Shown in pieces: positions 1 to 64,000 of a DNA stretch of 64,000 bases. Below the pieces are notes generated by a model. That model saw only the letters and a list, made by a program, of their open reading frames with translations, had not been told where the DNA came from and searched no databases. Source of the stretch: Bdellovibrionales bacterium (lineage in GTDB: Bacteria > Bdellovibrionota > Bdellovibrionia > Bdellovibrionales > JAMPXM01); contig JAYUEN010000398.1 in NCBI GenBank assembly GCA_043739185.1, positions 1 through 64,000 on the forward strand, given 5' to 3'. The translations under genes were made by a program, and so were the position numbers. Every line of letters begins with the position of its first letter. Within the stretch, counting starts at the first letter, position 1.

Positions 1-1
1 A

Positions 2-1576
2 ACTTCGGTGATTTTAAAAATTGCCATAACAGAACAGGCGCCGAGATTTGATTATATGTCCGGCATAGTCAATGGGACCGTAGGGGTTTCAATTGGTATT
101 GTAGCGCCCACGAATTTTATGATGGGTGGTAGTATTACAAATTGCACAAGTGACAGAGCATTGCCGGGCGGATTGAGTCTTTCTCCTAATTGCGTAATAT
201 CGGGAACGCCCACTACGGAACAAATGATGAGGCCCTATATGATCACGGGTAGCAATTCAGGTGGCAATGGCATGGCAATGATATCAATCGTGATATCGCG
301 AGCCAATCTGCCGCTCAAGATTTCGAGTTTGTCGGTGTCGAATGGGGCCATGTGCGCGGTCTTAAATGGTCAGGTCCGTTGTACTTACTTTTTTGCAGGT
401 GGTCTGCAAGTCTATGATAAGCTTGATGGTCTTTCAAATGTTCAGCAAGTTTCGGTTTCTCCGAAAGACAATTCAAATGGTGCTCCATTTAGTTCGCTGG
501 TTTTTGCTTTAGCGGGCGGAGCCGTTTATCAATTGAGTCCGGCTCCTTATTGTGACAATAGTGACTTTAATTTAACGGATGCGCCTCAAATCAATTCGCC
601 TTCAAATTTTTCAGGATACCTGACTTCATCTTGGTGCAAGCTTTCTGGATGGACTTCAGGTGTCAGCAAGATCACATCGGGACAAGGTTATATCTGTGCC
701 ATTCATGGCGGCGCTGCGGAATGTGCGGGCGCCAATTCTCGCGGTCAACTTGGCATTGGAGGTCCTTACGGCGTGCCAGGCCCGCGAATGAATTCACCGA
801 TGCCAGTTTTAGGTCTTAGCTACGGTGTACAAGATATTTCGGCTAGCAAATTTACGACTTGTGCAGTTGCCAATGGTCAAGAGATGTGTTGGGGAGACAA
901 TTACTATAGCATTTTTGGATTTGACCCTGACTTTGCAAGCTGTGATGCCGCAAGAAATTGTTTTTCAAATGTTCCGGTAGCGGTTCAGGGAATGGGTGCG
1001 GGAATTTCATTTGCCGCTCTCGGAGCGAATTCGAATTGTTCAAGCGCCTATGGCAATGTCACATGTACAGGCCAAAATTGGAATGGAGAATTGGGTGACC
1101 CAGCTTTGGCAAAGGGTTTCGGCTGCAATCCCACTCAAAACTATCAGTGGACAGTCGGTCATACTTGTAAAGGAACGGCAAATGTTGTGGGACTTCAGCC
1201 CGGCAATGTCATAGGGTTCTCAGGTACTTCTTATACAAACAGCATCTCTAGCCCGGACTCATTTGCTATCGATACACGTTGTGCAATTATGGGAACAAAC
1301 CCTCTCGCCACAGCAGGAGTTTTGCAGTGCTGGGGATACAATGGGATGAATGGTGGTAGCTTCGGAAAATTAGGATTGCAATCCGTCTTAAGCAATGACG
1401 ATATGTACGGTATCGGGGGCTCAGCGATGCCAAGTACTCCAATGGGCTTTACTCAGATTTCTTCTGCCGTTCAAATTGGCGATTCAATGTTGGCAGTAGA
1501 GTCCAATTCTCAGGGAGACAAAATTTGGGTTTGGGGTGGAGGCGCTTCGCCAACAGCACTCAACATTAGCCAATAA
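2..1576 (+). CDS. 5'-partial surface protein: putative Ig (He_PIG-like) domain followed by RCC1/BLIP-II-like beta-propeller repeats
   Basis: Frame is open to the window edge. LPGGLSLSPNCVISGTPT..YMITGSNSGG resembles a putative Ig domain; repeated C-x-G-x-N-x-x-G-(Q/E)-LG units (CAGANSRGQLG, CWGDNYYS, CTGQNWNGELG, CWGYNG) resemble RCC1 blades. Confidence 0.75.
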   Translation, partial: TSVILKIAITEQAPRFDYMSGIVNGTVGVSIGIVAPTNFMMGGSITNCTSDRALPGGLSLSPNCVISGTPTTEQMMRPYMITGSNSGGNGMAMISIVISRANLPLKISSLSVSNGAMCAVLNGQVRCTYFFAGGLQVYDKLDGLSNVQQVSVSPKDNSNGAPFSSLVFALAGGAVYQLSPAPYCDNSDFNLTDAPQINSPSNFSGYLTSSWCKLSGWTSGVSKITSGQGYICAIHGGAAECAGANSRGQLGIGGPYGVPGPRMNSPMPVLGLSYGVQDISASKFTTCAVANGQEMCWGDNYYSIFGFDPDFASCDAARNCFSNVPVAVQGMGAGISFAALGANSNCSSAYGNVTCTGQNWNGELGDPALAKGFGCNPTQNYQWTVGHTCKGTANVVGLQPGNVIGFSGTSYTNSISSPDSFAIDTRCAIMGTNPLATAGVLQCWGYNGMNGGSFGKLGLQSVLSNDDMYGIGGSAMPSTPMGFTQISSAVQIGDSMLAVESNSQGDKIWVWGGGASPTALNISQ

Positions 1577-1652
1577 GTTCTTTTACATTTGTCTTAAACC
1601 CAAAATTAAGTCCTAGTTTTTGATTGCTCTTAAAAGCTTGGCAGCATAAAAT

Positions 1653-2951
1653 TTGAAAATGATTTTTCGGCTTGAGATAATTGCTTTTCTATTCAGTGTT
1701 TTTTTAGGTGTCACGAGCAGCTCAGTTCTTGCTTCTGAATTGCCAGATCCAAAATTTGAAATTTACCGTGTGGTCGGAACTCAAAAAAAAGTCATCACCT
1801 CTATTTCAGGCCAGGCCAAATGGAGTTGGGAAAAAGTCGGGGACGGCGTTCAAGCACTTAAAGTAAAAGCCAGTTTCAATTTGCCAGAAGTTTTGAAGTC
1901 TGCAACAGTTACCCCGACAAATTCGCAAACCAAAGTAAGTATAAAAGATCAAAAGTTAAATATTCTTACCAGTGAACTTGAAAGTACTCTCAATTTTAAA
2001 ACTCAACAAAACCAATCTATGCAGCTCAGTTTTAAATTTACTGCCTCTGGACTTATTTTTTTTGATCAGGGCTGCCAAGAAATGAGTTTACAGAGCAAAG
2101 TAGAGCCGAAAAGCTTAGCCTTCTATATAGGTCTAAAGTGCAACATAAAGCCAAGTGGCGTTCAGCTCTCATTGAGTTTACCTAGTGAGGCCGAAGTTGA
2201 AAATTCAAGCCTTCATGATTTGCAAGGTAAGGGTGAAAGCTGGAAGCTTTACGAATTTGGCAATCTAGATGCGGCCAAAGGAGAAGTAGCAAACTTTAAA
2301 ATTCGTTATTTGAAGCAAGTCTACAACCTTTCAATAGTCTCAGTAAAACAAGACGAAATAAAAAAGAAGGGTAAAGAAGCGAAGTTTGCCGTTGGTTTGG
2401 GTTATGATTCGCTCAAGTACGATAGCTCAATAGGAAAATTTACGGACTCAAAGCCCATATTTTTTTTAAAGGGCTTACCCTATAGTTTGTTTTGGCGGAT
2501 TGGAATGGGAATTGATCTCGAAATTGCTTTGGCATTAAGTAAAAGCGATAATAATATTTCATTTTTGCAGTTTTTGCCATACGGGTATTTGAGAATTATT
2601 GATTCTCCCGGCTTTCTTTTTGAGGGGCGCGGATATTTTTCGATTACCACTCAAGCCCATGCAGCGTCAGGAGGCGGTTACCAACTCAATCAAGTGGGCG
2701 CGGGCGCAAAAATGGGAGTCCGAGTTTTTGAACCTTGGTGGTTAAGTATTGAGTCCCGCCGAGATGGCTTGGGGTCAAATGTGGTAAATGCTCACTTGTT
2801 CGCTGACGTCTCAGTTATGCGGCGATCAAAAGACAAATCGAATCTGGTGTGGGGTGCAGGTTATCAGTTTCAAGACATAAAAATTAATGAGACGGTCACA
2901 TTACAAGATGAATTTAGTCAGTCGTTATTTTATCTAATGGCGGAGTTTTGA
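1653..2951 (+). CDS. Secreted protein with predicted C-terminal outer-membrane beta-barrel (paralog 1)
   Basis: Signal peptide (..SSVLA/SE), amphipathic strands in the last ~190 aa, terminal YLMAEF. Clear similarity to the next gene. Confidence 0.6.
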   Translation: MKMIFRLEIIAFLFSVFLGVTSSSVLASELPDPKFEIYRVVGTQKKVITSISGQAKWSWEKVGDGVQALKVKASFNLPEVLKSATVTPTNSQTKVSIKDQKLNILTSELESTLNFKTQQNQSMQLSFKFTASGLIFFDQGCQEMSLQSKVEPKSLAFYIGLKCNIKPSGVQLSLSLPSEAEVENSSLHDLQGKGESWKLYEFGNLDAAKGEVANFKIRYLKQVYNLSIVSVKQDEIKKKGKEAKFAVGLGYDSLKYDSSIGKFTDSKPIFFLKGLPYSLFWRIGMGIDLEIALALSKSDNNISFLQFLPYGYLRIIDSPGFLFEGRGYFSITTQAHAASGGGYQLNQVGAGAKMGVRVFEPWWLSIESRRDGLGSNVVNAHLFADVSVMRRSKDKSNLVWGAGYQFQDIKINETVTLQDEFSQSLFYLMAEF

Positions 2952-4225
2952 TGAAAGCTTGTATCCTGCTTGCGCTCATAATAATTTTTGCTCAAATCGG
3001 TTTGAGCAAGAGCTTGTTTGCCGAAGAAATGAATGCAAATTTTGAGATCAGTCAGCTAAAGGGCAATCAATGGGACAATCTCAATCTCAATCCGAAAATC
3101 ACCTATATTTGGGCAGCCAATGCCGAGGGTGCGCGCACTCTCAAATGGAAAGTCTTGGTCGATACCTCTTGGGATTTTAATGTTAACCCAGTTGCGGTTT
3201 CAACAAGCAAAGCACAGGTGAGAACAAAGGGTAATCGACTGCAATTGACGACCGAAGCTTTATCGAGCGAGTTTAAATTGAAAAGTGGCTTGCAAGTGCG
3301 CTTTCTGTTTAAAGCATTGAAGCCAGTTTTGATTGAGGAGAATTGTAAAAAAGCCGATTTGGCATTTCAAGCAAAATCAAATTCAGCGCCATTTTATCTG
3401 GGGGTGAGTTGTGTCGTCGTTAAGGATCAGGTGACCCTGCACTTGAGCTTTCCCGCTGAAGCAAATTTGATACAATCTTCGCTCTTTGAAACTCAAGGAA
3501 AAGGAGAAAATTTTCGCGTATATGATTTGAAAAAAATCACCGCCGCGCGTGGAACCATCGGAAGTTTTTTATTTTCCTATGGCGGACAAAATTATGAATA
3601 TTCTTTGATGTCCCTCAAGAAAGCTGGTGCCGAAGATGGTCGCGCGACTGAATCGCGATTCACGCTTTCTCTTGGCTATGGCAATATGACACTCAAGAGT
3701 GTGACCAGTGACTTCAATTCGCCGAGACCCTTTGCGGTAATTGCCTTAAGACCAAGAAGAATTTTAGGTAATTTGGCCGCCGGAGTTAATTTTGAAAATT
3801 CAATTGGAAGTACAGATAGTGCGAATCCCGCCTCGATGTCTTATTTTCAAGTGGCAGGATACGCGACTTATATTTTGGCTGTCACCGACTGGCTCGAAAT
3901 TCAACCCCGACTTTATTATGTGATCTCGAATCAAAGTTCAGGGTCCGGCGTCGGATATCAAACTGGTCAAGTCGGGTTTGGACTCTGGAATCAGCTGCGA
4001 ATTTCACAGCGCTTTTATTTTCAATTCGAAGGCATGACTGAAGCCATAAGTTCGCCTGTGATTACCGCTCACTATTACACTGAAGTCGGAATTTTTTATC
4101 GCGATCTTGGCCTTAGTTCAGGCTGGGGAGCTGCGCTGCAATTGCAAAAATATAGTGTCGCCGACTCGCTTCAAAATGCCCGGGATTTTGGGCAGATTTT
4201 TTACATTTTAAAACGTTCATTTTAG
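2951..4225 (+). CDS. Secreted protein with predicted C-terminal outer-membrane beta-barrel (paralog 2)
   Basis: Signal peptide, terminal YILKRSF. Shares FY(I/L)G..C, QGKGE and AA(K/R)G blocks with the upstream gene. Its ATG overlaps the upstream TGA. Confidence 0.6.
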   Translation: MKACILLALIIIFAQIGLSKSLFAEEMNANFEISQLKGNQWDNLNLNPKITYIWAANAEGARTLKWKVLVDTSWDFNVNPVAVSTSKAQVRTKGNRLQLTTEALSSEFKLKSGLQVRFLFKALKPVLIEENCKKADLAFQAKSNSAPFYLGVSCVVVKDQVTLHLSFPAEANLIQSSLFETQGKGENFRVYDLKKITAARGTIGSFLFSYGGQNYEYSLMSLKKAGAEDGRATESRFTLSLGYGNMTLKSVTSDFNSPRPFAVIALRPRRILGNLAAGVNFENSIGSTDSANPASMSYFQVAGYATYILAVTDWLEIQPRLYYVISNQSSGSGVGYQTGQVGFGLWNQLRISQRFYFQFEGMTEAISSPVITAHYYTEVGIFYRDLGLSSGWGAALQLQKYSVADSLQNARDFGQIFYILKRSF

Positions 4226-4370
4226 AAAAACCTTTTGTTTTTCTTTCTCATTTTGAGCCATAGATTTTTTGGGAAAATTTCAGTCTTTTTTAGTATTTGA
4301 CTAAAAGTTAGTCTCCCATTTTTTTTCTTAGTACCGATAAGAGACATAGAGCTTTATTCGTGGAGTTTTT

Positions 4371-7300
4371 TTGAATCCAAAATATAATAGATTTAAGCAC
4401 GTCATTCGCGGAGGAATTTTGAATCTCAGTTGGTTCGAATTTTTTTATTTCAATCGAAAAGCAATTGCTTTTGCACTTGTGGTCCTTCTTCCGACCGCAC
4501 TCTATTTTCAAAACTGTTCGCCTCAGGGTCGAAACTTTCTCAGCATTAAAGGCGAAGTGATAGCTCCGGTTTCTCCGTTTGCGGATAAAAAAGTAGTGCT
4601 CAATCCTGAAAGTTTTAGGAATGCGCCCACAACGGCTTCGCAAGATCCCAATGTTGATTCTTCACAAATGATTTCGGATGCGGTCCCGACACTCAAGGCA
4701 AAAGTTCGTCTTTTGGCAAAAATAAATAATGCTTGCGCCGCTTCTTGGTGTGATGGCAAAGCATATCTCGATTCTCTTTCCTGCGAAGGATTTTTACAGG
4801 GCCCACAGGAAAAATTGAAAAATAGTTACCAAATTTACGAAGTAAAAAATCCCGGCAGATTAAATGAATCTCAGTTGCAGGCATGGGCGACGAAGAGTCC
4901 TGTTGACCAAGCTTGTTTAAAGGGAGTTTCTGAATTGAGGGTTTATTATCCTCAGGCTTTCAACGATACCTTTTATGCCACTTATCAAAAACCTCGCTTA
5001 GATCTTATTAATTTTGATGCGGGTCAATCTTATTTTCCAGAAAATGCATTGTCGCAAGTAAAAGTGGGAGTGATAGATTCAGGGATTGCCGGTGACAGCG
5101 TAGAGCTGCCAAATGTGGCGGCGCGAACCAATGTCAGCGATGTTGGCAATGATCCGCCTCTGTTTGCTGGCGGCGATCAAACCAAGCCAAATTATTTTCA
5201 CGGAACTTTTGTTGCCGGTATCATTGGTGCGAAGAGAAATAATAATAGCGGATTCGTCGGAGTTGCGCCAAATGTTGCGCTGTATGCATATGGTGTTGGC
5301 AATGGTTTGGGCTCTATGAGTAATCGTGAAATCGGCAATGCCATTCAAGACGTGGTCATTGATCAAATGGATGTGGTCAATATGTCCTTTGGAAATTCAG
5401 CAGGCTATTATAGTGATGATCCCGTTGTTTCAGATGCTTTAATTGATGGTTACAACGCCAATATTTTATTTATTGTTGCCGCCGGAAACAGTGGGCAGAA
5501 TTTGGATATAAACCCATCTTATCCAGCACAATATTCTTTTACTTTGCAAAATGTGATTACAGTTGCGGCTTCTGATACAATCGGAAATATAGCAAGCTTT
5601 TCAAATCGAAGTTCGACTTATGTTAACATCATGGCTCCAGGAGTTGGGATCGCATCGACTTTTCCCAGTAATTTGCCTCTACCTTCCGGCACTGGTTCAG
5701 ACAATGTTGTGGTTTCGCAAGGAACGTCTTTTGCTGCTCCGATGGTGGCGGGTGCCGCAGCTTTGGCTATTGGAGCTTTGCGCTTTAAGAATTTGTCTCC
5801 AGATGTTGGCGCATTGAAAAAATTGTTAACTGTAGATGGTGCTAAAAGTCGAAGTGATTTAACAAATTATGTTCACAACGGAGCCATCTTAGATTTAGTG
5901 TCATTGGGTCAGGCCTTGCAAAGTATGACATCGGCTGCGCCGATCACACTTTCAGAAGTCAGACAAAGTGATACCAATGGTAATCCGACAGTTCAATTGA
6001 CGATTTCTTACGACTCAAGTCAGTTGTCAAATGTAGCGCCAAATTCTAAAATCGGAATTTTTGATTTAACTTCAGGATGCAATTTCTCAGCTCCTTGTTT
6101 GATTCAAAGTTTTGACTATCCTTCTGCGAATGCAAAATGTGTTCTTTCAAGTTGTTATTTTACTGTGACTCTCACACGTGACCAAGTTGTTTCAATGATG
6201 TCGGCTAAAAACGATCCTTCACAAAAACTCTCTTTAGCGGTTGCGATCTATCATGTTGTAACTGGCAAATCGCTTTATGGATTAGATGCTTCAACGCATA
6301 TCAATCTTCGTGATTTGCCTGCTGTGAATGTCGGGCTCCCACTTATGGGAGGGGTTACAAACATAAGAATGGATATGCAAAATTTTTATGTGCAGGGTTG
6401 GGCCTGTTTGCCGGGCTCCGAAAGAGCCATTAAAGTCGGAATAGTAGATGCGAACAATCAAGCCATACCAGCTGATTTTGCCTATGCTTATCCATTTATG
6501 ATTCCTCATGGGACTCCATTTGATCTGGTCGGCGACGTAGGTGATTGGATGACGAACTATGATCCAAAAACCCAGACATTTAATAGTGGTATGTTACATT
6601 CCGTGCCTTATATGGCCGGAGGAATTGTGGTTTCTCAGTTAGGTCAAAGTACCTATTTATCAGGTTTAGAATCCAATCCCCAATTGGTCGGGCCTTGTCA
6701 ATCGCTTACGGCTTCTCATGGTTTTGAATTGGTCATTCCTTTCGGAAAAATAGCAGGCTCTTCTCTCTCGGGAAAAAACTTTAAAGTGCAAGCCGGTGAT
6801 TCATTAGAATTATCTTTGGCGGATCAGTCTGGATTGAGCTTGTTTGAATTTCCCGATGTAGTTCAAGGAGCCACCGAGAGCAAATTCAATGTAGCGAGAG
6901 ATTCATCGAACTATCAATTGAGCGGAGGGCTTTGTTCAAGTTCACCTTCCCCAGTTGAAGTTGAAGTGACTTATACGACTTACAATTATGTCGCGGCCTT
7001 GACCGGGCTGATTCCGAATGTGAATACAATACCCCAAGGTCTGGTTAGCGATTCGAGTCTGTTGCCGACAAATGCACTTCCTTTACCCGTTGAAACAATT
7101 AATCATACCTCTAATTCTGATATGACCCTTCGAATAACTACGGATACATTGCTTGCTACAGATACGGACCCATTTACAATTGCTTATAAATCCTATTTAC
7201 AAAATCCGCCAAACGCTGCAGTTGGAGGACCGAGTTTCGGCTCAGGTATATCAGATTCTTTGTTGCAACAATTCACAACCAATGTAAATGCTCACAAGAG

Positions 7301-7919
7301 TTTTTTAAGAGTTGGTACGGGTGAGTCGTTGGTATTTTTTCGCGACCAAGCCAATATGGCTGCCGGGTCGGCATGGGATACTGCTTTGGCCAGTTATCAA
7401 ACCGCAAGAACAGGTTTAACATCTACAGTCGGCCTAGGTGACCCTCAGTACTGGGATTACTATGATGTCGGCACGCCTTTTTCAAATGATTTGATTGGCT
7501 ATGATTTGAAGTACCATTTTCCTGATGTTTCAAACGCGCTTCGCATGAATTATCAGATCACAACAGCGCTTCGTGAAGTCAAAAAATATGAAACCCCACT
7601 GGCCAAGAATACAGGCGTGCTCGCTCATTCAAATCTCACTGTCAATTGGTCGGGTATATGTAGTAGCGGGTATCGTCATGAGTTTCCGTCATCTTATATG
7701 ATCAATAATTATGTTAATTTTGCGCCCTTTTATACCAACGGCAATTCTGGATTTTGGGTCAGTGGCAATTCACCTCAGTCGATTGCAAAGACCACAGTCC
7801 AGGCGGCAATGCAGAATCTACCGCTGACTTTGAGATTCTTTCAGGATGGTAAACTCATTCTTCATATTGAGTCGGATTCAAGTTCAAATTTCAATCAAGT
7901 GGTTTATAATTTCAGGTAA
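4371..7919 (+). CDS. Large S8 subtilisin-family serine protease, probable lipoprotein, with ~660-aa uncharacterised C-terminal region
   Basis: Catalytic motifs VGVIDSG, HGTFVAGII, AAGN and GTSFAAPMVAG. Hydrophobic segment followed by YFQNC. GGAG precedes the TTG start. Confidence 0.9.
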   Translation: MNPKYNRFKHVIRGGILNLSWFEFFYFNRKAIAFALVVLLPTALYFQNCSPQGRNFLSIKGEVIAPVSPFADKKVVLNPESFRNAPTTASQDPNVDSSQMISDAVPTLKAKVRLLAKINNACAASWCDGKAYLDSLSCEGFLQGPQEKLKNSYQIYEVKNPGRLNESQLQAWATKSPVDQACLKGVSELRVYYPQAFNDTFYATYQKPRLDLINFDAGQSYFPENALSQVKVGVIDSGIAGDSVELPNVAARTNVSDVGNDPPLFAGGDQTKPNYFHGTFVAGIIGAKRNNNSGFVGVAPNVALYAYGVGNGLGSMSNREIGNAIQDVVIDQMDVVNMSFGNSAGYYSDDPVVSDALIDGYNANILFIVAAGNSGQNLDINPSYPAQYSFTLQNVITVAASDTIGNIASFSNRSSTYVNIMAPGVGIASTFPSNLPLPSGTGSDNVVVSQGTSFAAPMVAGAAALAIGALRFKNLSPDVGALKKLLTVDGAKSRSDLTNYVHNGAILDLVSLGQALQSMTSAAPITLSEVRQSDTNGNPTVQLTISYDSSQLSNVAPNSKIGIFDLTSGCNFSAPCLIQSFDYPSANAKCVLSSCYFTVTLTRDQVVSMMSAKNDPSQKLSLAVAIYHVVTGKSLYGLDASTHINLRDLPAVNVGLPLMGGVTNIRMDMQNFYVQGWACLPGSERAIKVGIVDANNQAIPADFAYAYPFMIPHGTPFDLVGDVGDWMTNYDPKTQTFNSGMLHSVPYMAGGIVVSQLGQSTYLSGLESNPQLVGPCQSLTASHGFELVIPFGKIAGSSLSGKNFKVQAGDSLELSLADQSGLSLFEFPDVVQGATESKFNVARDSSNYQLSGGLCSSSPSPVEVEVTYTTYNYVAALTGLIPNVNTIPQGLVSDSSLLPTNALPLPVETINHTSNSDMTLRITTDTLLATDTDPFTIAYKSYLQNPPNAAVGGPSFGSGISDSLLQQFTTNVNAHKSFLRVGTGESLVFFRDQANMAAGSAWDTALASYQTARTGLTSTVGLGDPQYWDYYDVGTPFSNDLIGYDLKYHFPDVSNALRMNYQITTALREVKKYETPLAKNTGVLAHSNLTVNWSGICSSGYRHEFPSSYMINNYVNFAPFYTNGNSGFWVSGNSPQSIAKTTVQAAMQNLPLTLRFFQDGKLILHIESDSSSNFNQVVYNFR

Positions 7920-7935
7920 GAGGAGACTTCAGCAC

Positions 7936-10395
7936 GTGATTTTTCTACATTCGGTCTTGAAAAAAGATGTTTCCGAATTGCCCAAAATACTATTTGGTCT
8001 CATTGCACTTTTTTTGGTTATGAGTTGCACTGGTAAAGTAAATACCGAAACCAGTATTGCAAGTGCAGTTGAATCTATGGCTGCACAAAATTCAGTATCC
8101 CTCATTTCAAACTCGACACAATCTCAAAATAAATGCGAAGTTGGAAATACGGTTGTGATTCAAGTAGCACTTTCATCAATCGCGCAATATTATTGTCGGG
8201 ACCTTTCAACACTAATGGATTCAGTAAAATTAGGACCCATTTGTAGCGGTGGAATTTCGATTCAGGCTTTAAAGGTAGACGGAAGTGCAAAGGATTGCCA
8301 TCAGCTTACGATTTGCGGCAAAACTTTTGATTCAAAAATTGATATTACCAAGCGAATAGACGGCACCACGGTTCAACAATTGACCTTCAGCAATTTGCCC
8401 TGGGGCTGCGAAGGTCGAATTGAAGCATCTACAAGTAGTTCATTTGATACGCCTGATACACAAAAAGTCAGCTTTCAAGTATTGCCGCCGTCTTGTCCGT
8501 TTTGTCAGGCGAGTAATGGGGTCACTTGCAATGCTTGCGCATCGGCAACTGATTCAACTTTTATTGCCGGACAAATGATTCCCAATACTTGTACTGGTGG
8601 CTGCAAAAGCTGCGCATATCCGCCGCCAAATAGTCCTTCTGCAAGTATTCCAGGAGTTTCGGTTGTTCAAGTAAACCATGCGGGTATTGGTGCTTTTTAT
8701 ACTACTGCAAATGCGGTATGCGGTCAGACTTGTAATCAAGTTCAGCAAATCAGGGTTTGCAATAATGGAGCTTGGGTCGCTGGTTCGGATGTGAGTTTTT
8801 CGACTCAATGTCAAGAGCCTTCGAGTTCAAGTTGTTCTGCAGGTCCGCATTCAGTTTCTCAAGTGATGAGTCAAATTTCAACGAGCATTGGTAGTGCATT
8901 TAATATGAGTGGTGTGACGAGAAGGAGTTTCGCCGCTGCGTTTATCCCAACCTGCATTGATTGTCAGGCGGGTAAATGTGCAACTTGTAAGGCGGCAAGC
9001 GGAGCTGATGGTTTTATTTTGTATTCTCAGGCTTCAGTTGCCAACGGGGTAAATTGCTCGACGGTTAGTCAATGTAAAACCTGTGTGAACGGACTTTTTC
9101 AGGGGGACCCCACCTTCAATTACAATTCCTGCTCTTCACTTTCGGCCTCATGCAATCAAAAATTACTCTCAGCAGCTGTGCCATCAGGATCATCACAAAT
9201 TTTTTATAACGGCGGCGCTTGCGATCCGATTAGTCTTCAATGCCTAGACGGAAATTGGAATGCCTCTGGTGCGGCAGTCTCTCAAGCTTTAGCTGATAGC
9301 TATACTCTTACTTGTATTAAGGCAGTCGATTGCAAAACCTCTGCAGGAATTCCAATCCTAAATGGTGCTTCACTATATGTATTTGATACGGCCCTGGTTG
9401 ATTCAACTGACAATTGTTATTCGGCATCACACTATCGATATTTGAGTTGTGCAAGTGGTTCAGTTGCCCCCTCTGATCCCGGAGTCACATTTAGTTTCAA
9501 AACTTGCACGACTAAGAAATGTGTTGATCCCAGGGATAGTTCAAAAACCATTAACGCAGGTACTACGGTTTCTTATTGGTCAGTTGCTCCACCAAATTGT
9601 TCGGCACTGCCAAGCCCTCAAGCCTATTGTGATAATAATAAAATTACAATTACTTGTCCGGCTTCTGGTGGTACGGCAACGGTTTCTCCGGCTTCGGCAA
9701 CGAATCTTTCAAGCTTTACAAATAATTCTTGTGTGGTCCCGACTTCGTGTACGGGCTGTGTTTTTAATAAAACAGATGCCACCAATATTAGTGTCGCCTT
9801 TGACGGCACTATTACTTTATTTAAAGTGGCCGCTTCGGATCTTTGCCAAGGCGTGGGGAAATTATTTAAATGTCAGCAGGGCGTAAATGGAGCCGCTCCA
9901 TTTTTGCTTGATACGACAGGCGCTAGTGAAAAAGATTCGGTATATCCGTATTTGAATTGCAGCCCAACCGGTGGCGCAGACCAAGGGAATTTGGGTGGAA
10001 CCGGAGGCGGAACCGGGAATGATAACGGCCCGGGCGCAGCCCTTAAAAAGCGGTTTGGCGGAGGAGACGGAAGTGGTGGAGGGGGTCTTGGTTGCGTCGA
10101 CGCAACTATTTGTCCCGCCCATTATTCAAAGGCTTCACAACCTTTCACCGTTTTATTTAATCCGTGTTTATTACCGTGGCCAGGTCGAATCGGCGAGATC
10201 GAGTTTTATGGTTCGATCATTGCCTTTAGTAGTTCAGGCTTAAATCTTGCCTCTGGTACTTCCGATACTGTTTGCGTAACCAAACCTGATACTTGTTCGA
10301 AGCACCGTCAATCTCGTACTTGTCACTATCCCAATTGGACCGGCACTGATGATTTCAAATATCCAAATTGCGTTGAGAAAACGAGTTGCCCATGA
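7936..10395 (+). CDS. Cys-rich repeat lipoprotein (about 7 repeats of ~55-75 aa)
   Basis: GTG start with AGGAG at 7921-7925; lipobox LVMS-C; repeated C..G....(Y/F)......C......C..G....(F/Y)..C units. Confidence 0.7.
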   Translation: MIFLHSVLKKDVSELPKILFGLIALFLVMSCTGKVNTETSIASAVESMAAQNSVSLISNSTQSQNKCEVGNTVVIQVALSSIAQYYCRDLSTLMDSVKLGPICSGGISIQALKVDGSAKDCHQLTICGKTFDSKIDITKRIDGTTVQQLTFSNLPWGCEGRIEASTSSSFDTPDTQKVSFQVLPPSCPFCQASNGVTCNACASATDSTFIAGQMIPNTCTGGCKSCAYPPPNSPSASIPGVSVVQVNHAGIGAFYTTANAVCGQTCNQVQQIRVCNNGAWVAGSDVSFSTQCQEPSSSSCSAGPHSVSQVMSQISTSIGSAFNMSGVTRRSFAAAFIPTCIDCQAGKCATCKAASGADGFILYSQASVANGVNCSTVSQCKTCVNGLFQGDPTFNYNSCSSLSASCNQKLLSAAVPSGSSQIFYNGGACDPISLQCLDGNWNASGAAVSQALADSYTLTCIKAVDCKTSAGIPILNGASLYVFDTALVDSTDNCYSASHYRYLSCASGSVAPSDPGVTFSFKTCTTKKCVDPRDSSKTINAGTTVSYWSVAPPNCSALPSPQAYCDNNKITITCPASGGTATVSPASATNLSSFTNNSCVVPTSCTGCVFNKTDATNISVAFDGTITLFKVAASDLCQGVGKLFKCQQGVNGAAPFLLDTTGASEKDSVYPYLNCSPTGGADQGNLGGTGGGTGNDNGPGAALKKRFGGGDGSGGGGLGCVDATICPAHYSKASQPFTVLFNPCLLPWPGRIGEIEFYGSIIAFSSSGLNLASGTSDTVCVTKPDTCSKHRQSRTCHYPNWTGTDDFKYPNCVEKTSCP

Positions 10396-13133
10396 GCTTT
10401 AAATTGAAAACACTTCGAGCTCTCAGTTTCATTTCAATTTGTTTTCTCAGTTTTGTTATTTTATTTTCAGGCTGTTCATCTAAGGTCAATGCTCCACAAA
10501 CCGAGCAGGCCAATCAAGTTGAAATGAGTTATACCCAAGCATGCGCAAAGGGGAGTTGTCCTTGCAGTTCCCCCTTGGGCCCAATAGTTGATGGCGGTAC
10601 CGCGCTTGCCTACGATACTTCACAGGTGACTTGCGGCAATACCTGTCAAACTCATGCCACAACATTGAAATGTAAAAACGGAGTTTTTGATAAAGACATC
10701 AAAGCCCTTTCATTTTCCTGCCAAGTCAATGCCTGTAAGGCTTGTACTGTAGGCAACAATCAAGTGCCCCACGGCTTCACAGTACAAATGTATAATAGCA
10801 GCTCAGTCAATTGTGGCCGGAGTTGTGATGACAATAAGCGTGCCCTCGTTTGCAAAGATGGCAGCCTCTTAGGGACTCTGGCCGGCCCATCTGCAGACGG
10901 CAAAGATTCACAATTCTCGTTTTCAAGCTGCCTGCCTTCGGCATGCAGTTGTGCAATACCAGACGGCGGAACCATGACTCTCGGTGGAACCATGAAGTTT
11001 TATAAATCAGCAACCGGAACTTGTACAACGCCTTGCCAAGACCCCAGCAATACAGCAACAAAAACTTGTTTGCAAAGTGGTACGCCTGCGGCCCCAGTTT
11101 ATGCCTTCGGTGGTGACCCAGCATTTGCGAAATCAAGCTGTTTAGAAAAGCCCCAAAGCCTTTGTGGCTGCGTATTGCCTGACACCAATAAAACCATTCT
11201 GCCTCATGGACAAGCCCAAGACCTTTTTTCAAGTACAGCTCCCAAAAATTGCAGTAGCTGCGACGCCTTTAAAATGACGGTCTATTGCGATAGCGGTACT
11301 TTATACAATAAACCTTCAACGGATACGACGCGCTTAGTGGTCGTTCCCAGTGATTTAAATTCACATAGTAATTTGAGCTGTGATCCAAGTAAAACTCCCG
11401 ATTGTACAATTAATAATTTGTGTATTGCGGATAAGACCAGTCAAACTCTTTATGGCAAGGCGACACTTTCTTGTAGCGATATGCCTGCCGATTCGCAGTC
11501 TTTATTTGTCTGTAATTCGAAAAATCTTTTAAGAGATGGCGTGGCCTACAATGCCGCAAGCGATCCTTTTAAAACCACTTGGCAAACCTCTACTCCAAGT
11601 AACTCATGTGTGGGTTGCGCGATGCCTTGGGGCGGTGCTGTGAGTGCGAACTCAAAAGTTACCATGTTCAAGGGATCTGGTTCATCTTCTAATTCTTGCG
11701 GAACCGGTTGCAAAGAATATCAATTCACCTGCCAAGCGTCCGGAAGTTTTACCTCAGGCGACTCAAGCATAGATGCGGATTTTAAAGCCAATCCTAAAAC
11801 CTATACTCAGACTTGCCAAAATAGTTGTACGCAAGAAGGCGGCGGCGCGCCGCCAAGATTTTGTTTGCTCCCTTGGCAAAATAGCTATGTGTCGGCTGAT
11901 TCAGTTATTCCAATGTGGAATAAAAAAGTCGTTGATTACGGAGATAGTTGTCAAAATCACTATAAGCTTGGTCGTTGTCAGTTGAACACAGGAACTTTCG
12001 ATGCCGGCATTCAATATATTTATAAAAGTTGCACCGAACTTCCGTTCAGTGGCCTTCGTATCGATACGATTTCACCAAAATATTTGGCCGCAAGTGGTGG
12101 CTCTATAAATATCGGTGGAGTGGGATTTGCGGCAGGTATGCAACTTAAAATTGGTAGTCAATTGTGTTCGAACCTAATTGTTGCATCTTCAACTTCTGCT
12201 AGCTGCACAGCTCCTGCTGCCGCAGTTGGGGCTTATGATGTTCAAGCAATTGTTGCAAATAAAAAAGCTTCAGTCCCTAACGGATTAAATTATTACTCTG
12301 GAACTTGCAGCGCCGGCCCCGGGTCGATGCAATTTAAATTCACCGGTTCAAATCAGAGTTTCACAATTCCAGCGGGATGTACCTCAATTAGCATTCAAGC
12401 TTGGGGAGCAGGCGGCGGCGGAAGACAGTTTTATACACCTGATACCGGAGTTTTAATTGCGCAAACCGGGGGAGCTGGTGGATTTACCTCAGGAAGCATT
12501 AGTGTGACACCAGGAAGTACTTTGACCTTAGTAGTAGGCGGTGGCGGAAGTGGTGGCTATTATCAGGGTTCATCTGGTGGCGGTTATTCCGGCGTATTTT
12601 CTGGTAACACAATTACAGGCGCTTCGGCCTTGATAATTGCTGGCGGTGGTGGTGGTGCTGGCGATCCAACCGGCTGTAATAAAGGTGGAACGGCAGGAGA
12701 AGGTGGCGGGACAACCGGCGGAACTCATGGATCATGTTCGGGCTTGGGCGGAACGCAAACTGTAGGTGGTGCTGGCGGAGCTTCGGCCAGTCCCGGACTT
12801 TCATTGAAGGGTGGAAATATCGGAACGAACAACAATGGCTATGCTGGCCAGGGAACCGGATCTGGTTATCAATCTGGCGGTGGTGGTGGCGGCGGATATT
12901 TTGGGGGCGGAGCAGGTTCTGAAGTCTTAGGTCTGGCCGGAGCCGGCGGTGGCGGCAGTGGCTATTTTATTTCAACGGCCGTCAATGGCAAATCTTTGAT
13001 GGGGTCGGGGCGTCTGCCTCCTCAGGCCAATAGTCCATCGTATATTTTTGGAATTGGAATGGGCGGCAGCGATATGACCAATGGCTACGGCAGTTCGGCG
13101 GGCGGCAGTGGACTCATTCAAATTAGTTACTAG
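10392..13133 (+). CDS. Cys-rich repeat lipoprotein with IPT/TIG domain and C-terminal glycine-rich domain
   Basis: ATGA overlap with the upstream stop; lipobox LFSG-C; 7 Cys repeats; IDTISPKYLAASGGSINIGGVGF (IPT/TIG); FTGSNQSFTIPAGCTSISIQAWGAGGGG..GGGYFGGG (glycine-rich domain). Confidence 0.75.
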   Translation: MSFKLKTLRALSFISICFLSFVILFSGCSSKVNAPQTEQANQVEMSYTQACAKGSCPCSSPLGPIVDGGTALAYDTSQVTCGNTCQTHATTLKCKNGVFDKDIKALSFSCQVNACKACTVGNNQVPHGFTVQMYNSSSVNCGRSCDDNKRALVCKDGSLLGTLAGPSADGKDSQFSFSSCLPSACSCAIPDGGTMTLGGTMKFYKSATGTCTTPCQDPSNTATKTCLQSGTPAAPVYAFGGDPAFAKSSCLEKPQSLCGCVLPDTNKTILPHGQAQDLFSSTAPKNCSSCDAFKMTVYCDSGTLYNKPSTDTTRLVVVPSDLNSHSNLSCDPSKTPDCTINNLCIADKTSQTLYGKATLSCSDMPADSQSLFVCNSKNLLRDGVAYNAASDPFKTTWQTSTPSNSCVGCAMPWGGAVSANSKVTMFKGSGSSSNSCGTGCKEYQFTCQASGSFTSGDSSIDADFKANPKTYTQTCQNSCTQEGGGAPPRFCLLPWQNSYVSADSVIPMWNKKVVDYGDSCQNHYKLGRCQLNTGTFDAGIQYIYKSCTELPFSGLRIDTISPKYLAASGGSINIGGVGFAAGMQLKIGSQLCSNLIVASSTSASCTAPAAAVGAYDVQAIVANKKASVPNGLNYYSGTCSAGPGSMQFKFTGSNQSFTIPAGCTSISIQAWGAGGGGRQFYTPDTGVLIAQTGGAGGFTSGSISVTPGSTLTLVVGGGGSGGYYQGSSGGGYSGVFSGNTITGASALIIAGGGGGAGDPTGCNKGGTAGEGGGTTGGTHGSCSGLGGTQTVGGAGGASASPGLSLKGGNIGTNNNGYAGQGTGSGYQSGGGGGGGYFGGGAGSEVLGLAGAGGGGSGYFISTAVNGKSLMGSGRLPPQANSPSYIFGIGMGGSDMTNGYGSSAGGSGLIQISY

Positions 13134-13150
13134 TTAGTTGCTCGCTGACT

Positions 13151-13177
13151 TTAGTAAAAGCTCAATGATTCCGATAA
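13151..13177 (+). promoter_or_regulatory. Candidate sigma28 (FliA) promoter of the motA-like gene
   Basis: TTAG-N15-TCCGATAA versus consensus TAAA-N15-GCCGATAA. Confidence 0.5.
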
Positions 13178-13183
13178 AAAATC

Positions 13184-14173
13184 ATGAATATTTCTACTCT
13201 TGTTGGAATTTGCGTTGCCATTGCTGTGATTTGGAATGGCGTTGTCAAACACGCAACTAATACTTCCATTTTTTTAGACTCCCACGCAATCACTCTGGTG
13301 GTGGGTGGTACAATTGCTGCTGCTTTGATTGCTTTTCCGCTGAGAGATATTTTTCATTTATTTAAATTTGTTGTGCTGGGTGTGCTTTATCCTAAATCAC
13401 GAAATAAAGTAAAAATTGCCAAAGACATCTTATCTTTCACTCTCAAGACGAGAGCAAATGGCGATAAACCTGTTGATAATGTTTGCCATCCATTTCTGAC
13501 TGAAGGATTTTTGTTGATTCAAAAAAAGACTTTGAGTCACGAAGAATTTCGCACTGTTTTGGGAGAGAGAAATCTTCACTTTAAAGAAAGTTACGGCGCT
13601 GATGCCAAAATGCTAAATGCATTGGCTAAATTTCCGCCTGCCTTTGGTCTGTTGGGTGCGACTACCGGAATGATCGCGATGATGTCCAATCTCGGCGCCG
13701 GCGGCAAAGATTCAATTGGTCCTGCTATGGCGATTGCGTTGGTCGCAACCTTTTGGGGAATCGCAGTTGCAAATTTGATTTTACTTCCTTTGGCCGATCA
13801 CGCTTCAAAATTAGCCAAGGACGATTCGAAAGTGCGGGAAATGATGATGGCGGGAATGGTGCTCCTTCACGAAGGGGCAACGCCTAGTTTTATTTATGAA
13901 GTGATGCGAAGTTATTTGAGCATTCCGGATCGTAATCATTCTGAATTACGTCAAATAAAATCTGAGTTAGAAACAGTGTTTGCACGAGATGAAAAGGCAA
14001 AGCAAGATCGTCTAGCTCAAGAAAACCCATATCAAAATATCGCCAATGTCGAGCAGCTCATTCAAAATGTAGAGGCGACCCAAGGCGCAGACGCGCCGGC
14101 CGAGTCTGATTCCCAAGAAAAATCTGAGGAGCTCGCTCTAGATAATGTGGTTCATCTGAGATCGGCAAAATGA
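13184..14173 (+). CDS. motA: MotA/TolQ/ExbB-family ion channel subunit, MotA-like
   Basis: IFLDSHAITLVVGGT and FPPAFGLLGATTGMIAMMSNL..IGPAMAIALVATFWGIAVANLILLPLA match MotA transmembrane motifs. Confidence 0.85.
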   Translation: MNISTLVGICVAIAVIWNGVVKHATNTSIFLDSHAITLVVGGTIAAALIAFPLRDIFHLFKFVVLGVLYPKSRNKVKIAKDILSFTLKTRANGDKPVDNVCHPFLTEGFLLIQKKTLSHEEFRTVLGERNLHFKESYGADAKMLNALAKFPPAFGLLGATTGMIAMMSNLGAGGKDSIGPAMAIALVATFWGIAVANLILLPLADHASKLAKDDSKVREMMMAGMVLLHEGATPSFIYEVMRSYLSIPDRNHSELRQIKSELETVFARDEKAKQDRLAQENPYQNIANVEQLIQNVEATQGADAPAESDSQEKSEELALDNVVHLRSAK

Positions 14174-15375
14174 AAGCACTTGATCCCAAAGAGAGCGATC
14201 CCAAACCTCCGAGATTCAATCCTATTTTGAAGCATGATGATGATGATCATGTCGATCATATTGATGAAAGATGGCTGGTATCTTATGCCGACATGATGAC
14301 CTTGTTGTTTGGGCTTTTCGTCATGCTGTACTCAATGTCGACCAATTTCGAAGAAGTGCAAAGTGCGATGACCAAACAATTTGCGCAGACAGACCCCGTT
14401 CCTGAACCCGCAAAGATCATTGACCCCAAGGAATTCGAAGAATTAAAAAGTAAGTTAGAATTGCTCACTCAGCAAATGGATCATTCGATCAAAGAAAATG
14501 ATACATTAAAGACTGAGCTCATTGATCTTAGTAAGGTCAAAAGAGAAAATGAGAAATTAAAACAAGATCTTGCCCAAATTGAAAAGATGAAAAGTGAACT
14601 TGCAAACTCAAAAGATAATTCGGCTACGGCGAGCGCACAAATTTTGGAGTTAAAGCTTGCGAAAGAAAAACTTGAAGAGGCATTAAAAGAAAAGCAAAAG
14701 CCTGATCCAAAAGAAAAAGACCTTGAGAAAGTGATTGCCGAAAATCAAAATATGAAAAATAAATTGCTAGCTGTCACGGCTATGCAAAAAGAAGTTGCAA
14801 AATTGACCGCCCTTAATAAAACTCTGACTCAACAACTCAAAGATGCGAGTCGTGAGCCCGCCAATGTGCCTGACAAAATACCTGAACCAAGCGAAGATCT
14901 TCAAAAACAGGTCGATGAACTCAAGACGGCAAAAGAAGTATTAGAAAAACAATTGAAAGACAATCAAGAGGCGATGGCTTCAATGGCGCCACCAACCCCA
15001 TTTGCAGCAGTGGTGATTACATGGCCAACCGCCGATCATGATATTGATTTGATTTTAACCGACCCCGAGGGAAAGACCTTTAACTTTAAAGAACGTAGCT
15101 TTTCAGGGCATCCGGGTCAGTTTGTCTTGGATTCTCGTCGCGGCCCTGGGGCTGAAATGTGGCAGACCGATCGCACTTTAGCTGGGACCTATACCATTAA
15201 GTATGTCTTTTACAATACCTACGGAAATGCTGAGCCAGCAACTGTTTTGGGAACAATATATTCAGCTCGAGGAATGTATGAGCTTCCGAAAGTGAAGCTC
15301 AATTTTGATTCAAAACGCGAACAAATTTTTCGCTTTAGCATCTCTAAAAAGGGCGAAATCACTTTACTGAAGTAG
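14170..15375 (+). CDS. MotB-like subunit: MotB TM helix, long coiled coil, C-terminal YfaP/DUF2135-like domain; no OmpA domain
   Basis: ERWLVSYADMMTLLFGLFVMLYSMS retains the conserved Asp; ~180-aa E/K/L/Q-rich heptad region; ITWPTADHDIDLILTDPEG..LDSRRGPGAE..GTYTIKYVFY. Confidence 0.75.
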   Translation: MKALDPKESDPKPPRFNPILKHDDDDHVDHIDERWLVSYADMMTLLFGLFVMLYSMSTNFEEVQSAMTKQFAQTDPVPEPAKIIDPKEFEELKSKLELLTQQMDHSIKENDTLKTELIDLSKVKRENEKLKQDLAQIEKMKSELANSKDNSATASAQILELKLAKEKLEEALKEKQKPDPKEKDLEKVIAENQNMKNKLLAVTAMQKEVAKLTALNKTLTQQLKDASREPANVPDKIPEPSEDLQKQVDELKTAKEVLEKQLKDNQEAMASMAPPTPFAAVVITWPTADHDIDLILTDPEGKTFNFKERSFSGHPGQFVLDSRRGPGAEMWQTDRTLAGTYTIKYVFYNTYGNAEPATVLGTIYSARGMYELPKVKLNFDSKREQIFRFSISKKGEITLLK

Positions 15376-16300
15376 AGCGATTCATGGTTTGCAGACCCAT
15401 CATTTCTTGCATGGTTCTGCGCATTGAATCGGTTGAGCCGTCTAAGAAAAACATATTTCCTTTGCCATTTTCAGCAAAATGTTTGAGCGCATCTAGCCAC
15501 ATTGAAAAAAGCACAGTTGAGATATCTAAACCTGAATCCTTCATTTGTTCTGCTGCAATCGTCATTCCTCTGGCGACCTCTTCGCGAAACAGTGCCACCC
15601 CTTGACCTCGGAGTTGTGCTGCTTGTCTCTCTGCTTCTGCCGATATTTTTATCGCATTCCCTTCGGCTTCTGCTTGTTTGGTTTTTGTAATCAAAAGTGC
15701 CTGTCCTTGATTTTCGGCCGCTGCTTTCAGATTGTTTGAGGCAACAACTTGGGCCATCGATTTCATAATATCGTCGTCAAAAGTGATATCGTTCATTTGT
15801 AAATCAATGAGGTGATATCCCCAACTTTCTAAGCTTGCATCGAGCTGTTCTTTGACCGACTCGACGATGTCTTTTCTTAGTAGCAAAATTTCGCTTTGCT
15901 TTTTGGTGGCCACAAAGCTTCGTACACAACCCTCAACTGTTCGAGTTAGGGCCTGCATGAAATTCTTAAAATCAATGAATTTAAAGGCGACATTTTTTAT
16001 GCTTTCTTCATTTTGATTTAATACCGCATAAAGTAGCATGGCTTTAAAATTAACATTGGCTTGATCGGCCGTGATTGCTTGGAACTGCAGTTCGATAGAC
16101 TGATTCTGAATCGAAACTCTTCGATAAACCATTTCGACAATTGGCAATTTAAAATTCAATCCCGGAAGCAAAATACGTTTGTATTTACCGAACATTGTGA
16201 CCACGCCCACGGTACCTTGGGCAACGCTGATAAAGCTATTTGCTAGAATGATCAGAGCGATAATGATGAGTGCGATTGCAAAAACTGATAGGCCTTCCAT
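15359..16300 (-). CDS. SPFH/band 7 domain protein
   Basis: N-terminal TM; VVTMFGKYKRILLPGLNFKLP; AEAEG repeats. Start chosen from a GGAG Shine-Dalgarno. Confidence 0.9.
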   Translation of the reverse strand: MEGLSVFAIALIIIALIILANSFISVAQGTVGVVTMFGKYKRILLPGLNFKLPIVEMVYRRVSIQNQSIELQFQAITADQANVNFKAMLLYAVLNQNEESIKNVAFKFIDFKNFMQALTRTVEGCVRSFVATKKQSEILLLRKDIVESVKEQLDASLESWGYHLIDLQMNDITFDDDIMKSMAQVVASNNLKAAAENQGQALLITKTKQAEAEGNAIKISAEAERQAAQLRGQGVALFREEVARGMTIAAEQMKDSGLDISTVLFSMWLDALKHFAENGKGNMFFLDGSTDSMRRTMQEMMGLQTMNRSTSVK

Positions 16301-16491
16301 TTGTGACTCCATTTAAAATGAGATTGAGCTCACCATCTTGCTGCCGGTCCGCTCATGGGGTCAATAGATTTGCAAGAGATCTCACAGATGAAATAAAAGC
16401 TTGGACTCTAAAAAAATTTCAGAGAGCTATCTACCAATGTGGATCAAATCGAACAGAGGCTTCATTGAGTCCCTTTTTGCTAGGATCTTCA

Positions 16492-16507
16492 CGGCATAGG
16501 CTTTGCT
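16492..16507 (+). promoter_or_regulatory. Candidate sigma54 promoter
   Basis: CGGCATAGGCTTTGCT = GG-N10-GC in -24/-12 context, ~63 nt upstream of the 16571 start. Confidence 0.6.
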
Positions 16508-16570
16508 ATATAATTAACAAGTGACGGCGGGTGTCAGTGGCTTTTGTAGAAAGTACTTAGGGGTCTCAGA

Positions 16571-17284
16571 ATGAATTCACCAAATGTTGCTCTGGTTTTT
16601 GCGGGTCAAAACGCTCTCGATCAATATGATATCCGCTTAGGTGTTCAGCGCATTCCTGAGGTGACCCAAAAATTGCGAGATGCTCAAGTCGAGATTTTGA
16701 AATATGCTTCTTTAGAGATCGACTTGCGCGCGGCTTTGAGTGCAGAAGATAAAATCTATAATTCAAACGCCAAATTGCGATCGCTTTTGACTGCGATTGT
16801 GCAAATTGGCCTTTTTGATCGCTGGATGAAGTTTCATGCAAAGCCCAATTACCTTATCGGTCACTCTAATTTAGATTCGCCTTTGCAATTTGCAGCCGGG
16901 CGAAAAAGTTTGACTGATATAGTGCGTGAATCATCTTTTTTAAATCATAGGTCGCTGAAAGCTCTTTCAAATCAAAATACTTCGACCCCCATTCTTGGCG
17001 GCGTCGAATTAGTTGAGTATGAAGTTTCAATTTTAAATCATTCAACGCAGCAATACATTTGCATACGCTCTCGTGAAATGGATGTTCTGCGTCTGTTCTC
17101 TTATATTGCTGATCAGTTGCCCATTGATCAAATCACAAATGTTGGGCCAGCTTGCCCACTTTTCTCAAATTACAATAAGATTCTGAGAGAAAAGAAAATT
17201 AGCATTTTGGATTCAATTGACGGTGACCCTATGCTTGCATGGTTTTGGAACTCGATCAAACCGCTTGATGCGATTTCTCAATAA
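16571..17284 (+). CDS. Short FabD/acyltransferase-like protein
   Basis: VALVFAGQ, LIGHS and NVGP resemble the malonyl-CoA:ACP transacylase motifs FPGQ, GHSxG and EVGP; the protein is shorter than FabD. Confidence 0.55.
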   Translation: MNSPNVALVFAGQNALDQYDIRLGVQRIPEVTQKLRDAQVEILKYASLEIDLRAALSAEDKIYNSNAKLRSLLTAIVQIGLFDRWMKFHAKPNYLIGHSNLDSPLQFAAGRKSLTDIVRESSFLNHRSLKALSNQNTSTPILGGVELVEYEVSILNHSTQQYICIRSREMDVLRLFSYIADQLPIDQITNVGPACPLFSNYNKILREKKISILDSIDGDPMLAWFWNSIKPLDAISQ

Positions 17285-17288
17285 GACA

Positions 17289-17891
17289 TTAGTTCTTTCG
17301 CGCAGACCATATGACATCTTCAACCCCGGCTAGGTGATTGAGATATCTTGCGACAACAAATAGCAAATCGCTCAGGCGATTTAAAAAAATTATAATTTCG
17401 GGATTCACATAAGTTTTTTTATTTAAAGCCACAACCACTCTTTCGCTTCTGCGAGCAACGGTTCGTGCCATATGTGCAAAAGAGGCCGCTAGACAGCCGC
17501 CGGGTAAAATGAAATTTTTAAGACTGGCAAGATCATTTTCAACTGAATCCATCCAGGCTTCCATTGATGAAATTTGAGCGCTGTCTAATTTGGGCATTTT
17601 AAGTGCCATTTTTTCATTTTCACAGGCGAGATGGCTCCCGATATCAAAGAGTGAACTTTGAATCGCAATTAAAAGTTCAGTGCATGAATTTAATTTTGGC
17701 ATTTTTTTGAGTTTTGCGTCTGAAGATGCTTGAATTTGGGATACAAGAATTCCTAAAACCGCATTTAATTCGTCTACTGTTCCATAAGAATTCAGACGCA
17801 ATTCAGCTTTGCTAACGCGCTTGCCCCCAATTAAGGAAGTTTGGCCCAGGTCCCCTGTTTTAGTATAGATTTTTTGAGATTCGTGAGTCAT
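17289..17891 (-). CDS. PduO-type cob(I)alamin adenosyltransferase
   Basis: KIYTKTGDLGQT, YGTVDELNA, FILPGG, ARTVARRSER, LNRLSDLLF. Confidence 0.93.
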   Translation of the reverse strand: MTHESQKIYTKTGDLGQTSLIGGKRVSKAELRLNSYGTVDELNAVLGILVSQIQASSDAKLKKMPKLNSCTELLIAIQSSLFDIGSHLACENEKMALKMPKLDSAQISSMEAWMDSVENDLASLKNFILPGGCLAASFAHMARTVARRSERVVVALNKKTYVNPEIIIFLNRLSDLLFVVARYLNHLAGVEDVIWSARKN

Positions 17892-17978
17892 ATAATAGGT
17901 ATAGCCCAATCTCATTTTGAGTCAACAGCTGAGCAGGAAACAAGATTTAAAACTGCCAGCATTTGAAGGAGAAATGCT

Positions 17979-18779
17979 GTGAAAGCATTTTTTGTTTCGA
18001 TTCCACATTCAGGTGAACTAATCCCAAATGAAGCCAATTGGCTCTTGAAGCATCCAGAGATTTTGAAAATGTATGATGTCGACCGCTTTGTCGACAAATT
18101 GTACACTCCTGCAATTCAAAAACTCAAACTAAAGTCGGTAATTGCCGATATACATAGATATGTAATTGATCTCAATCGCTTGAGTGAAGACGTTGACGCT
18201 GGCTCAGTCGTCGGGAGTAAAAATCCTGCCGGAGCTTATTCGCGGGGACTGCACTGGGTTATTACAACCGCGGGCGAAAAACTTATGAATCAACCCATTT
18301 CTCAGAGTTTACATGAGCAATTGGTCGATAAATATTTTAAGCCTTTTCATCTCGACATTCAAAATACATATGAGTTTTTTAGAAATTTGGGAGCATCGAC
18401 TATTTATCATTTAGATTTGCACAGTATGCCCTCGATGGGAACTTCAGAGCATCGAGACCCAGGTGAACGCCGGGCCGATATAGTAGTGAGCGATTGTGAG
18501 GCAAAGAGTTGTTCTTCTTTTTTGAAAGATTTGGTTGTTAAATCTTACCAAAAGGTCGGATTTAAAGTGGCCTACAACTGGCCCTACAAAGGCGGTCGAT
18601 TGACCGAGGCTTACGGAAGGCCTGAGCTTGGACAAGAGGTCGTGCAAGTCGAATTGAATCGTGCGCTTTATATGGATGAGGCAACTAAACAATTGAACCA
18701 AGAGAATTTGCCGAGCATGCAAGAGCGACTGAAAGAGGCCTTATCTCTAATTGAAATTGGGCTTCCGACTTTGAAGTGA
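17979..18779 (+). CDS. N-formylglutamate amidohydrolase family
   Basis: SIPHSG, RYVIDLNR, DLHSMPS, NWPYKGG, QVELNRALYMDE. Confidence 0.9.
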   Translation: MKAFFVSIPHSGELIPNEANWLLKHPEILKMYDVDRFVDKLYTPAIQKLKLKSVIADIHRYVIDLNRLSEDVDAGSVVGSKNPAGAYSRGLHWVITTAGEKLMNQPISQSLHEQLVDKYFKPFHLDIQNTYEFFRNLGASTIYHLDLHSMPSMGTSEHRDPGERRADIVVSDCEAKSCSSFLKDLVVKSYQKVGFKVAYNWPYKGGRLTEAYGRPELGQEVVQVELNRALYMDEATKQLNQENLPSMQERLKEALSLIEIGLPTLK

Positions 18780-18798
18780 AAAGAGGATCATAGAGCAA

Positions 18799-20292
18799 AT
18801 GTCGCTTAAAATTAAATTCCGCAAGATTGTCAAAAGCTTTGCTAGCCTCAAAATGGCCGTGGTGATAATTCTCTCGTTAGCGAGCGTTATTGCTTGGGGA
18901 ACTTTTGTCGAAGCAAAGTATGATGCCTCAATTGCGCAAAAGATCGTTTATCACTCTATTTGGATGAGCCTTGTCATGGGAACGCTCATTCTTACGCTCA
19001 TTGCTGTTATGATTGATCGGTGGCCCTGGAAGGCAAAGCACACGGGCTTTGTTTGCGCTCATATCGGAATTATTGTTTTAATTGGTGGTTCGGTAGTCAC
19101 TCAATATTACGGAGTCGATGGCTCGATTTCATTCGGAATTGGTGAGCACTCTAAAAAAATTGTGGTCAGCGATCAAGACTTTTTGGTTTATTCACTGCCA
19201 ACTGCCAGAATGCCAGTCAAACTTTATGACTATCGAGGCGCTACCGGCAAGGAAGTTGATTTTTATATTCATCATCCAAAAAAGGAGCCTATTCATATTT
19301 CTCTGCCTGATGCAGTCATTGATGTGGTTGATTTCTTACCTTTTGCACTTCGGGATGATAAGATTGTTTCATCTGAATCAGGAGAAGATGCGCCGGCCGT
19401 ACGCTTTCAATTGACCAATGCAAATGTCAATCTAACGGATTGGGTAGGCGGGCAGCAGGGCCCAAAAGATGCGGTCAAAGACCTAGGACCCGCCCAAATT
19501 ATTCTTTCAAAAGAAGCTCCTGATATGAAGGGCAAGTTCGCAATTGTACTGACCCCAATTGATGGTGAAAAATTAAAATATGCAATTTATTCTCGCTCCG
19601 AGCCCAATCACATTAAAAAAGGCGTGGCCACTGCCGGTGATGTTCTCGATACGGGTTGGATGAATATGAAATTTCGCATCTTCAAATTTCTTCCTCACGC
19701 TAAAGAACAAACTAAATTTGTCGCACTTGAGCGCCCAACCCCCCTTACGAGCCAAGCATTGAAGGTCGTTTTTACTGAAAATTCTGGTAAAGTAAAACCC
19801 GTTGAACAATGGGTGCAACTCAACGCGCCGATTCGGTTTTTTACCTCTGGAGCGGCCTATGCATTGAGTTTTGCAAATCGCGCTATTTTACTTGATTTTA
19901 ATTTGCAGCTCACCAACTTTAGTGTCGGCAGATATCCGGGCACAAATCGAGCTGCAAGCTATGAAAGCATTGTGAGCCTTGAAGAAAAGGGAGCGCAGCG
20001 CGCGGATGCAACTCATCCATATTCAAATACCGGACCTCAAATTGTCGATAATATTAAAATTTCAATGAACGAACCTCTAAAATACGGTGGCTTCACTTTT
20101 TATCAGTCTTCTTTTCAAGAGGATGAAAGTGGCAGGCCGGTGATGTCCATTTTAAGTGTCAATCGCGATCCGGGGCGTTGGATTAAATATTTAGGAGCTC
20201 TCATAATCGTTCTCGGAATTATTCATCTTTTTTATTACAAGACTTTAAAGAAATCTTTTGCAAGTGGAACTGAGCAGACCACTAAACATTGA
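18799..20292 (+). CDS. ResB/Ccs1-like cytochrome c biogenesis protein (system II)
   Basis: ASLKMAVV, three N-terminal TMs with HIG, ISMNEPLKYGGFTFYQSSF..DPG followed by a TM. Confidence 0.85.
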   Translation: MSLKIKFRKIVKSFASLKMAVVIILSLASVIAWGTFVEAKYDASIAQKIVYHSIWMSLVMGTLILTLIAVMIDRWPWKAKHTGFVCAHIGIIVLIGGSVVTQYYGVDGSISFGIGEHSKKIVVSDQDFLVYSLPTARMPVKLYDYRGATGKEVDFYIHHPKKEPIHISLPDAVIDVVDFLPFALRDDKIVSSESGEDAPAVRFQLTNANVNLTDWVGGQQGPKDAVKDLGPAQIILSKEAPDMKGKFAIVLTPIDGEKLKYAIYSRSEPNHIKKGVATAGDVLDTGWMNMKFRIFKFLPHAKEQTKFVALERPTPLTSQALKVVFTENSGKVKPVEQWVQLNAPIRFFTSGAAYALSFANRAILLDFNLQLTNFSVGRYPGTNRAASYESIVSLEEKGAQRADATHPYSNTGPQIVDNIKISMNEPLKYGGFTFYQSSFQEDESGRPVMSILSVNRDPGRWIKYLGALIIVLGIIHLFYYKTLKKSFASGTEQTTKH

Positions 20293-20303
20293 TCGGAGAC
20301 TCT

Positions 20304-22031
20304 ATGGCCTCATCTTTTAAACTCCTCATTATTTTTTGCTCATTGTTTTTGGCAAATTCAATTGCCAAAGCATCAGATGAAATGAGTGCATTGAAGCTAC
20401 TTCCGGTACAAGACGGGGGGCGCATCAAGCCCTATGATACTTTCGCAAGAGAGTCTCTGCAATTGATTCACGGAAAGCAAAGTTTTCAATCGCGTCCGGC
20501 AATAGAGGTGGTGACAACTTGGTTTTTAGTCCCTGAAGCCTGGGAGAAAAAGAAACTTTTTCAAGTCACTCATCGCGGATTAAAAGAGGCTTTGAAGCTT
20601 AGCATTGAGGAAAACTTTTTTGATATTGGCGCCTTTTTAACCAATGATCGAATCAGCTTTGTATTTCAAGAGTTGCAGGCCAAACAAGAGACCAAAGAAA
20701 AGCTCGATCCGTATTTTCAGGCGGTTCAGCGCTTGCAAAATCAACTTGGACTTTTTATGGCCATAAAAAATGGCCAAGTCATACGCGTTTTGCCGCAAAA
20801 TCCAAGTGCTCAAATACCCGAAGCTACTTCGCCCGCAGGGTCCCTTCCTAGCCTCTCAGCCGCAAATGCTCAGAAGGCGAAAAATGACGCCTGGATTGCG
20901 ATTTCTGATTTACCGCCAGAGGGAGCCGCCAAGTTTTCGCAAATTTCCAAATCCTTTGCGCATGTTTTGCCTGGGGTTGAAAAGCAAGTATTTGCGGGCG
21001 ATAGCACTTTGAGTTTAGAAAAGGCAGTACAGGATTTCAAGTCCTATGCCTTTACTCAAAACTCTACTTATTCTGCAGCCGAAAAAGATATTGCACTAGA
21101 GGTTCATTACAATGATTTGAATCCTTTTATGAATACCTGGATTCTTTATTTAGTCAGTGTTTTGGTTATGAGTTTGGCTTGGTTTACTAAAAATAAATGG
21201 GCTTACCGCGGGGCTTGGTTCTTTGCTCTCGCCGCAATTGCAATGCACACCTACGGATTTGGTATTCGCGTCTATTTAACCGGAAGACCTCCGGTTTCAA
21301 ATATGTATGAATCAGTTGTTTGGGTGTCCTGGGGAGCCGTCTTTTTTTCGATGGTGTTTGAGGCGATTCAAAAAAGATTCTTTATCCTACTTGCCGGCAC
21401 ATCGGTGGCGGTACTTTGTTTGATTGTAGCCTCTCAGGCTCCCGCAATATTAGATAGTAGTCTTCAGCCGCTTGAGCCCGTCTTGCGAAGTAATTTGTGG
21501 TTGAGTATTCATGTACTGACCATCACCATAAGTTATTCGGCGTTCTTTCTTGCATTCGCATTGGGAGATGTTGGCCTCTTTCAATTCCTCAAAGGCGAAA
21601 ATGCGCAGAGTCTTCGAGTTAAAGAAATTCACCAGGCAATTTATCGTGCCATGCAAATTGGTGTTGTATTGCTTGCCACCGGAATCATTATGGGTGGCGT
21701 ATGGGCAGACTATTCTTGGGGTCGCTTTTGGGGTTGGGATCCAAAAGAAACCTGGGCCCTCATTGCATTGCTCGGCTATATTGCTATTTTGCACGGCAAA
21801 CTTGCAGGTTGGCTTCGTGAATTTGGCTTTGTAGCAAGCAGCGTGATTTCGTTTTCATTGGTTATGATGGCTTGGTATGGAGTAAATTATGTATTGGGTG
21901 CAGGTCTTCACTCTTATGGTTTTGGCGCCGGTGGAGTGCAGTATGTTGCAAGCTTTGTATTGCTACATTTTATCTATGTAGCTTACGTGAGCTTCGTAGT
22001 ACATCAGCGAAAACTGCAGGCGGCTAAGTAA
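20304..22031 (+). CDS. ccsA: Cytochrome c biogenesis protein CcsA (system II)
   Basis: GRPPVSNMYES, WLSIHV, WADYSWGRFWGWDPKETW (WWD domain), GLHSYG. Confidence 0.93.
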   Translation: MASSFKLLIIFCSLFLANSIAKASDEMSALKLLPVQDGGRIKPYDTFARESLQLIHGKQSFQSRPAIEVVTTWFLVPEAWEKKKLFQVTHRGLKEALKLSIEENFFDIGAFLTNDRISFVFQELQAKQETKEKLDPYFQAVQRLQNQLGLFMAIKNGQVIRVLPQNPSAQIPEATSPAGSLPSLSAANAQKAKNDAWIAISDLPPEGAAKFSQISKSFAHVLPGVEKQVFAGDSTLSLEKAVQDFKSYAFTQNSTYSAAEKDIALEVHYNDLNPFMNTWILYLVSVLVMSLAWFTKNKWAYRGAWFFALAAIAMHTYGFGIRVYLTGRPPVSNMYESVVWVSWGAVFFSMVFEAIQKRFFILLAGTSVAVLCLIVASQAPAILDSSLQPLEPVLRSNLWLSIHVLTITISYSAFFLAFALGDVGLFQFLKGENAQSLRVKEIHQAIYRAMQIGVVLLATGIIMGGVWADYSWGRFWGWDPKETWALIALLGYIAILHGKLAGWLREFGFVASSVISFSLVMMAWYGVNYVLGAGLHSYGFGAGGVQYVASFVLLHFIYVAYVSFVVHQRKLQAAK

Positions 22032-22299
22032 TATTCGCGGCCAGGCTCGCGATTTTGAGTTCAACTTGAGCTCGCAGCGAAGCGCTGCTGCCTGATTCGT
22101 GTGCAGAAACCTCATTCCGTTCACACAAATCGTGAAAATGGTTAAGACTTTCCTAAACTTTTTCATTTGATTTTCAAAAAGTATTTCCAAAATTCAAACA
22201 AATTCGTTAGTTTGTCTTAGACCTAATATAAGACATTATTGTTTTCTAGTTCGTGCGCGAATTGAATTGTGCGCGAGCGTCTCATCGAGGGACTCTAAT

Positions 22300-22860
22300 A
22301 TGATTTCAAAATTATCAAAATTTCTAAAGACTTTTTCAGTCTTTGCCGTTTTTCTTTTGGCGATGACTTCTTGCGAATTTCCGATGGGACTCGACTGGGG
22401 AAGCATAGGTTATAATCAAGGTTATCAACCAGAACAACCGATTCCCTATTCACATGAACTTCATGCCGGAAATTATAAAATCCCGTGCTTGTACTGTCAT
22501 TCAAGTGCTGAACGCGCCAATCATGCTGCGGTTCCGAGTCTTAATATATGTATGAATTGTCATATTGTTATTCCAGGTAACGAACATAAGGATGCAATTG
22601 ATCGTATTAAGGCCGCTTATGCTGCCAATGAACCAATCGCTTGGGTCAAAGTTCATATGCTTCCTGACTTTGTGAAATTCAATCATAAAAGGCATGTGCA
22701 AAGATTTGGTACTCCTGAGTCTTGTCATAAATGTCACGGGCCAATTGAGACAATGGCGAGGGTGTATCAGCACTCTTCTCTTTCGATGGGCTGGTGTGTG
22801 AATTGTCATCGGCAACCAGAAAACAATGCGCCAACGAGCTGTTCAACTTGTCACTATTAA
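22300..22860 (+). CDS. actA: Alternative complex III pentaheme cytochrome c ActA
   Basis: Five CxxCH motifs (CLYCH, CMNCH, CHKCH, CVNCH, CSTCH); QPIPYSHELHAG. Confidence 0.92.
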   Translation: MISKLSKFLKTFSVFAVFLLAMTSCEFPMGLDWGSIGYNQGYQPEQPIPYSHELHAGNYKIPCLYCHSSAERANHAAVPSLNICMNCHIVIPGNEHKDAIDRIKAAYAANEPIAWVKVHMLPDFVKFNHKRHVQRFGTPESCHKCHGPIETMARVYQHSSLSMGWCVNCHRQPENNAPTSCSTCHY

Positions 22861-22908
22861 ATTTATAATTCACCGGGTTTAACTAAACCAGACGAATGGA
22901 ATAAGATT

Positions 22909-25900
22909 ATGGAAAATACTGAGAACCTAAACGAGAGCAAAAATCAGATTCAAAAATCAGAATTTTGGCTTGGACTTGAACAGTACTATGAAGATTCAGA
23001 TTTTGCTAAAAAAGCAGAAACTGAGTTTCTGTCTTCTCCACTAAAAGAAGATGATGGCAATGATGGTTTTGCTCGTCGTAGTTTTTTAAAACTGATGGGT
23101 GCAAGTATTGCCATGGCGACCACGGGTTGTATTCGTCGTCCGGTTCAACATATTATTCCTTATGCTCAAGCTCCAAAGGAGATCACGCCTGGTGAAGCAA
23201 GCTACTATGCTTCAAGTTGGTTTGATGGCCATCAAGGCTACGGCATGGTGGTTAAAACCCTAGAGGGCCGCCCCATAAAAATTGAAGGAAATCCGCGCCA
23301 CTCAATGAATCGCGGCGGATTGCCAGCGAGAGCCCATGCCGAAGTCTTGAGCCTTTATGATCCAGATCGTATTCGCGGTCCCAAAAGAAATTTGTTAAAT
23401 AAAGCGCGAACCAACTTCGAAAATGTTGGAGCCAAATGGGAAGAGATTGATGCTCTAGTCAGTGCCAGTGCCACCAAGGGTGGTTTTGCAATTCTCACGC
23501 CGACAATTCCTAGTCCAACGACTCAAGCTTTGTTTGGCGATTTCTTAGGTTTTTTTAAAGGCAAACAATATATCGTTGATACTTTGCCAATGAGTTCGGT
23601 GCGCGAAGCTCAAAAGCTTTCTTATGGTAAAGATGTTTTGCCTCGCTATCGCTTTGATCTCGCGAAAATGATTGTCAGTATTGATTGTGATTTCTTCGGC
23701 ACCTATTTGTCGCCAGCTGAATTCGCGAGAGACTTCTCATCAAGACGCAAGCCGGGCGAAGAAATGAATCGCTTTGTTGCCTTTGAATCCTTGATGTCCT
23801 TAACAGGTATGAATGCAGATGATCGTATTCGCATTAAACCTTCGCAACAACTCGATGTTGTGCTCGGCTTGATTCATGCGGTAAATCAAAAACTTTCAAG
23901 TCGCCATGTAAGCGCTGCAATTAAAGAATTTGTGGCAAAATATGCAAATATTAGTTCGCAAATTGGTGTCAATAAAGAGCTTTGGGCGAAATTGGTGTCA
24001 GATTTAGTAGCTGCCAAAGGCCATAGTCTAATCATCGCCGGCGGCTTGACCAGCGAAACTAGTGAAGCAGTAAGTCTGCAAGTTGCAGTTAATTTGCTTA
24101 ATAGTATTCTTGAAAATGACGGCAGCAGCATTGATCATGAAATGGGTTTTTTGACCAATCAAGGCTCGACAAATGAACTTCATCAACTGATTGAAGATAT
24201 GAAGGCCGGTAAGATTAAAACTCTTGTCATAAACGATGCCAATTATGCTTATACGTTGCCTCGTACTTCAGGATTCGAAGAGGCTTTAAATAAGGTAGAT
24301 CTGGTTCTCTATACTGGTAATTATAATAATGCGACCGGCACGAAAGCTCATTACTTGATTCCAGCTGGGAACCACATGGAGATGTGGACGGATTATGAGT
24401 TTCAAAAAGGCGTATTTAGCATAGGCCAGCCAACGATTCGACCGATGTATGATACACGTTCTTTTCCAGAGACATTGCTCGCGTGGGCCGGAAAAGCCCA
24501 GGGCGCTCCAGCGAAACTGAAGGTTGCGTGGTTTGATTATTTGCAAACCCATTGGAAGAACGAAATTTTCAAAAAAGCCGGTAGCGGCAAGTCTTTTGAT
24601 GATGCTTGGTATGAGGTCTTGCAAACTGGTGTTGCCGGAAAAGTTCAAAATAGCGGAAAATCAGCGCGCAGTTTTTCGGGTTCCGCGCTGTCTACAAAGC
24701 GTGCCGAAAAGGCAAATGGCTATGAGCTTGCCCTTTATACGAGCGTGCAATTGGGTGACGGAAAGCTTGCAAATATTTCTTGGTTGCAAGAACTTCCAGA
24801 TGTCGTTTCAAAAATGGTTTGGGATAATTATTTGTCCGTTTCGGTTGCCACCGCTGAAAAAGAACACCTCAAGCAAGGCGATATGGTTGAGCTGACTGCA
24901 GGCAATGTGACCGCAAAAGTGCCAGTACATATTCAACCTGGCCAAGCTGATGGCGTTTTAGGTATCGCCATTGGTTATGGTCAAAAAAATATTGGTAAAG
25001 TTGGCAGTGATATTGGCGTAGACGCCTTTCAGTTTGCAGAGTTTAAAGAGGGGCGTGCGATCTATTCAGGTATCAATGCGAGCATTAAGAAGACTGGCGA
25101 GAAATACGAACTTGTTTCAACCCAGACCCATCACACTATGGAGGGGCGCCAAATAGTCGCGGAAGCAACCAATGAAGCTTATCAGAAAAACAATGCAACA
25201 GGCATTGAGAAGCTTTCACTCATTTCAATTTGGCCAGAACATAAATATACGAAAAACAAATGGGCGATGAGCATTGACTTAAATGTCTGCAATGGTTGTT
25301 CTGCTTGCGTAATGGCTTGTCAGAGTGAAAATAATATTCCGGTGGTTGGTAAGAAATTTGTTATGCAAGGCCGGGAAATGCACTGGATCCGGATTGATCG
25401 ATATTATCGAGGTGAGCCATCAAGTCCGGACAGTGTTTTTCAACCCATGCTTTGTCAACAATGCGAAAATGCTCCTTGTGAAACCGTTTGCCCAGTGGTC
25501 GCAACGGTTCACAATGAAGAGGGTTTAAACGACATGATTTACAATCGTTGTGTCGGAACAAGATATTGCTCGAATAATTGTCCATACAAAGTAAGACGAT
25601 TCAATTGGTTCAATTATTCAAAGCGCGCCGAACCTCTTCATATGGCATTGAATCCAGACGTCACTGTGCGTGAGCGCGGAGTTATGGAGAAATGTACTTT
25701 CTGTGTTCAAAGAATTCGTAAAACAGTCGGCGAAGCAAAAGACAAACATGAAAAATTGCAAGATGGTCAAATTGTTACGGCTTGCGCTGAAAGCTGCCCA
25801 ACCCAAGCCATTACTTTTGGTGATTTGAATGATCCGAATTCAAGGGTCTCGAAGTTATTCGCTAAAAAGAATAGCTATGCTGTTTTGGGAGATCTTAATA

Positions 25901-25974
25901 CGCGACCAAGAGTTCAATATGAATCAAAAATTCGCAACGCTGAACGAGCAGCTGAAGAGGGAGAACAAGCATGA
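22909..25974 (+). CDS. actB: Alternative complex III subunit ActB (molybdopterin-oxidoreductase-like plus Fe-S domain)
   Basis: Tat motif ARRSFLK followed by [15 protein letters not shown]; Fe-S motifs [35 protein letters not shown]. Confidence 0.93.
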
Positions 25975-27344
25975 GTTTGATTTTTCGCAAACCCCTTGTT
26001 CTCGGAAATAAAACTTATAAGGACATCACCGATGATATTTGTCAGCCGGTTGAGAGTCTACCTACTGCAAAGTGGTTCGGTTTATTTTCGGGAGCTGGTC
26101 TTTTGTTTATGGCTTATATCGGAGTGATCGCAACCGTGGTGGCAGTCGGTATTGGCTTACTCGGTGTGAATCATCCGATTGGCTGGGGAACAATGATTGT
26201 GACTTTTGTATTCTGGATCGGTATTGGTCACGCAGGAACCTTGATTTCTGCGATTTTATTTTTATTTCGGCAAAAATGGCGAACTTCGGTCGCCAGGAGC
26301 GCTGAGGCTATGACGGTATTTGCGGTTATGACCGCCGGTCTTTTTCCGCTGATGCATACGGGGCGCCCTTGGCTCGATTACTGGTTGCTTCCGTATCCTA
26401 ACCAACGCGGTCCTTTGTGGGTGAATTTTAGATCTCCACTTTTGTGGGATGTTTTTGCCGTCAGTACATACGCAACAGTATCAATGGTTTTTTGGTATAT
26501 CGGGATGGTTCCTGACTTCGCAACCATTCGCGATCGCGCTAAAAATAAAGTTCGAAGATTAGTTTATGGCATTGCTTCGCTTGGCTGGCGTGGCTCAGCT
26601 CGCAATTGGTCTCATTATGAAATGCTCTATTTGATTCTTGCAGGCCTATCAGCTCCGCTTGTTTTGTCAGTACATACAATTGTAAGTTTCGACTTTGCGG
26701 TGAGCTTATTGCCAGGTTGGCATACGACAATTTTCCCGCCTTACTTTGTTGCGGGAGCAATTTTTTCTGGATTCGGAATGGTGGTCACTTTGCTGACGCT
26801 AGTACGAATTGGTTATCCTAAGTTTAAAGATTATATCACCATCGATCATATGGAGGTTATGAATAAGATCATTATGACCACCGGGATGATGGTTGGTTAT
26901 GCGTATGGTTCTGAATTTTTTATCGCATGGTACTCAGGAAATAAAATCGAGCAATTCACCTTTGCAAACCGTGCCTTCGGCCCTTACTGGTGGTCGTACT
27001 GGATCATGGTTTCGTGTAACGTCATATTTCCTCAGCTTTTCTGGTTTAAGAAATTACGTCGAAGTATTCCAGTGATGTTTGTCATCTCGATTCTAGTAAA
27101 TGTCGGAATGTGGTTTGAGCGCTTCGTTATTACGGTGACTTCACTTAGTCGTGATTTCTTGCCTTCGAATTGGGGAATGTACGCTTGGTCAAAGTTTGAT
27201 ACCGGTATTTTATTCGGTAGCTTTGGAATGTTTTTAACAATTTTCTTAATCTATCTCAGAGTCTTCCCTGCGATTTCAATCGCAGAGATCAAGCCAATGC
27301 TTTATGTTGGCAAGACTAAGCCTCACGGAGGTCACCATGGCTAA
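25971..27344 (+). CDS. actC: Alternative complex III NrfD-like membrane subunit ActC
   Basis: [44 protein letters not shown]. Confidence 0.95.
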
Positions 27345-27873
27345 TCCATTCGGTAAACGCGTCGGCGGCATTGCAGGAATTTGGCATGATGATCACGAAC
27401 TTGTCGTAGCAGCCAAAAAGGTGCGAGATGCAGGTTACGTAAAATTTGATTCGATAACACCTTTTCCGGTACATGGACTTGAAGAGGCGATGGGTATTCG
27501 CAGATCAATGATTCCCTGGGTAACCTTTATTGCTGGCCTCATAGGTGGTTTAAGCGGTTTGGGGCTACAGTATTGGGTGGCCGCAGTCGATTGGCCTCTG
27601 ATTGTCGGTGGTAAACCATTTTTCTCAGTACCAGCATTTATTCCGGTTACTTTTGAGCTGACGGTTTTATTTGCTGCTTTGAGCTCAGTCGGGGCACTTT
27701 TTGTTATGTGCGGCTTACCTAAAATCGATCCACCCATCATAGATCGAGATTTGACCAGTCATAAGTTTGCGATTTTTATTCCAGAAGATGATACGGCTTA
27801 TGATGCCGCCAAAGTTGAAAGTTTCTTGAAGCAAATTGGTGCAAAAGAAATTAAAAAAGTTGCTGAGTATTAG
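27337..27873 (+). CDS. actD: Alternative complex III subunit ActD (DUF3341)
   Basis: [39 protein letters not shown] at 27327-27331. Confidence 0.92.
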
Positions 27874-27885
27874 AGGGAGTTCGAA

Positions 27886-28467
27886 ATGAAGTTTTATTTG
27901 TCACGTCTCACCTATTTAGCTGGCTCTCTAAGCGTAATTTTAGCTTTTGGCGCATGTTCAATAGGTAAGCATTCACAGCCCAATATTGATCCGATTCAAG
28001 ATATGATGGATCAAGATGCCATTAAAGCTCAAGACTATCAGCCCGGTGGTGATGGGACCAAGGCGGCCTCTTTGCTGCCGCCTCAGGGGACTGTTCCTCA
28101 AGGCTATAAGCCCTATCCCTATCACAACAATGCCGAAGCAGCTGAAAAAAATCTGAAGAATCCTTACGCTGGAGATGAGTCGGTTGAGGTTTTGAAAAAT
28201 GGCGAAGCCAAATACAATACTTACTGTATTGTTTGCCACGGCCCTCAGGGCAAGGGTGATGGTTTGGTTGCTGCTAAGATGTTGCTTAAGCCGCCACCGC
28301 TCATATCGGACAAAGTCGTGGGATTTAATGACGGCAGAATTTATCATATTATTACCGACGGCCAAGGAGTCATGAGCTCCTATGCTTTTCAAATGGTGAA
28401 TGAAAAAGATCGCTGGGCAGTTGTAAAGTATGTTCGTAGTTTACAGAAATTAGCGAAAGGCAAATAA
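27886..28467 (+). CDS. actE: Alternative complex III monoheme cytochrome c lipoprotein ActE
   Basis: Lipobox FGA-C, DMMDQ, single CIVCH motif. Confidence 0.9.
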   Translation: MKFYLSRLTYLAGSLSVILAFGACSIGKHSQPNIDPIQDMMDQDAIKAQDYQPGGDGTKAASLLPPQGTVPQGYKPYPYHNNAEAAEKNLKNPYAGDESVEVLKNGEAKYNTYCIVCHGPQGKGDGLVAAKMLLKPPPLISDKVVGFNDGRIYHIITDGQGVMSSYAFQMVNEKDRWAVVKYVRSLQKLAKGK

Positions 28468-28468
28468 G

Positions 28469-29671
28469 ATGCAAGCTTCTCACAATGCAAGTCCGACCAT
28501 GCCCGGAAAGTTTGTTCCGAATTCGGCAATTAAGACACTTTATAGTGTGGGTATTTTGATTGGTGTCTTAGCTTTTAGCGCTGGCATTATGCGCGACCCA
28601 CAGAGAATTTGGTTCTCTTATTTGGTTAGCTTTTTTTATTTTCTCTGTCTTGGTCTTGGCGGATTGTTTTTTGCTTCACTTCAACATTTAACCAATGCGG
28701 GCTGGAGCGTTAATATTCGTAGAATTTCAGAATCTCTGGCGGCATTTTTGCCAGTTGGCGCTGTTGCAGCACTTATTTTAATTTTTGGATCAAAACACTT
28801 ATATGTTTGGCTTGATGCTAAAGAAGTGGCTCACGATGCCGTTTTGGCCGCAAAGCAATCTTATCTTAATTTTGGCTTTTTCGTTTTAAGACTAGTTGTA
28901 TTTATGGGGCTTTGGTTGGGTTTTTCAAAACTCATCATCGGGAACTCAATCAAACAGGATAGCAATGGCGATGAAAAACTCTCAATCAAAAATAATGCAC
29001 TTTCAGTAGTATTTATTCTGCTCTTTGCTTTGAGCTTTTCGCTTTTCAGCGTTGACGCCATTATGAGTTTAGAGCCGCATTGGTACTCTACGATTTTTGG
29101 GATTTATTGTTTTGCAGGATTGTTTCAGAGCAGTCTTTCACTCATCACCATTATTACTATTTATATGATCAAGCAGGGTTTGCTTCGGGGCTTGGTGAGC
29201 GATCATCATCTTCATGACCTCGGTAAGTATATGAAGGCATTTACGGTATTTTATGCCTATATTGCGTTTTCGCAATTCATGTTGATATGGTATGCAAACT
29301 TGCCTGAAGAAACTATTTTTTATCTAAACCGTGCAAATGGCGGATGGCTCTTAATTTCTTGGTCGATTTTAATTTTCAAATTCATCGTGCCATTCTTGTT
29401 ACTTCTTCCGAAATGGGCAAAGCGCAGCCAGTCGCAGCTCATTCTGGTGGGCCTCATTATATTGATCATGCAATATGTTGATATTTATTGGTTGGTATAT
29501 CCAAACTTAGATAGCAATAGTGTGCAGTTCGGTTGGCAAGAAATCGGCGTTTTCATGGGATTTTTGGGTCTATTCACATTGGCGGTCACGCGCTTTTTGA
29601 CCAAAAATAATTTGGTGCCGATTAGAGATCCTCGTATTCAAGAGTCTATTCACCACGAAGTTACTTACTAA
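28469..29671 (+). CDS. actF: Alternative complex III membrane subunit ActF
   Basis: MSLEPHWYSTIFG, HLHDLGK, FSQFMLIWYANLPEET. Confidence 0.92.
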   Translation: MQASHNASPTMPGKFVPNSAIKTLYSVGILIGVLAFSAGIMRDPQRIWFSYLVSFFYFLCLGLGGLFFASLQHLTNAGWSVNIRRISESLAAFLPVGAVAALILIFGSKHLYVWLDAKEVAHDAVLAAKQSYLNFGFFVLRLVVFMGLWLGFSKLIIGNSIKQDSNGDEKLSIKNNALSVVFILLFALSFSLFSVDAIMSLEPHWYSTIFGIYCFAGLFQSSLSLITIITIYMIKQGLLRGLVSDHHLHDLGKYMKAFTVFYAYIAFSQFMLIWYANLPEETIFYLNRANGGWLLISWSILIFKFIVPFLLLLPKWAKRSQSQLILVGLIILIMQYVDIYWLVYPNLDSNSVQFGWQEIGVFMGFLGLFTLAVTRFLTKNNLVPIRDPRIQESIHHEVTY

Positions 29672-29684
29672 TCCTGGCGATGGC

Positions 29685-29736
29685 GCACCGCTTCGCCGCC
29701 GGAGGCGGTGGAGCTGAAGAACCCTGAATTTTCAGG
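29685..29736. repeat. GC-rich intergenic hairpins after actF (terminator or REP-like)
   Basis: CACCGCTTC..GAGGCGGTG stem and CCTGAA-TT-TTCAGG palindrome. AGAACCCTGAATTT (29718-29731) recurs at 32726-32739. Confidence 0.4.
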
Positions 29737-29950
29737 CTAACGATTTCTAAGTAGTGAATCCTAAATTGTCCTTCCCTAACATCCCATTTTCAGATACATT
29801 GCGAAGTGTCTAATTAATGAGGGATTTTTGAAACTGACATTTGCTACGAATCTAAAAACCTTGATCAAGGCTCAAACCGAATTCACCCAGAATTCAGTTG
29901 TTGTTTTTTGTATTCGCTCTCATTCTCTCGTCTCATGAAAAGAAATATAA

Positions 29951-31933
29951 ATGTCGTTAATTAAAATTCATTTGCCAGATCAGTCTGTTATGGAGTTTGA
30001 CCACGAGCCGAGTGCGCTTGAAGTGGCAACACGCATCGGCCCAGGCCTTGCGAAGTCAACATTAGGAGCGAAAATCAATGGACTCCCTGAAGTCATCGAT
30101 TTTCGTCTTCCACTTAAAAATGGCACTAAACTAGAAATTGTTACCTTGAAAAGCCCTGAAGCCAACGATGTGATCCGGCATACTTCTGCTCATGTTATGG
30201 CACAGGCAGTTCAAGAGGTATTTCCGGATGTGAAGGTGACCATTGGTCCAGTGATCGATAATGGTTTCTTTTATGATTTCGATTCTCCAAGAAGTTTTAC
30301 TCCTGAAGATCTTGAGAAAATTGAAAAGAAGATGGCTGAAATCGTAGCAAAAGATTTCGAAATCAAGCGCGTAGATATTCCGATAGATGAAGCGATCGCA
30401 ACTTTTACTAAAATGGGTGAAAACTTCAAAGCAGAAATTATACAAGATTTAAAAGCCAAGGGCGAAAGCCAAGTTGGAATCTACCATCAAGGCCCATGGT
30501 TTGATCTTTGCCGAGGGCCTCACATCAAATCGACTGGTCAAATCAAAGCCTTTAAACTCTTGTCGATTGCAGGCTCGTACTGGCGTGGGGATGAAACTAA
30601 GGCTCGTCTGCAGCGTATTTACGCGACGGCTTTTTCTGATAAGAAAGATCTCGTTGAGTATTTACACAATCTCGAAGAAGCCAAAAAGCGCGATCATCGC
30701 AAGCTCGGTAAAGATCTCGGGCTTTTTCACTTTCATCAGTTGTCCCCAGGCGCTCCATTTTTTACGGGCAAGGGGGCCACAATCTACAATGAGCTTCAAA
30801 AGTATATGCGCGAGCTTTATTTTGAATTTGATTACGATGAAGTGATCACTCCGCAAATTTTTGATGTCGATCTTTATCATAAATCGGGACACTACGAGAA
30901 TTATCGCGAAAATATGTTTTTCACGCAAATTGATGAGCGCGAGTTTTCATCTAAGCCAATGAATTGTCCGGGCCATTGCTTGTTGTTTTCAGCTGAACGC
31001 CACTCGTATCGGGAGCTTCCTTTGAGAATGGCAGACTTCGGAAGGCTTCACCGTTACGAGCGTAGCGGAGTGATGCATGGATTGACCAGAGTGCGTTCGT
31101 TTTGCCAGGACGATGCCCATATTTTTTGTCGGGCAGATCAGATTCAATCTGAAATTTCAAACTTTGTGCAGCTACTTCAAAAGGTTTATTCCAAGCTAGG
31201 TATGAATGAATACAATATTTTTCTCTCAACTCGGCCGGCAAAGCGCATGGGTTCTGAAGAGGTTTGGAATAAAGCCGAAGCGGCTCTTGAGGCAGCCTTG
31301 AAGCAGCTGAATCTGCCTTATAAAATTAATCCTGGCGATGGTGCCTTTTACGGCCCAAAACTTGATATTATGTTTGTCGATGCGATTAAACGTTCATGGC
31401 AGCTGGGTACTTTGCAAGTTGATTTCAATTTGCCAGAGGCTTTTGATTTGAAATATGCCGGTGAAGACAATCAGGAGCATCGTCCGGTGATGCTTCATCG
31501 GGCGATTTTGGGATCTCTTGAGCGATTCATCGGTGTCTATCTCGAACACTGTGCGGGTCATTTGCCAACTTGGTTGTCGCCAGTTCAGGTACAGATTTTG
31601 AATGTAACCGATCGCCAAGATGCATTTTGCACCGAGCTTGAGGAGCAATTGTCTGGTCATGGGGTTCGAGTGCATTATGATTCACGTGGTGAAAAGTTGG
31701 GATTTAAGATTCGGGAAGCTCAGTTGCAGAAAGTCCCATATATGCTGATCGTTGGGGACAAAGAGTCGGATAATAAAACTCTGTCGGTCAGGTCTCGCAC
31801 CGGTAAAGTAAAAGATGGGGTTGGTCCAAAAGAATTTGCCCAAATGATATTAAATGAAATAAAAAATCGAAGTCTTGAGAGTGAAATGTTCCCTCAGGAT
31901 GTTGTTCAACATAACCAGGAGGTTAGCAATTAA
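29951..31933 (+). CDS. thrS: Threonine--tRNA ligase
   Basis: TGS domain, RHTSAHVMAQAV, DLCRGPH, KPMNCPGH, FYGPKLD, HRAILGSLERF. Confidence 0.98.
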   Translation: MSLIKIHLPDQSVMEFDHEPSALEVATRIGPGLAKSTLGAKINGLPEVIDFRLPLKNGTKLEIVTLKSPEANDVIRHTSAHVMAQAVQEVFPDVKVTIGPVIDNGFFYDFDSPRSFTPEDLEKIEKKMAEIVAKDFEIKRVDIPIDEAIATFTKMGENFKAEIIQDLKAKGESQVGIYHQGPWFDLCRGPHIKSTGQIKAFKLLSIAGSYWRGDETKARLQRIYATAFSDKKDLVEYLHNLEEAKKRDHRKLGKDLGLFHFHQLSPGAPFFTGKGATIYNELQKYMRELYFEFDYDEVITPQIFDVDLYHKSGHYENYRENMFFTQIDEREFSSKPMNCPGHCLLFSAERHSYRELPLRMADFGRLHRYERSGVMHGLTRVRSFCQDDAHIFCRADQIQSEISNFVQLLQKVYSKLGMNEYNIFLSTRPAKRMGSEEVWNKAEAALEAALKQLNLPYKINPGDGAFYGPKLDIMFVDAIKRSWQLGTLQVDFNLPEAFDLKYAGEDNQEHRPVMLHRAILGSLERFIGVYLEHCAGHLPTWLSPVQVQILNVTDRQDAFCTELEEQLSGHGVRVHYDSRGEKLGFKIREAQLQKVPYMLIVGDKESDNKTLSVRSRTGKVKDGVGPKEFAQMILNEIKNRSLESEMFPQDVVQHNQEVSN

Positions 31934-32654
31934 GAGCTTTAATAGTTCCAGACCAGCAGGAGGCACCGGTGGCGGTGGTTCAAGAGGATCTTTCGGCGGT
32001 GGAGGCGGCGGTGGCGCCCCTAAAAAAGGTGGCGGCAAGGATTCGCTCAGGATCAACCGAGAAATCAGAGCCCCAGAAGTACGCGTGATCGATGAAGATG
32101 GAACTATGCTTGGAGTATTTCCTCCACATGAAGCACTTAGGCTTGCTGAAGGCAAAGGCCTTGATTTAATTGAAATTGCGCCGACGGCAAAACCGCCGAC
32201 TTGCAAGATCATGGACTACGGAAAATTCAAATACGAGAACAAGAAAAAAGAACATCAAGCGCGCAAAAACCAAACAGTTATTACGATTAAAGAAATTCAA
32301 CTTCGACCCCGCACCGATCAACATGATCTCGACGTGAAATTGCGGGCAGCACGTGGCTTTTTGCTTGAAGGTGATAAAGTAAAAGTCAATTTGCGATATT
32401 ATGGTCGCGAAATGGCCCATCAAGAATTGGGTTTGGCGGTCCTGCAAAAAGTGACTGCGGCACTAATCGATATTGCGATGGTTGAGGTTCCTCCAAAAAT
32501 GGAAGGTCGCCAACTCTTCGTTTTGTATGCTCCAGATCCAGTTAAAATTAAGGAAATGGGCAAAGCGGCCGCTGCTGGGGCAGCTCGGGCAACTCCGCCA
32601 AAAGAGCAAAAAGATGCTCCGGCTACACCTGAAGCAGTTGAGAGCGCAGAGTAG
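31929..32654 (+). CDS. infC: Translation initiation factor IF-3 with ATT start codon
   Basis: RINREIRAPEVRVI..CKIMDYGKFKYE. AGGAGG at 31917-31922 lies 6 nt before an in-frame ATT at 31929; no ATG precedes the core. Confidence 0.93.
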   Translation: MKSFNSSRPAGGTGGGGSRGSFGGGGGGGAPKKGGGKDSLRINREIRAPEVRVIDEDGTMLGVFPPHEALRLAEGKGLDLIEIAPTAKPPTCKIMDYGKFKYENKKKEHQARKNQTVITIKEIQLRPRTDQHDLDVKLRAARGFLLEGDKVKVNLRYYGREMAHQELGLAVLQKVTAALIDIAMVEVPPKMEGRQLFVLYAPDPVKIKEMGKAAAAGAARATPPKEQKDAPATPEAVESAE

Positions 32655-32879
32655 GATCAGGCAGCGGGCAGCCGCTGCTGTAAACTGTTTCAGTTTCGGC
32701 GGGCGGGCACCTGATTGCCTGGCCCAGAACCCTGAATTTCTTTGAAAAGTCCTTGTCTTATCAGGCTTTAATCGACTATATCTTGTGCTCTCGCAAATTT
32801 TTTGCGGGTGTATTCTGTTTTGGGTTCACAAAGATTTTGGTCAATTTCGATCGAAACACCTACGCAGAGAAAGAACAAT

Positions 32880-33071
32880 ATGAAAACGAAAACCCACTCG
32901 GGTGCAAAAAAGCGTTTGATTCTTTTGCCAGGTGGCAAAGTTAAACGTAAGCAAGCTGGCCTCCGCCATCGTCTCAAAAGTCACAATTCAAAATTGAAAA
33001 GACACCTCGGTGATACGGTTTATGTTCACAGTGCGAATATGAATCAGACTCGTCGCTTACTTGGTTTCTAA
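32880..33071 (+). CDS. rpmI: 50S ribosomal protein L35
   Basis: MKTKTHSGAKKR..RHRL; located between infC and rplT. Confidence 0.95.
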   Translation: MKTKTHSGAKKRLILLPGGKVKRKQAGLRHRLKSHNSKLKRHLGDTVYVHSANMNQTRRLLGF

Positions 33072-33154
33072 TCAGTCCGTTGCTTATTGGTTTAAAGCCA
33101 ATAAATTTGAATCAAAAACTTAATAAATTTAGATAAATTTTCAGGAGAAGATGT

Positions 33155-33517
33155 ATGGCAAGAGTAAAAGGTGGCGTTACAGGCCGCAGACGACGTAAAA
33201 AGGTAATGGACCGAGCAGAAGGTTACTACTCATCTGGTAGTCGCTGCTTCATTCATGCAAAAGAAAAAAATGACCGTGGAATGGTATTTAGCTACCGCGA
33301 TCGCAAAGTCCGCAAGCGTGCATTCAGAACTTTGTGGATCACCCGTATCAATGCTGCAGCAAGAATCAATGGTACCAGCTATTCAACATTTATGAATTCC
33401 CTCGAAAAGGCCTCGTTGAATCTCGATCGTAAAGTTTTGGCTGATATGGCCGTAAACGATGCGACAGGCTTCGCAGCTTTAGTAGCGCGTGTGGTTCCAG
33501 GCCGAGTAGTTGCATAA
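33155..33517 (+). CDS. rplT: 50S ribosomal protein L20
   Basis: MARVKGG..YRDRKVRKRAFRTLWITRINAAAR..LDRKVLADMA. Confidence 0.98.
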   Translation: MARVKGGVTGRRRRKKVMDRAEGYYSSGSRCFIHAKEKNDRGMVFSYRDRKVRKRAFRTLWITRINAAARINGTSYSTFMNSLEKASLNLDRKVLADMAVNDATGFAALVARVVPGRVVA

Positions 33518-33553
33518 TATTTTAAAAGCAGAATTTTTTTTCAAATAAAATAA

Positions 33554-33585
33554 AAAGGCTCACCGATAGGTTGAGCCTTTCTTTT
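33554..33585 (+). terminator. Intrinsic (probably bidirectional) terminator after rplT
   Basis: AAAGGCTCA..TGAGCCTTT stem flanked by A and T tracts. Confidence 0.8.
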
Positions 33586-33621
33586 AGGTCGGTACTCAAA
33601 ACCGGCCTGGCAGAGTGAACA

Positions 33622-34665
33622 ATGACCAAGGGCGACTCTTTTCAAGAATTTGAACAACGAAAAGGTGATCATATTCGCTTGGCATTGTCGCAAAGCTCGC
33701 AAACCGAGAGTCTTTCCGGAATCGATCGCATTCGTCTCAAACACGAAGCATTTCCAGAAATGAATTTTGCGGATATCGATGTTTCTTGTGAACTCTTTGG
33801 TAAGAAGTTGCGATCACCTTTTTTTGTAAGCTCGATGACCGCTGGTCACGCGGGTTCTCTCAAGCTCAATCATCGCTTTGCCAAAGCCTGTAGTGAAAAA
33901 TCTTGGATCATGGGAGTGGGTTCCCAGAGAAGAGAGCTCTTTGATGAAAATGCCGGTCAGGAATGGCAGCAAATTCGCGCCGAATTTCCGGATTTGATTT
34001 TACTTAGTAATATTGGCCTGTCCCAACTAATTAAAACACCATTAGAAAAAATTCAAAAACTCATTAGCTCTTTAAAGGCTCAGGCCTTGATTGTTCATAC
34101 CAATCCGCTCCAGGAAGCACTTCAGCCGGAGGGAACCCCTGAATTTGAGCATGGATTAAAAGCTCTAAAAAATTCACTTCAATTCCTTTCAGTTCCTGTC
34201 ATAGTTAAAGAAACGGGTTGTGGCTTTTCAAAAGCTAGTCTTGAAAAGCTCAATGATATCGGAGTGCCTATAGTAGATTTGAGCGGATTGGGGGGAACCC
34301 ATTGGGGTCGAATTGAAGGCTTGAGATCAAAACCCATAGAAAAACTTCACAAGGCTTCGAAGGTTTTTGCTGATTGGGGCATTTCAACTGTAGAATCCTT
34401 ACTTAATGCTCGGTCAATTGGTCCTAAGTTTCAGATCTGGGCATCAGGTGGAGTGAGATCGGGTCTTGATGCTGCAAAATTTATTGCAATGGGCGCTTCG
34501 ATGGTGGGAATAGCAAAACCAATCTTGGCGGCGGCACTAGAGTCAGAAGAAGAATTGCTTTCAACGATGGAGCAATTTGAGTTTGAATTGCAGCTTGCAA
34601 TGTTCTGTTGTGGTGCCAAAAGCATCAAGCAGTTACAGGAGAATCAGGTATGGGAAAAGATTTAA
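33622..34665 (+). CDS. fni: Type 2 isopentenyl-diphosphate delta-isomerase
   Basis: RKGDHI, SSMTAG, MGVGSQR, HTNPLQEALQPEG, VKETGCG, ASGGVRSGLD. Confidence 0.95.
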   Translation: MTKGDSFQEFEQRKGDHIRLALSQSSQTESLSGIDRIRLKHEAFPEMNFADIDVSCELFGKKLRSPFFVSSMTAGHAGSLKLNHRFAKACSEKSWIMGVGSQRRELFDENAGQEWQQIRAEFPDLILLSNIGLSQLIKTPLEKIQKLISSLKAQALIVHTNPLQEALQPEGTPEFEHGLKALKNSLQFLSVPVIVKETGCGFSKASLEKLNDIGVPIVDLSGLGGTHWGRIEGLRSKPIEKLHKASKVFADWGISTVESLLNARSIGPKFQIWASGGVRSGLDAAKFIAMGASMVGIAKPILAAALESEEELLSTMEQFEFELQLAMFCCGAKSIKQLQENQVWEKI

Positions 34666-35948
34666 ATCCAGATTTGTTTCAAGGCTTTTCAAAGCTGACC
34701 CGAGATCAGCGTTTTGACCGTTTGGTTGCCATGGGAGCTTTAAATCGCGAAGACGTAAAATTTCTCAGCCGTGGTGGCATAAAGGATTTCAGTCTAGCAG
34801 AAAATTTCATTGAAAATGTCATTGGCTATTTTCAGATGCCGCTCGGAGTGGCGACCAATTTCTGTATCGACGGCCAGGAAATATTAATTCCGATGGCAGT
34901 TGAAGAGACCTCAATCATTGCGGCAGCAAGTAAGACCGCCAAGTGGGTGCGTGAATTTGGCGAGATTACAACTAAATCGTTGGGCCAACTCATCATTGGG
35001 CAAATTCAAATTTCAAAAGTTAAAAATTTTGATTTTTTAAATACCCAAATTCAACTTCATAAAAGCAATTTAATTCATGAAGCCAATCGCCAGGTTTCAA
35101 AGAGTATGGTCGAGCGTGGTGGCGGCGTTCGAGATATTGAAGTCAGAAGGCTCGACCGTGGAGATGGCCATGAAATGGCGATCTTGCATGTCTTAGCCGA
35201 CCCCTGTGATGCCATGGGTGCCAATGTGATAAATCAAATTTGTGAGTTTTTAAAAGCTCCGATTGAAGAACTCACTGGCGAAAATGTTACCATGTGCATA
35301 CTTTCAAATCTCGTAGACACCAAACTCACCCAAGCTCAGGTGAAATTGCGCGGAATTGATCCGGATCTTGCACTGCGAATTTGTGAAGCTTCGCTTTTTG
35401 CTCAGCAAGATCCTTATCGTGCAGCGACCAATAATAAGGGCGTTTTGAATGGCATTGATCCGATCTTGATTGCGACCGGAAATGACTGGCGCGCAGTTGA
35501 AGCCGGAGTTCACGCCTACGCTGCCAGATCAGGTCAATATCGCTCAATTACTAAATGGCAGTATATCAATGAAGAGCTAGTGGGAACCCTGGTCGCGCCC
35601 ATCGTGGCGGGTACAGTCGGCGGTGTTACTAAACTTCATCCTACGGCACAAATTTGTCTGAATATGCTTGCTGTCGAAAATGCATCTCATCTTTCACGAG
35701 TGATGGCGGCCGTCGGCCTCGTGCAGAATTTAGGCGCCCTAAAGGCCCTCACCACAGTGGGAATTATTGAAGGGCATATGAAGCTTCATATAAAAAATCT
35801 CAGTCTTGGCGCGGGCGCATCTGCTGATGAAATGTCCTATGTACAAACTAAACTTGAAGAGATTTTGAAATTGAAAAAGCGTATATCTTTACACAATGCA
35901 GTCGAAGTTTTGACTGAGCTTCGTGCGCGAAATGCAATCCACAGTTAA
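34650..35948 (+). CDS. mvaA: Class II HMG-CoA reductase
   Basis: IENVIG, PMAVEETSIIAA, DAMGAN, TGNDWRAVEAG, EGHMKLH. Start chosen from AGGAG at 34637. Confidence 0.93.
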   Translation: MGKDLNPDLFQGFSKLTRDQRFDRLVAMGALNREDVKFLSRGGIKDFSLAENFIENVIGYFQMPLGVATNFCIDGQEILIPMAVEETSIIAAASKTAKWVREFGEITTKSLGQLIIGQIQISKVKNFDFLNTQIQLHKSNLIHEANRQVSKSMVERGGGVRDIEVRRLDRGDGHEMAILHVLADPCDAMGANVINQICEFLKAPIEELTGENVTMCILSNLVDTKLTQAQVKLRGIDPDLALRICEASLFAQQDPYRAATNNKGVLNGIDPILIATGNDWRAVEAGVHAYAARSGQYRSITKWQYINEELVGTLVAPIVAGTVGGVTKLHPTAQICLNMLAVENASHLSRVMAAVGLVQNLGALKALTTVGIIEGHMKLHIKNLSLGAGASADEMSYVQTKLEEILKLKKRISLHNAVEVLTELRARNAIHS

Positions 35949-36879
35949 TTCACAGTCTGAAAAGACCTTGCTTGCCGAGCTTTCGGTTCCATCAAAGAGT
36001 TTTTTGATGGGAGAATATCTCATTCTCTTTGGTGGCCCGGCTTTGGTGATTGCGACCACCCCAAGATTTAAATTAAAAGTATTTGAGTCTAAAAAATCCT
36101 TTCATCCTTTTCATCCAAAATCGCCGGCAGGCTTGCTGCTTAAGGAACAAAATTTAAAAAATATCTTTTTTGAATTTAGTGATCCTTATTTTGGCTCAGG
36201 CGGTATGGGCGCATCTTCGGCGCAGTTTGTTTTGATTCATTCCTACCTCAATTTGAAAAAGGATATGAGCTGGCAAGCATTGTATAAGAGTTATCGGGCT
36301 CAAAGCTCAGGAGTCGAGAATTGGCGGAGACCAAGTGGCGGAGATGTCATTGCTCAGTTTATGGGGGGCATTAGCTCTTTTCATCCGCGGCTGAACAGTC
36401 TTGAAAACTTAAGTTGGAGTTTTTCAGATCTTGAATTTTCACTTTTTAAAACCTCACAAAAACTTGCAACCCACCTTCACTTAAATGAAGAGCGAGATTT
36501 TCAAAAGGATTTGCAAAAGCCCGAGCGCCTTAGCGAAGTCAGTGCTTTGGTTGAGCAGGCCAGCGCCGCACTTAAAGCTTGCAATAGTGATTCTTTTATT
36601 GAGGCCTTTGCTGCATTTTCAAAAATACTAGAGAGTTTAAAATTGGTGGCAGTTCCCACTCAGAAAATATTGAAGGCCTTGAGAATGCATTCTGAGGTTT
36701 TGGCGTCGAAGGGTTGCGGAGCAATGGGCGTTGATGTGATTTGTGTTTTACATCGGCCAGAACATAAGTCCTTGATTTTGGCGGAGGCTACGAACTTGGG
36801 GCTTAAGTTTCTGGCCAATCACAAACAGCTCGATTCTGCAGGCTTTCGAATTGATTCAGAAGCTTCGCTGAGGGTATAA
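35932..36879 (+). CDS. GHMP kinase, probable phosphomevalonate kinase
   Basis: PSKSFLMGEY, GMGASSA, PSGGD, KGCGAMGVD; position within the mevalonate operon. Confidence 0.7.
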   Translation: MQSTVNSQSEKTLLAELSVPSKSFLMGEYLILFGGPALVIATTPRFKLKVFESKKSFHPFHPKSPAGLLLKEQNLKNIFFEFSDPYFGSGGMGASSAQFVLIHSYLNLKKDMSWQALYKSYRAQSSGVENWRRPSGGDVIAQFMGGISSFHPRLNSLENLSWSFSDLEFSLFKTSQKLATHLHLNEERDFQKDLQKPERLSEVSALVEQASAALKACNSDSFIEAFAAFSKILESLKLVAVPTQKILKALRMHSEVLASKGCGAMGVDVICVLHRPEHKSLILAEATNLGLKFLANHKQLDSAGFRIDSEASLRV

Positions 36880-36888
36880 CAAAATCAA

Positions 36889-37950
36889 ATGAAACAAAAA
36901 ATAGGTGATCAAAAAATATGGCGTGCAAGTGCTCCTTCAAATATTGCGCTCATAAAGTATATGGGCAAAGTTGACAGCCTTGGCAATCACCCCAGCAATT
37001 CGTCTTTGTCCTATACACTTGATCACCTGCAGAGCTATGTCGAATTGAAACTCGTTAATCTGACTCAAGATGTGGATTCATGGCGGCCTTTAGAAGTTGA
37101 GGACCTTAGTAAGTTTGAGGATGCCCTGAGCCCCAGTTTTACCAAGCCAAATTTAAATGCTCAAGCGCAAACGCGTTTTCTAAAGCATCTTAAATTTGTA
37201 AAAGATAGTTTTCAGTTTCAAGGAAGTTTTGAAGTGCGCTCTGCCAATGGATTTCCGGCCGATTGTGGCCTGGCAAGTTCGGCCTCAAGTTTTGCCGCAT
37301 TGACTCTTTGTGCGAGCCAGGCTTTAACCGAGTTGACCGGTCGAAAATCTTTCTCTCGGCTCGAAATTTCAGAGATGTCACGTCATGGCTCGGGCTCATC
37401 TTGTCGCTCGCTATTTTCTCCGTGGGCAATTTGGAATTTCGAAGGTGCAAGTCCAGTTGACCTTGGCATTAAAAAATTGATTCATCAGGTAGTCGTAGTC
37501 GATAGCGCAAAGAAAAAGGTTTCGAGCAGTGAAGCGCATAAGCGAGTGACAACCAGTCCACTATTTTTAAATCGACGCGAGCGTGCGGAGCTAAGATTAA
37601 AAGAATTGATGACTTCTTTACGCGCAAACAATTGGGCCGCGAGTTACCAGATCATGTGGTCTGAGTTTTGGGATATGCAGGCTTTGTTTGAAACTTCTAA
37701 ACCGAGCTTTGGCTATTTGAGTGCGGACTCCGTACAGGTCTTGAGATGGCTGCAGCTAAATACTTGGGAACATCTCGGAGATGGTCCCCTCATCACTATG
37801 GATGCTGGTCCCAACGTTCATCTTTTGTACCGCGAAGATCAAAGGGAGATGGCAGAAATGGTTCAGCGTGAGCTCACTCCAATGATGAATGTCCTTTCGA
37901 GCTATGACTTTGAATCCTACCTTCGCCATTCAATAAAGAGTTCAAAATGA
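36889..37950 (+). CDS. mvaD: Diphosphomevalonate decarboxylase
   Basis: APSNIALIKYMGK, GLASSASSFAAL, GSGSSCRS, TMDAGPNVH. Confidence 0.93.
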   Translation: MKQKIGDQKIWRASAPSNIALIKYMGKVDSLGNHPSNSSLSYTLDHLQSYVELKLVNLTQDVDSWRPLEVEDLSKFEDALSPSFTKPNLNAQAQTRFLKHLKFVKDSFQFQGSFEVRSANGFPADCGLASSASSFAALTLCASQALTELTGRKSFSRLEISEMSRHGSGSSCRSLFSPWAIWNFEGASPVDLGIKKLIHQVVVVDSAKKKVSSSEAHKRVTTSPLFLNRRERAELRLKELMTSLRANNWAASYQIMWSEFWDMQALFETSKPSFGYLSADSVQVLRWLQLNTWEHLGDGPLITMDAGPNVHLLYREDQREMAEMVQRELTPMMNVLSSYDFESYLRHSIKSSK

Positions 37951-38858
37951 GCTTTCAAAATATGTCAGCACAAGCTTTCGGAAAGTGGATTCTCTCGGGA
38001 GAACATACCGTCATTCGCGGCGGTCCGGCGCTTGTGTTTCCGGTTTTTGCAAAATCACTTTCGCTGAAATATATCGCCGATCAAGCGCCCGCAAGTTGTC
38101 AATTCTTAGGTCAAAGCGGAAATGAATTTAAACTTTTGTTTTGGGGTGTGATGCAAAGAGGTTTGGAGCTGGCTCATAAATCTGGTACCGAACTCAAGGG
38201 AAGATTTGAGTTCGATAGTTCAGTCCCTGTCGGGGCCGGTTTGGGGGCTTCGGCGACTTTGTGTGTTACTGTTGCCAAATGGTTTCTCGCTCAAGAATTA
38301 ATTCGAGAGTCTGACGTATACGAATTTGCCCGTCAGCTTGAAAATTTATTTCATGGCGAAAGTAGTGGCGTCGATATTGCCGTTGCACTGTCAGGAAAGG
38401 CTTTGCATTTTGAGCGTGAAGGTAAATGTTATGATTTTCAACCTGCTTGGCAGCCCATTTGGTATATTTCACATACCGGGAAAAATGGGATTACTTCTGA
38501 ATGCGTAAGAAAGGTAAAACAACTTCAGGATCAGTTCCCAAGCTTAGCTCAAGAAATTGATTTGGATATGAAATCCGCCACGGCTAAGGCAGAGAAAGCA
38601 CTCGGCACTAAAACTGAAAATTCTTTAGCTGAATTGAGTATGGCGGTAGAATTGGCTCAGTCCTGTTTTCATAGGTGGGGACTTGCAGATGGTGACGTGG
38701 CAAAGCATATGGCAGCTCTCAAAGCTGCTGGAGCGCTTGCCGTAAAGCCAACTGGATCAGGTGATGGAGGTTATGTTTTGAGCCTCTGGAAGAGCTCGCC
38801 GAACGAAGCACTCAAAGAAATTCAAAACTTCTCATTGATCCCGCTTTTCAAGCAATAA
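37947..38858 (+). CDS. mvk: Mevalonate kinase
   Basis: GKWILSGEHTV, PVGAGLGASA, HGESSGVD, KPTGSGDGG. Confidence 0.88.
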   Translation: MSFQNMSAQAFGKWILSGEHTVIRGGPALVFPVFAKSLSLKYIADQAPASCQFLGQSGNEFKLLFWGVMQRGLELAHKSGTELKGRFEFDSSVPVGAGLGASATLCVTVAKWFLAQELIRESDVYEFARQLENLFHGESSGVDIAVALSGKALHFEREGKCYDFQPAWQPIWYISHTGKNGITSECVRKVKQLQDQFPSLAQEIDLDMKSATAKAEKALGTKTENSLAELSMAVELAQSCFHRWGLADGDVAKHMAALKAAGALAVKPTGSGDGGYVLSLWKSSPNEALKEIQNFSLIPLFKQ

Positions 38859-38864
38859 TTTTTT

Positions 38865-38895
38865 TCCTACTCCAGTCCTACTCCAGTCCTACTCA
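38865..38895. repeat. Short tandem repeat (TCCTACTCCAG x ~2.7)
   Basis: Read directly from the sequence. Confidence 0.85.
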
Positions 38896-39005
38896 ATGGG
38901 GAGGCGCCTTAGCTGCGTCTCGTCTAAGGCTTTCAATTTGATTTTCATTTTGGATGTGCTAGCGTTTTGCGAGCCTAAAAGAGGCTTATCTTGAGGGGGA
39001 TTTTT

Positions 39006-41522
39006 ATGGGGAAAAATTTATTAAGTAGTGTTTTGTTGATTTCTGTTTCGGCATTGTTTGCTTGTTCTAAAGAGGAGCCAACTCCGCCACCCAAAAATTT
39101 CGTTCAATCTGTGAGTTTTCAAACTTTAGATAAAAAAGTTTCAGTTGCGCCGGATAAGACATCTTCGCGATCTATACAAGTGCAAGCTGTTCTAGATAAA
39201 AAATCGATTTTGAATCAAGATTACTTTTATGTCTCAAATCTGCAGTACTCATCGATTTACGATAAGAAAAATGATCTTTATACTCAGAGCAGTGCTTCGG
39301 CCTTGGTGCCAGTGCATTTTCGCATTGTAGGTAAAGAGCTGCATCTTATTGCGGATAACAAAATTCAATATCCAAGTGATGTCAATCACCCTGAGCTCTT
39401 GATCACTCGCTATAAAATCATTGAAGAGACCGCAAGTACGCTCACGGTTTCAGAGGGAAATTCTGCAAGCTATCTCGCCTCTGAAATGCAGACAAATGCT
39501 TCAAGTGCAGGTGCAGCCGAAGACCTATGGGTCAGGTCTTTTGAGTTTGCGCCAGAGGGATCCTATCTACTTCAAGAAACCAGTGTCCTCATGCCATCTG
39601 GTGATATTGGTGAATTCTTAGAGTCGGTTTTTCCGAGAGAAAATATGAAGCCCTCTTCAGCCTTCAAGATTTTTCAAATGAATCCTGAAGAAACCTCAGG
39701 CACCACTGATCCTATTATGGGGCGATTTCGACTCTTGCAAAGCGATCGCATTTTTGCAGGTGAGACCAAGCTTTCATATGCGGTTCATTTTGATTTACCA
39801 AACGATAAATCGACAATTGACTGGTATGTGACCGCGAATATTCCTGACGAAGATCTTGAAGCCATCGGCCTTTCCGTTGAAGGCTGGAATCGATATTTTA
39901 AAAATTTCAAAGGGCTTCATCGCGCCGTCATGAATTTTAAAGGCCGATTGCCAGCGGGAATTCACCTTGGAGATCCAAGATACAATGTCATCAATTGGGA
40001 TAGTCGACTGGTTGCGGGTGCAGCTTATGAATCACAGTCATTTGATCCGAGTAGCGGCAAGCAGGCCAACTCTATAATTTATATGCCAGCCGCTTGGATC
40101 AAAATCGGCATGTCTTACTGGTCGAGTGGTGAATTTTCTGAAGCTCAAAATCCTCCGAGTGTGGGGCACACCAAAGGATTGCAAGGGCGCCCGGTTTGTT
40201 ATCGAGATATGCATGATGCGGCCGCTTATTTGGCTTCGGGAAAATTGAAAGTCGGATCTGAAGAAAGTTTAAAAAAGTTCGGCGTTGAATTATTAAAGCA
40301 AACTCTTTTTCATGAGCTCGGCCATAGCTTAGGACTCGATCATAACTTTAAGGGCTCATTGTCTTACAAGCCAGCGGATGCGAAACCAAATTTTTCGAAT
40401 TCAATTATGGACTACAATGATTTTGAAATTGAACGGGCGGCATTTGAAGACCTTCACTCGGCACTTGGGCCGCAACTTGAATACGATCGTCAAGCGCTTA
40501 GTTTTTTGTATGACAATGGCTTAGATATTTCAAATTCAGATCCTATATTACCGGTTTGTAATGATAAAGAAGCTGACAATGAGGTCGGTGGCATCGATCC
40601 TTTGTGTACGCGCTATGATATTGAAAGTGATCCGACCCATTCAATTATAGGTGCCTTGAACCGAATCAATCAATCAAGTTTGGCACACGATGTGAGTCTC
40701 AGCGAAGCGCTCTTGCAGGTTCCCGTTATCATTCTGAGCGCAGAAGCTTTAAGTAATATTAAGCTTAAGGCTGACTTTGATCAAATCGTTCAAAAACTTT
40801 CGTCTGCTTTCGACGGCGTTTTAAATTACTATTTAAGTTCTGGGCGTTCGTCGCTTGGATATGCAACGCGGGCAAATTTAAAGTCGCTTTTTAAATTCAA
40901 TGAAAAGGTTTCGCTGCTAGATTTAGATCCTCGATTGATGCGGGAAAATGTATTCAATGGCGTGACTCAAATTTTGAAGTTGAAGAGCCTGCCAGACAAT
41001 GTGGCGGTGTCTTTGAGCAAAGCTCGTGATCAGGCATTAGAGCTTCTTAAAACTTCAAACTATTTGAGTGGAATTACGACCAGTGAATCTGGACAAATCA
41101 TTTTGGACAAACAAAAGCTTATGAGTAGTCATATCGCCAATTTTTCAAAAGATGAAAAATTAGGATTGCCAACGCTTCATACTAAAATACTATCTGCGAT
41201 GGTCAGGCACCCAGGCGTTTCATTTTTCTTTGGTAAATATGATAAGACTCAGGTGGATTACGAAATGCAAATCATTGCATTGCTAAGTGAAGTGGCCTCT
41301 TTAAAGGAAAATACCGCAAGTGTGCGAATGGCGGCCGTGAAATCTTTAGCAAGCTTTACGGGCCGCAAATTGGGTGATGATGCCATTTCAAAAGTAGGAA
41401 CGGGTATTTTAGCAGAGCGGGATGCGGCAGAGGACAGCGATGCGCGTGATCTCACCGAGAGCTTAATGAAAGCAATCTCTGCCGGACCATCAAGCCCAAG
41501 CGCCGCGAGCACTCTCAGATAA
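39006..41522 (+). CDS. Zinc-dependent metzincin metalloprotease lipoprotein (EcxA/DUF4953-like)
   Basis: Lipobox LFA-C; LGDPRYNVINW; HELGHSLGLDHNF; Met-turn SIMDY. Confidence 0.85.
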   Translation: MGKNLLSSVLLISVSALFACSKEEPTPPPKNFVQSVSFQTLDKKVSVAPDKTSSRSIQVQAVLDKKSILNQDYFYVSNLQYSSIYDKKNDLYTQSSASALVPVHFRIVGKELHLIADNKIQYPSDVNHPELLITRYKIIEETASTLTVSEGNSASYLASEMQTNASSAGAAEDLWVRSFEFAPEGSYLLQETSVLMPSGDIGEFLESVFPRENMKPSSAFKIFQMNPEETSGTTDPIMGRFRLLQSDRIFAGETKLSYAVHFDLPNDKSTIDWYVTANIPDEDLEAIGLSVEGWNRYFKNFKGLHRAVMNFKGRLPAGIHLGDPRYNVINWDSRLVAGAAYESQSFDPSSGKQANSIIYMPAAWIKIGMSYWSSGEFSEAQNPPSVGHTKGLQGRPVCYRDMHDAAAYLASGKLKVGSEESLKKFGVELLKQTLFHELGHSLGLDHNFKGSLSYKPADAKPNFSNSIMDYNDFEIERAAFEDLHSALGPQLEYDRQALSFLYDNGLDISNSDPILPVCNDKEADNEVGGIDPLCTRYDIESDPTHSIIGALNRINQSSLAHDVSLSEALLQVPVIILSAEALSNIKLKADFDQIVQKLSSAFDGVLNYYLSSGRSSLGYATRANLKSLFKFNEKVSLLDLDPRLMRENVFNGVTQILKLKSLPDNVAVSLSKARDQALELLKTSNYLSGITTSESGQIILDKQKLMSSHIANFSKDEKLGLPTLHTKILSAMVRHPGVSFFFGKYDKTQVDYEMQIIALLSEVASLKENTASVRMAAVKSLASFTGRKLGDDAISKVGTGILAERDAAEDSDARDLTESLMKAISAGPSSPSAASTLR

Positions 41523-41641
41523 GAAGAGTCCTAAATTAATGCGACCGAGGCGTCCGAGGAGAAGGTGCGGAGGCCTACTCCAGGTAGGCCGCACAAACCG
41601 ACGACGAAGGCAACGAAGGGCCCATTAATTTAGGACTCTTC
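41523..41641. mobile_element. 119-bp MITE-like palindromic element with 19-bp terminal inverted repeats and TAA target duplication
   Basis: GAAGAGTCCTAAATTAATG ... CATTAATTTAGGACTCTTC is a perfect inverted repeat; TAA on both sides (41520-41522, 41642-41644); internal hairpin GGCCTAC..GTAGGCC. Confidence 0.85.
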
Positions 41642-42380
41642 TAACATAATAAGAATACATGGCGATGCTAATCGCTGTGGCAGCATTAAGTGACTCTACA
41701 TTTGCTGCGCTTGGAATTTGAATTCTCTTGATTTTCATTTCCTTTGGTATGCCGCGACCCTCTTCTCCTACTAAGAGAAAACTATTTTTTGGCCACTTAA
41801 ACTGCGCCAAATTTTCGCCGTTCATATCTAGAGCCAAAGTATTTTTGAGCAATTCTGGGCTTAGCTCTAGGATAGAGGGGCCAATTTCATAGTTCACTTT
41901 TAAAACATTGCCCGCAGAAGCTCTAACCGCACGCGGATGAAATGGAGATGCAGATTCCTTTAATAAAATGACCTTACTGACTTCAAAGGAAGCGCAAGAG
42001 CGAATAATGGTGCCGAGATTAGATGGTTCTGAGACTGCAACTAATAATTCGAGACCTTTGGGCTCGTGGTGTTGCAATTTTAGAATCGTCGGAACTTTAC
42101 AGACTAAAATCGGAAAACGCGTCCCGAAAATATCGAGCTCCGAAAAAAGTTCGTTTGATAATTCGATGCGATCTATTGATTTGGCGGCGAGATTAAGCTT
42201 ATGGCCAGGCCCAAGAATCAAAGCTTCGACGGTCTCAGGATTCTCTGCGAGGACTTCATTAACAAATTTCTCTCCCCAAATTAAAAATCGATTTTGCCGA
42301 TGAATGCCCTTTGATGAAAGAAGTTTTTTGTATTCACTAAATATTGGGTTTTGTAGTGAGCTTATACTTTTGGGCGACAT
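41625..42380 (-). CDS. TrmH/SpoU-family RNA methyltransferase
   Basis: ISSLQNP, EPSNLGTIIRS, LVGEEGRG, VESLNAATA. Confidence 0.92.
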   Translation of the reverse strand: MSPKSISSLQNPIFSEYKKLLSSKGIHRQNRFLIWGEKFVNEVLAENPETVEALILGPGHKLNLAAKSIDRIELSNELFSELDIFGTRFPILVCKVPTILKLQHHEPKGLELLVAVSEPSNLGTIIRSCASFEVSKVILLKESASPFHPRAVRASAGNVLKVNYEIGPSILELSPELLKNTLALDMNGENLAQFKWPKNSFLLVGEEGRGIPKEMKIKRIQIPSAANVESLNAATAISIAMYSYYVRRVLN

Positions 42381-42381
42381 C

Positions 42382-43110
42382 TTATTTTGGTTTCAGTGCA
42401 AGCTGAGGGGCAGCCTTAAATTTTCTAAATACCAGCAAGGTTCTCTCATGTGAAGTTTTTGGCAGAACGTAAGGCGTATTTTTCTCTAGCCTAAAATATT
42501 CGCCCCACTTACTAAGTGCTGGCGCAATTTCGTGTTGGCAATTCGGACCCTTCATCAGGACAAGGCTTCCTCCGACGTTTAAACACATCATGACATTTGA
42601 AATTGAGGACTCCGCACTCTCGACGGCCCTAGTGATGACACTCTGAACAGGATAGATAAAGTCTTCATTTACATAGCGTCCGATGATATCCAGATTTGGT
42701 AGCTTGAGTTCGTCGCGAACAAGCTTGAGAAAATCAACGCGCTTTTGCACGCCTTCGGCAAGTATTAAGCGCTGATCGGGCAGATGAATTTTAAGCGGAA
42801 TTCCGGGAAAGCCGGGGCCAGTTCCCATATCAAGGAGCGGGAACTCTAACTTTGTAAGTCTTGGTATCATCAGGCAATCAATAAAATGTTTAATGGCGAC
42901 ATCGCGCAAGGTGATGAGGCGAGTAAAGTTTTGTGACTTTTGATTTTGCATGAGGAGCAGATAAAAGCGGACAAGTTCATGCCTTTGCGCATGCGGATAA
43001 TCACCAAAGTCATGATTGCGAAAGACATCATAAACACGGTCGTCGGCTTCAGCAAAACTAAAGCTTTCTTGGGGTTTTTTATGGTTGGGGCGAGATCTGT
43101 TTTTTTGCAT
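42382..43110 (-). CDS. rsmG: 16S rRNA m7G527 methyltransferase RsmG
   Basis: [34 protein letters not shown]. Start at MQKN is inferred. Confidence 0.9.
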
Positions 43111-43164
43111 TTGAATCGCGTAAATGTAATTGAAAAAAAACATAAAATCATTCAGTATTTTGGA

Positions 43165-44190
43165 ATGTTAAAAGAAAAACTCGACCTACTAAAAATCCAA
43201 GCTACGGGCTCTTTTCAAGAGGCTCAAACCACCAACCAGCTTTTTGAAAAAAAAGCGCAATTCCTGGGTAAACAGGGGCAGATCTCGCTCTTAATGAAAG
43301 ATCTTGCAGGCCTCAAGCCTGAAGAACGGCCTGCCTTTGGGAAAATTGTCAATGAAGTGAAGCTTGAACTTGAAAAGGTATTTTCAGAAGCTGAGGCCAA
43401 GCTTAAAGCTTCTGAGCTCGGTCAAAAATTAAATGCAGAGTTCATTGATTTGACTTTACCAGGGCCCATTCGGTCGGTTGGCACTCATCATCCGATTTCG
43501 ATGGTGATTGATGAAATCACGTCGATTTTGGCGAGACTCGGTTACAGCGTCCGAACCGGCCCATTGATTGAGAAGGATCGATATAATTTTGAGGCGCTTA
43601 ATATTCCAAAGGATCATCCCGCAAGAGATATGCAGGATACTTTTTATATTGATAGTGACCATGTCTTGCGAACCCACACCTCGCCAATTCAGATTCATGT
43701 TTTAGAAAATGAAAAGCCACCCTTACGCGTACTGGGAGTAGGGCCCGTATTTCGCTGTGACAGTGATGTTTCACATTCGCCCAACTTTCATCAGATTGAG
43801 GGAATGTTGGTAGATGAAAATGTTTCAATGGCCGACCTGAAAGGAACTATTTCGTTTTTTGTTAAAGAATTTTTTGGAAAAGAACTCAAGACCAGGTTTC
43901 GCCCCAGCTTTTTTCCTTTTACCGAGCCCTCAGCAGAGGTGGATTGTTCTTGCCCGCTTTGCAAAGGCAAGGGTTGCAGTATGTGTGGCCAGAGTGGCTG
44001 GGTTGAAATCGGTGGAAGTGGCCTGATCAATCCTAATGTTTTTAAAGCCGCCGGTGTTGAGTATCCAAAATGGACTGGTTTTGCATTCGGATTTGGGGTC
44101 GAACGCATGGCCATTATAAAATATGGAATCGATGACATTCGACTCTTTTCTGAAAATCATCTTCACTTTTTAAGGCAGTTTCCAGTATGA
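43165..44190 (+). CDS. pheS: Phenylalanine--tRNA ligase alpha subunit
   Basis: [40 protein letters not shown]. True start at MLKEK; the ORF-track 5' extension overlaps rsmG. Confidence 0.97.
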
Positions 44191-46634
44191 AAATTTCATT
44201 AAAATGGCTAAACGACTACGTCGATATTAAAGAATTTTTTGCCAAACCCAAAGAGCTTGCGGCCATCCTCACTTCCGCCGGACTCGAGGTTGAGAGTATT
44301 TCGGATCAAGCCAAGCAATTTGAATTTGTTGTTATCGGACATATTTTAAAAAAAGATCAGCACCCCAATGCAGATCGATTGAGTCTTTGCCAAGTTTCAA
44401 CCGGCGAAGGTCGCATTCACCAAATTGTTTGTGGGGCGCAAAATCATAAACAAAATGACAATGTGGTCGTGGCCTTGCCTGGTGCGATTTTGCCTGGTGA
44501 TTTTGCAATCAAACTCTCTAAGATTCGTGGTGTCGAGTCTTCAGGAATGTTGTGCTCTGAAAAAGAATTAGGTTTAAAAAATGAGAGCGAAGGCATTTTG
44601 ATATTGCCACAAAACGCACCTATCGGAAAATCTTATGCCGAGCATATGGGTTACGACGACGTACTTTTCGAATTGAAGGTCACCCCAAATCGTGCGGATT
44701 GTTTGAGTCACTTCGGCTTAGCTCGGGAGATCGCTTGTCTCTTGGGGCGCGAATGTGTGCTTCCTATTGAGTCTATGATTGAGAGTGCAGATTCTACAAA
44801 GAAAATGATTCAGCTCGAAGTGAAAAGCTCAGATGCCTGCCCAAGATATGCCGGACGGGCTATCAAGGGCGTGAAAGTTGCGTCGTCGCCTGATTGGCTT
44901 AAAAAACGTCTTGATAGTATTGGGGTCAAACCAATTAATAATATTGTAGATGTCACCAACTACGTGATGCATGAATTGGGACAGCCTTTACATGCTTTTG
45001 ATACGAAGGAAATTAAGGGCTCAAAAATTACGGTTGATCTTGCCGTCCCCAAAGAAAAATTTGTTAGTCTTGACGGCTCTGAAAAGACTTTATCAGGTGA
45101 AGAATTGACGATTCGAGATAGTGAGCGCGTGATTGCGCTGGCAGGAATTGTTGGCGGCAAAAACTCTGGCATTCAAGATTCAACGCAATATATTTTCATT
45201 GAAGCCGCCTACTTTGCAGCCGCAGGCATTCGAAAAACATCTCGAAGCCTAGGAATTGAAACAGATTCTTCTTATCGCTTTAGTCGAGGGGTCAATCCTG
45301 AGGCCGTTCCGCTTGCAATGAATCGCGCCGCCCAAATGATTCAAAAACTAGCTGGTGGCGAAATAGTAGGGGATGCTTATGATATTTATCCAAAAGCCAT
45401 TTATCCGTCTGCAATTTCGATATCACTCGATCTACTGACCAATCGACTCGGCTACAAAGTAGAAGCCTCTGAATTCGTAAGTTGGATGAAGCGTCTGGGG
45501 TGTCAGCTTACTGAGAAAGCTACTAACAAATGGGAAATTGTGACTCCAGTTTTTCGCACGGATATGAATATTGATATGGATCTAGTAGAGGAGTTCGCAA
45601 GACTTCATGGCTACCAGAATATTCCCGAGAAACTGCCTGCTCTCGATGCTTCTCCCTCGCAAGATGTGTCTGCATTTCAAAATGATAAGCGGCTGCGAAA
45701 TATTTGGGTATCGCTTGGCTATCAACAAGTTATTCATCACGCCTTCACCTCTGAAAAGTGGCAGTCGCAAATTTTAGGCGATGTTGCGAAGTTGATTCCC
45801 TATGGGCTAAAGTCAATTGAGAAGCCGATCCAATTGGTGAATCCGTTAAATGAAGAAATTGGTGTAATGAGAACTTCGCTCGCACCGGGACTCATTAAAA
45901 ATGTCGCCCACAATTTCAATAATTCTGTATTTAGTGGTCAAATTTTTGAAATTGGGTTTGCACATTTTTTGGCAAACGCCGAAGCCTCGAAAAACAAATA
46001 CGAACAGGAGATGCGCCTTGGCCTTGCGGTTTGGGGAATCGACGTCAATCTTTGGCAAAAGCTTCAAGATATTCCCTCTGTTTTTCAATTGAAGTCAGAT
46101 TTAGGGGTTTTGTTTAAGAAGTTGAATATTAGTAAGTTGAGTTTTGAGATGACGAAGACGCCAGCTGATTTTCTGCATCCAAAACAAAGTGCCGTAATCA
46201 ACGCTGAAGGCAAAGCTATAGGATATATCGGAAGTCTTCATCCGAGTATTCTTGAAGAACATAAAATTCGCGCCCAGGTAGCGATACTAGAATTGAATAT
46301 AGATAAATTGATGCTCGGTCAGCCGCGAGTCTTTCGATATCAAGGCCTTTCGCGAATGCCTTCTGTTGATCGCGACTTAAGTTTTGTAATGCCAAAAGAC
46401 CTACAAGCTTCGCAAATTGAGGCCGTGATCAAACAAAATGCAGGTCCTCTGCTAAAAGAAGTAAAGATTGTAGATTTGTTCAAGGGCGGAAGCCTTAAGG
46501 AAAATGAGCAAAGCTTAAGCTTTAGGCTTGTCTTTCAAGATCCAAATTTGAGCCTTGCAGATGCTCAAATCAATGAGCTTCGCGATAAAATAGTAAATGC
46601 AGTCAGTCAAAAATTTCAGATTGGTCTGAGATAG
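44187..46634 (+). CDS. pheT: Phenylalanine--tRNA ligase beta subunit
   Basis: [37 protein letters not shown]-terminal ferredoxin-fold anticodon-binding domain. Confidence 0.97.
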
Positions 46635-46749
46635 ACTGCAATTGTCACGAGTCGTCTAATTAGGTCTAGTTTCAACATAAATCTTGATAGTTTTCAGCTA
46701 CTTGGTAGCCTTAGATTTATGTAAATGTAAACGAGACAGGGAGACTGTG

Positions 46750-47094
46750 ATGACGTCTGAAAAAACCGAACGCTCAACAATGACCAAGGCTGATATTGTT
46801 GAAAAGGTTTATCAAAAAATTGGTTTTTCAAAAAAAGAAGCTTCCGAATTGGTGGAGTTGGTATTTTCATCCCTCAAGGAAGTTTTACAAAATGGTGATA
46901 AAGTAAAAATTTCTGGATTTGGAAATTTTTTAGTTCGAGAAAAACACGAACGCGTTGGGAGAAATCCTCAAACTGGCGCACAAATGAAAATTAGCGCAAG
47001 ACGTGTTATTAGTTTTCGACCTTCTCAAGTTTTGAAGGCTTTACTTGATGGTGAAGATATAACTGGTTTGAAAGAAGATGACGACGATGAGTGA
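46750..47094 (+). CDS. ihfA: Integration host factor alpha
   Basis: MTKADIVE..VKISGFGNF..GRNPQTG..FRPSQVLK; follows pheT. Confidence 0.92.
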   Translation: MTSEKTERSTMTKADIVEKVYQKIGFSKKEASELVELVFSSLKEVLQNGDKVKISGFGNFLVREKHERVGRNPQTGAQMKISARRVISFRPSQVLKALLDGEDITGLKEDDDDE

Positions 47095-47686
47095 GATTGA
47101 GCTGATCACAGATAAAACTCAACTTGAAAAGCATGATGAAAAATCAGAATTGAAGTCTGAAGTCGCCGCGCCAAATTCAACGGGAGCCTTGTTTCCAGTT
47201 GATTTTGCTATCGAGAAAGTAAACTTCACAGAAAATGTTTTTGATGAAATCGAGCTACGCTCTCCAGAGCAACAGAGTATCCCTTTATATATTGATCAAG
47301 AAGACATAGCTTCTCTTGAAAATATTCCGAAAAAAATGGCATTTAAAATTGGTGAAGTTGCCGAAATGGTCGGTGTTAAGCAATATGTTTTAAGATACTG
47401 GGAAAGTGAATTTGAACAACTTCACCCAAAAAAATCTAAATTCAATCAACGAGTCTATACACGAAAAGATGTTGAAAACGCCTTGCTCATAAAAAAACTT
47501 TTATACAAAGATCGATTCTCAATTGAGGGCGCTCGAAGTGCCATGAAGCAGTTGAAGGAGCAGGTAAAAGAAGAGCGTGCCGTTCGTCACATTAGTCACA
47601 ATCAAGAGCATATTATCGAGATGGTAACTGATCTCATGTCACAAATTCAAAAGATGAAACAAAAGTTAATTAAAGTAAATCTTTAG
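47078..47686 (+). CDS. MerR-family regulator (ihfA-associated type) with N-terminal acidic extension
   Basis: FKIGEVAEMVGVKQYVLRYWESEF..RVYTRKD..FSIEGAR. Confidence 0.88.
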   Translation: MTTMSEIELITDKTQLEKHDEKSELKSEVAAPNSTGALFPVDFAIEKVNFTENVFDEIELRSPEQQSIPLYIDQEDIASLENIPKKMAFKIGEVAEMVGVKQYVLRYWESEFEQLHPKKSKFNQRVYTRKDVENALLIKKLLYKDRFSIEGARSAMKQLKEQVKEERAVRHISHNQEHIIEMVTDLMSQIQKMKQKLIKVNL

Positions 47687-48285
47687 TGAACGAGTTCGAC
47701 CTTACCAATCACATCGTTTAGATGAACAACACCTAAAGTGCCGCTATCGCGATCTCCTGGCGGAAATGCTGAGAACACAATTATTTCTCGATCGAGTAAA
47801 ACTCCGTCCCGTGAGTTTTCAAGTAATTTAAGTGGTGGCGGGATTTTGGGATCATTGGTGCCAAAGGCATAGGGCTGATCTTTGTGCATAACTAATTCTT
47901 CACCGATTTGAACATTCCAAGCCTTTTGATGTTTGTTAAATATGACCTTAAATTCGTCGTCCGGAATTCCATAAACTTTTCTAACGACTGGCTCTAGGCC
48001 TTGCGCAAATTTAAGATAAACAAGATCGCCGTTTTTGACCGGATTGCACCAATACCAATTCATAATTAAATTGAAGTCTTGGCCTTCTTCTAAAATTCCC
48101 CTCATATAAACATCGTTCATTTTTAGACTTTTAGTTTCACCCGGGCAAGGCCCTGAAAAATCGTAAGGGTGTTTCCCAGAGTGCGAAATAACCTTGGAGG
48201 TTTTGGGTCGATACAAAGTGAAATACCCAACTGTTGAGAGCAGACTTATGATTATCAAGGCGACAAGATATTTTTGCTTCTTCAA
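47683..48285 (-). CDS. Signal peptidase I (S26)-like protein with degenerate active site
   Basis: N-terminal TM; GDLVY, VVRKVYGIPDD and DRDSGTLGVV correspond to boxes C/D/E; box B reads DVYM instead of SxSM. Confidence 0.65.
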   Translation of the reverse strand: MKKQKYLVALIIISLLSTVGYFTLYRPKTSKVISHSGKHPYDFSGPCPGETKSLKMNDVYMRGILEEGQDFNLIMNWYWCNPVKNGDLVYLKFAQGLEPVVRKVYGIPDDEFKVIFNKHQKAWNVQIGEELVMHKDQPYAFGTNDPKIPPPLKLLENSRDGVLLDREIIVFSAFPPGDRDSGTLGVVHLNDVIGKVELVH

Positions 48286-48519
48286 GAATTTCTCCGGAGA
48301 TTCAGATTATTTAGCTCAGCTTCATTTTCTGGTTAAATAGCTCTGAAATCAAGAGTGCTCGTTGGGCACCTGGTTATAGGTACTGGAACAGGGCTTTTTT
48401 GTGGTGCACGGCTTAGCCGAGGCTTCATTTTATTCATTTGATCATTGACTCAATTGGGGGCGCTAATCAGATCATATATAACGAGAGAGTAATGATCGAT
48501 TCGCTTTGGGGTATAAAAG

Positions 48520-48702
48520 ATGGATACAAAAGATAAAAAGAAAACGGGCTTATTTGAAGAGGATCGAAGGGCAAAGATGAGACTGGATGCGCCTGAGCGC
48601 CGGACCCAACTACGTGCAACGCCAAAATTGAAAATTTATGGTTTTTTGATCGCAGCCATATGTGCTGTCATAGCATGTGTGGTTGGCTATATGGCGAAAT
48701 AA
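48520..48702 (+). CDS. Small single-TM protein
   Basis: 60 aa, charged N-terminus and C-terminal hydrophobic helix; GGGG upstream. Confidence 0.5.
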   Translation: MDTKDKKKTGLFEEDRRAKMRLDAPERRTQLRATPKLKIYGFLIAAICAVIACVVGYMAK

Positions 48703-48712
48703 ACTTCTCGGT

Positions 48713-50179
48713 CTATAAGGCCCCAGGTAAAGCTGAAAACTCAAAAATCATTTCATTTTTTTGTCCGACCCGAAACTTTTCAAGCTCAAAGGGATCGAGG
48801 CCGTCCATCTGAAGTTTCGGTATTTGAAAGCTCTGACTTTGCAAAGCCAAATTCTGTTTGATGGCATCATCCAATATCCAGGTAGCTAAATTCGTAAATG
48901 GATGAAAGCGGTCAAGATAGTCTTGGCCAAATGAAATTTGACTCTTCACGGATTTGATAGTCGGCGCTAAGGTCAGGACGCCACTCGCAATTGCAATTGA
49001 AAGTTTGGCTTTAACTCTATTTTGGATGTCGAGATAATGCCATTGATTGCCCTCGCGGGGAGCTTCAATCCACGAAGAGGAGTCTAGATTTAGATTCCAT
49101 TGTTGATTGGCTCCCAATGCGATTGTTGAAGTGGGGAGAAATTGGGAGTGCAAAGTGAAATTCGATGATTTAGGAAAGTTCATAAGATCAGGCCAAATGA
49201 AAAATTGAAAAAAGCGTGAGCGCATGAGCTGGGCAAAACCCGAAAAACTCTTCAAAGCTACTTGGTATTTTTGACCCAGCAAAGAAGTTCGAATCAACTC
49301 TTGAAATCCTAGGGGACCGAACGCCAAAGAAATATGGTCAGCCGAGAGCTCAGGCAAAGTCGTATTCTTGAGATCGTCAATTGGCTGAACTTTGGGATCA
49401 GCCGTTGCGTCTGAAACTAGAATTTGAAAATCAACTCCGGTGCCCGATATTTTTTCAACTTGATTCAATTGGTATTCAATATTTACATTTGAAAGTGCTA
49501 GAAAGTGTGGCGCCAAGGCACTATTTAAAAAAAGATTGAGATGTTCATTGAGAGCGTTCTGCAAAAGCCCCTGCACTTCATCTTTGAATGCAGTCGCATC
49601 ATTTAGTTTAGTCGCCAAATCTTTTTGAATCAAATCTGCAAAGCCGACTGGCCCTGAACATTGAATCTGCGAAATCATCCAAGAATTTGCGGGCCATTGA
49701 AAATTCAAATTTGAAATGATGCCATTGATCTTTTGATTTTGCAGCCGCCATTGAATCAGGGCCTGAATAGAGGCTCGTGTTTGAATGAGTTGAATCGGGC
49801 TGCAACTTGCACTCAGATTTACAATGACCTCTACGCCTCCATTTTTCACACTCACTTGTTTTTGAATTGCGATCGCAGGAATTTGAATTTGAATTGCCAA
49901 ATCTCTTGTTGAGACAGGCATATTTTGATCCTGAAAAAAGATCGAATTCAAATTGTATTTCACCAAGACATCAATTGGTGGCAGCGTGATGGGACCGAAA
50001 GAGCTAGCCACCGCTAAATCATTTATAGGAAAAGTTTTTGTTGAGCTGAGATATTCGGGGTGCTCATCAAGTTGTTGTTCAATGACTGACCAAGGAATTC
50101 TGAGCATGCCTAAGACGGGCACCGCATGAACTGAAAATGAAATCAAAAATGCGCAGAACAAGACAAACATTTTTTTCAT
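48713..50179 (-). CDS. Secreted beta-rich hypothetical protein
   Basis: Signal peptide MKKMFVLFCAFLISFSVHA; long open frame. Confidence 0.7.
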   Translation of the reverse strand: MKKMFVLFCAFLISFSVHAVPVLGMLRIPWSVIEQQLDEHPEYLSSTKTFPINDLAVASSFGPITLPPIDVLVKYNLNSIFFQDQNMPVSTRDLAIQIQIPAIAIQKQVSVKNGGVEVIVNLSASCSPIQLIQTRASIQALIQWRLQNQKINGIISNLNFQWPANSWMISQIQCSGPVGFADLIQKDLATKLNDATAFKDEVQGLLQNALNEHLNLFLNSALAPHFLALSNVNIEYQLNQVEKISGTGVDFQILVSDATADPKVQPIDDLKNTTLPELSADHISLAFGPLGFQELIRTSLLGQKYQVALKSFSGFAQLMRSRFFQFFIWPDLMNFPKSSNFTLHSQFLPTSTIALGANQQWNLNLDSSSWIEAPREGNQWHYLDIQNRVKAKLSIAIASGVLTLAPTIKSVKSQISFGQDYLDRFHPFTNLATWILDDAIKQNLALQSQSFQIPKLQMDGLDPFELEKFRVGQKNEMIFEFSALPGAL

Positions 50180-50189
50180 AGTACCCATC

Positions 50190-50217
50190 TTATCGGCGCA
50201 AAGGCCTTCGTGGTAAA
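50190..50217 (-). promoter_or_regulatory. Candidate sigma28 promoter
   Basis: Minus strand TTTA-N16-GCCGATAA; perfect -10 box 10 nt before the start. Confidence 0.55.
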
Positions 50218-50336
50218 GCTTTGGAGCATTCACTGAAGAGATATAAATATAATAATAAATTTTGAAGTAAGTGTAAAACTTATTGCAAAAATTGATGCAG
50301 TACTATGATCCGGAATTTGTCCAGGTCATAGGGCCC

Positions 50337-51296
50337 TTAGTCGCTCGCGCCGTTACGCCGTGTTCTCTTGGCTGGGTCCGCTTCGTTATTGCCAAAGCTA
50401 ATACAAACCAAATTGCCACTATAGCCCAAAGGCCCACTGCGATTGACTGTCGAAGCTGCAATTTCAAAAATATTTACCGGAAGTTCTTTTCCTTCTCTGC
50501 TGACATAAACATAAACGCCACTGCGGTTTTTAAAAACTTTTCGCGAGATGACTTCATTCCCAGACTTGAGATCAATAGTCCAGGAGCCGTCCGAATTTTT
50601 AAACATATTCATTGGGAAATTTTTTTGCGGAGGTCCTTCTTCAAAATCAAATTGTATTGCTTTTGGTTTGGGATCACCATTGGGTCGGTCCTTGCAGCTA
50701 TTTGCCAATGCGAGAGCATGATCCTGATTGTAATCCGCCAATTTTTTAATCTCATCTAGATCAATTTTTACTTTAAAGCGGGCATCGGCCAGTTGCTGAT
50801 CAGCATCTCGTTTTATCTTTCCCGCAAGGCTTTCAATATAACTGCATTGATTGGTGCTTTGATTGTATAGAATCGCTAGTTTTTTTAATGCCTCAGTGTC
50901 TTGAACATCATCCGAAAAAAAGTTAGTTTCAAATTTTCCTTCGGCCCTTGCTTTGGGATCCTCAAAAAACTCTAGGGCTTCTGCGTAAGTTGAATTGATT
51001 GCCTTGAGTGCATTGAGCACGTCTGGATTGTCTTTGTTTTTTTTAAATACTTGAGCGATCGCGGATGAATTGACTCCTGGAGAGTAAGTGGTCCCGCCCA
51101 TCACGCTGTTCTTACAAGTGAAAAGGGCCGGGCCCTTAGTATTGCTATCAATTCGCACTGTGATTGAGCCAATAATACAGGGCTTTGAATTGCTTTGATT
51201 GCTTGGATCGATCTCAAGACACGTGTCATTTGTCACTGCCTGAGCGACGAAACTTAAGAATACATTTGCCGCAATAATTGAAAAGTTTAGCTTCAT
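50337..51296 (-). CDS. Secreted hypothetical protein
   Basis: Signal peptide ..FVAQA; GAGGA Shine-Dalgarno; several Cys residues. Confidence 0.7.
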   Translation of the reverse strand: MKLNFSIIAANVFLSFVAQAVTNDTCLEIDPSNQSNSKPCIIGSITVRIDSNTKGPALFTCKNSVMGGTTYSPGVNSSAIAQVFKKNKDNPDVLNALKAINSTYAEALEFFEDPKARAEGKFETNFFSDDVQDTEALKKLAILYNQSTNQCSYIESLAGKIKRDADQQLADARFKVKIDLDEIKKLADYNQDHALALANSCKDRPNGDPKPKAIQFDFEEGPPQKNFPMNMFKNSDGSWTIDLKSGNEVISRKVFKNRSGVYVYVSREGKELPVNIFEIAASTVNRSGPLGYSGNLVCISFGNNEADPAKRTRRNGASD

Positions 51297-51469
51297 TTAA
51301 AGTCATTCCTCAATAAGGGACCCGAAAACTGCCGCCATATTTTGATTAATTTTAACCTAGGCTGCAAATAAATGAAAGCTATGTGAGCTAGATTGAGGTT
51401 TAGTTTTTTACCTAAATGGGGTGCCTGATATTGGTTTCGCTGCACTAGACACAAGTCGGTTTGAATTGT

Positions 51470-51489
51470 GTCTCGGCTAGTGCCGAGAC
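51470..51489. terminator. Hairpin downstream of 51536..52606
   Basis: GTCTCGGC-TAGT-GCCGAGAC perfect 8-bp stem; weak U-tract. Confidence 0.45.
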
Positions 51490-51535
51490 CTTGAAAAATT
51501 GAAGCGGAATATACTGAAATTATTCAATATTGAAA

Positions 51536-52606
51536 TTATCTATATCCTTGAACGACGGCGGTCGCTGAAGTATTAAATCTACGCTCTCTAAAGTTATTCA
51601 TTTCGCCAACAGACGTATCACGGTAGACACAAACTGCATAACCTGCGGCTAAACACTTTTCAAGTGCGTTCTCAAGCGCGCGGTTCTGAACGCCCATGAC
51701 TTCGAGATCGTCCATTCTTTCGGCTTCATAGCGATTGGCGCCGCCAGAGAAAATTTCTCCGGCTTTTAGGTTGAGACCTTCGATTGATGTTACTGTCGCC
51801 GTCATTTTGGTGTGCCACTTGCCATTGATAGTGTCGCCAATTTCTCGGTCAACCATTCCTAAAGCAACGTCTTGATGACCTTGTGACATTGCATAAAAAA
51901 CAGCTGTCTTAATTGCGTCAAATTCAATTCCTTGAACCTGAGTTTGAGTGAAAGGAACAGGGGAAGAACGGCTCCAGCTGCCAGAGCTACCAATGAAATT
52001 TCTGCTCGGGGAGTATCCGGTCACAATTGCTTTCGCAGCAGTGTGATAAGAGGCACCTGAATATTTGTTAATTATTCCGGTATCATTTTCTCGAGTCAAG
52101 GTGGTGCCTTGATATACGCAAAACATATATCCCGCAGACATACATTTTTTAATAGCTTCTGTAAGAGCATCATAGTGAACGCCCATAATTTCTAATGACG
52201 ATAGTCTTCGTCCTTCACGTTCTGTGGCCTGACCTTCAAAAATTGCGCCGGCGGCGAGATTTCGGTCATCTATTGAAACTAGGCGTGAGGTCATTTCAAC
52301 ATAACGTTTTGGTCCGAGTTTAGGATCTCGGGTTTCATATATATTTGAATCGAGTCTAGATGTTCCAAAAACCAATTTTGAATGGCCTTTTTCTTTCGCA
52401 GCGACCACTGCATTTTGAAATGCATTGAATTCAACCCCTCTCATCTCAAGTGCACTAAATTCTGCGGCAGCAGGACTTAGCCAAGTCACCTGCTTCGCAA
52501 AAGTCGTATATGGGGTAGGCGGCTGAAATAATACTTCGCACTGATTGTCTGCAAGGGCGTGTGAGCCAGCCACGGTTAAGAGCGCCGTTAAAAAAAAGTT
52601 TTTCAT
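51536..52606 (-). CDS. Secreted protein made of two tandem ~160-aa repeats
   Basis: Signal peptide; LEIMGVHYDALTEAIKKCMSAGYMFCVY versus LEVMGVQNRALENALEKCLAAGYAVCVY. Confidence 0.8.
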   Translation of the reverse strand: MKNFFLTALLTVAGSHALADNQCEVLFQPPTPYTTFAKQVTWLSPAAAEFSALEMRGVEFNAFQNAVVAAKEKGHSKLVFGTSRLDSNIYETRDPKLGPKRYVEMTSRLVSIDDRNLAAGAIFEGQATEREGRRLSSLEIMGVHYDALTEAIKKCMSAGYMFCVYQGTTLTRENDTGIINKYSGASYHTAAKAIVTGYSPSRNFIGSSGSWSRSSPVPFTQTQVQGIEFDAIKTAVFYAMSQGHQDVALGMVDREIGDTINGKWHTKMTATVTSIEGLNLKAGEIFSGGANRYEAERMDDLEVMGVQNRALENALEKCLAAGYAVCVYRDTSVGEMNNFRERRFNTSATAVVQGYR

Positions 52607-52656
52607 AAGAAAGTCTCCAGATATACTTTGGTTTTTAAATTTTCAAATTTAATATT

Positions 52657-52672
52657 TGCAAGCCGTAAGCCA
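52657..52672 (-). promoter_or_regulatory. Candidate sigma54 promoter
   Basis: Minus strand TGGCTTACGGCTTGCA (GG-N10-GC), 50 nt before the 52606 start. Confidence 0.6.
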
Positions 52673-52781
52673 TCGATATTTAAGCTTCAGATCAACCAAA
52701 GATCGCTTTTTGAGTAGATAAAGTGTTCAAGCTTTGGCCAGTGACTTTTAATGTGAGAATTTCTAGGCTCTATTTCAGAGC

Positions 52782-53005
52782 TAGGTTCTTTCTTCCTTTG
52801 GTTGGTAAAATGTGAATTACTTCAGGGTTCGGTAACAGGCAATCGGTCATAATCAACAGATCCAGCGTCAGAGGCAGGATAGGGCACGGACCCACTAAGT
52901 ACCGAGACTGAAACTGCCAAACAGCTAACTGCTACGGCTGCCATTTAAACTGATTTAAAATCAAGAGTTGAAACCAGACCGCCAAAAGTAAGACATAGCC
53001 GAATT
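52782..53005. repeat. Diverged intergenic repeat, copy A
   Basis: Colinear with 60965-61171; 52907-53005 versus 61073-61171 gives 71/99 identities ungapped by manual count. Confidence 0.75.
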
Positions 53006-53089
53006 AAGATTAGCTGAAATGACAACTGACTGCCAAATTTAGTCACCATTGCTTTGTTCGTTTTTAGCTAATCTTAGACGGGAGAAAAG

Positions 53090-53105
53090 GGGTATAGCGC
53101 TTGCA
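53090..53105 (+). promoter_or_regulatory. Candidate sigma54 promoter
   Basis: GGGTATAGCGCTTGCA (GG-N10-GC); lies very close to the start codon. Confidence 0.4.
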
Positions 53106-53117
53106 ATTATGAGATTT

Positions 53118-54812
53118 ATGAAGTCAGGCATAATATTCTTAATCGCCATCCTTTTATATTCGATTTCTGGGAGAGCTGAAAATCTCTGCCATGATTTATT
53201 TCTACTGGACTATCCCATATTAAAATTAATCGAAAGGCTAGATGGCGCTCCGGTTATAATTGAACGTGGGCATATAGTGGTTGGCCAAGATCGTTCGCAA
53301 TTTAAACTAAATGTGCATGGGGAATATGCGAATGAACTTAAGCTAGGAAGAAACGAACAAGACTTGTTTCCGGATCGTGCCTATAATCGAAATTTTAAAA
53401 TTTCTCCTGATGGAAAGCGCATAGCCTATATACTTTCGACTGATACCATCGTGATAGTAGATGCCGACGGAACTGCCGGACAAAAACAAATAGGCTCTCA
53501 CGATTTGCATCAAGCAGATTATTTGACTTCTTCAAGAATGGGTTTCGCGGGGCATGCTGAAACGCAAGCGCCGCTTTTTATCAATGACTTTTCATGGTCA
53601 AGCGATGGCCATTTTCTGACTGTGGGAACAAACAGTAAGTTTTATAGTTATGTTTATCCTGACGTGCACCTTGATGACCTCCCAAGGTGTCCCGAAACCA
53701 AAGTCATAAATACCTCTCAATTACTATATTTTCAAAATATAGCGGCTCCAAATCGAAGTGGCAAAGTGATTGATTTTGTGATTTCAATTTGGTCCGATCA
53801 ACATTTTGAAATTAGTAAGAGTAAACCTGATATCTTTGGATTAAAGATGGCCAAGAAACTGACTGAAGAAATTCCGCTCGGTAGCCGTTTGGTAGAAAAT
53901 CCATCTAAGGCGCAGCTAAGGGCTTTGGCAAAAATGCTTTTTGCTGGTCATTTCGCTACTTCGTTATCGGTGGTTGGTGAAACGGATTTGGTTCAAGGTG
54001 CATCCGAAACTTCATCTGTAATTCCCCTTAATTATGATTCAATTGCAAGGATTGCAAATCATGAATCTTTGCCGCCTTCAGTTTCAATTGATGGTCAGCC
54101 AATTGATAAGCAGATTGTGCATGGTCGCATTTCATTTCGTTCAGGAGCTGAGCGAGCGGCCTTAAAAATGAAGGGTCATTATCAATATGAAATGGGACAA
54201 TTTGCCGAAAATTTAAAATTCAAAGATGCCACTCATGATGTTGTGGTTTCTCCTGATAATACAAAGATTGCTTATGTGGTCTCAGCAAATTCGATTGTGG
54301 TCTATGATGCTGTCACTGAAGTGGCGCAGAAAGTTTCAATTGGAACTGCCGACAAGAGAGATATGTTTCATCTCGGTGAATCTGAAACAGCAAATCATCT
54401 TGTTGATATAGAGTGGTCACAGCATGGTGACTTTCTAATTGCGAAAACCAGCGATAACTTTTTAGAGTATGTGCAAATAAAACCCCAATTAGACGGTAAT
54501 AAGTTTGATATCTCCACCCGTCATATTGCAATAGGAAAAAGTGTTAAATTACTGGCATCAAAACTTATAAGTGCAACCGCAATGGATCACAAAACAACAG
54601 ATTATATTTTAACGCTTTGGTCGGATGATATCTTTAGAATTTACTCACCGGCACAAACGAGTGGCGGGATCGCGCAAAGGTTTGAAACACCCCTTCACGG
54701 TGCCGCACTCGAAACGGCCCACGAAGAACTTTCAAATCTACTTTCTGAACTGTATGAAACCTATTTTGCCTTTGCCGCGCGTTTTCTCAATCCGACACAG
54801 CAGAATCACTAA
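53118..54812 (+). CDS. Secreted protein with two duplicated partial WD40/TolB-like regions
   Basis: Signal peptide MKSGIIFLIAILLYSISGRA; ISPDGKRIAY..WSSDGHFL..SIWSD repeated as VSPDNTKIAY..WSQHGDFL..TLWSD. Start could be 53109. Confidence 0.7.
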   Translation: MKSGIIFLIAILLYSISGRAENLCHDLFLLDYPILKLIERLDGAPVIIERGHIVVGQDRSQFKLNVHGEYANELKLGRNEQDLFPDRAYNRNFKISPDGKRIAYILSTDTIVIVDADGTAGQKQIGSHDLHQADYLTSSRMGFAGHAETQAPLFINDFSWSSDGHFLTVGTNSKFYSYVYPDVHLDDLPRCPETKVINTSQLLYFQNIAAPNRSGKVIDFVISIWSDQHFEISKSKPDIFGLKMAKKLTEEIPLGSRLVENPSKAQLRALAKMLFAGHFATSLSVVGETDLVQGASETSSVIPLNYDSIARIANHESLPPSVSIDGQPIDKQIVHGRISFRSGAERAALKMKGHYQYEMGQFAENLKFKDATHDVVVSPDNTKIAYVVSANSIVVYDAVTEVAQKVSIGTADKRDMFHLGESETANHLVDIEWSQHGDFLIAKTSDNFLEYVQIKPQLDGNKFDISTRHIAIGKSVKLLASKLISATAMDHKTTDYILTLWSDDIFRIYSPAQTSGGIAQRFETPLHGAALETAHEELSNLLSELYETYFAFAARFLNPTQQNH

Positions 54813-54988
54813 GTTAATCGTTCTCGGGCGGTCCATTTTGATGGCCCAATGACGCTTTTATAGCCCAAAACCCCAATAGAGCTTCTATTGAAAATGACAT
54901 CAAATAAACTTTCCAATTTGTAATATGAAATGCTATTTATTCTTCTTTGTCGTGAAATTTTGTTTTGCGGTAAAGACAGGAGAAACGC

Positions 54989-55747
54989 ATGCCATTGAGA
55001 GGTCAGGATTTCAAAGCTTTAGTTTTGAGTTTTATTTTTGCATTGTGCTTTTGCCAGCCATTAAACGCCCATCAAAGCCCAAGCGAAATGCTGCAAATTT
55101 CAGATCGCTCGCGAGGCGGGCTATCACAAGGAGTGGTTTGGAAGCTCAATCTCATTTCAAAAGATGCAGGCACTGAGAATCAATTTGAATATGAAGTGAA
55201 AGTTAAAAATAGCCAGGCAATTGCTAAGTGCCTAGCGCCAGCAAGGTCAAAGAATGAGGTTTATCTGTTCTTGGATCGGAATCTATGGATGTATCGACCA
55301 GGTTTGAGAAAGGCATTGTCGCTATCGACTCGGCAAAAGCTCTCTGGCCAAGCTGCAAATGGAGATATTGCCAATACCAATTATGCTCGAGACTATTCTG
55401 CGACTTTGCTGGGTGAAGAAGTGATTGATAAAAAGCGGACATTTAAACTGAAGCTAAAAGCAAAGTCGGATGATTTGACCTACGATCAAATTATTTATTG
55501 GATTAGCCAAGATAAACTATTGGCCGTTAAGGCTGATTTCTTAAGTGTGGATGGTCAAGTTTTTAAAAGCGCAGTTTTTAATTATGAAAATAGTATTCAA
55601 GTTGAAGGTAAAAGTCTTCCGTTTGTGAGTCGAATGTTAATCACGGATGCAAAGAATCCTAAGCTTGTTTCTGAGCTCAACTACTCGCAAATTAAAATCG
55701 AAAATTTGAGCGATTCTGAATTCAATGTGAATAATCTTTCGAAATGA
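54989..55747 (+). CDS. Outer-membrane lipoprotein-sorting (LolA-like) protein
   Basis: Signal peptide; NLWMYRPG..RQKLSGQAANGDIA..TYDQIIYWI..KADFLSVDG. Confidence 0.85.
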   Translation: MPLRGQDFKALVLSFIFALCFCQPLNAHQSPSEMLQISDRSRGGLSQGVVWKLNLISKDAGTENQFEYEVKVKNSQAIAKCLAPARSKNEVYLFLDRNLWMYRPGLRKALSLSTRQKLSGQAANGDIANTNYARDYSATLLGEEVIDKKRTFKLKLKAKSDDLTYDQIIYWISQDKLLAVKADFLSVDGQVFKSAVFNYENSIQVEGKSLPFVSRMLITDAKNPKLVSELNYSQIKIENLSDSEFNVNNLSK

Positions 55748-57045
55748 AGATTTTTTTCGCGATTTTGCTTTTGCTTGCTCCAAAATTTGCAAGCGGGTTT
55801 TTAAAGGCAAAAGGTGATGCGCCATTTTTAAAGTTTGAGACGAGCCTCGATATTATTGGCGGTATTGCCGCTCAAAATAATCAAGTGAGCCTGACCAATC
55901 CCGATAATCAAATCTTAAATTTACCAACTCAGAGCCTTGACTCTGAATTTAAGCCGATTTTCAAATTCGAACAAAGTCAACGTGGTCTGACGCTTTCATT
56001 AAAGCCTTATCTTCGGCTTTATGACTCGCAATTCGAATTCAAATCACAAACTCAAAATCGCAAACTTTCAGACTATGGCTTTTATGAAGCTTATTTAAGA
56101 TGGGAGCTCTTGAAAGTCATCGATCTAAGTTTTGGTAAAATAAATTCTCAGTGGGGGCCATCTGAACTATTGAGTCCAAGTCAATTTATGTTTCAGGGGC
56201 TTTTGCTTCGACCAGAGCCATTTCAAAGTGTCGCTGGTCAAGAAATGATTCAACTTCAATTTACGCCAAAACAAAATTTGAGTTTTTGCGTGCAAACTGA
56301 ACTCAATCCCTCAGGATTGCAGCATACGGATCAAATCAACGCGGCACCTGCAACGTCGCAAGGACGAATTTTATCTAAAGTAGATTACTCGAGTCGCTCA
56401 GGCGACTTTGATTTAGGAGTTGTCATTGGAGAGCAAGGGCAAGTACAGAAGCGAATTATTGTCGGTAGCTTTGCATTTTTTAATTACAACCCAGATGCTC
56501 AAATTTACTATGATGTAAGACACCAAAGAGGTAGTGAAAAGCTTCATATTGCTTCGATTCAAACTCTAGATCAGCCTTTTTTGACAAGCGACGAGCCCTT
56601 CACTTTGGGAGTGCTCGGTCATCGTTATAGTTTTTCAAACGGAATAGAATGGCATATCGAGTATATAGGAAGTGATTTTGGTCAAAGTATTAGTCAGCGT
56701 GAATTTGCATTTAAAACCATAAAATCAAATCCCAATACGCTACAACTTTATCAAATATTTAATGATCCGGTGAGTGCGCTCCCTGGACAAAACTATATTT
56801 ACAATTCGCTCAGATGGGACAGTCCGAGCTTCTTAAGTTCACTGTTTTCTGCTTCACATATTTATTTGCGAAGCCTTCATTCAATCGGAGATGCTTCAGC
56901 CTTTATCAACTTTGCTCTTGAAACGAGTTTATCAGATCATTGGGCACAAAGTCTTGCCATGATTAAAACCATCGGCGACAATGAAGCCGAGCTCAATCAA
57001 AGTGTCGATTTTTATCTGAGTTACTATCTCAAACGTTCATTTTAA
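55744..57045 (+). CDS. Predicted outer-membrane beta-barrel protein
   Basis: Signal peptide; EAYL..GKINSQWG..SP; terminal YYLKRSF. Confidence 0.7.
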   Translation: MKIFFAILLLLAPKFASGFLKAKGDAPFLKFETSLDIIGGIAAQNNQVSLTNPDNQILNLPTQSLDSEFKPIFKFEQSQRGLTLSLKPYLRLYDSQFEFKSQTQNRKLSDYGFYEAYLRWELLKVIDLSFGKINSQWGPSELLSPSQFMFQGLLLRPEPFQSVAGQEMIQLQFTPKQNLSFCVQTELNPSGLQHTDQINAAPATSQGRILSKVDYSSRSGDFDLGVVIGEQGQVQKRIIVGSFAFFNYNPDAQIYYDVRHQRGSEKLHIASIQTLDQPFLTSDEPFTLGVLGHRYSFSNGIEWHIEYIGSDFGQSISQREFAFKTIKSNPNTLQLYQIFNDPVSALPGQNYIYNSLRWDSPSFLSSLFSASHIYLRSLHSIGDASAFINFALETSLSDHWAQSLAMIKTIGDNEAELNQSVDFYLSYYLKRSF

Positions 57046-57060
57046 AGTTGGAGTTAAGAA

Positions 57061-57738
57061 TTGTCTGAAATCCTGAAAATAGAAAATGTCGAGAAGTCCT
57101 ATCTGATGGGTGAAACGAAAGTGAAGGCCCTGCAGGGAGTTTGTCTGACTCTGAAACAGGGCGATTTTCATGTCATTCTAGGAAGTTCAGGCTCGGGTAA
57201 GAGTACTCTTTTGCATCTGATTGCAACACTTGATATTCCCGATTCTGGTCGCATCGAATTTATGGGTAGAGACTTAGCTGCCATGAACGAAAATCAGAAG
57301 AGCGATTTGAGAAATCGCGATTTGAGTATGATTTTTCAAAACTTCAATCTTATTGCGGCTCTCAATGTTGAACAAAATATTGAGCTTCCTCTTATTTTGC
57401 GTAGTGAGCTTTCGGATAGTGAAAAAAAACAGCGAGTATCTCAGGCTATTCTAGATGTCGGCCTAAAGGATTTTAGCCTGCATAAGCCTGATCAGTTATC
57501 AGGAGGTCAGCGTCAGCGGGTGGCCATTGCACGGGCACTGGTGCCTCATCCAAAATTGATTTTGGCCGATGAGCCCACCGCCAATTTAGATTCAAAAACT
57601 GCGCATCAAATCATCGATTTATTGTTGGCACTCAATCAAGACAAGAAAATAACATTCTTATTCGCAAGTCATGATGAAAAGCTCATTTCACGCGTTAAAA
57701 ATTTATCTAGTATCGTTGATGGTGTTATTGCCCAGTAA
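57061..57738 (+). CDS. ABC transporter ATPase, LolD/MacB-type
   Basis: GSSGSGKST, LSGGQRQRVAIARAL, LADEPTANLD, SHD. Confidence 0.95.
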   Translation: MSEILKIENVEKSYLMGETKVKALQGVCLTLKQGDFHVILGSSGSGKSTLLHLIATLDIPDSGRIEFMGRDLAAMNENQKSDLRNRDLSMIFQNFNLIAALNVEQNIELPLILRSELSDSEKKQRVSQAILDVGLKDFSLHKPDQLSGGQRQRVAIARALVPHPKLILADEPTANLDSKTAHQIIDLLLALNQDKKITFLFASHDEKLISRVKNLSSIVDGVIAQ

Positions 57739-57747
57739 AGAGTTTCT

Positions 57748-59061
57748 CTAGTCTGAATCCCGAAGAGCATCAGAAACCTTCATATATAATGCCCGTCGCA
57801 CCGGAAAGGCGCAGGCTAAAAGCGAAATAAGAATCAATGTAAAAGTTGAAAATACTATGGTTTTTGGACTAACTGTCATCGCAAAGGCAACACTGTCTGA
57901 CAGCATCCCGAGTTTATAAGGAATTTCAATAGCATTGATTATAAGCGCCAAAAAGTAAGAAAGAAAAACGCCGATCAATACGCCAAAAAAACTCAAGAAA
58001 AAAGATTCTGATAGGAATAAAATAAAAATATGTTGAGCGCGAAAGCCCAAGCTCAGTAAGGTTCCGATCTCGCGTGTCCGTTCAAAGACCAAGCGGTAAA
58101 AAGTGGTAACAACTGAAAGGGTTCCAATAAAGATAACCACAACAGTGATAAAATTTCGAAAGACGAAGAGAAAATCAATACTCTTTATATAAAAATCGCC
58201 AATGTCAAAATTTCTCCAAGACTTCAAATGTAGAGCGGGAACCTTGGCTTGAACGTACTTGAATTGCGAAATTAAAGTTGGAATATCCGATTTGTTTTTA
58301 AGGCGAATTGAGGTCATTGAAAGACTCTTGGTTTTCATTAAATTTTGGACTAAACTCAAAGGCGCCATAATGAGCCTTTGATCTAAATCACTAAAGACGC
58401 CATCAACAATTCCTACAATTTCAACTTCGGCGGCATTGATTTGGCCAGTTTCAGTCATGAGTGAAATTTGCACGCTTTTGTGTTCACAATGAAAAGTCCG
58501 ATTCTTAGCTTCATAGCCATTTTTATTAATTTTGGGATGATAATTTTCGTCCTCTGAGCAGCCGATTATTTCAGCTAGGCGTCTGCCTACTACAATGATG
58601 TGATCCGTTGCGCTACTTTGTTTAAAGGCATCGTCTAATGGGGCTCCAGCTAGTGTATTCCAGCCCCAATAGGGATCGCGCATTCTGCGTCCCATCTCTG
58701 GGTCGTATCCAACTCCTGAAAATATGATTTGGAGGGAGCCTGTATTGAGTGCGCCCGAGAAATTTAAGAAAGGAACCCCAACGTCTATTTGCCCGCTATG
58801 TTCTTTTAAAAATGAGTCGATAGGCCCTTGTTCTTCTATGGTTGTATTGTCTAGCCGACTTTCTTTCCTAATAAGTAAATCCCCATACATACTGCGATTT
58901 TCATAAGTGCGATCAAACAGAATATTGGTGTCGAAAATATAGGCTTCAAATAAATTAAGCGCAATAAAGCCACTGGCGACAGATAAAATAGCCGCAAGAG
59001 TTTTTTTACGCGAACTCATTACATTCTTGATCGCAAGCTGAATGATTTTAAAATAAACCAT
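57748..59061 (-). CDS. FtsX/LolC-E-type ABC permease
   Basis: TM, large periplasmic domain, three TMs; ERTREIGTLLSLGF. Confidence 0.9.
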   Translation of the reverse strand: MVYFKIIQLAIKNVMSSRKKTLAAILSVASGFIALNLFEAYIFDTNILFDRTYENRSMYGDLLIRKESRLDNTTIEEQGPIDSFLKEHSGQIDVGVPFLNFSGALNTGSLQIIFSGVGYDPEMGRRMRDPYWGWNTLAGAPLDDAFKQSSATDHIIVVGRRLAEIIGCSEDENYHPKINKNGYEAKNRTFHCEHKSVQISLMTETGQINAAEVEIVGIVDGVFSDLDQRLIMAPLSLVQNLMKTKSLSMTSIRLKNKSDIPTLISQFKYVQAKVPALHLKSWRNFDIGDFYIKSIDFLFVFRNFITVVVIFIGTLSVVTTFYRLVFERTREIGTLLSLGFRAQHIFILFLSESFFLSFFGVLIGVFLSYFLALIINAIEIPYKLGMLSDSVAFAMTVSPKTIVFSTFTLILISLLACAFPVRRALYMKVSDALRDSD

Positions 59062-59064
59062 AAC

Positions 59065-60456
59065 CTATGCCCTCATCAAATCTATGATTTTTTGAAGCAT
59101 CATTTTTCGAGAAATGATCCAGGTCGTAAGTAAAACTATGATGAGCATCGAAATTAAAACAGAATAAGTATAAATAAAAGTAGGTTGTAAAACGAATTGC
59201 AGGTCATTGGCAAAGCCCGGTATTCGAAAGCGAAAATTCAAATGATTATTTAGGGACTTTAATAAGAAAGCCAAAAAACCACCGAAACAAAAACTGACAA
59301 ATGAAATAATTAAGTACTCAAAAGAAAATAAAATTTGAATTTGTTGGGGGCGAAAACCAATAGAGCGTAGGCTTGCAATCTCGGGCTTTCGCTCTAGAAA
59401 AGAAATTTGAAGCGAGTTTGCTATTGATAAGATAACCACCCCGCAAACGAGAACCGCGAAAAATGAAATCATCACATAAACAAAATTCATAGCGCCTCGG
59501 TAAATCTCACTGACTTGTTCTTCGCGATAGCTATGAATCTCAACATTTTGAATATGATTTTGCTGAAGCTCGCGGTTTAGAGCGGCCTGTAATTTTTCGA
59601 GTTCTGAGACCTTCTCTAAAATGACTGCAATTCTTGAAATATGATCAGTCCGTAAGAGGTTCTGCGCGGTTTGAAAAGGAAGTAGGACTGAGGTTTCATC
59701 TGTAAAACTGAACCCGGTAGACATAAGGCCACTGATCGCGGCATCGGTTACGCCCAATCCTCCGTCACTGGCTTGAGCAAAAATTTGAACAAAGGGATCT
59801 TCTGCAATTTTTTTTGCAGAGTCTGGGCTTTTGCAGTCTAAGGCTTGAAGATTTGCGCTTGGTACAATTTCTGTCAGAATATTTTGCTTTTTCAAAAGTG
59901 AAAAGAGAACCGGACTCATATTTATCGGAACCAAATCAGAATTTCGCGTCCAGAATCCGGCACCACGATCAAACTTTGTAAGTTCTGGTATTTCTCTTAA
60001 AACCTGCGGATGTGAGTAAATCCAGTTGAGATCGGCTGGGTCTACGCCGGTAAACAAGATGGGCAGACTTAGGCACGAATTAGTGATCATGGCCTGGCCA
60101 CTTAAAACCGAAATTACTTTGTCATTTGAATTTAAATTCCGACTCAGAATGTTTTTAATTTTGTCGGCTTCTTCGGCGTTCAAACTATATTGATTTGGGT
60201 TTTGATAATAAAATTTAATCGCATTTTTCTTCCAAAAAGAGAGGTGCCCAACTTGTCTTAGAAAGATACTCTGGGTGGCTAAATAATCCTCCATGCGAAG
60301 CATATAGCCGCCGAGAAGAACCAAACCACAAAAGCCAAAGGATAGGCCTAGGCAAGTAAAAATATGGCGTCTTCTATAGGTCCAGACATTTCGTGAGGCG
60401 AGCTTCCAGATTTTGGGAAGTTTGGAGATTGAATTGCTTTTTTGAATTTCGCTCAA
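59065..60456 (-). CDS. FtsX/LolC-E-type ABC permease
   Basis: LASRNVW..RR; ERKPEIASLRSIGF; same topology as the neighbour. Confidence 0.9.
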   Translation of the reverse strand: MSEIQKSNSISKLPKIWKLASRNVWTYRRRHIFTCLGLSFGFCGLVLLGGYMLRMEDYLATQSIFLRQVGHLSFWKKNAIKFYYQNPNQYSLNAEEADKIKNILSRNLNSNDKVISVLSGQAMITNSCLSLPILFTGVDPADLNWIYSHPQVLREIPELTKFDRGAGFWTRNSDLVPINMSPVLFSLLKKQNILTEIVPSANLQALDCKSPDSAKKIAEDPFVQIFAQASDGGLGVTDAAISGLMSTGFSFTDETSVLLPFQTAQNLLRTDHISRIAVILEKVSELEKLQAALNRELQQNHIQNVEIHSYREEQVSEIYRGAMNFVYVMISFFAVLVCGVVILSIANSLQISFLERKPEIASLRSIGFRPQQIQILFSFEYLIISFVSFCFGGFLAFLLKSLNNHLNFRFRIPGFANDLQFVLQPTFIYTYSVLISMLIIVLLTTWIISRKMMLQKIIDLMRA

Positions 60457-60474
60457 GCAAACTCCGTCAATTAA

Positions 60475-60888
60475 CTATATTAAAAGTTGAAAGTTCCCGT
60501 AACCCATAATTAAAAGCGAGATGGTCCCGCAACTTACGGGAACAACTTCTAAATACTTAAGCGGCAAATAAATTGAGCCGAGAAATAAAAAACTCGGAAC
60601 TCCCCACATACAAACTAACCAACAATAACTACCAATCATCTTAAAAGAGTCTGAGATTGGCATGGCATCGATGTATTGGCCATAGACAATCGAAATGAGT
60701 GGCAGAGCAAAGAGAGCAATATGCGCGAGTCGATTCATCCTTCTGGGTAAATCTGTATAATTGTGATGACCGGGGGGCGTTTTGAATGGACCCGCAAATG
60801 ACCAAAGGCCTAGGGTTGATCCGGTCAATATTCCCATGATCATAGTAATCCATCCGAGATGAATATTTAAAAGTCCGTAATGGGTCAT
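60475..60888 (-). CDS. Small 4-TM membrane protein
   Basis: Four hydrophobic helices; RRMNRLAHIA; GAGG Shine-Dalgarno. Confidence 0.75.
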   Translation of the reverse strand: MTHYGLLNIHLGWITMIMGILTGSTLGLWSFAGPFKTPPGHHNYTDLPRRMNRLAHIALFALPLISIVYGQYIDAMPISDSFKMIGSYCWLVCMWGVPSFLFLGSIYLPLKYLEVVPVSCGTISLLIMGYGNFQLLI

Positions 60889-60964
60889 AGGGCCTCTTTC
60901 TTAAAAAGAACTTTTCAACTCATAAAGAATTTTGCTGGTAAAAGAGCCTCATTTCAAGCTCAAA

Positions 60965-61171
60965 TAGGTTCTTTCTTCTTTATGATGGTAAAACCTTGAA
61001 CACTTCTGCGTCAGGCATTCCGAATTCAGTCAACTGCAACTGATACGGACTCTGACACACTGAAGGCTGTTCACCGAAACTGGTAAGCGGTTGACGGCCG
61101 CTGCTGCCGTTAAAACTGATTTAAAATCTAGATATGAAGCGAGCTCACCCAAGAGAAGACAGAGCCCAAAT
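60965..61171. repeat. Diverged intergenic repeat, copy B
   Basis: Shares TAGGTTCTTTCTTC, TGGTAAAA and AAACTGATTTAAAATC with copy A in the same order. Confidence 0.75.
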
Positions 61172-61395
61172 TCTGACAAAAATGGCTCAATCGCCCATAA
61201 GTTCTGCGGCCTCAAACTTGATTTGATTTGAAGTTTGCTAAACAAATATCAAATTTACATCCGCGCCAAAAAGTCAAAAGGACGGCGAAGACTGTGGCCC
61301 CGTTGGTTGAAAGCTTGAGTCCTTCGACTTTTAAAATCGTCAAAAAGTTCGACAGAGGTTTTTTTTCCTGATGTATAAGTAAAAAAATGCGGCCA

Positions 61396-61411
61396 TGGCG
61401 TTGGAATTGCA
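61396..61411 (+). promoter_or_regulatory. Candidate sigma54 promoter of the diiron enzyme-PKS operon
   Basis: TGGCGTTGGAATTGCA (GG-N10-GC), 46 nt before the ATG; GAGGAGG Shine-Dalgarno follows. Confidence 0.65.
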
Positions 61412-61457
61412 AATTGTGATTTGGTAGCGCCAGTCCGAAGCCCTGAGGAGGATTCAA

Positions 61458-62345
61458 ATGTCGACCGCAGTTTCAATTAAGAGTTTGTTAAAAGTTCTCG
61501 ATTCAAAGAGTCTCAATCATCCAAGAGCAATCGGACGACAAGCAGTGCAAGCCAGTGTTGGCGAATCTGATTGGAATCGAAATCTTCTTTTCTCAAACGA
61601 GCTTCAAAGAAAAATTGACAAACATAAACTTTGTCGGCACCCGCTGATTGGTTTGTTGAGTACTGAAAAGCTCAATGTAAACGCCACAAAAATTATTCAT
61701 TTTGAGTTTTCATACGCATTTGCCGAAATATTTACCGACTCTCTTATTCAAGCGATGACAACCTCGGCTTCATTAGAGCCGCGGCTTGGAGCTATGGGCA
61801 AGGTTTCGGCGCGATTTTTACTCCAGCTCAATTTGCTCGATGAATTGGGTTTTAAACCCATGGTAAATGGGTCTGAAGACTCTGAATTTTGTGGCAATCC
61901 ATTTTTAGCCCACTATGTACAATTCAATGAAACAATCGAGGAATTGGGCGGCCTTCATAAAGATATCTTAAATTATAAGGCGTCGGCAGCAGCCGCGACG
62001 GCGCGTAGAACATTTACCGATCATTACAGCGACCACTTGAATCTTACAACCGTGCTCGCAGTTGCAGAGACTGTATTTACCCTCTTCGCAGGTCCCTGGG
62101 CCAAGAGCGTGAGTTTATCAACTGATATTGATGTGAGTCGAGGTTATCACAAAATTCACGTTGAAGATGACCATGGAGAATTTGTTGATGACGATCACTC
62201 AGAAGATTCTTGGTATATTTTTCGTCAAGCCGTTGAAGAAAAGGATTTCAAATTGGTAGAAGAAAATATTTTGCAATGGTTAGACACCTGGTATGACTTT
62301 GGCGATGAGGTCATGCACATTGCTCGTCAGCTCTCAAAGAAGTAA
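61458..62345 (+). CDS. Heme-oxygenase-like diiron oxidase (HDO / iron-containing redox enzyme family)
   Basis: All-helical; HPL near the N-terminus; candidate ligands NLLDELG..AHY..AVAE..YHKIHVE..DDDH. Confidence 0.7.
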   Translation: MSTAVSIKSLLKVLDSKSLNHPRAIGRQAVQASVGESDWNRNLLFSNELQRKIDKHKLCRHPLIGLLSTEKLNVNATKIIHFEFSYAFAEIFTDSLIQAMTTSASLEPRLGAMGKVSARFLLQLNLLDELGFKPMVNGSEDSEFCGNPFLAHYVQFNETIEELGGLHKDILNYKASAAAATARRTFTDHYSDHLNLTTVLAVAETVFTLFAGPWAKSVSLSTDIDVSRGYHKIHVEDDHGEFVDDDHSEDSWYIFRQAVEEKDFKLVEENILQWLDTWYDFGDEVMHIARQLSKK

Positions 62346-62363
62346 ACCATTAAGGAAATAGTC

Positions 62364-64000
62364 ATGAGCGATCTTCGGGATTCTAAAACCTCTTCTGTTG
62401 ATGAATTGATTGAGCTCATCACTTCAGAAATAGCAACGGTGACGGGCATTCCTGCGTCTAAAATATCAATTGATCAGGGTTTTATGGAGATGGGAATTGA
62501 ATCCCTACAGGCCGTAGCGATAATCGAAAATCTTTCATTAAAGCTTCATGAAAACCTAAATGTAGAGTTACTCTTTGATCATCCTAATATTCAGAAACTT
62601 GCAATACATCTTGAGCTCGAATCAAATTTAAAAGAGCGGAAAATCATAGCCGAACGATCAATATCCCCTGGCGCTGATGAGCTCTTAAAATCTGAAAAAG
62701 AAATCTTTGAAAATACAGATATTTCAATTGTAGGAATGAGCTGTCGCTTTCCTAAAGCCAACGGGCTGCTTGAGTTTTATGACCTCCTTTTAAATGGCAG
62801 AAGTGGCATTGATAGCATGACAAAAGATAGGCTCAAACTGCACGCTGAACATCGCCAAAAAGAAATGGGTTTTGTCGAAGCCATTGAGAATTTTGCTTCT
62901 GATGCGTTTTCAATCTCTAGTCATGAAGCAAATTTAATGGATCCACAGCAAAGAATGCTGCTCGAAGAATGCAACCGAGCACTCGAAGATGCAGGCTATA
63001 CTCCAAAGGATTTGCAAGGATCTCATACCGGAGTTTTCATTGGGGTCAGCAATTCAGACTATGCATTTGAAATCTCAAAATCGAGTCGAGTCGATATTTT
63101 CACTTCACTAGGAAATGCTCATTCAATAGTCGCAAATCGAATTTCATACTTCTATGATCTGAAGGGTCCAAGTTTAGCCGTAGATACAGCCTGTTCTTCG
63201 TCACTTGTTGCTCTTCATATGGCCGTTCAAAGCTTGGCGCGAAATGAAATCGAAATGGCTATTGTTGGTGGAGTCAATTCCCTATTGAGTTCCGAAATTA
63301 CCAATGCTTTTTGGGAAGCGGGTATGCTTTCTCCTGATTCACGTTGTTTTACTTTTTCAAAAGAAGCCAATGGCTATGTTCGGGGCGAAGGAGTAGGAGT
63401 TATTGTCCTTCGTCGAAGTAAGGATATGGTAGGAAACAGCTTTCGCAGTTATGCGAAAATAAAGGCCACAGCAATCAATCAAGATGGAAAATCTAGCGGA
63501 TTGACAGCTCCAAACGGGAGCGCACAAGAAAGCGCGTTGCGAGAAGCACTTTTAAAAGCAAATTTAAATCCTGAAGAAATTTCTTACCATGAAGCTCATG
63601 GCACGGCCACAGCACTTGGCGATCCGATCGAATTGCTTGCGCTAGAGCGAATTCACAAGCTGCGACTGAAAGATCAGCCACTTCTTATTGGATCGGTCAA
63701 AACTAATATTGGGCATCTCGAATCTGCAGCTGGTATCGCTTCAGTGATAAAGGTAGCGCTCGGACTTTATTATAAAAAAATATTCAAGAATCTGAATTTC
63801 AGCGAAATCAATCCGCAGATTAAAAACCGCATTGCGTCTCTTGAACCTGTTTTGCTAAGGCAGGATTGGTCCTCACGTCATGGCGAACGACTCTATGCAA
63901 GTCTAAGCTCATTCGGATTTGGAGGTACCAATGCCTGTGCAATTCTTGCCGAAGCAGATATGCCATTCCCTCAAACTAAAACCGACATTGTTGATTCGTT
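62364..64000 (+). CDS. Type I polyketide synthase, N-terminal ACP followed by KS; 3'-truncated by the window
   Basis: Manual translation from ATG 62364 (AAGGA Shine-Dalgarno): FMEMGIESL..LFDHPNI (ACP), ISIVGMSCRFP, MDPQQRMLLE, GPSLAVDTACSSSL, EAHGTAT, GSVKTNIGHLE, SSFGFGGTNA. No stop before 64000. Confidence 0.95.
   Translation, partial: MSDLRDSKTSSVDELIELITSEIATVTGIPASKISIDQGFMEMGIESLQAVAIIENLSLKLHENLNVELLFDHPNIQKLAIHLELESNLKERKIIAERSISPGADELLKSEKEIFENTDISIVGMSCRFPKANGLLEFYDLLLNGRSGIDSMTKDRLKLHAEHRQKEMGFVEAIENFASDAFSISSHEANLMDPQQRMLLEECNRALEDAGYTPKDLQGSHTGVFIGVSNSDYAFEISKSSRVDIFTSLGNAHSIVANRISYFYDLKGPSLAVDTACSSSLVALHMAVQSLARNEIEMAIVGGVNSLLSSEITNAFWEAGMLSPDSRCFTFSKEANGYVRGEGVGVIVLRRSKDMVGNSFRSYAKIKATAINQDGKSSGLTAPNGSAQESALREALLKANLNPEEISYHEAHGTATALGDPIELLALERIHKLRLKDQPLLIGSVKTNIGHLESAAGIASVIKVALGLYYKKIFKNLNFSEINPQIKNRIASLEPVLLRQDWSSRHGERLYASLSSFGFGGTNACAILAEADMPFPQTKTDIVDS

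Follow-up and report, generated by a model that had tools for sequence, protein, structure and literature searches.

A conserved gene module in Bdellovibrionota that may encode an ion-driven envelope machine with a barrel platform and a surface lipoprotein set

Seven linked genes in a Bdellovibrionales bacterium, encoding a MotA/MotB-like pair, two outer-membrane barrels, a subtilase and two Cys-repeat lipoproteins, recur together across Bdellovibrionota. Our preferred reading, to which we assign a probability of roughly 45%, is that they form a conserved module for an ion-driven envelope machine that works a barrel platform and a surface lipoprotein set. The machine would comprise a core (motor A, motor B and barrel) and a swappable set of lipoproteins. 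In the proposed mechanism, the MotA/MotB-like pair would act as a non-flagellar motor whose B subunit, free of a cell-wall anchor, would cross the periplasm via a coiled coil and dock its YfaP/TerD-like head on the GKG motif of the barrel N-domain. The barrel would be the outer-membrane platform, and motor work would expose, move or release lipoproteins that likely face the surface, here an S8 protease and two Cys-repeat rods.

The window, i.e., the whole stretch of DNA analyzed, is 64,000 nucleotides long. ORF calling over positions 2-15375 re-derived the coordinates of the cluster described in the first-pass annotation: eight ORFs, all on the + strand, with short gaps or overlaps between neighbors.

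2..1576, +, ORF1: He_PIG-repeat protein, C-terminal part, with an RCC1-like end (Pfam matches, contig overlap)
1653..2951, +, outer-membrane protein 1 (core): signal peptide, ~200-aa beta domain, FExxGKGExW motif, barrel with final Phe
2948..4225, +, outer-membrane protein 2 (core): predicted N-terminal beta domain and 10-stranded OpcA/OmpT-like barrel
4371..7919, +, S8 subtilase of lipoprotein set A: PF00082 (E 1e-43), FQNC lipoprotein-like signal, linked homologs
7846..10395, +, Cys-repeat lipoprotein 1: ~200-aa N-terminal domain and about 7 repeats
10386..13133, +, Cys-repeat lipoprotein 2: 7 repeats, GGGAP motif, then IPT/TIG and a Gly-rich tip
13150..13177, +, candidate FliA (sigma-28)-type promoter TTTAG-N16-CCGATAA, 6 nt upstream of the motA ATG
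13184..14173, +, MotA-like motor subunit A (core): MotA_ExbB match, conserved TM3/TM4
14170..15375, +, MotB-like subunit B (core): TM with conserved Asp, plug, coiled-coil-like linker, YfaP/TerD-like head

Pfam recognized He_PIG, Peptidase_S8, MotA_ExbB and MotB_plug among the eight ORFs. Searches with Pfam and NCBIfam agree with the initial observation that the cluster is devoid of flagellar, TonB and secretion genes: no such family was found among the eight genes, nor any match to GldK/L/M/N or SprA, and NCBIfam detected no GltG/GltJ transducer or AglQ/S among them.

ORF1 stands apart from the other seven genes. The first base of the window is also the first of contig C398, which the last 98 nt of contig C2 overlap exactly; because the overlap continues in the same frame, ORF1 makes up the C-terminal third of a ~1,470-aa protein, a join defined by the 98-nt overlap and by frame continuity. 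The C2 portion of this protein starts with a lipoprotein-like FENC signal and carries 10 He_PIG matches, and the contigs of the run reach 2,458 bases beyond the left edge of the window. Upstream of ORF1 on C2 lie genes that we take to be gap and pgk. Only ORF1 thus extends to the left, in place of the cluster that had been expected to continue beyond the edge, and additional cluster genes on that side are not supported. The description of ORF1 as an Ig+RCC1 protein was borne out by Pfam for the He_PIG repeats; for the RCC1 part the match is weak (E 0.057). Across 56 genomes, RCC1-like matches to ORF1 were partial, occurred in 14 and fell in no case at the system locus, so that ORF1 was rejected as a core part and the Ig/RCC1 gene, contrary to its first placement as a cluster member, is not conserved with the module. 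ORF1 is a neighbor, at most a variable cargo.

Linkage among the remaining genes is the main support for the module. In counts that overstate the association because kin are not independent, and that lack the G162 motor ORF where they rest on the ORF caller, the barrel family occurs in 32 of 251 genomes of the order, and all 32 carry a MotB with plug, coiled coil and full-length head, lacking an OmpA domain; barrel and MotB lie on the same contig within ~12 kb in 27 of them. Conversely, the barrel is present in 32 of the 35 head-bearing genomes of the order, 6 weak partial matches (E > 1e-10) having been removed from 41. With the 8 seed genomes set aside, the head is found in 24/24 barrel genomes and on one contig with the barrel in 20/24. 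Strong matches to Cys-repeat lipoprotein 1 (11, after removal of 4 weak ones from 15) all fall in genomes with barrel and head. Seven genomes of other orders have a barrel match below E 1e-40, the head being present in all seven and adjacent in six, and loci found via the head alone had a barrel within the fetched stretch in 27 of 34 cases. Complete set-A loci (barrel, motor, S8 protease and Cys-repeat lipoproteins) number 13, with 12 gene orders between them, and span several orders of the phylum. Of the single co-oriented eight-gene cluster first described, the linkage of seven genes was upheld and one conserved operon was not; only 3 of the 13 complete loci are co-oriented, and co-orientation and the twin barrels are local features. 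Homologs of the Cys-repeat lipoproteins and of the S8 protease thus stay with barrel and motor in different families and orders and are not scattered. Since this linkage held, the idea of an undescribed energized surface machine stands as something that we infer.

The linkage also has exceptions. A head without a barrel match was found in G085, G119 and G240, motor and barrel lie in separate contexts in G324 and G147, and no lipoprotein set was recognized for the motor and barrel of G267 and of one lineage (L088-L093, L104). Distant partial relatives of the barrel were without a motor in 4/4 fetched loci (L081-L084), and in other phyla the head sits on an ExbB-type motor without a barrel (L113, L114, L116, L118, L130). 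Resolution of the head tree is poor, and the tree in part tracks motor type over the adjoining barrel (G094 with G035/G112). With a barrel-head distance correlation of 0.43, one-to-one co-phylogeny of the two is weak.

The window MotB shows how the B subunit departs from a flagellar stator. Pfam finds MotB_plug alone (PF13677, E 5e-15), without the OmpA peptidoglycan-binding domain, and the transmembrane Asp lies within a WLxSYxD motif. The linker of ~213 aa is largely coiled-coil-like; among 57 B subunits, linkers range from 87 to 343 aa (median 157). In OmpA's place, the C-terminal domain, the head at 14983-15372, is predicted to form a beta-sandwich, the model of which matches a TerD homolog (Z 9.0, rmsd 3.8 over 122 aa), and the head aligns with a protein of the same genome that we take to be YfaP-like (hhalign 96%). 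PDB sequence searches with the head and barrel profiles gave no match below E 0.09, and a plasmid search with the head gave none. At the rotor-contact columns, R and E occur jointly in 0 of 56 system MotA rows, duplicates included, versus 2/5 OmpA-type controls; the window MotA has R, then D following a 4-residue gap. FliG, flagellin, FlhA and FlgI are missing from two assemblies (G163, 97% complete; G209, 96%) that keep the whole set. Judged by sequence, from the missing rotor-contact pair and from carriers without these four flagellar families, the motor is non-flagellar. It would assemble as a 5:2 complex and conduct ions. FliG is present in 39/42 carriers and GltG-like genes likewise in 39/42; the module is therefore no replacement for known motility.

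The CCGATAA boxes reported before the protease and motA fared differently. The motA box, TTTAG-N16-CCGATA, has one mismatch (4/5 at -35) to the Bdellovibrio bacteriovorus FliA consensus given as TTAAG-N16-CCGATA (PMC3627812). The box at 4334, before the protease, has CTCCC at -35, which does not match FliA, and a full FliA promoter there is not supported. Lying 6 nt upstream of the motA ATG, the candidate promoter would give a leaderless mRNA. A FliA-type -10 box lies upstream of motA in 12 of 28 lineage representatives versus 39 of 264 control ORFs, and the FliA -35 passes in 2/45 motA loci. With 9 copies against 7.4 expected, the window shows no enrichment of CCGATAA, and scans for sigma-70 promoters and terminators were at chance level. 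A chance run of secreted-protein genes near an extra flagellar stator would fit the motA box and the prevalence of FliG, but we find this scarcely credible: linkage is kept across the 12 gene orders, the OmpA domain and R/E pair are missing, the set is retained in two non-flagellated genomes, and the source genome has two ordinary flagellar motA genes elsewhere, above the NCBIfam cut-off.

The barrels are paralogous, as had been proposed (26% identity, E 8e-48). The AF2 model of barrel 2 (pLDDT 94.6) has 10 strands, and the fold of barrel 1 is taken from this model of its paralog. The model resembles OpcA (Z 19.5, rmsd 2.7 over 186 aa) and OmpT (Z 19.4) at 7-11% sequence identity, and differs from the OpcA/omptin family in its extra 200-aa N-domain and in having no conserved Asp/His; an omptin protease role was rejected, the best column frequencies among 148 sequences being 28% for Asp and 46% for His. 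Near-invariant residues (C109, C131, G160-K161-G162) are confined to the N-domain, a predicted all-beta domain of ~200 aa whose fold was compared only within the whole barrel model; it would lie in the periplasm and contact the head. One non-homologous row was dropped from the first barrel alignment. In a family search, neither barrel matched any NCBIfam family, which gives no GltA/B/H-type assignment, and ESM Atlas returned unnamed clusters or generic barrels only.

The core also adjoins lipoprotein sets unrelated to set A, consisting of four Ig/NHL/Lcl-type proteins, one Big_13 protein or one ~570-aa protein, and some genomes have two or three module copies with their own set each. A constant core with swappable lipoproteins in several copies would also fit a motor-powered secretion system, in which the barrel, alone or oligomeric, would be the channel for the adjoining lipoproteins, as in a Slam with an engine. 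Slam substrates are encoded next to Slam, and RcsF is found in complexes with barrel proteins (PMC7857515), but the 10 strands predicted here compare with 14 for Slam in that source, the barrel lumen has no conserved residues (148 sequences), cargo with 31-65 Cys would fold in the periplasm, and Myxococcus barrels are described as shielding CglB and not as exporting it (PMC9946355). We hold secretion to be unlikely.

Regarding the lipoproteins of set A, the catalytic D/H/S motifs of the subtilase are intact (VGVIDSG, HGTFVAG and GTSFAAP) and the protease looks active. The two Cys proteins share a ~70-aa repeat, in agreement with their initial description. The true start of the first is probably near 7957, and a conserved Gly-rich loop precedes its last repeat; the dibasic site in this loop (KKR here) was rejected as a protease target, being missing in G094 and G179. 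The tip of the second is missing or different in most homologs. Repeat numbers of the paired proteins range from 4 to 10 and differ by at most 1 in 16/16 loci, and the two rods probably pair side by side with the variable tip at the end. ESM Atlas gave no usable match for the repeats. Adhesin-like domains point to possible surface exposure of the lipoproteins, and a role in adhesion and the attack phase may be envisaged.

Lipoproteins face the periplasm by default, and if these did, the motor could do Tol-like work on the cell's own envelope, in tethering, remodeling or protease positioning; one lineage adjoins an mreB-like gene and another an SLT lipoprotein. The variable tips, the Lcl_C, NHL, Ig and Gly-rich domains and the patchy multi-copy spread suit surface functions, however, and separate Tol-like genes exist in the source genome, and we think this account improbable. 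We give still less credence to energized, SusCD-like uptake, in which a surface protease and binding proteins would feed peptides through the barrel: an active-looking S8 protease does lie near binding-like lipoproteins, a barrel and a motor, but the barrel has 10 strands in place of 22 and a plug, the loci contain no TonB, and a hydrolase is missing from most lipoprotein sets.

The motor itself is exchangeable. In a quick tree, sister barrels go with motors of either the MotA or the ExbB type, the head being common to both (SH-aLRT 99), and an FHA gene lies upstream of several ExbB-type versions. A contact sensor could be built from these parts if load on the rods pulled barrel and coiled coil and opened the MotB plug, with ion flux or an FHA partner giving the signal. 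Such a sensor would accord with the kept plug, the lost rotor contacts, the FHA gene and the FliA-type -10 box before motA, but neighbor clusters show no conserved signaling gene beside MotA-type loci and the conserved protease is left unexplained; it seems improbable to us. The reading of a motor that works a barrel platform and its lipoproteins is the one we prefer.

To our knowledge, few kinds of 5:2 ion-motor machine exist, namely the flagellar stator, Ton, Tol, Agl-Glt, type IX and Zorya. Zorya has a ZorA tail, an OmpA-bearing ZorB and ZorC/D/E effectors, and of these features, an OmpA domain was not found in the MotB here, nor an effector-like cluster among the neighbors. As far as sequence comparison goes, the module matches none of the known 5:2 motor machines tested. 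With Agl-Glt of Myxococcus xanthus (AglRQS, GltG/GltJ, GltA/B/H, CglB) it has in common an ion motor, paired barrels with N-domains and a lipoprotein partner that, here putatively, is released by proteolysis (PMC9946355). The loci here have no TolA/TonB-like transducer gene, the B subunit itself being long; no vWA adhesin was seen, and the GltG-like gene lies on another contig of the source genome. GldLM/PorLM of type IX likewise has a 5:2-type motor with a single-pass subunit that spans the periplasm in the direction of outer-membrane components, without a peptidoglycan-binding domain (PMC9127263, PMC13104615), whereas the subunits here are MotA/MotB- or ExbB-like with a coiled-coil arm, and the loci showed neither a ring family nor a large translocon family. 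The MotA fold, TM3/TM4 signature, MotB Asp and plug are those of MotAB/PomAB stators (PMC12505986), with the OmpA-like anchor replaced, the R90/E98-equivalent pair lost and the motor kept without flagella. Slam (type XI) also has a barrel gene adjoining variable lipoprotein genes but differs in strand number, in a TPR in place of a beta N-domain, and from the linked motor here (PMC7857515). Ton systems (TBDT/SusCD) have a 22-stranded plugged barrel and TonB, in contrast to the 10-strand model here, with no TonB family. TerD and YfaP/DUF2135 share the fold of the head, which is here fused to a motor subunit.

Individual folds are known. Neither Pfam nor NCBIfam has an entry for the system, for the barrel family or for the repeat, and a full-text literature search, with most subscription papers outside its coverage, found no description of the module. 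We lean slightly towards a new class of ion-driven trans-envelope machine of predatory bacteria, in which a repurposed stator with a B-subunit shaft would drive a 10-stranded barrel, surface appendages would be deployed, rotated or shed at prey or surface contact, and MotA and ExbB engines would be interchangeable on the same head. A precedent for a platform of this kind is the Myxococcus barrel platform that is coupled to a motor and shields an adhesin (PMC9946355).

The module suggests how three proteins could pass force between the two membranes, from inner to outer, with no transducer of the TonB/TolA type, and would put a flagellar-type stator with plug to use outside flagella, with two engine classes swapped on one output. 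It may have been overlooked because a large genus rich in closed genomes lacks it (0/18 searched). Pseudobdellovibrio sp. HCB154, whose complete genome (L115) has the core with the four-lipoprotein set, makes the question open to experiment. For surface motility in Bdellovibrionota, a 2026 review presents motors, adhesins and force transmission as an open challenge (PMC13104615).

All eight ORFs of the first-pass annotation were found at the positions given, on the + strand, and their scans against Pfam and NCBIfam gave only He_PIG, Peptidase_S8, MotA_ExbB and MotB_plug matches. The barrels and the Cys-repeat proteins had no family in either collection, and the MotA-like and MotB-like proteins fell under every NCBIfam cut-off.

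Window 2-15375, + strand: ORF1 to ORF8, in order an Ig-repeat protein (C-terminal part), barrels 1 and 2, an S8 protease, Cys-repeat lipoproteins 1 and 2, MotA-like and MotB-like
Window 15359-16312, - strand: SPFH/Band 7 gene, convergent with motB (17-nt overlap with the motB end); not a conserved neighbour

The window begins at the start of contig C398, with which contig C2 shares an exact 98-nt overlap that keeps the reading frame, so that ORF1 is the end of a ~1,470-aa protein with many Ig repeats. Since housekeeping genes lie upstream of the full gene on C2, the cluster has no more genes on the left, where it had been thought to run past the edge. Relatives of ORF1 gave only partial RCC1-like matches, none at any system locus.

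A synteny search, as suggested with the first-pass annotation, found linkage across the order and in other orders of the phylum. Among 61 relatives searched first, seven other genomes carried the full-length MotB variant, surrounded by barrel homologs and, in two, by S8 and Cys homologs. The 251 genomes of the order were searched three times, with a barrel profile, with a profile of the head (the YfaP/TerD-like C-terminal domain that replaces the OmpA domain in the MotB-like subunit) and with the N-terminal portion of Cys protein 1. The barrel matched in 32/251 genomes and the head in 41/251, 35 of these at full length (E < 1e-20) and including every barrel genome (32/32); barrel and head lay on the same contig, at most ~12 kb apart, in 27/32. 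With the eight profile-seeding genomes removed, the head was present in 24/24 barrel genomes and linked in 20/24. Of the five genomes in which the two lay apart, four (G002, G115, G162, G151) have a short contig or a contig end there, and G147 is a seemingly true separation. Cys protein 1 matched in 15 genomes, and all 11 strong matches had barrel and head. Among 301 genomes of the phylum, seven from other orders had a barrel (E < 1e-40), with the head in 7/7 and adjoining in six. When only the head was used in a pattern scan, 34 loci came up, and 27 of them had a barrel; of the other seven, two were contigs below 4 kb, four belonged to other phyla and one had a 10-kb flank that was perhaps too short. 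All these counts are too high as evidence, since related genomes are not independent.

In the barrel model (148 sequences; pLDDT 94.6, pTM 0.68), a flexible linker joins an all-beta domain of ~200 aa to ten strands; its top structural matches are OpcA (Z 19.5) and OmpT (Z 19.4). No Asp or His is conserved across the 148 sequences, 105 of which end in Phe. The most conserved region is the N-domain, with two Cys and the motif FExxGKGExW; this would be a natural docking site for the head. Longer, distant relatives (505-666 aa) occur without the motor at four fetched loci; genome G284 has a tandem pair of them next to a 1,864-aa protein.

L084:9546-12817, distant barrel relative
L081:9018-10640, distant barrel relative
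L082:9046-10563, distant barrel relative
L083:9401-11065, distant barrel relative

In the MotB-like subunit, WLVSYAD and the plug are followed by a 213-aa linker (87-343 aa over 57 homologs), ~126 residues of which exceed a crude heptad score. The head was modelled as a beta-sandwich (pLDDT 95) nearest to TerD (Z 9.0, rmsd 3.8), and it aligned (96%) with a YfaP-like protein of the source genome; DUF2135 matched weakly, in only 2/40 family members. Its invariant residues (W14, D22, D50, G54-P55-G56, E58, G68, Y70) could make up a site for a cation or for lysine. The MotA-like protein keeps TM3/TM4. The R and E through which flagellar MotA contacts FliG, according to excerpts of PMC12505986, occurred together in 0/56 system MotA rows. 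An ExbB-type B subunit (DLFAS motif) bears the same head at nine of 48 head-tree loci, several preceded by an FHA gene, and either motor type is found with sister barrels. Genomes G163 and G209 have none of four flagellar families (flagellin, FlhA, FlgI, FliG), yet retain the full set; G115 was rejected as a further such carrier, its lack of FliG alone being an assembly gap. Two flagellar motA genes of the ordinary kind are present elsewhere in the source genome, as is a GltG-like locus at a separate site.

Other motor genes were seen in passing. G163 and G209 each hold three to four more MotB-plug genes (242-272 aa), and additional non-flagellar MotAB systems may exist in the order. L027:10534-14004 is a compact unit, apart from flagellar genes, of motA, an OmpA-type motB and a gene of 558 aa that matches FliG_C weakly (E 0.002). 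On source-genome contig C155 (110130-116283), an ExbB/ExbD-like trio precedes secreted proteins with QNC/QHC-type signals, one weakly matching MtsD; this is another motor-plus-lipoprotein cluster. Five barrel-less loci (L113, L114, L116, L118, L130; Balneolales, Rhodohalobacter, Thiomargarita and a deltaproteobacterium) carry the head on a B subunit, some with an ExbB-like partner and with neighbours that look like FHA or kinase genes. Such motors of other phyla are a possible source of the head.

G163: contigs C95, C65 and C66, further MotB-plug genes
G209: contigs C46, C1 and C29, further MotB-plug genes

We infer that the barrel is a platform worked by the motor, at somewhat under even odds (about 0.45): the B subunit, with a long arm and no wall anchor, would dock its head on the barrel N-domain. 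Barrel and head distances correlate weakly (rho 0.43, 0/999 permutations as high) and the head tree did not resolve, which counts against the platform, as do these observations: the head occurs without a barrel match in three genomes, the motor is absent at the four fetched distant-barrel loci, and barrel-less motors of other phyla bear the head. That the barrel instead translocates the lipoproteins is unlikely; a 10-stranded lumen is ill-suited to disulfide-rich cargo, for which reason we prefer the platform. The module may instead have a sensor, periplasmic or uptake role.

What accompanies the core of motor and barrel is interchangeable. Barrel, motor B, S8 and Cys proteins stand together at thirteen loci (window counted) in 12 different orders, only three fully co-oriented, and three further loci have the complete protease and Cys-protein set. 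G178, from another family, matches the window most closely, with its barrels likewise twinned, homologs of S8 (56%) and of both Cys proteins (58% and 64%), and motAB inverted. Other core loci carry two paralogous ~610-690-aa proteins (Lcl_C matches under cut-off in the two with a Pfam match) plus two Ig/NHL-type proteins, one ~1,445-aa Big_13 protein, or one ~520-610-aa protein; some genomes contain two or three systems whose sets differ. On a quick barrel tree the set label changed 6 times, vs 23.5 in shuffles. The lineage adjoining an mreB-like gene had no recognised set; at L089:3673-12407, and at L088, L090, L091, L093 and L104, that gene and three conserved genes lead directly into motor and barrel. 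Long proteins of one family, of which the one at L040 has an S74 chaperone match, flank the module at seven loci in several lineages and are possibly further adhesins used alongside it.

L040:17070-19901, flanking long protein
L036:2526-5108, flanking long protein
L013:18443-19900, flanking long protein
L015:14309-19900, flanking long protein

Both Cys proteins have a lipobox, 4-10 copies of a ~70-aa repeat and a conserved Gly-rich loop ahead of the last core repeat. Because repeat numbers lie within one of each other at 16/16 loci having both (5/5, 6/5, 7/6, 10/9, 10/10, for example; rho 0.89), the sequences suggest that the two proteins pair side by side. Extra TIG and Gly-rich domains of Cys protein 2 in the window, missing in most homologs, resemble an exchangeable tip. 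In the S8 protein the catalytic motifs are intact. Two other secreted-looking source-genome proteins match the Cys-repeat profile (C100:19146-19691 and C506:40644-41699), and a [FY][QE]NC signal motif is present in 50/3,702 ORFs.

Of the CCGATAA boxes noted before the protease (4334) and motA, the motA box stands in TTTAG-N16-CCGATAA, 6 nt upstream of the ATG, and the 4334 box had no -35 element; the motif is not enriched in the window (9 observed vs 7.4 expected). The FliA consensus quoted in excerpts of PMC3627812 is TTAAG-N16-CCGATA, and the pattern peaks in the source genome at spacer 16 (72 sites vs 28-47 at other spacers). A -10-like box precedes motA in 12/28 lineage representatives vs 39/264 control ORFs, and S8 genes in 5/19 and barrels in 3/60 vs 70/545; the -35 rule held at only 2/45 motA loci. 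A FliA-type promoter driving the motor genes is plausible from the sequence, and the counts do not support a FliA regulon common to the whole cluster.

Known systems share parts of this design. GldM, as excerpted in PMC9127263, likewise has a long arm and no wall anchor. The proposed motor-linked barrel platform resembles that of Agl-Glt, which in excerpted accounts shields a lipoprotein released by proteolysis (PMC9946355, bioRxiv 10.1101/2020.07.22.216333); the Agl-Glt transducer is missing from the module. By their defining features, the module is neither a flagellar stator nor a Ton, type IX, Slam or omptin system. Our open-access literature search found no published description of it and, with Zorya and GltA/B compared only in part, the system that these Bdellovibrionota carry appears to be new, its parts being known folds.
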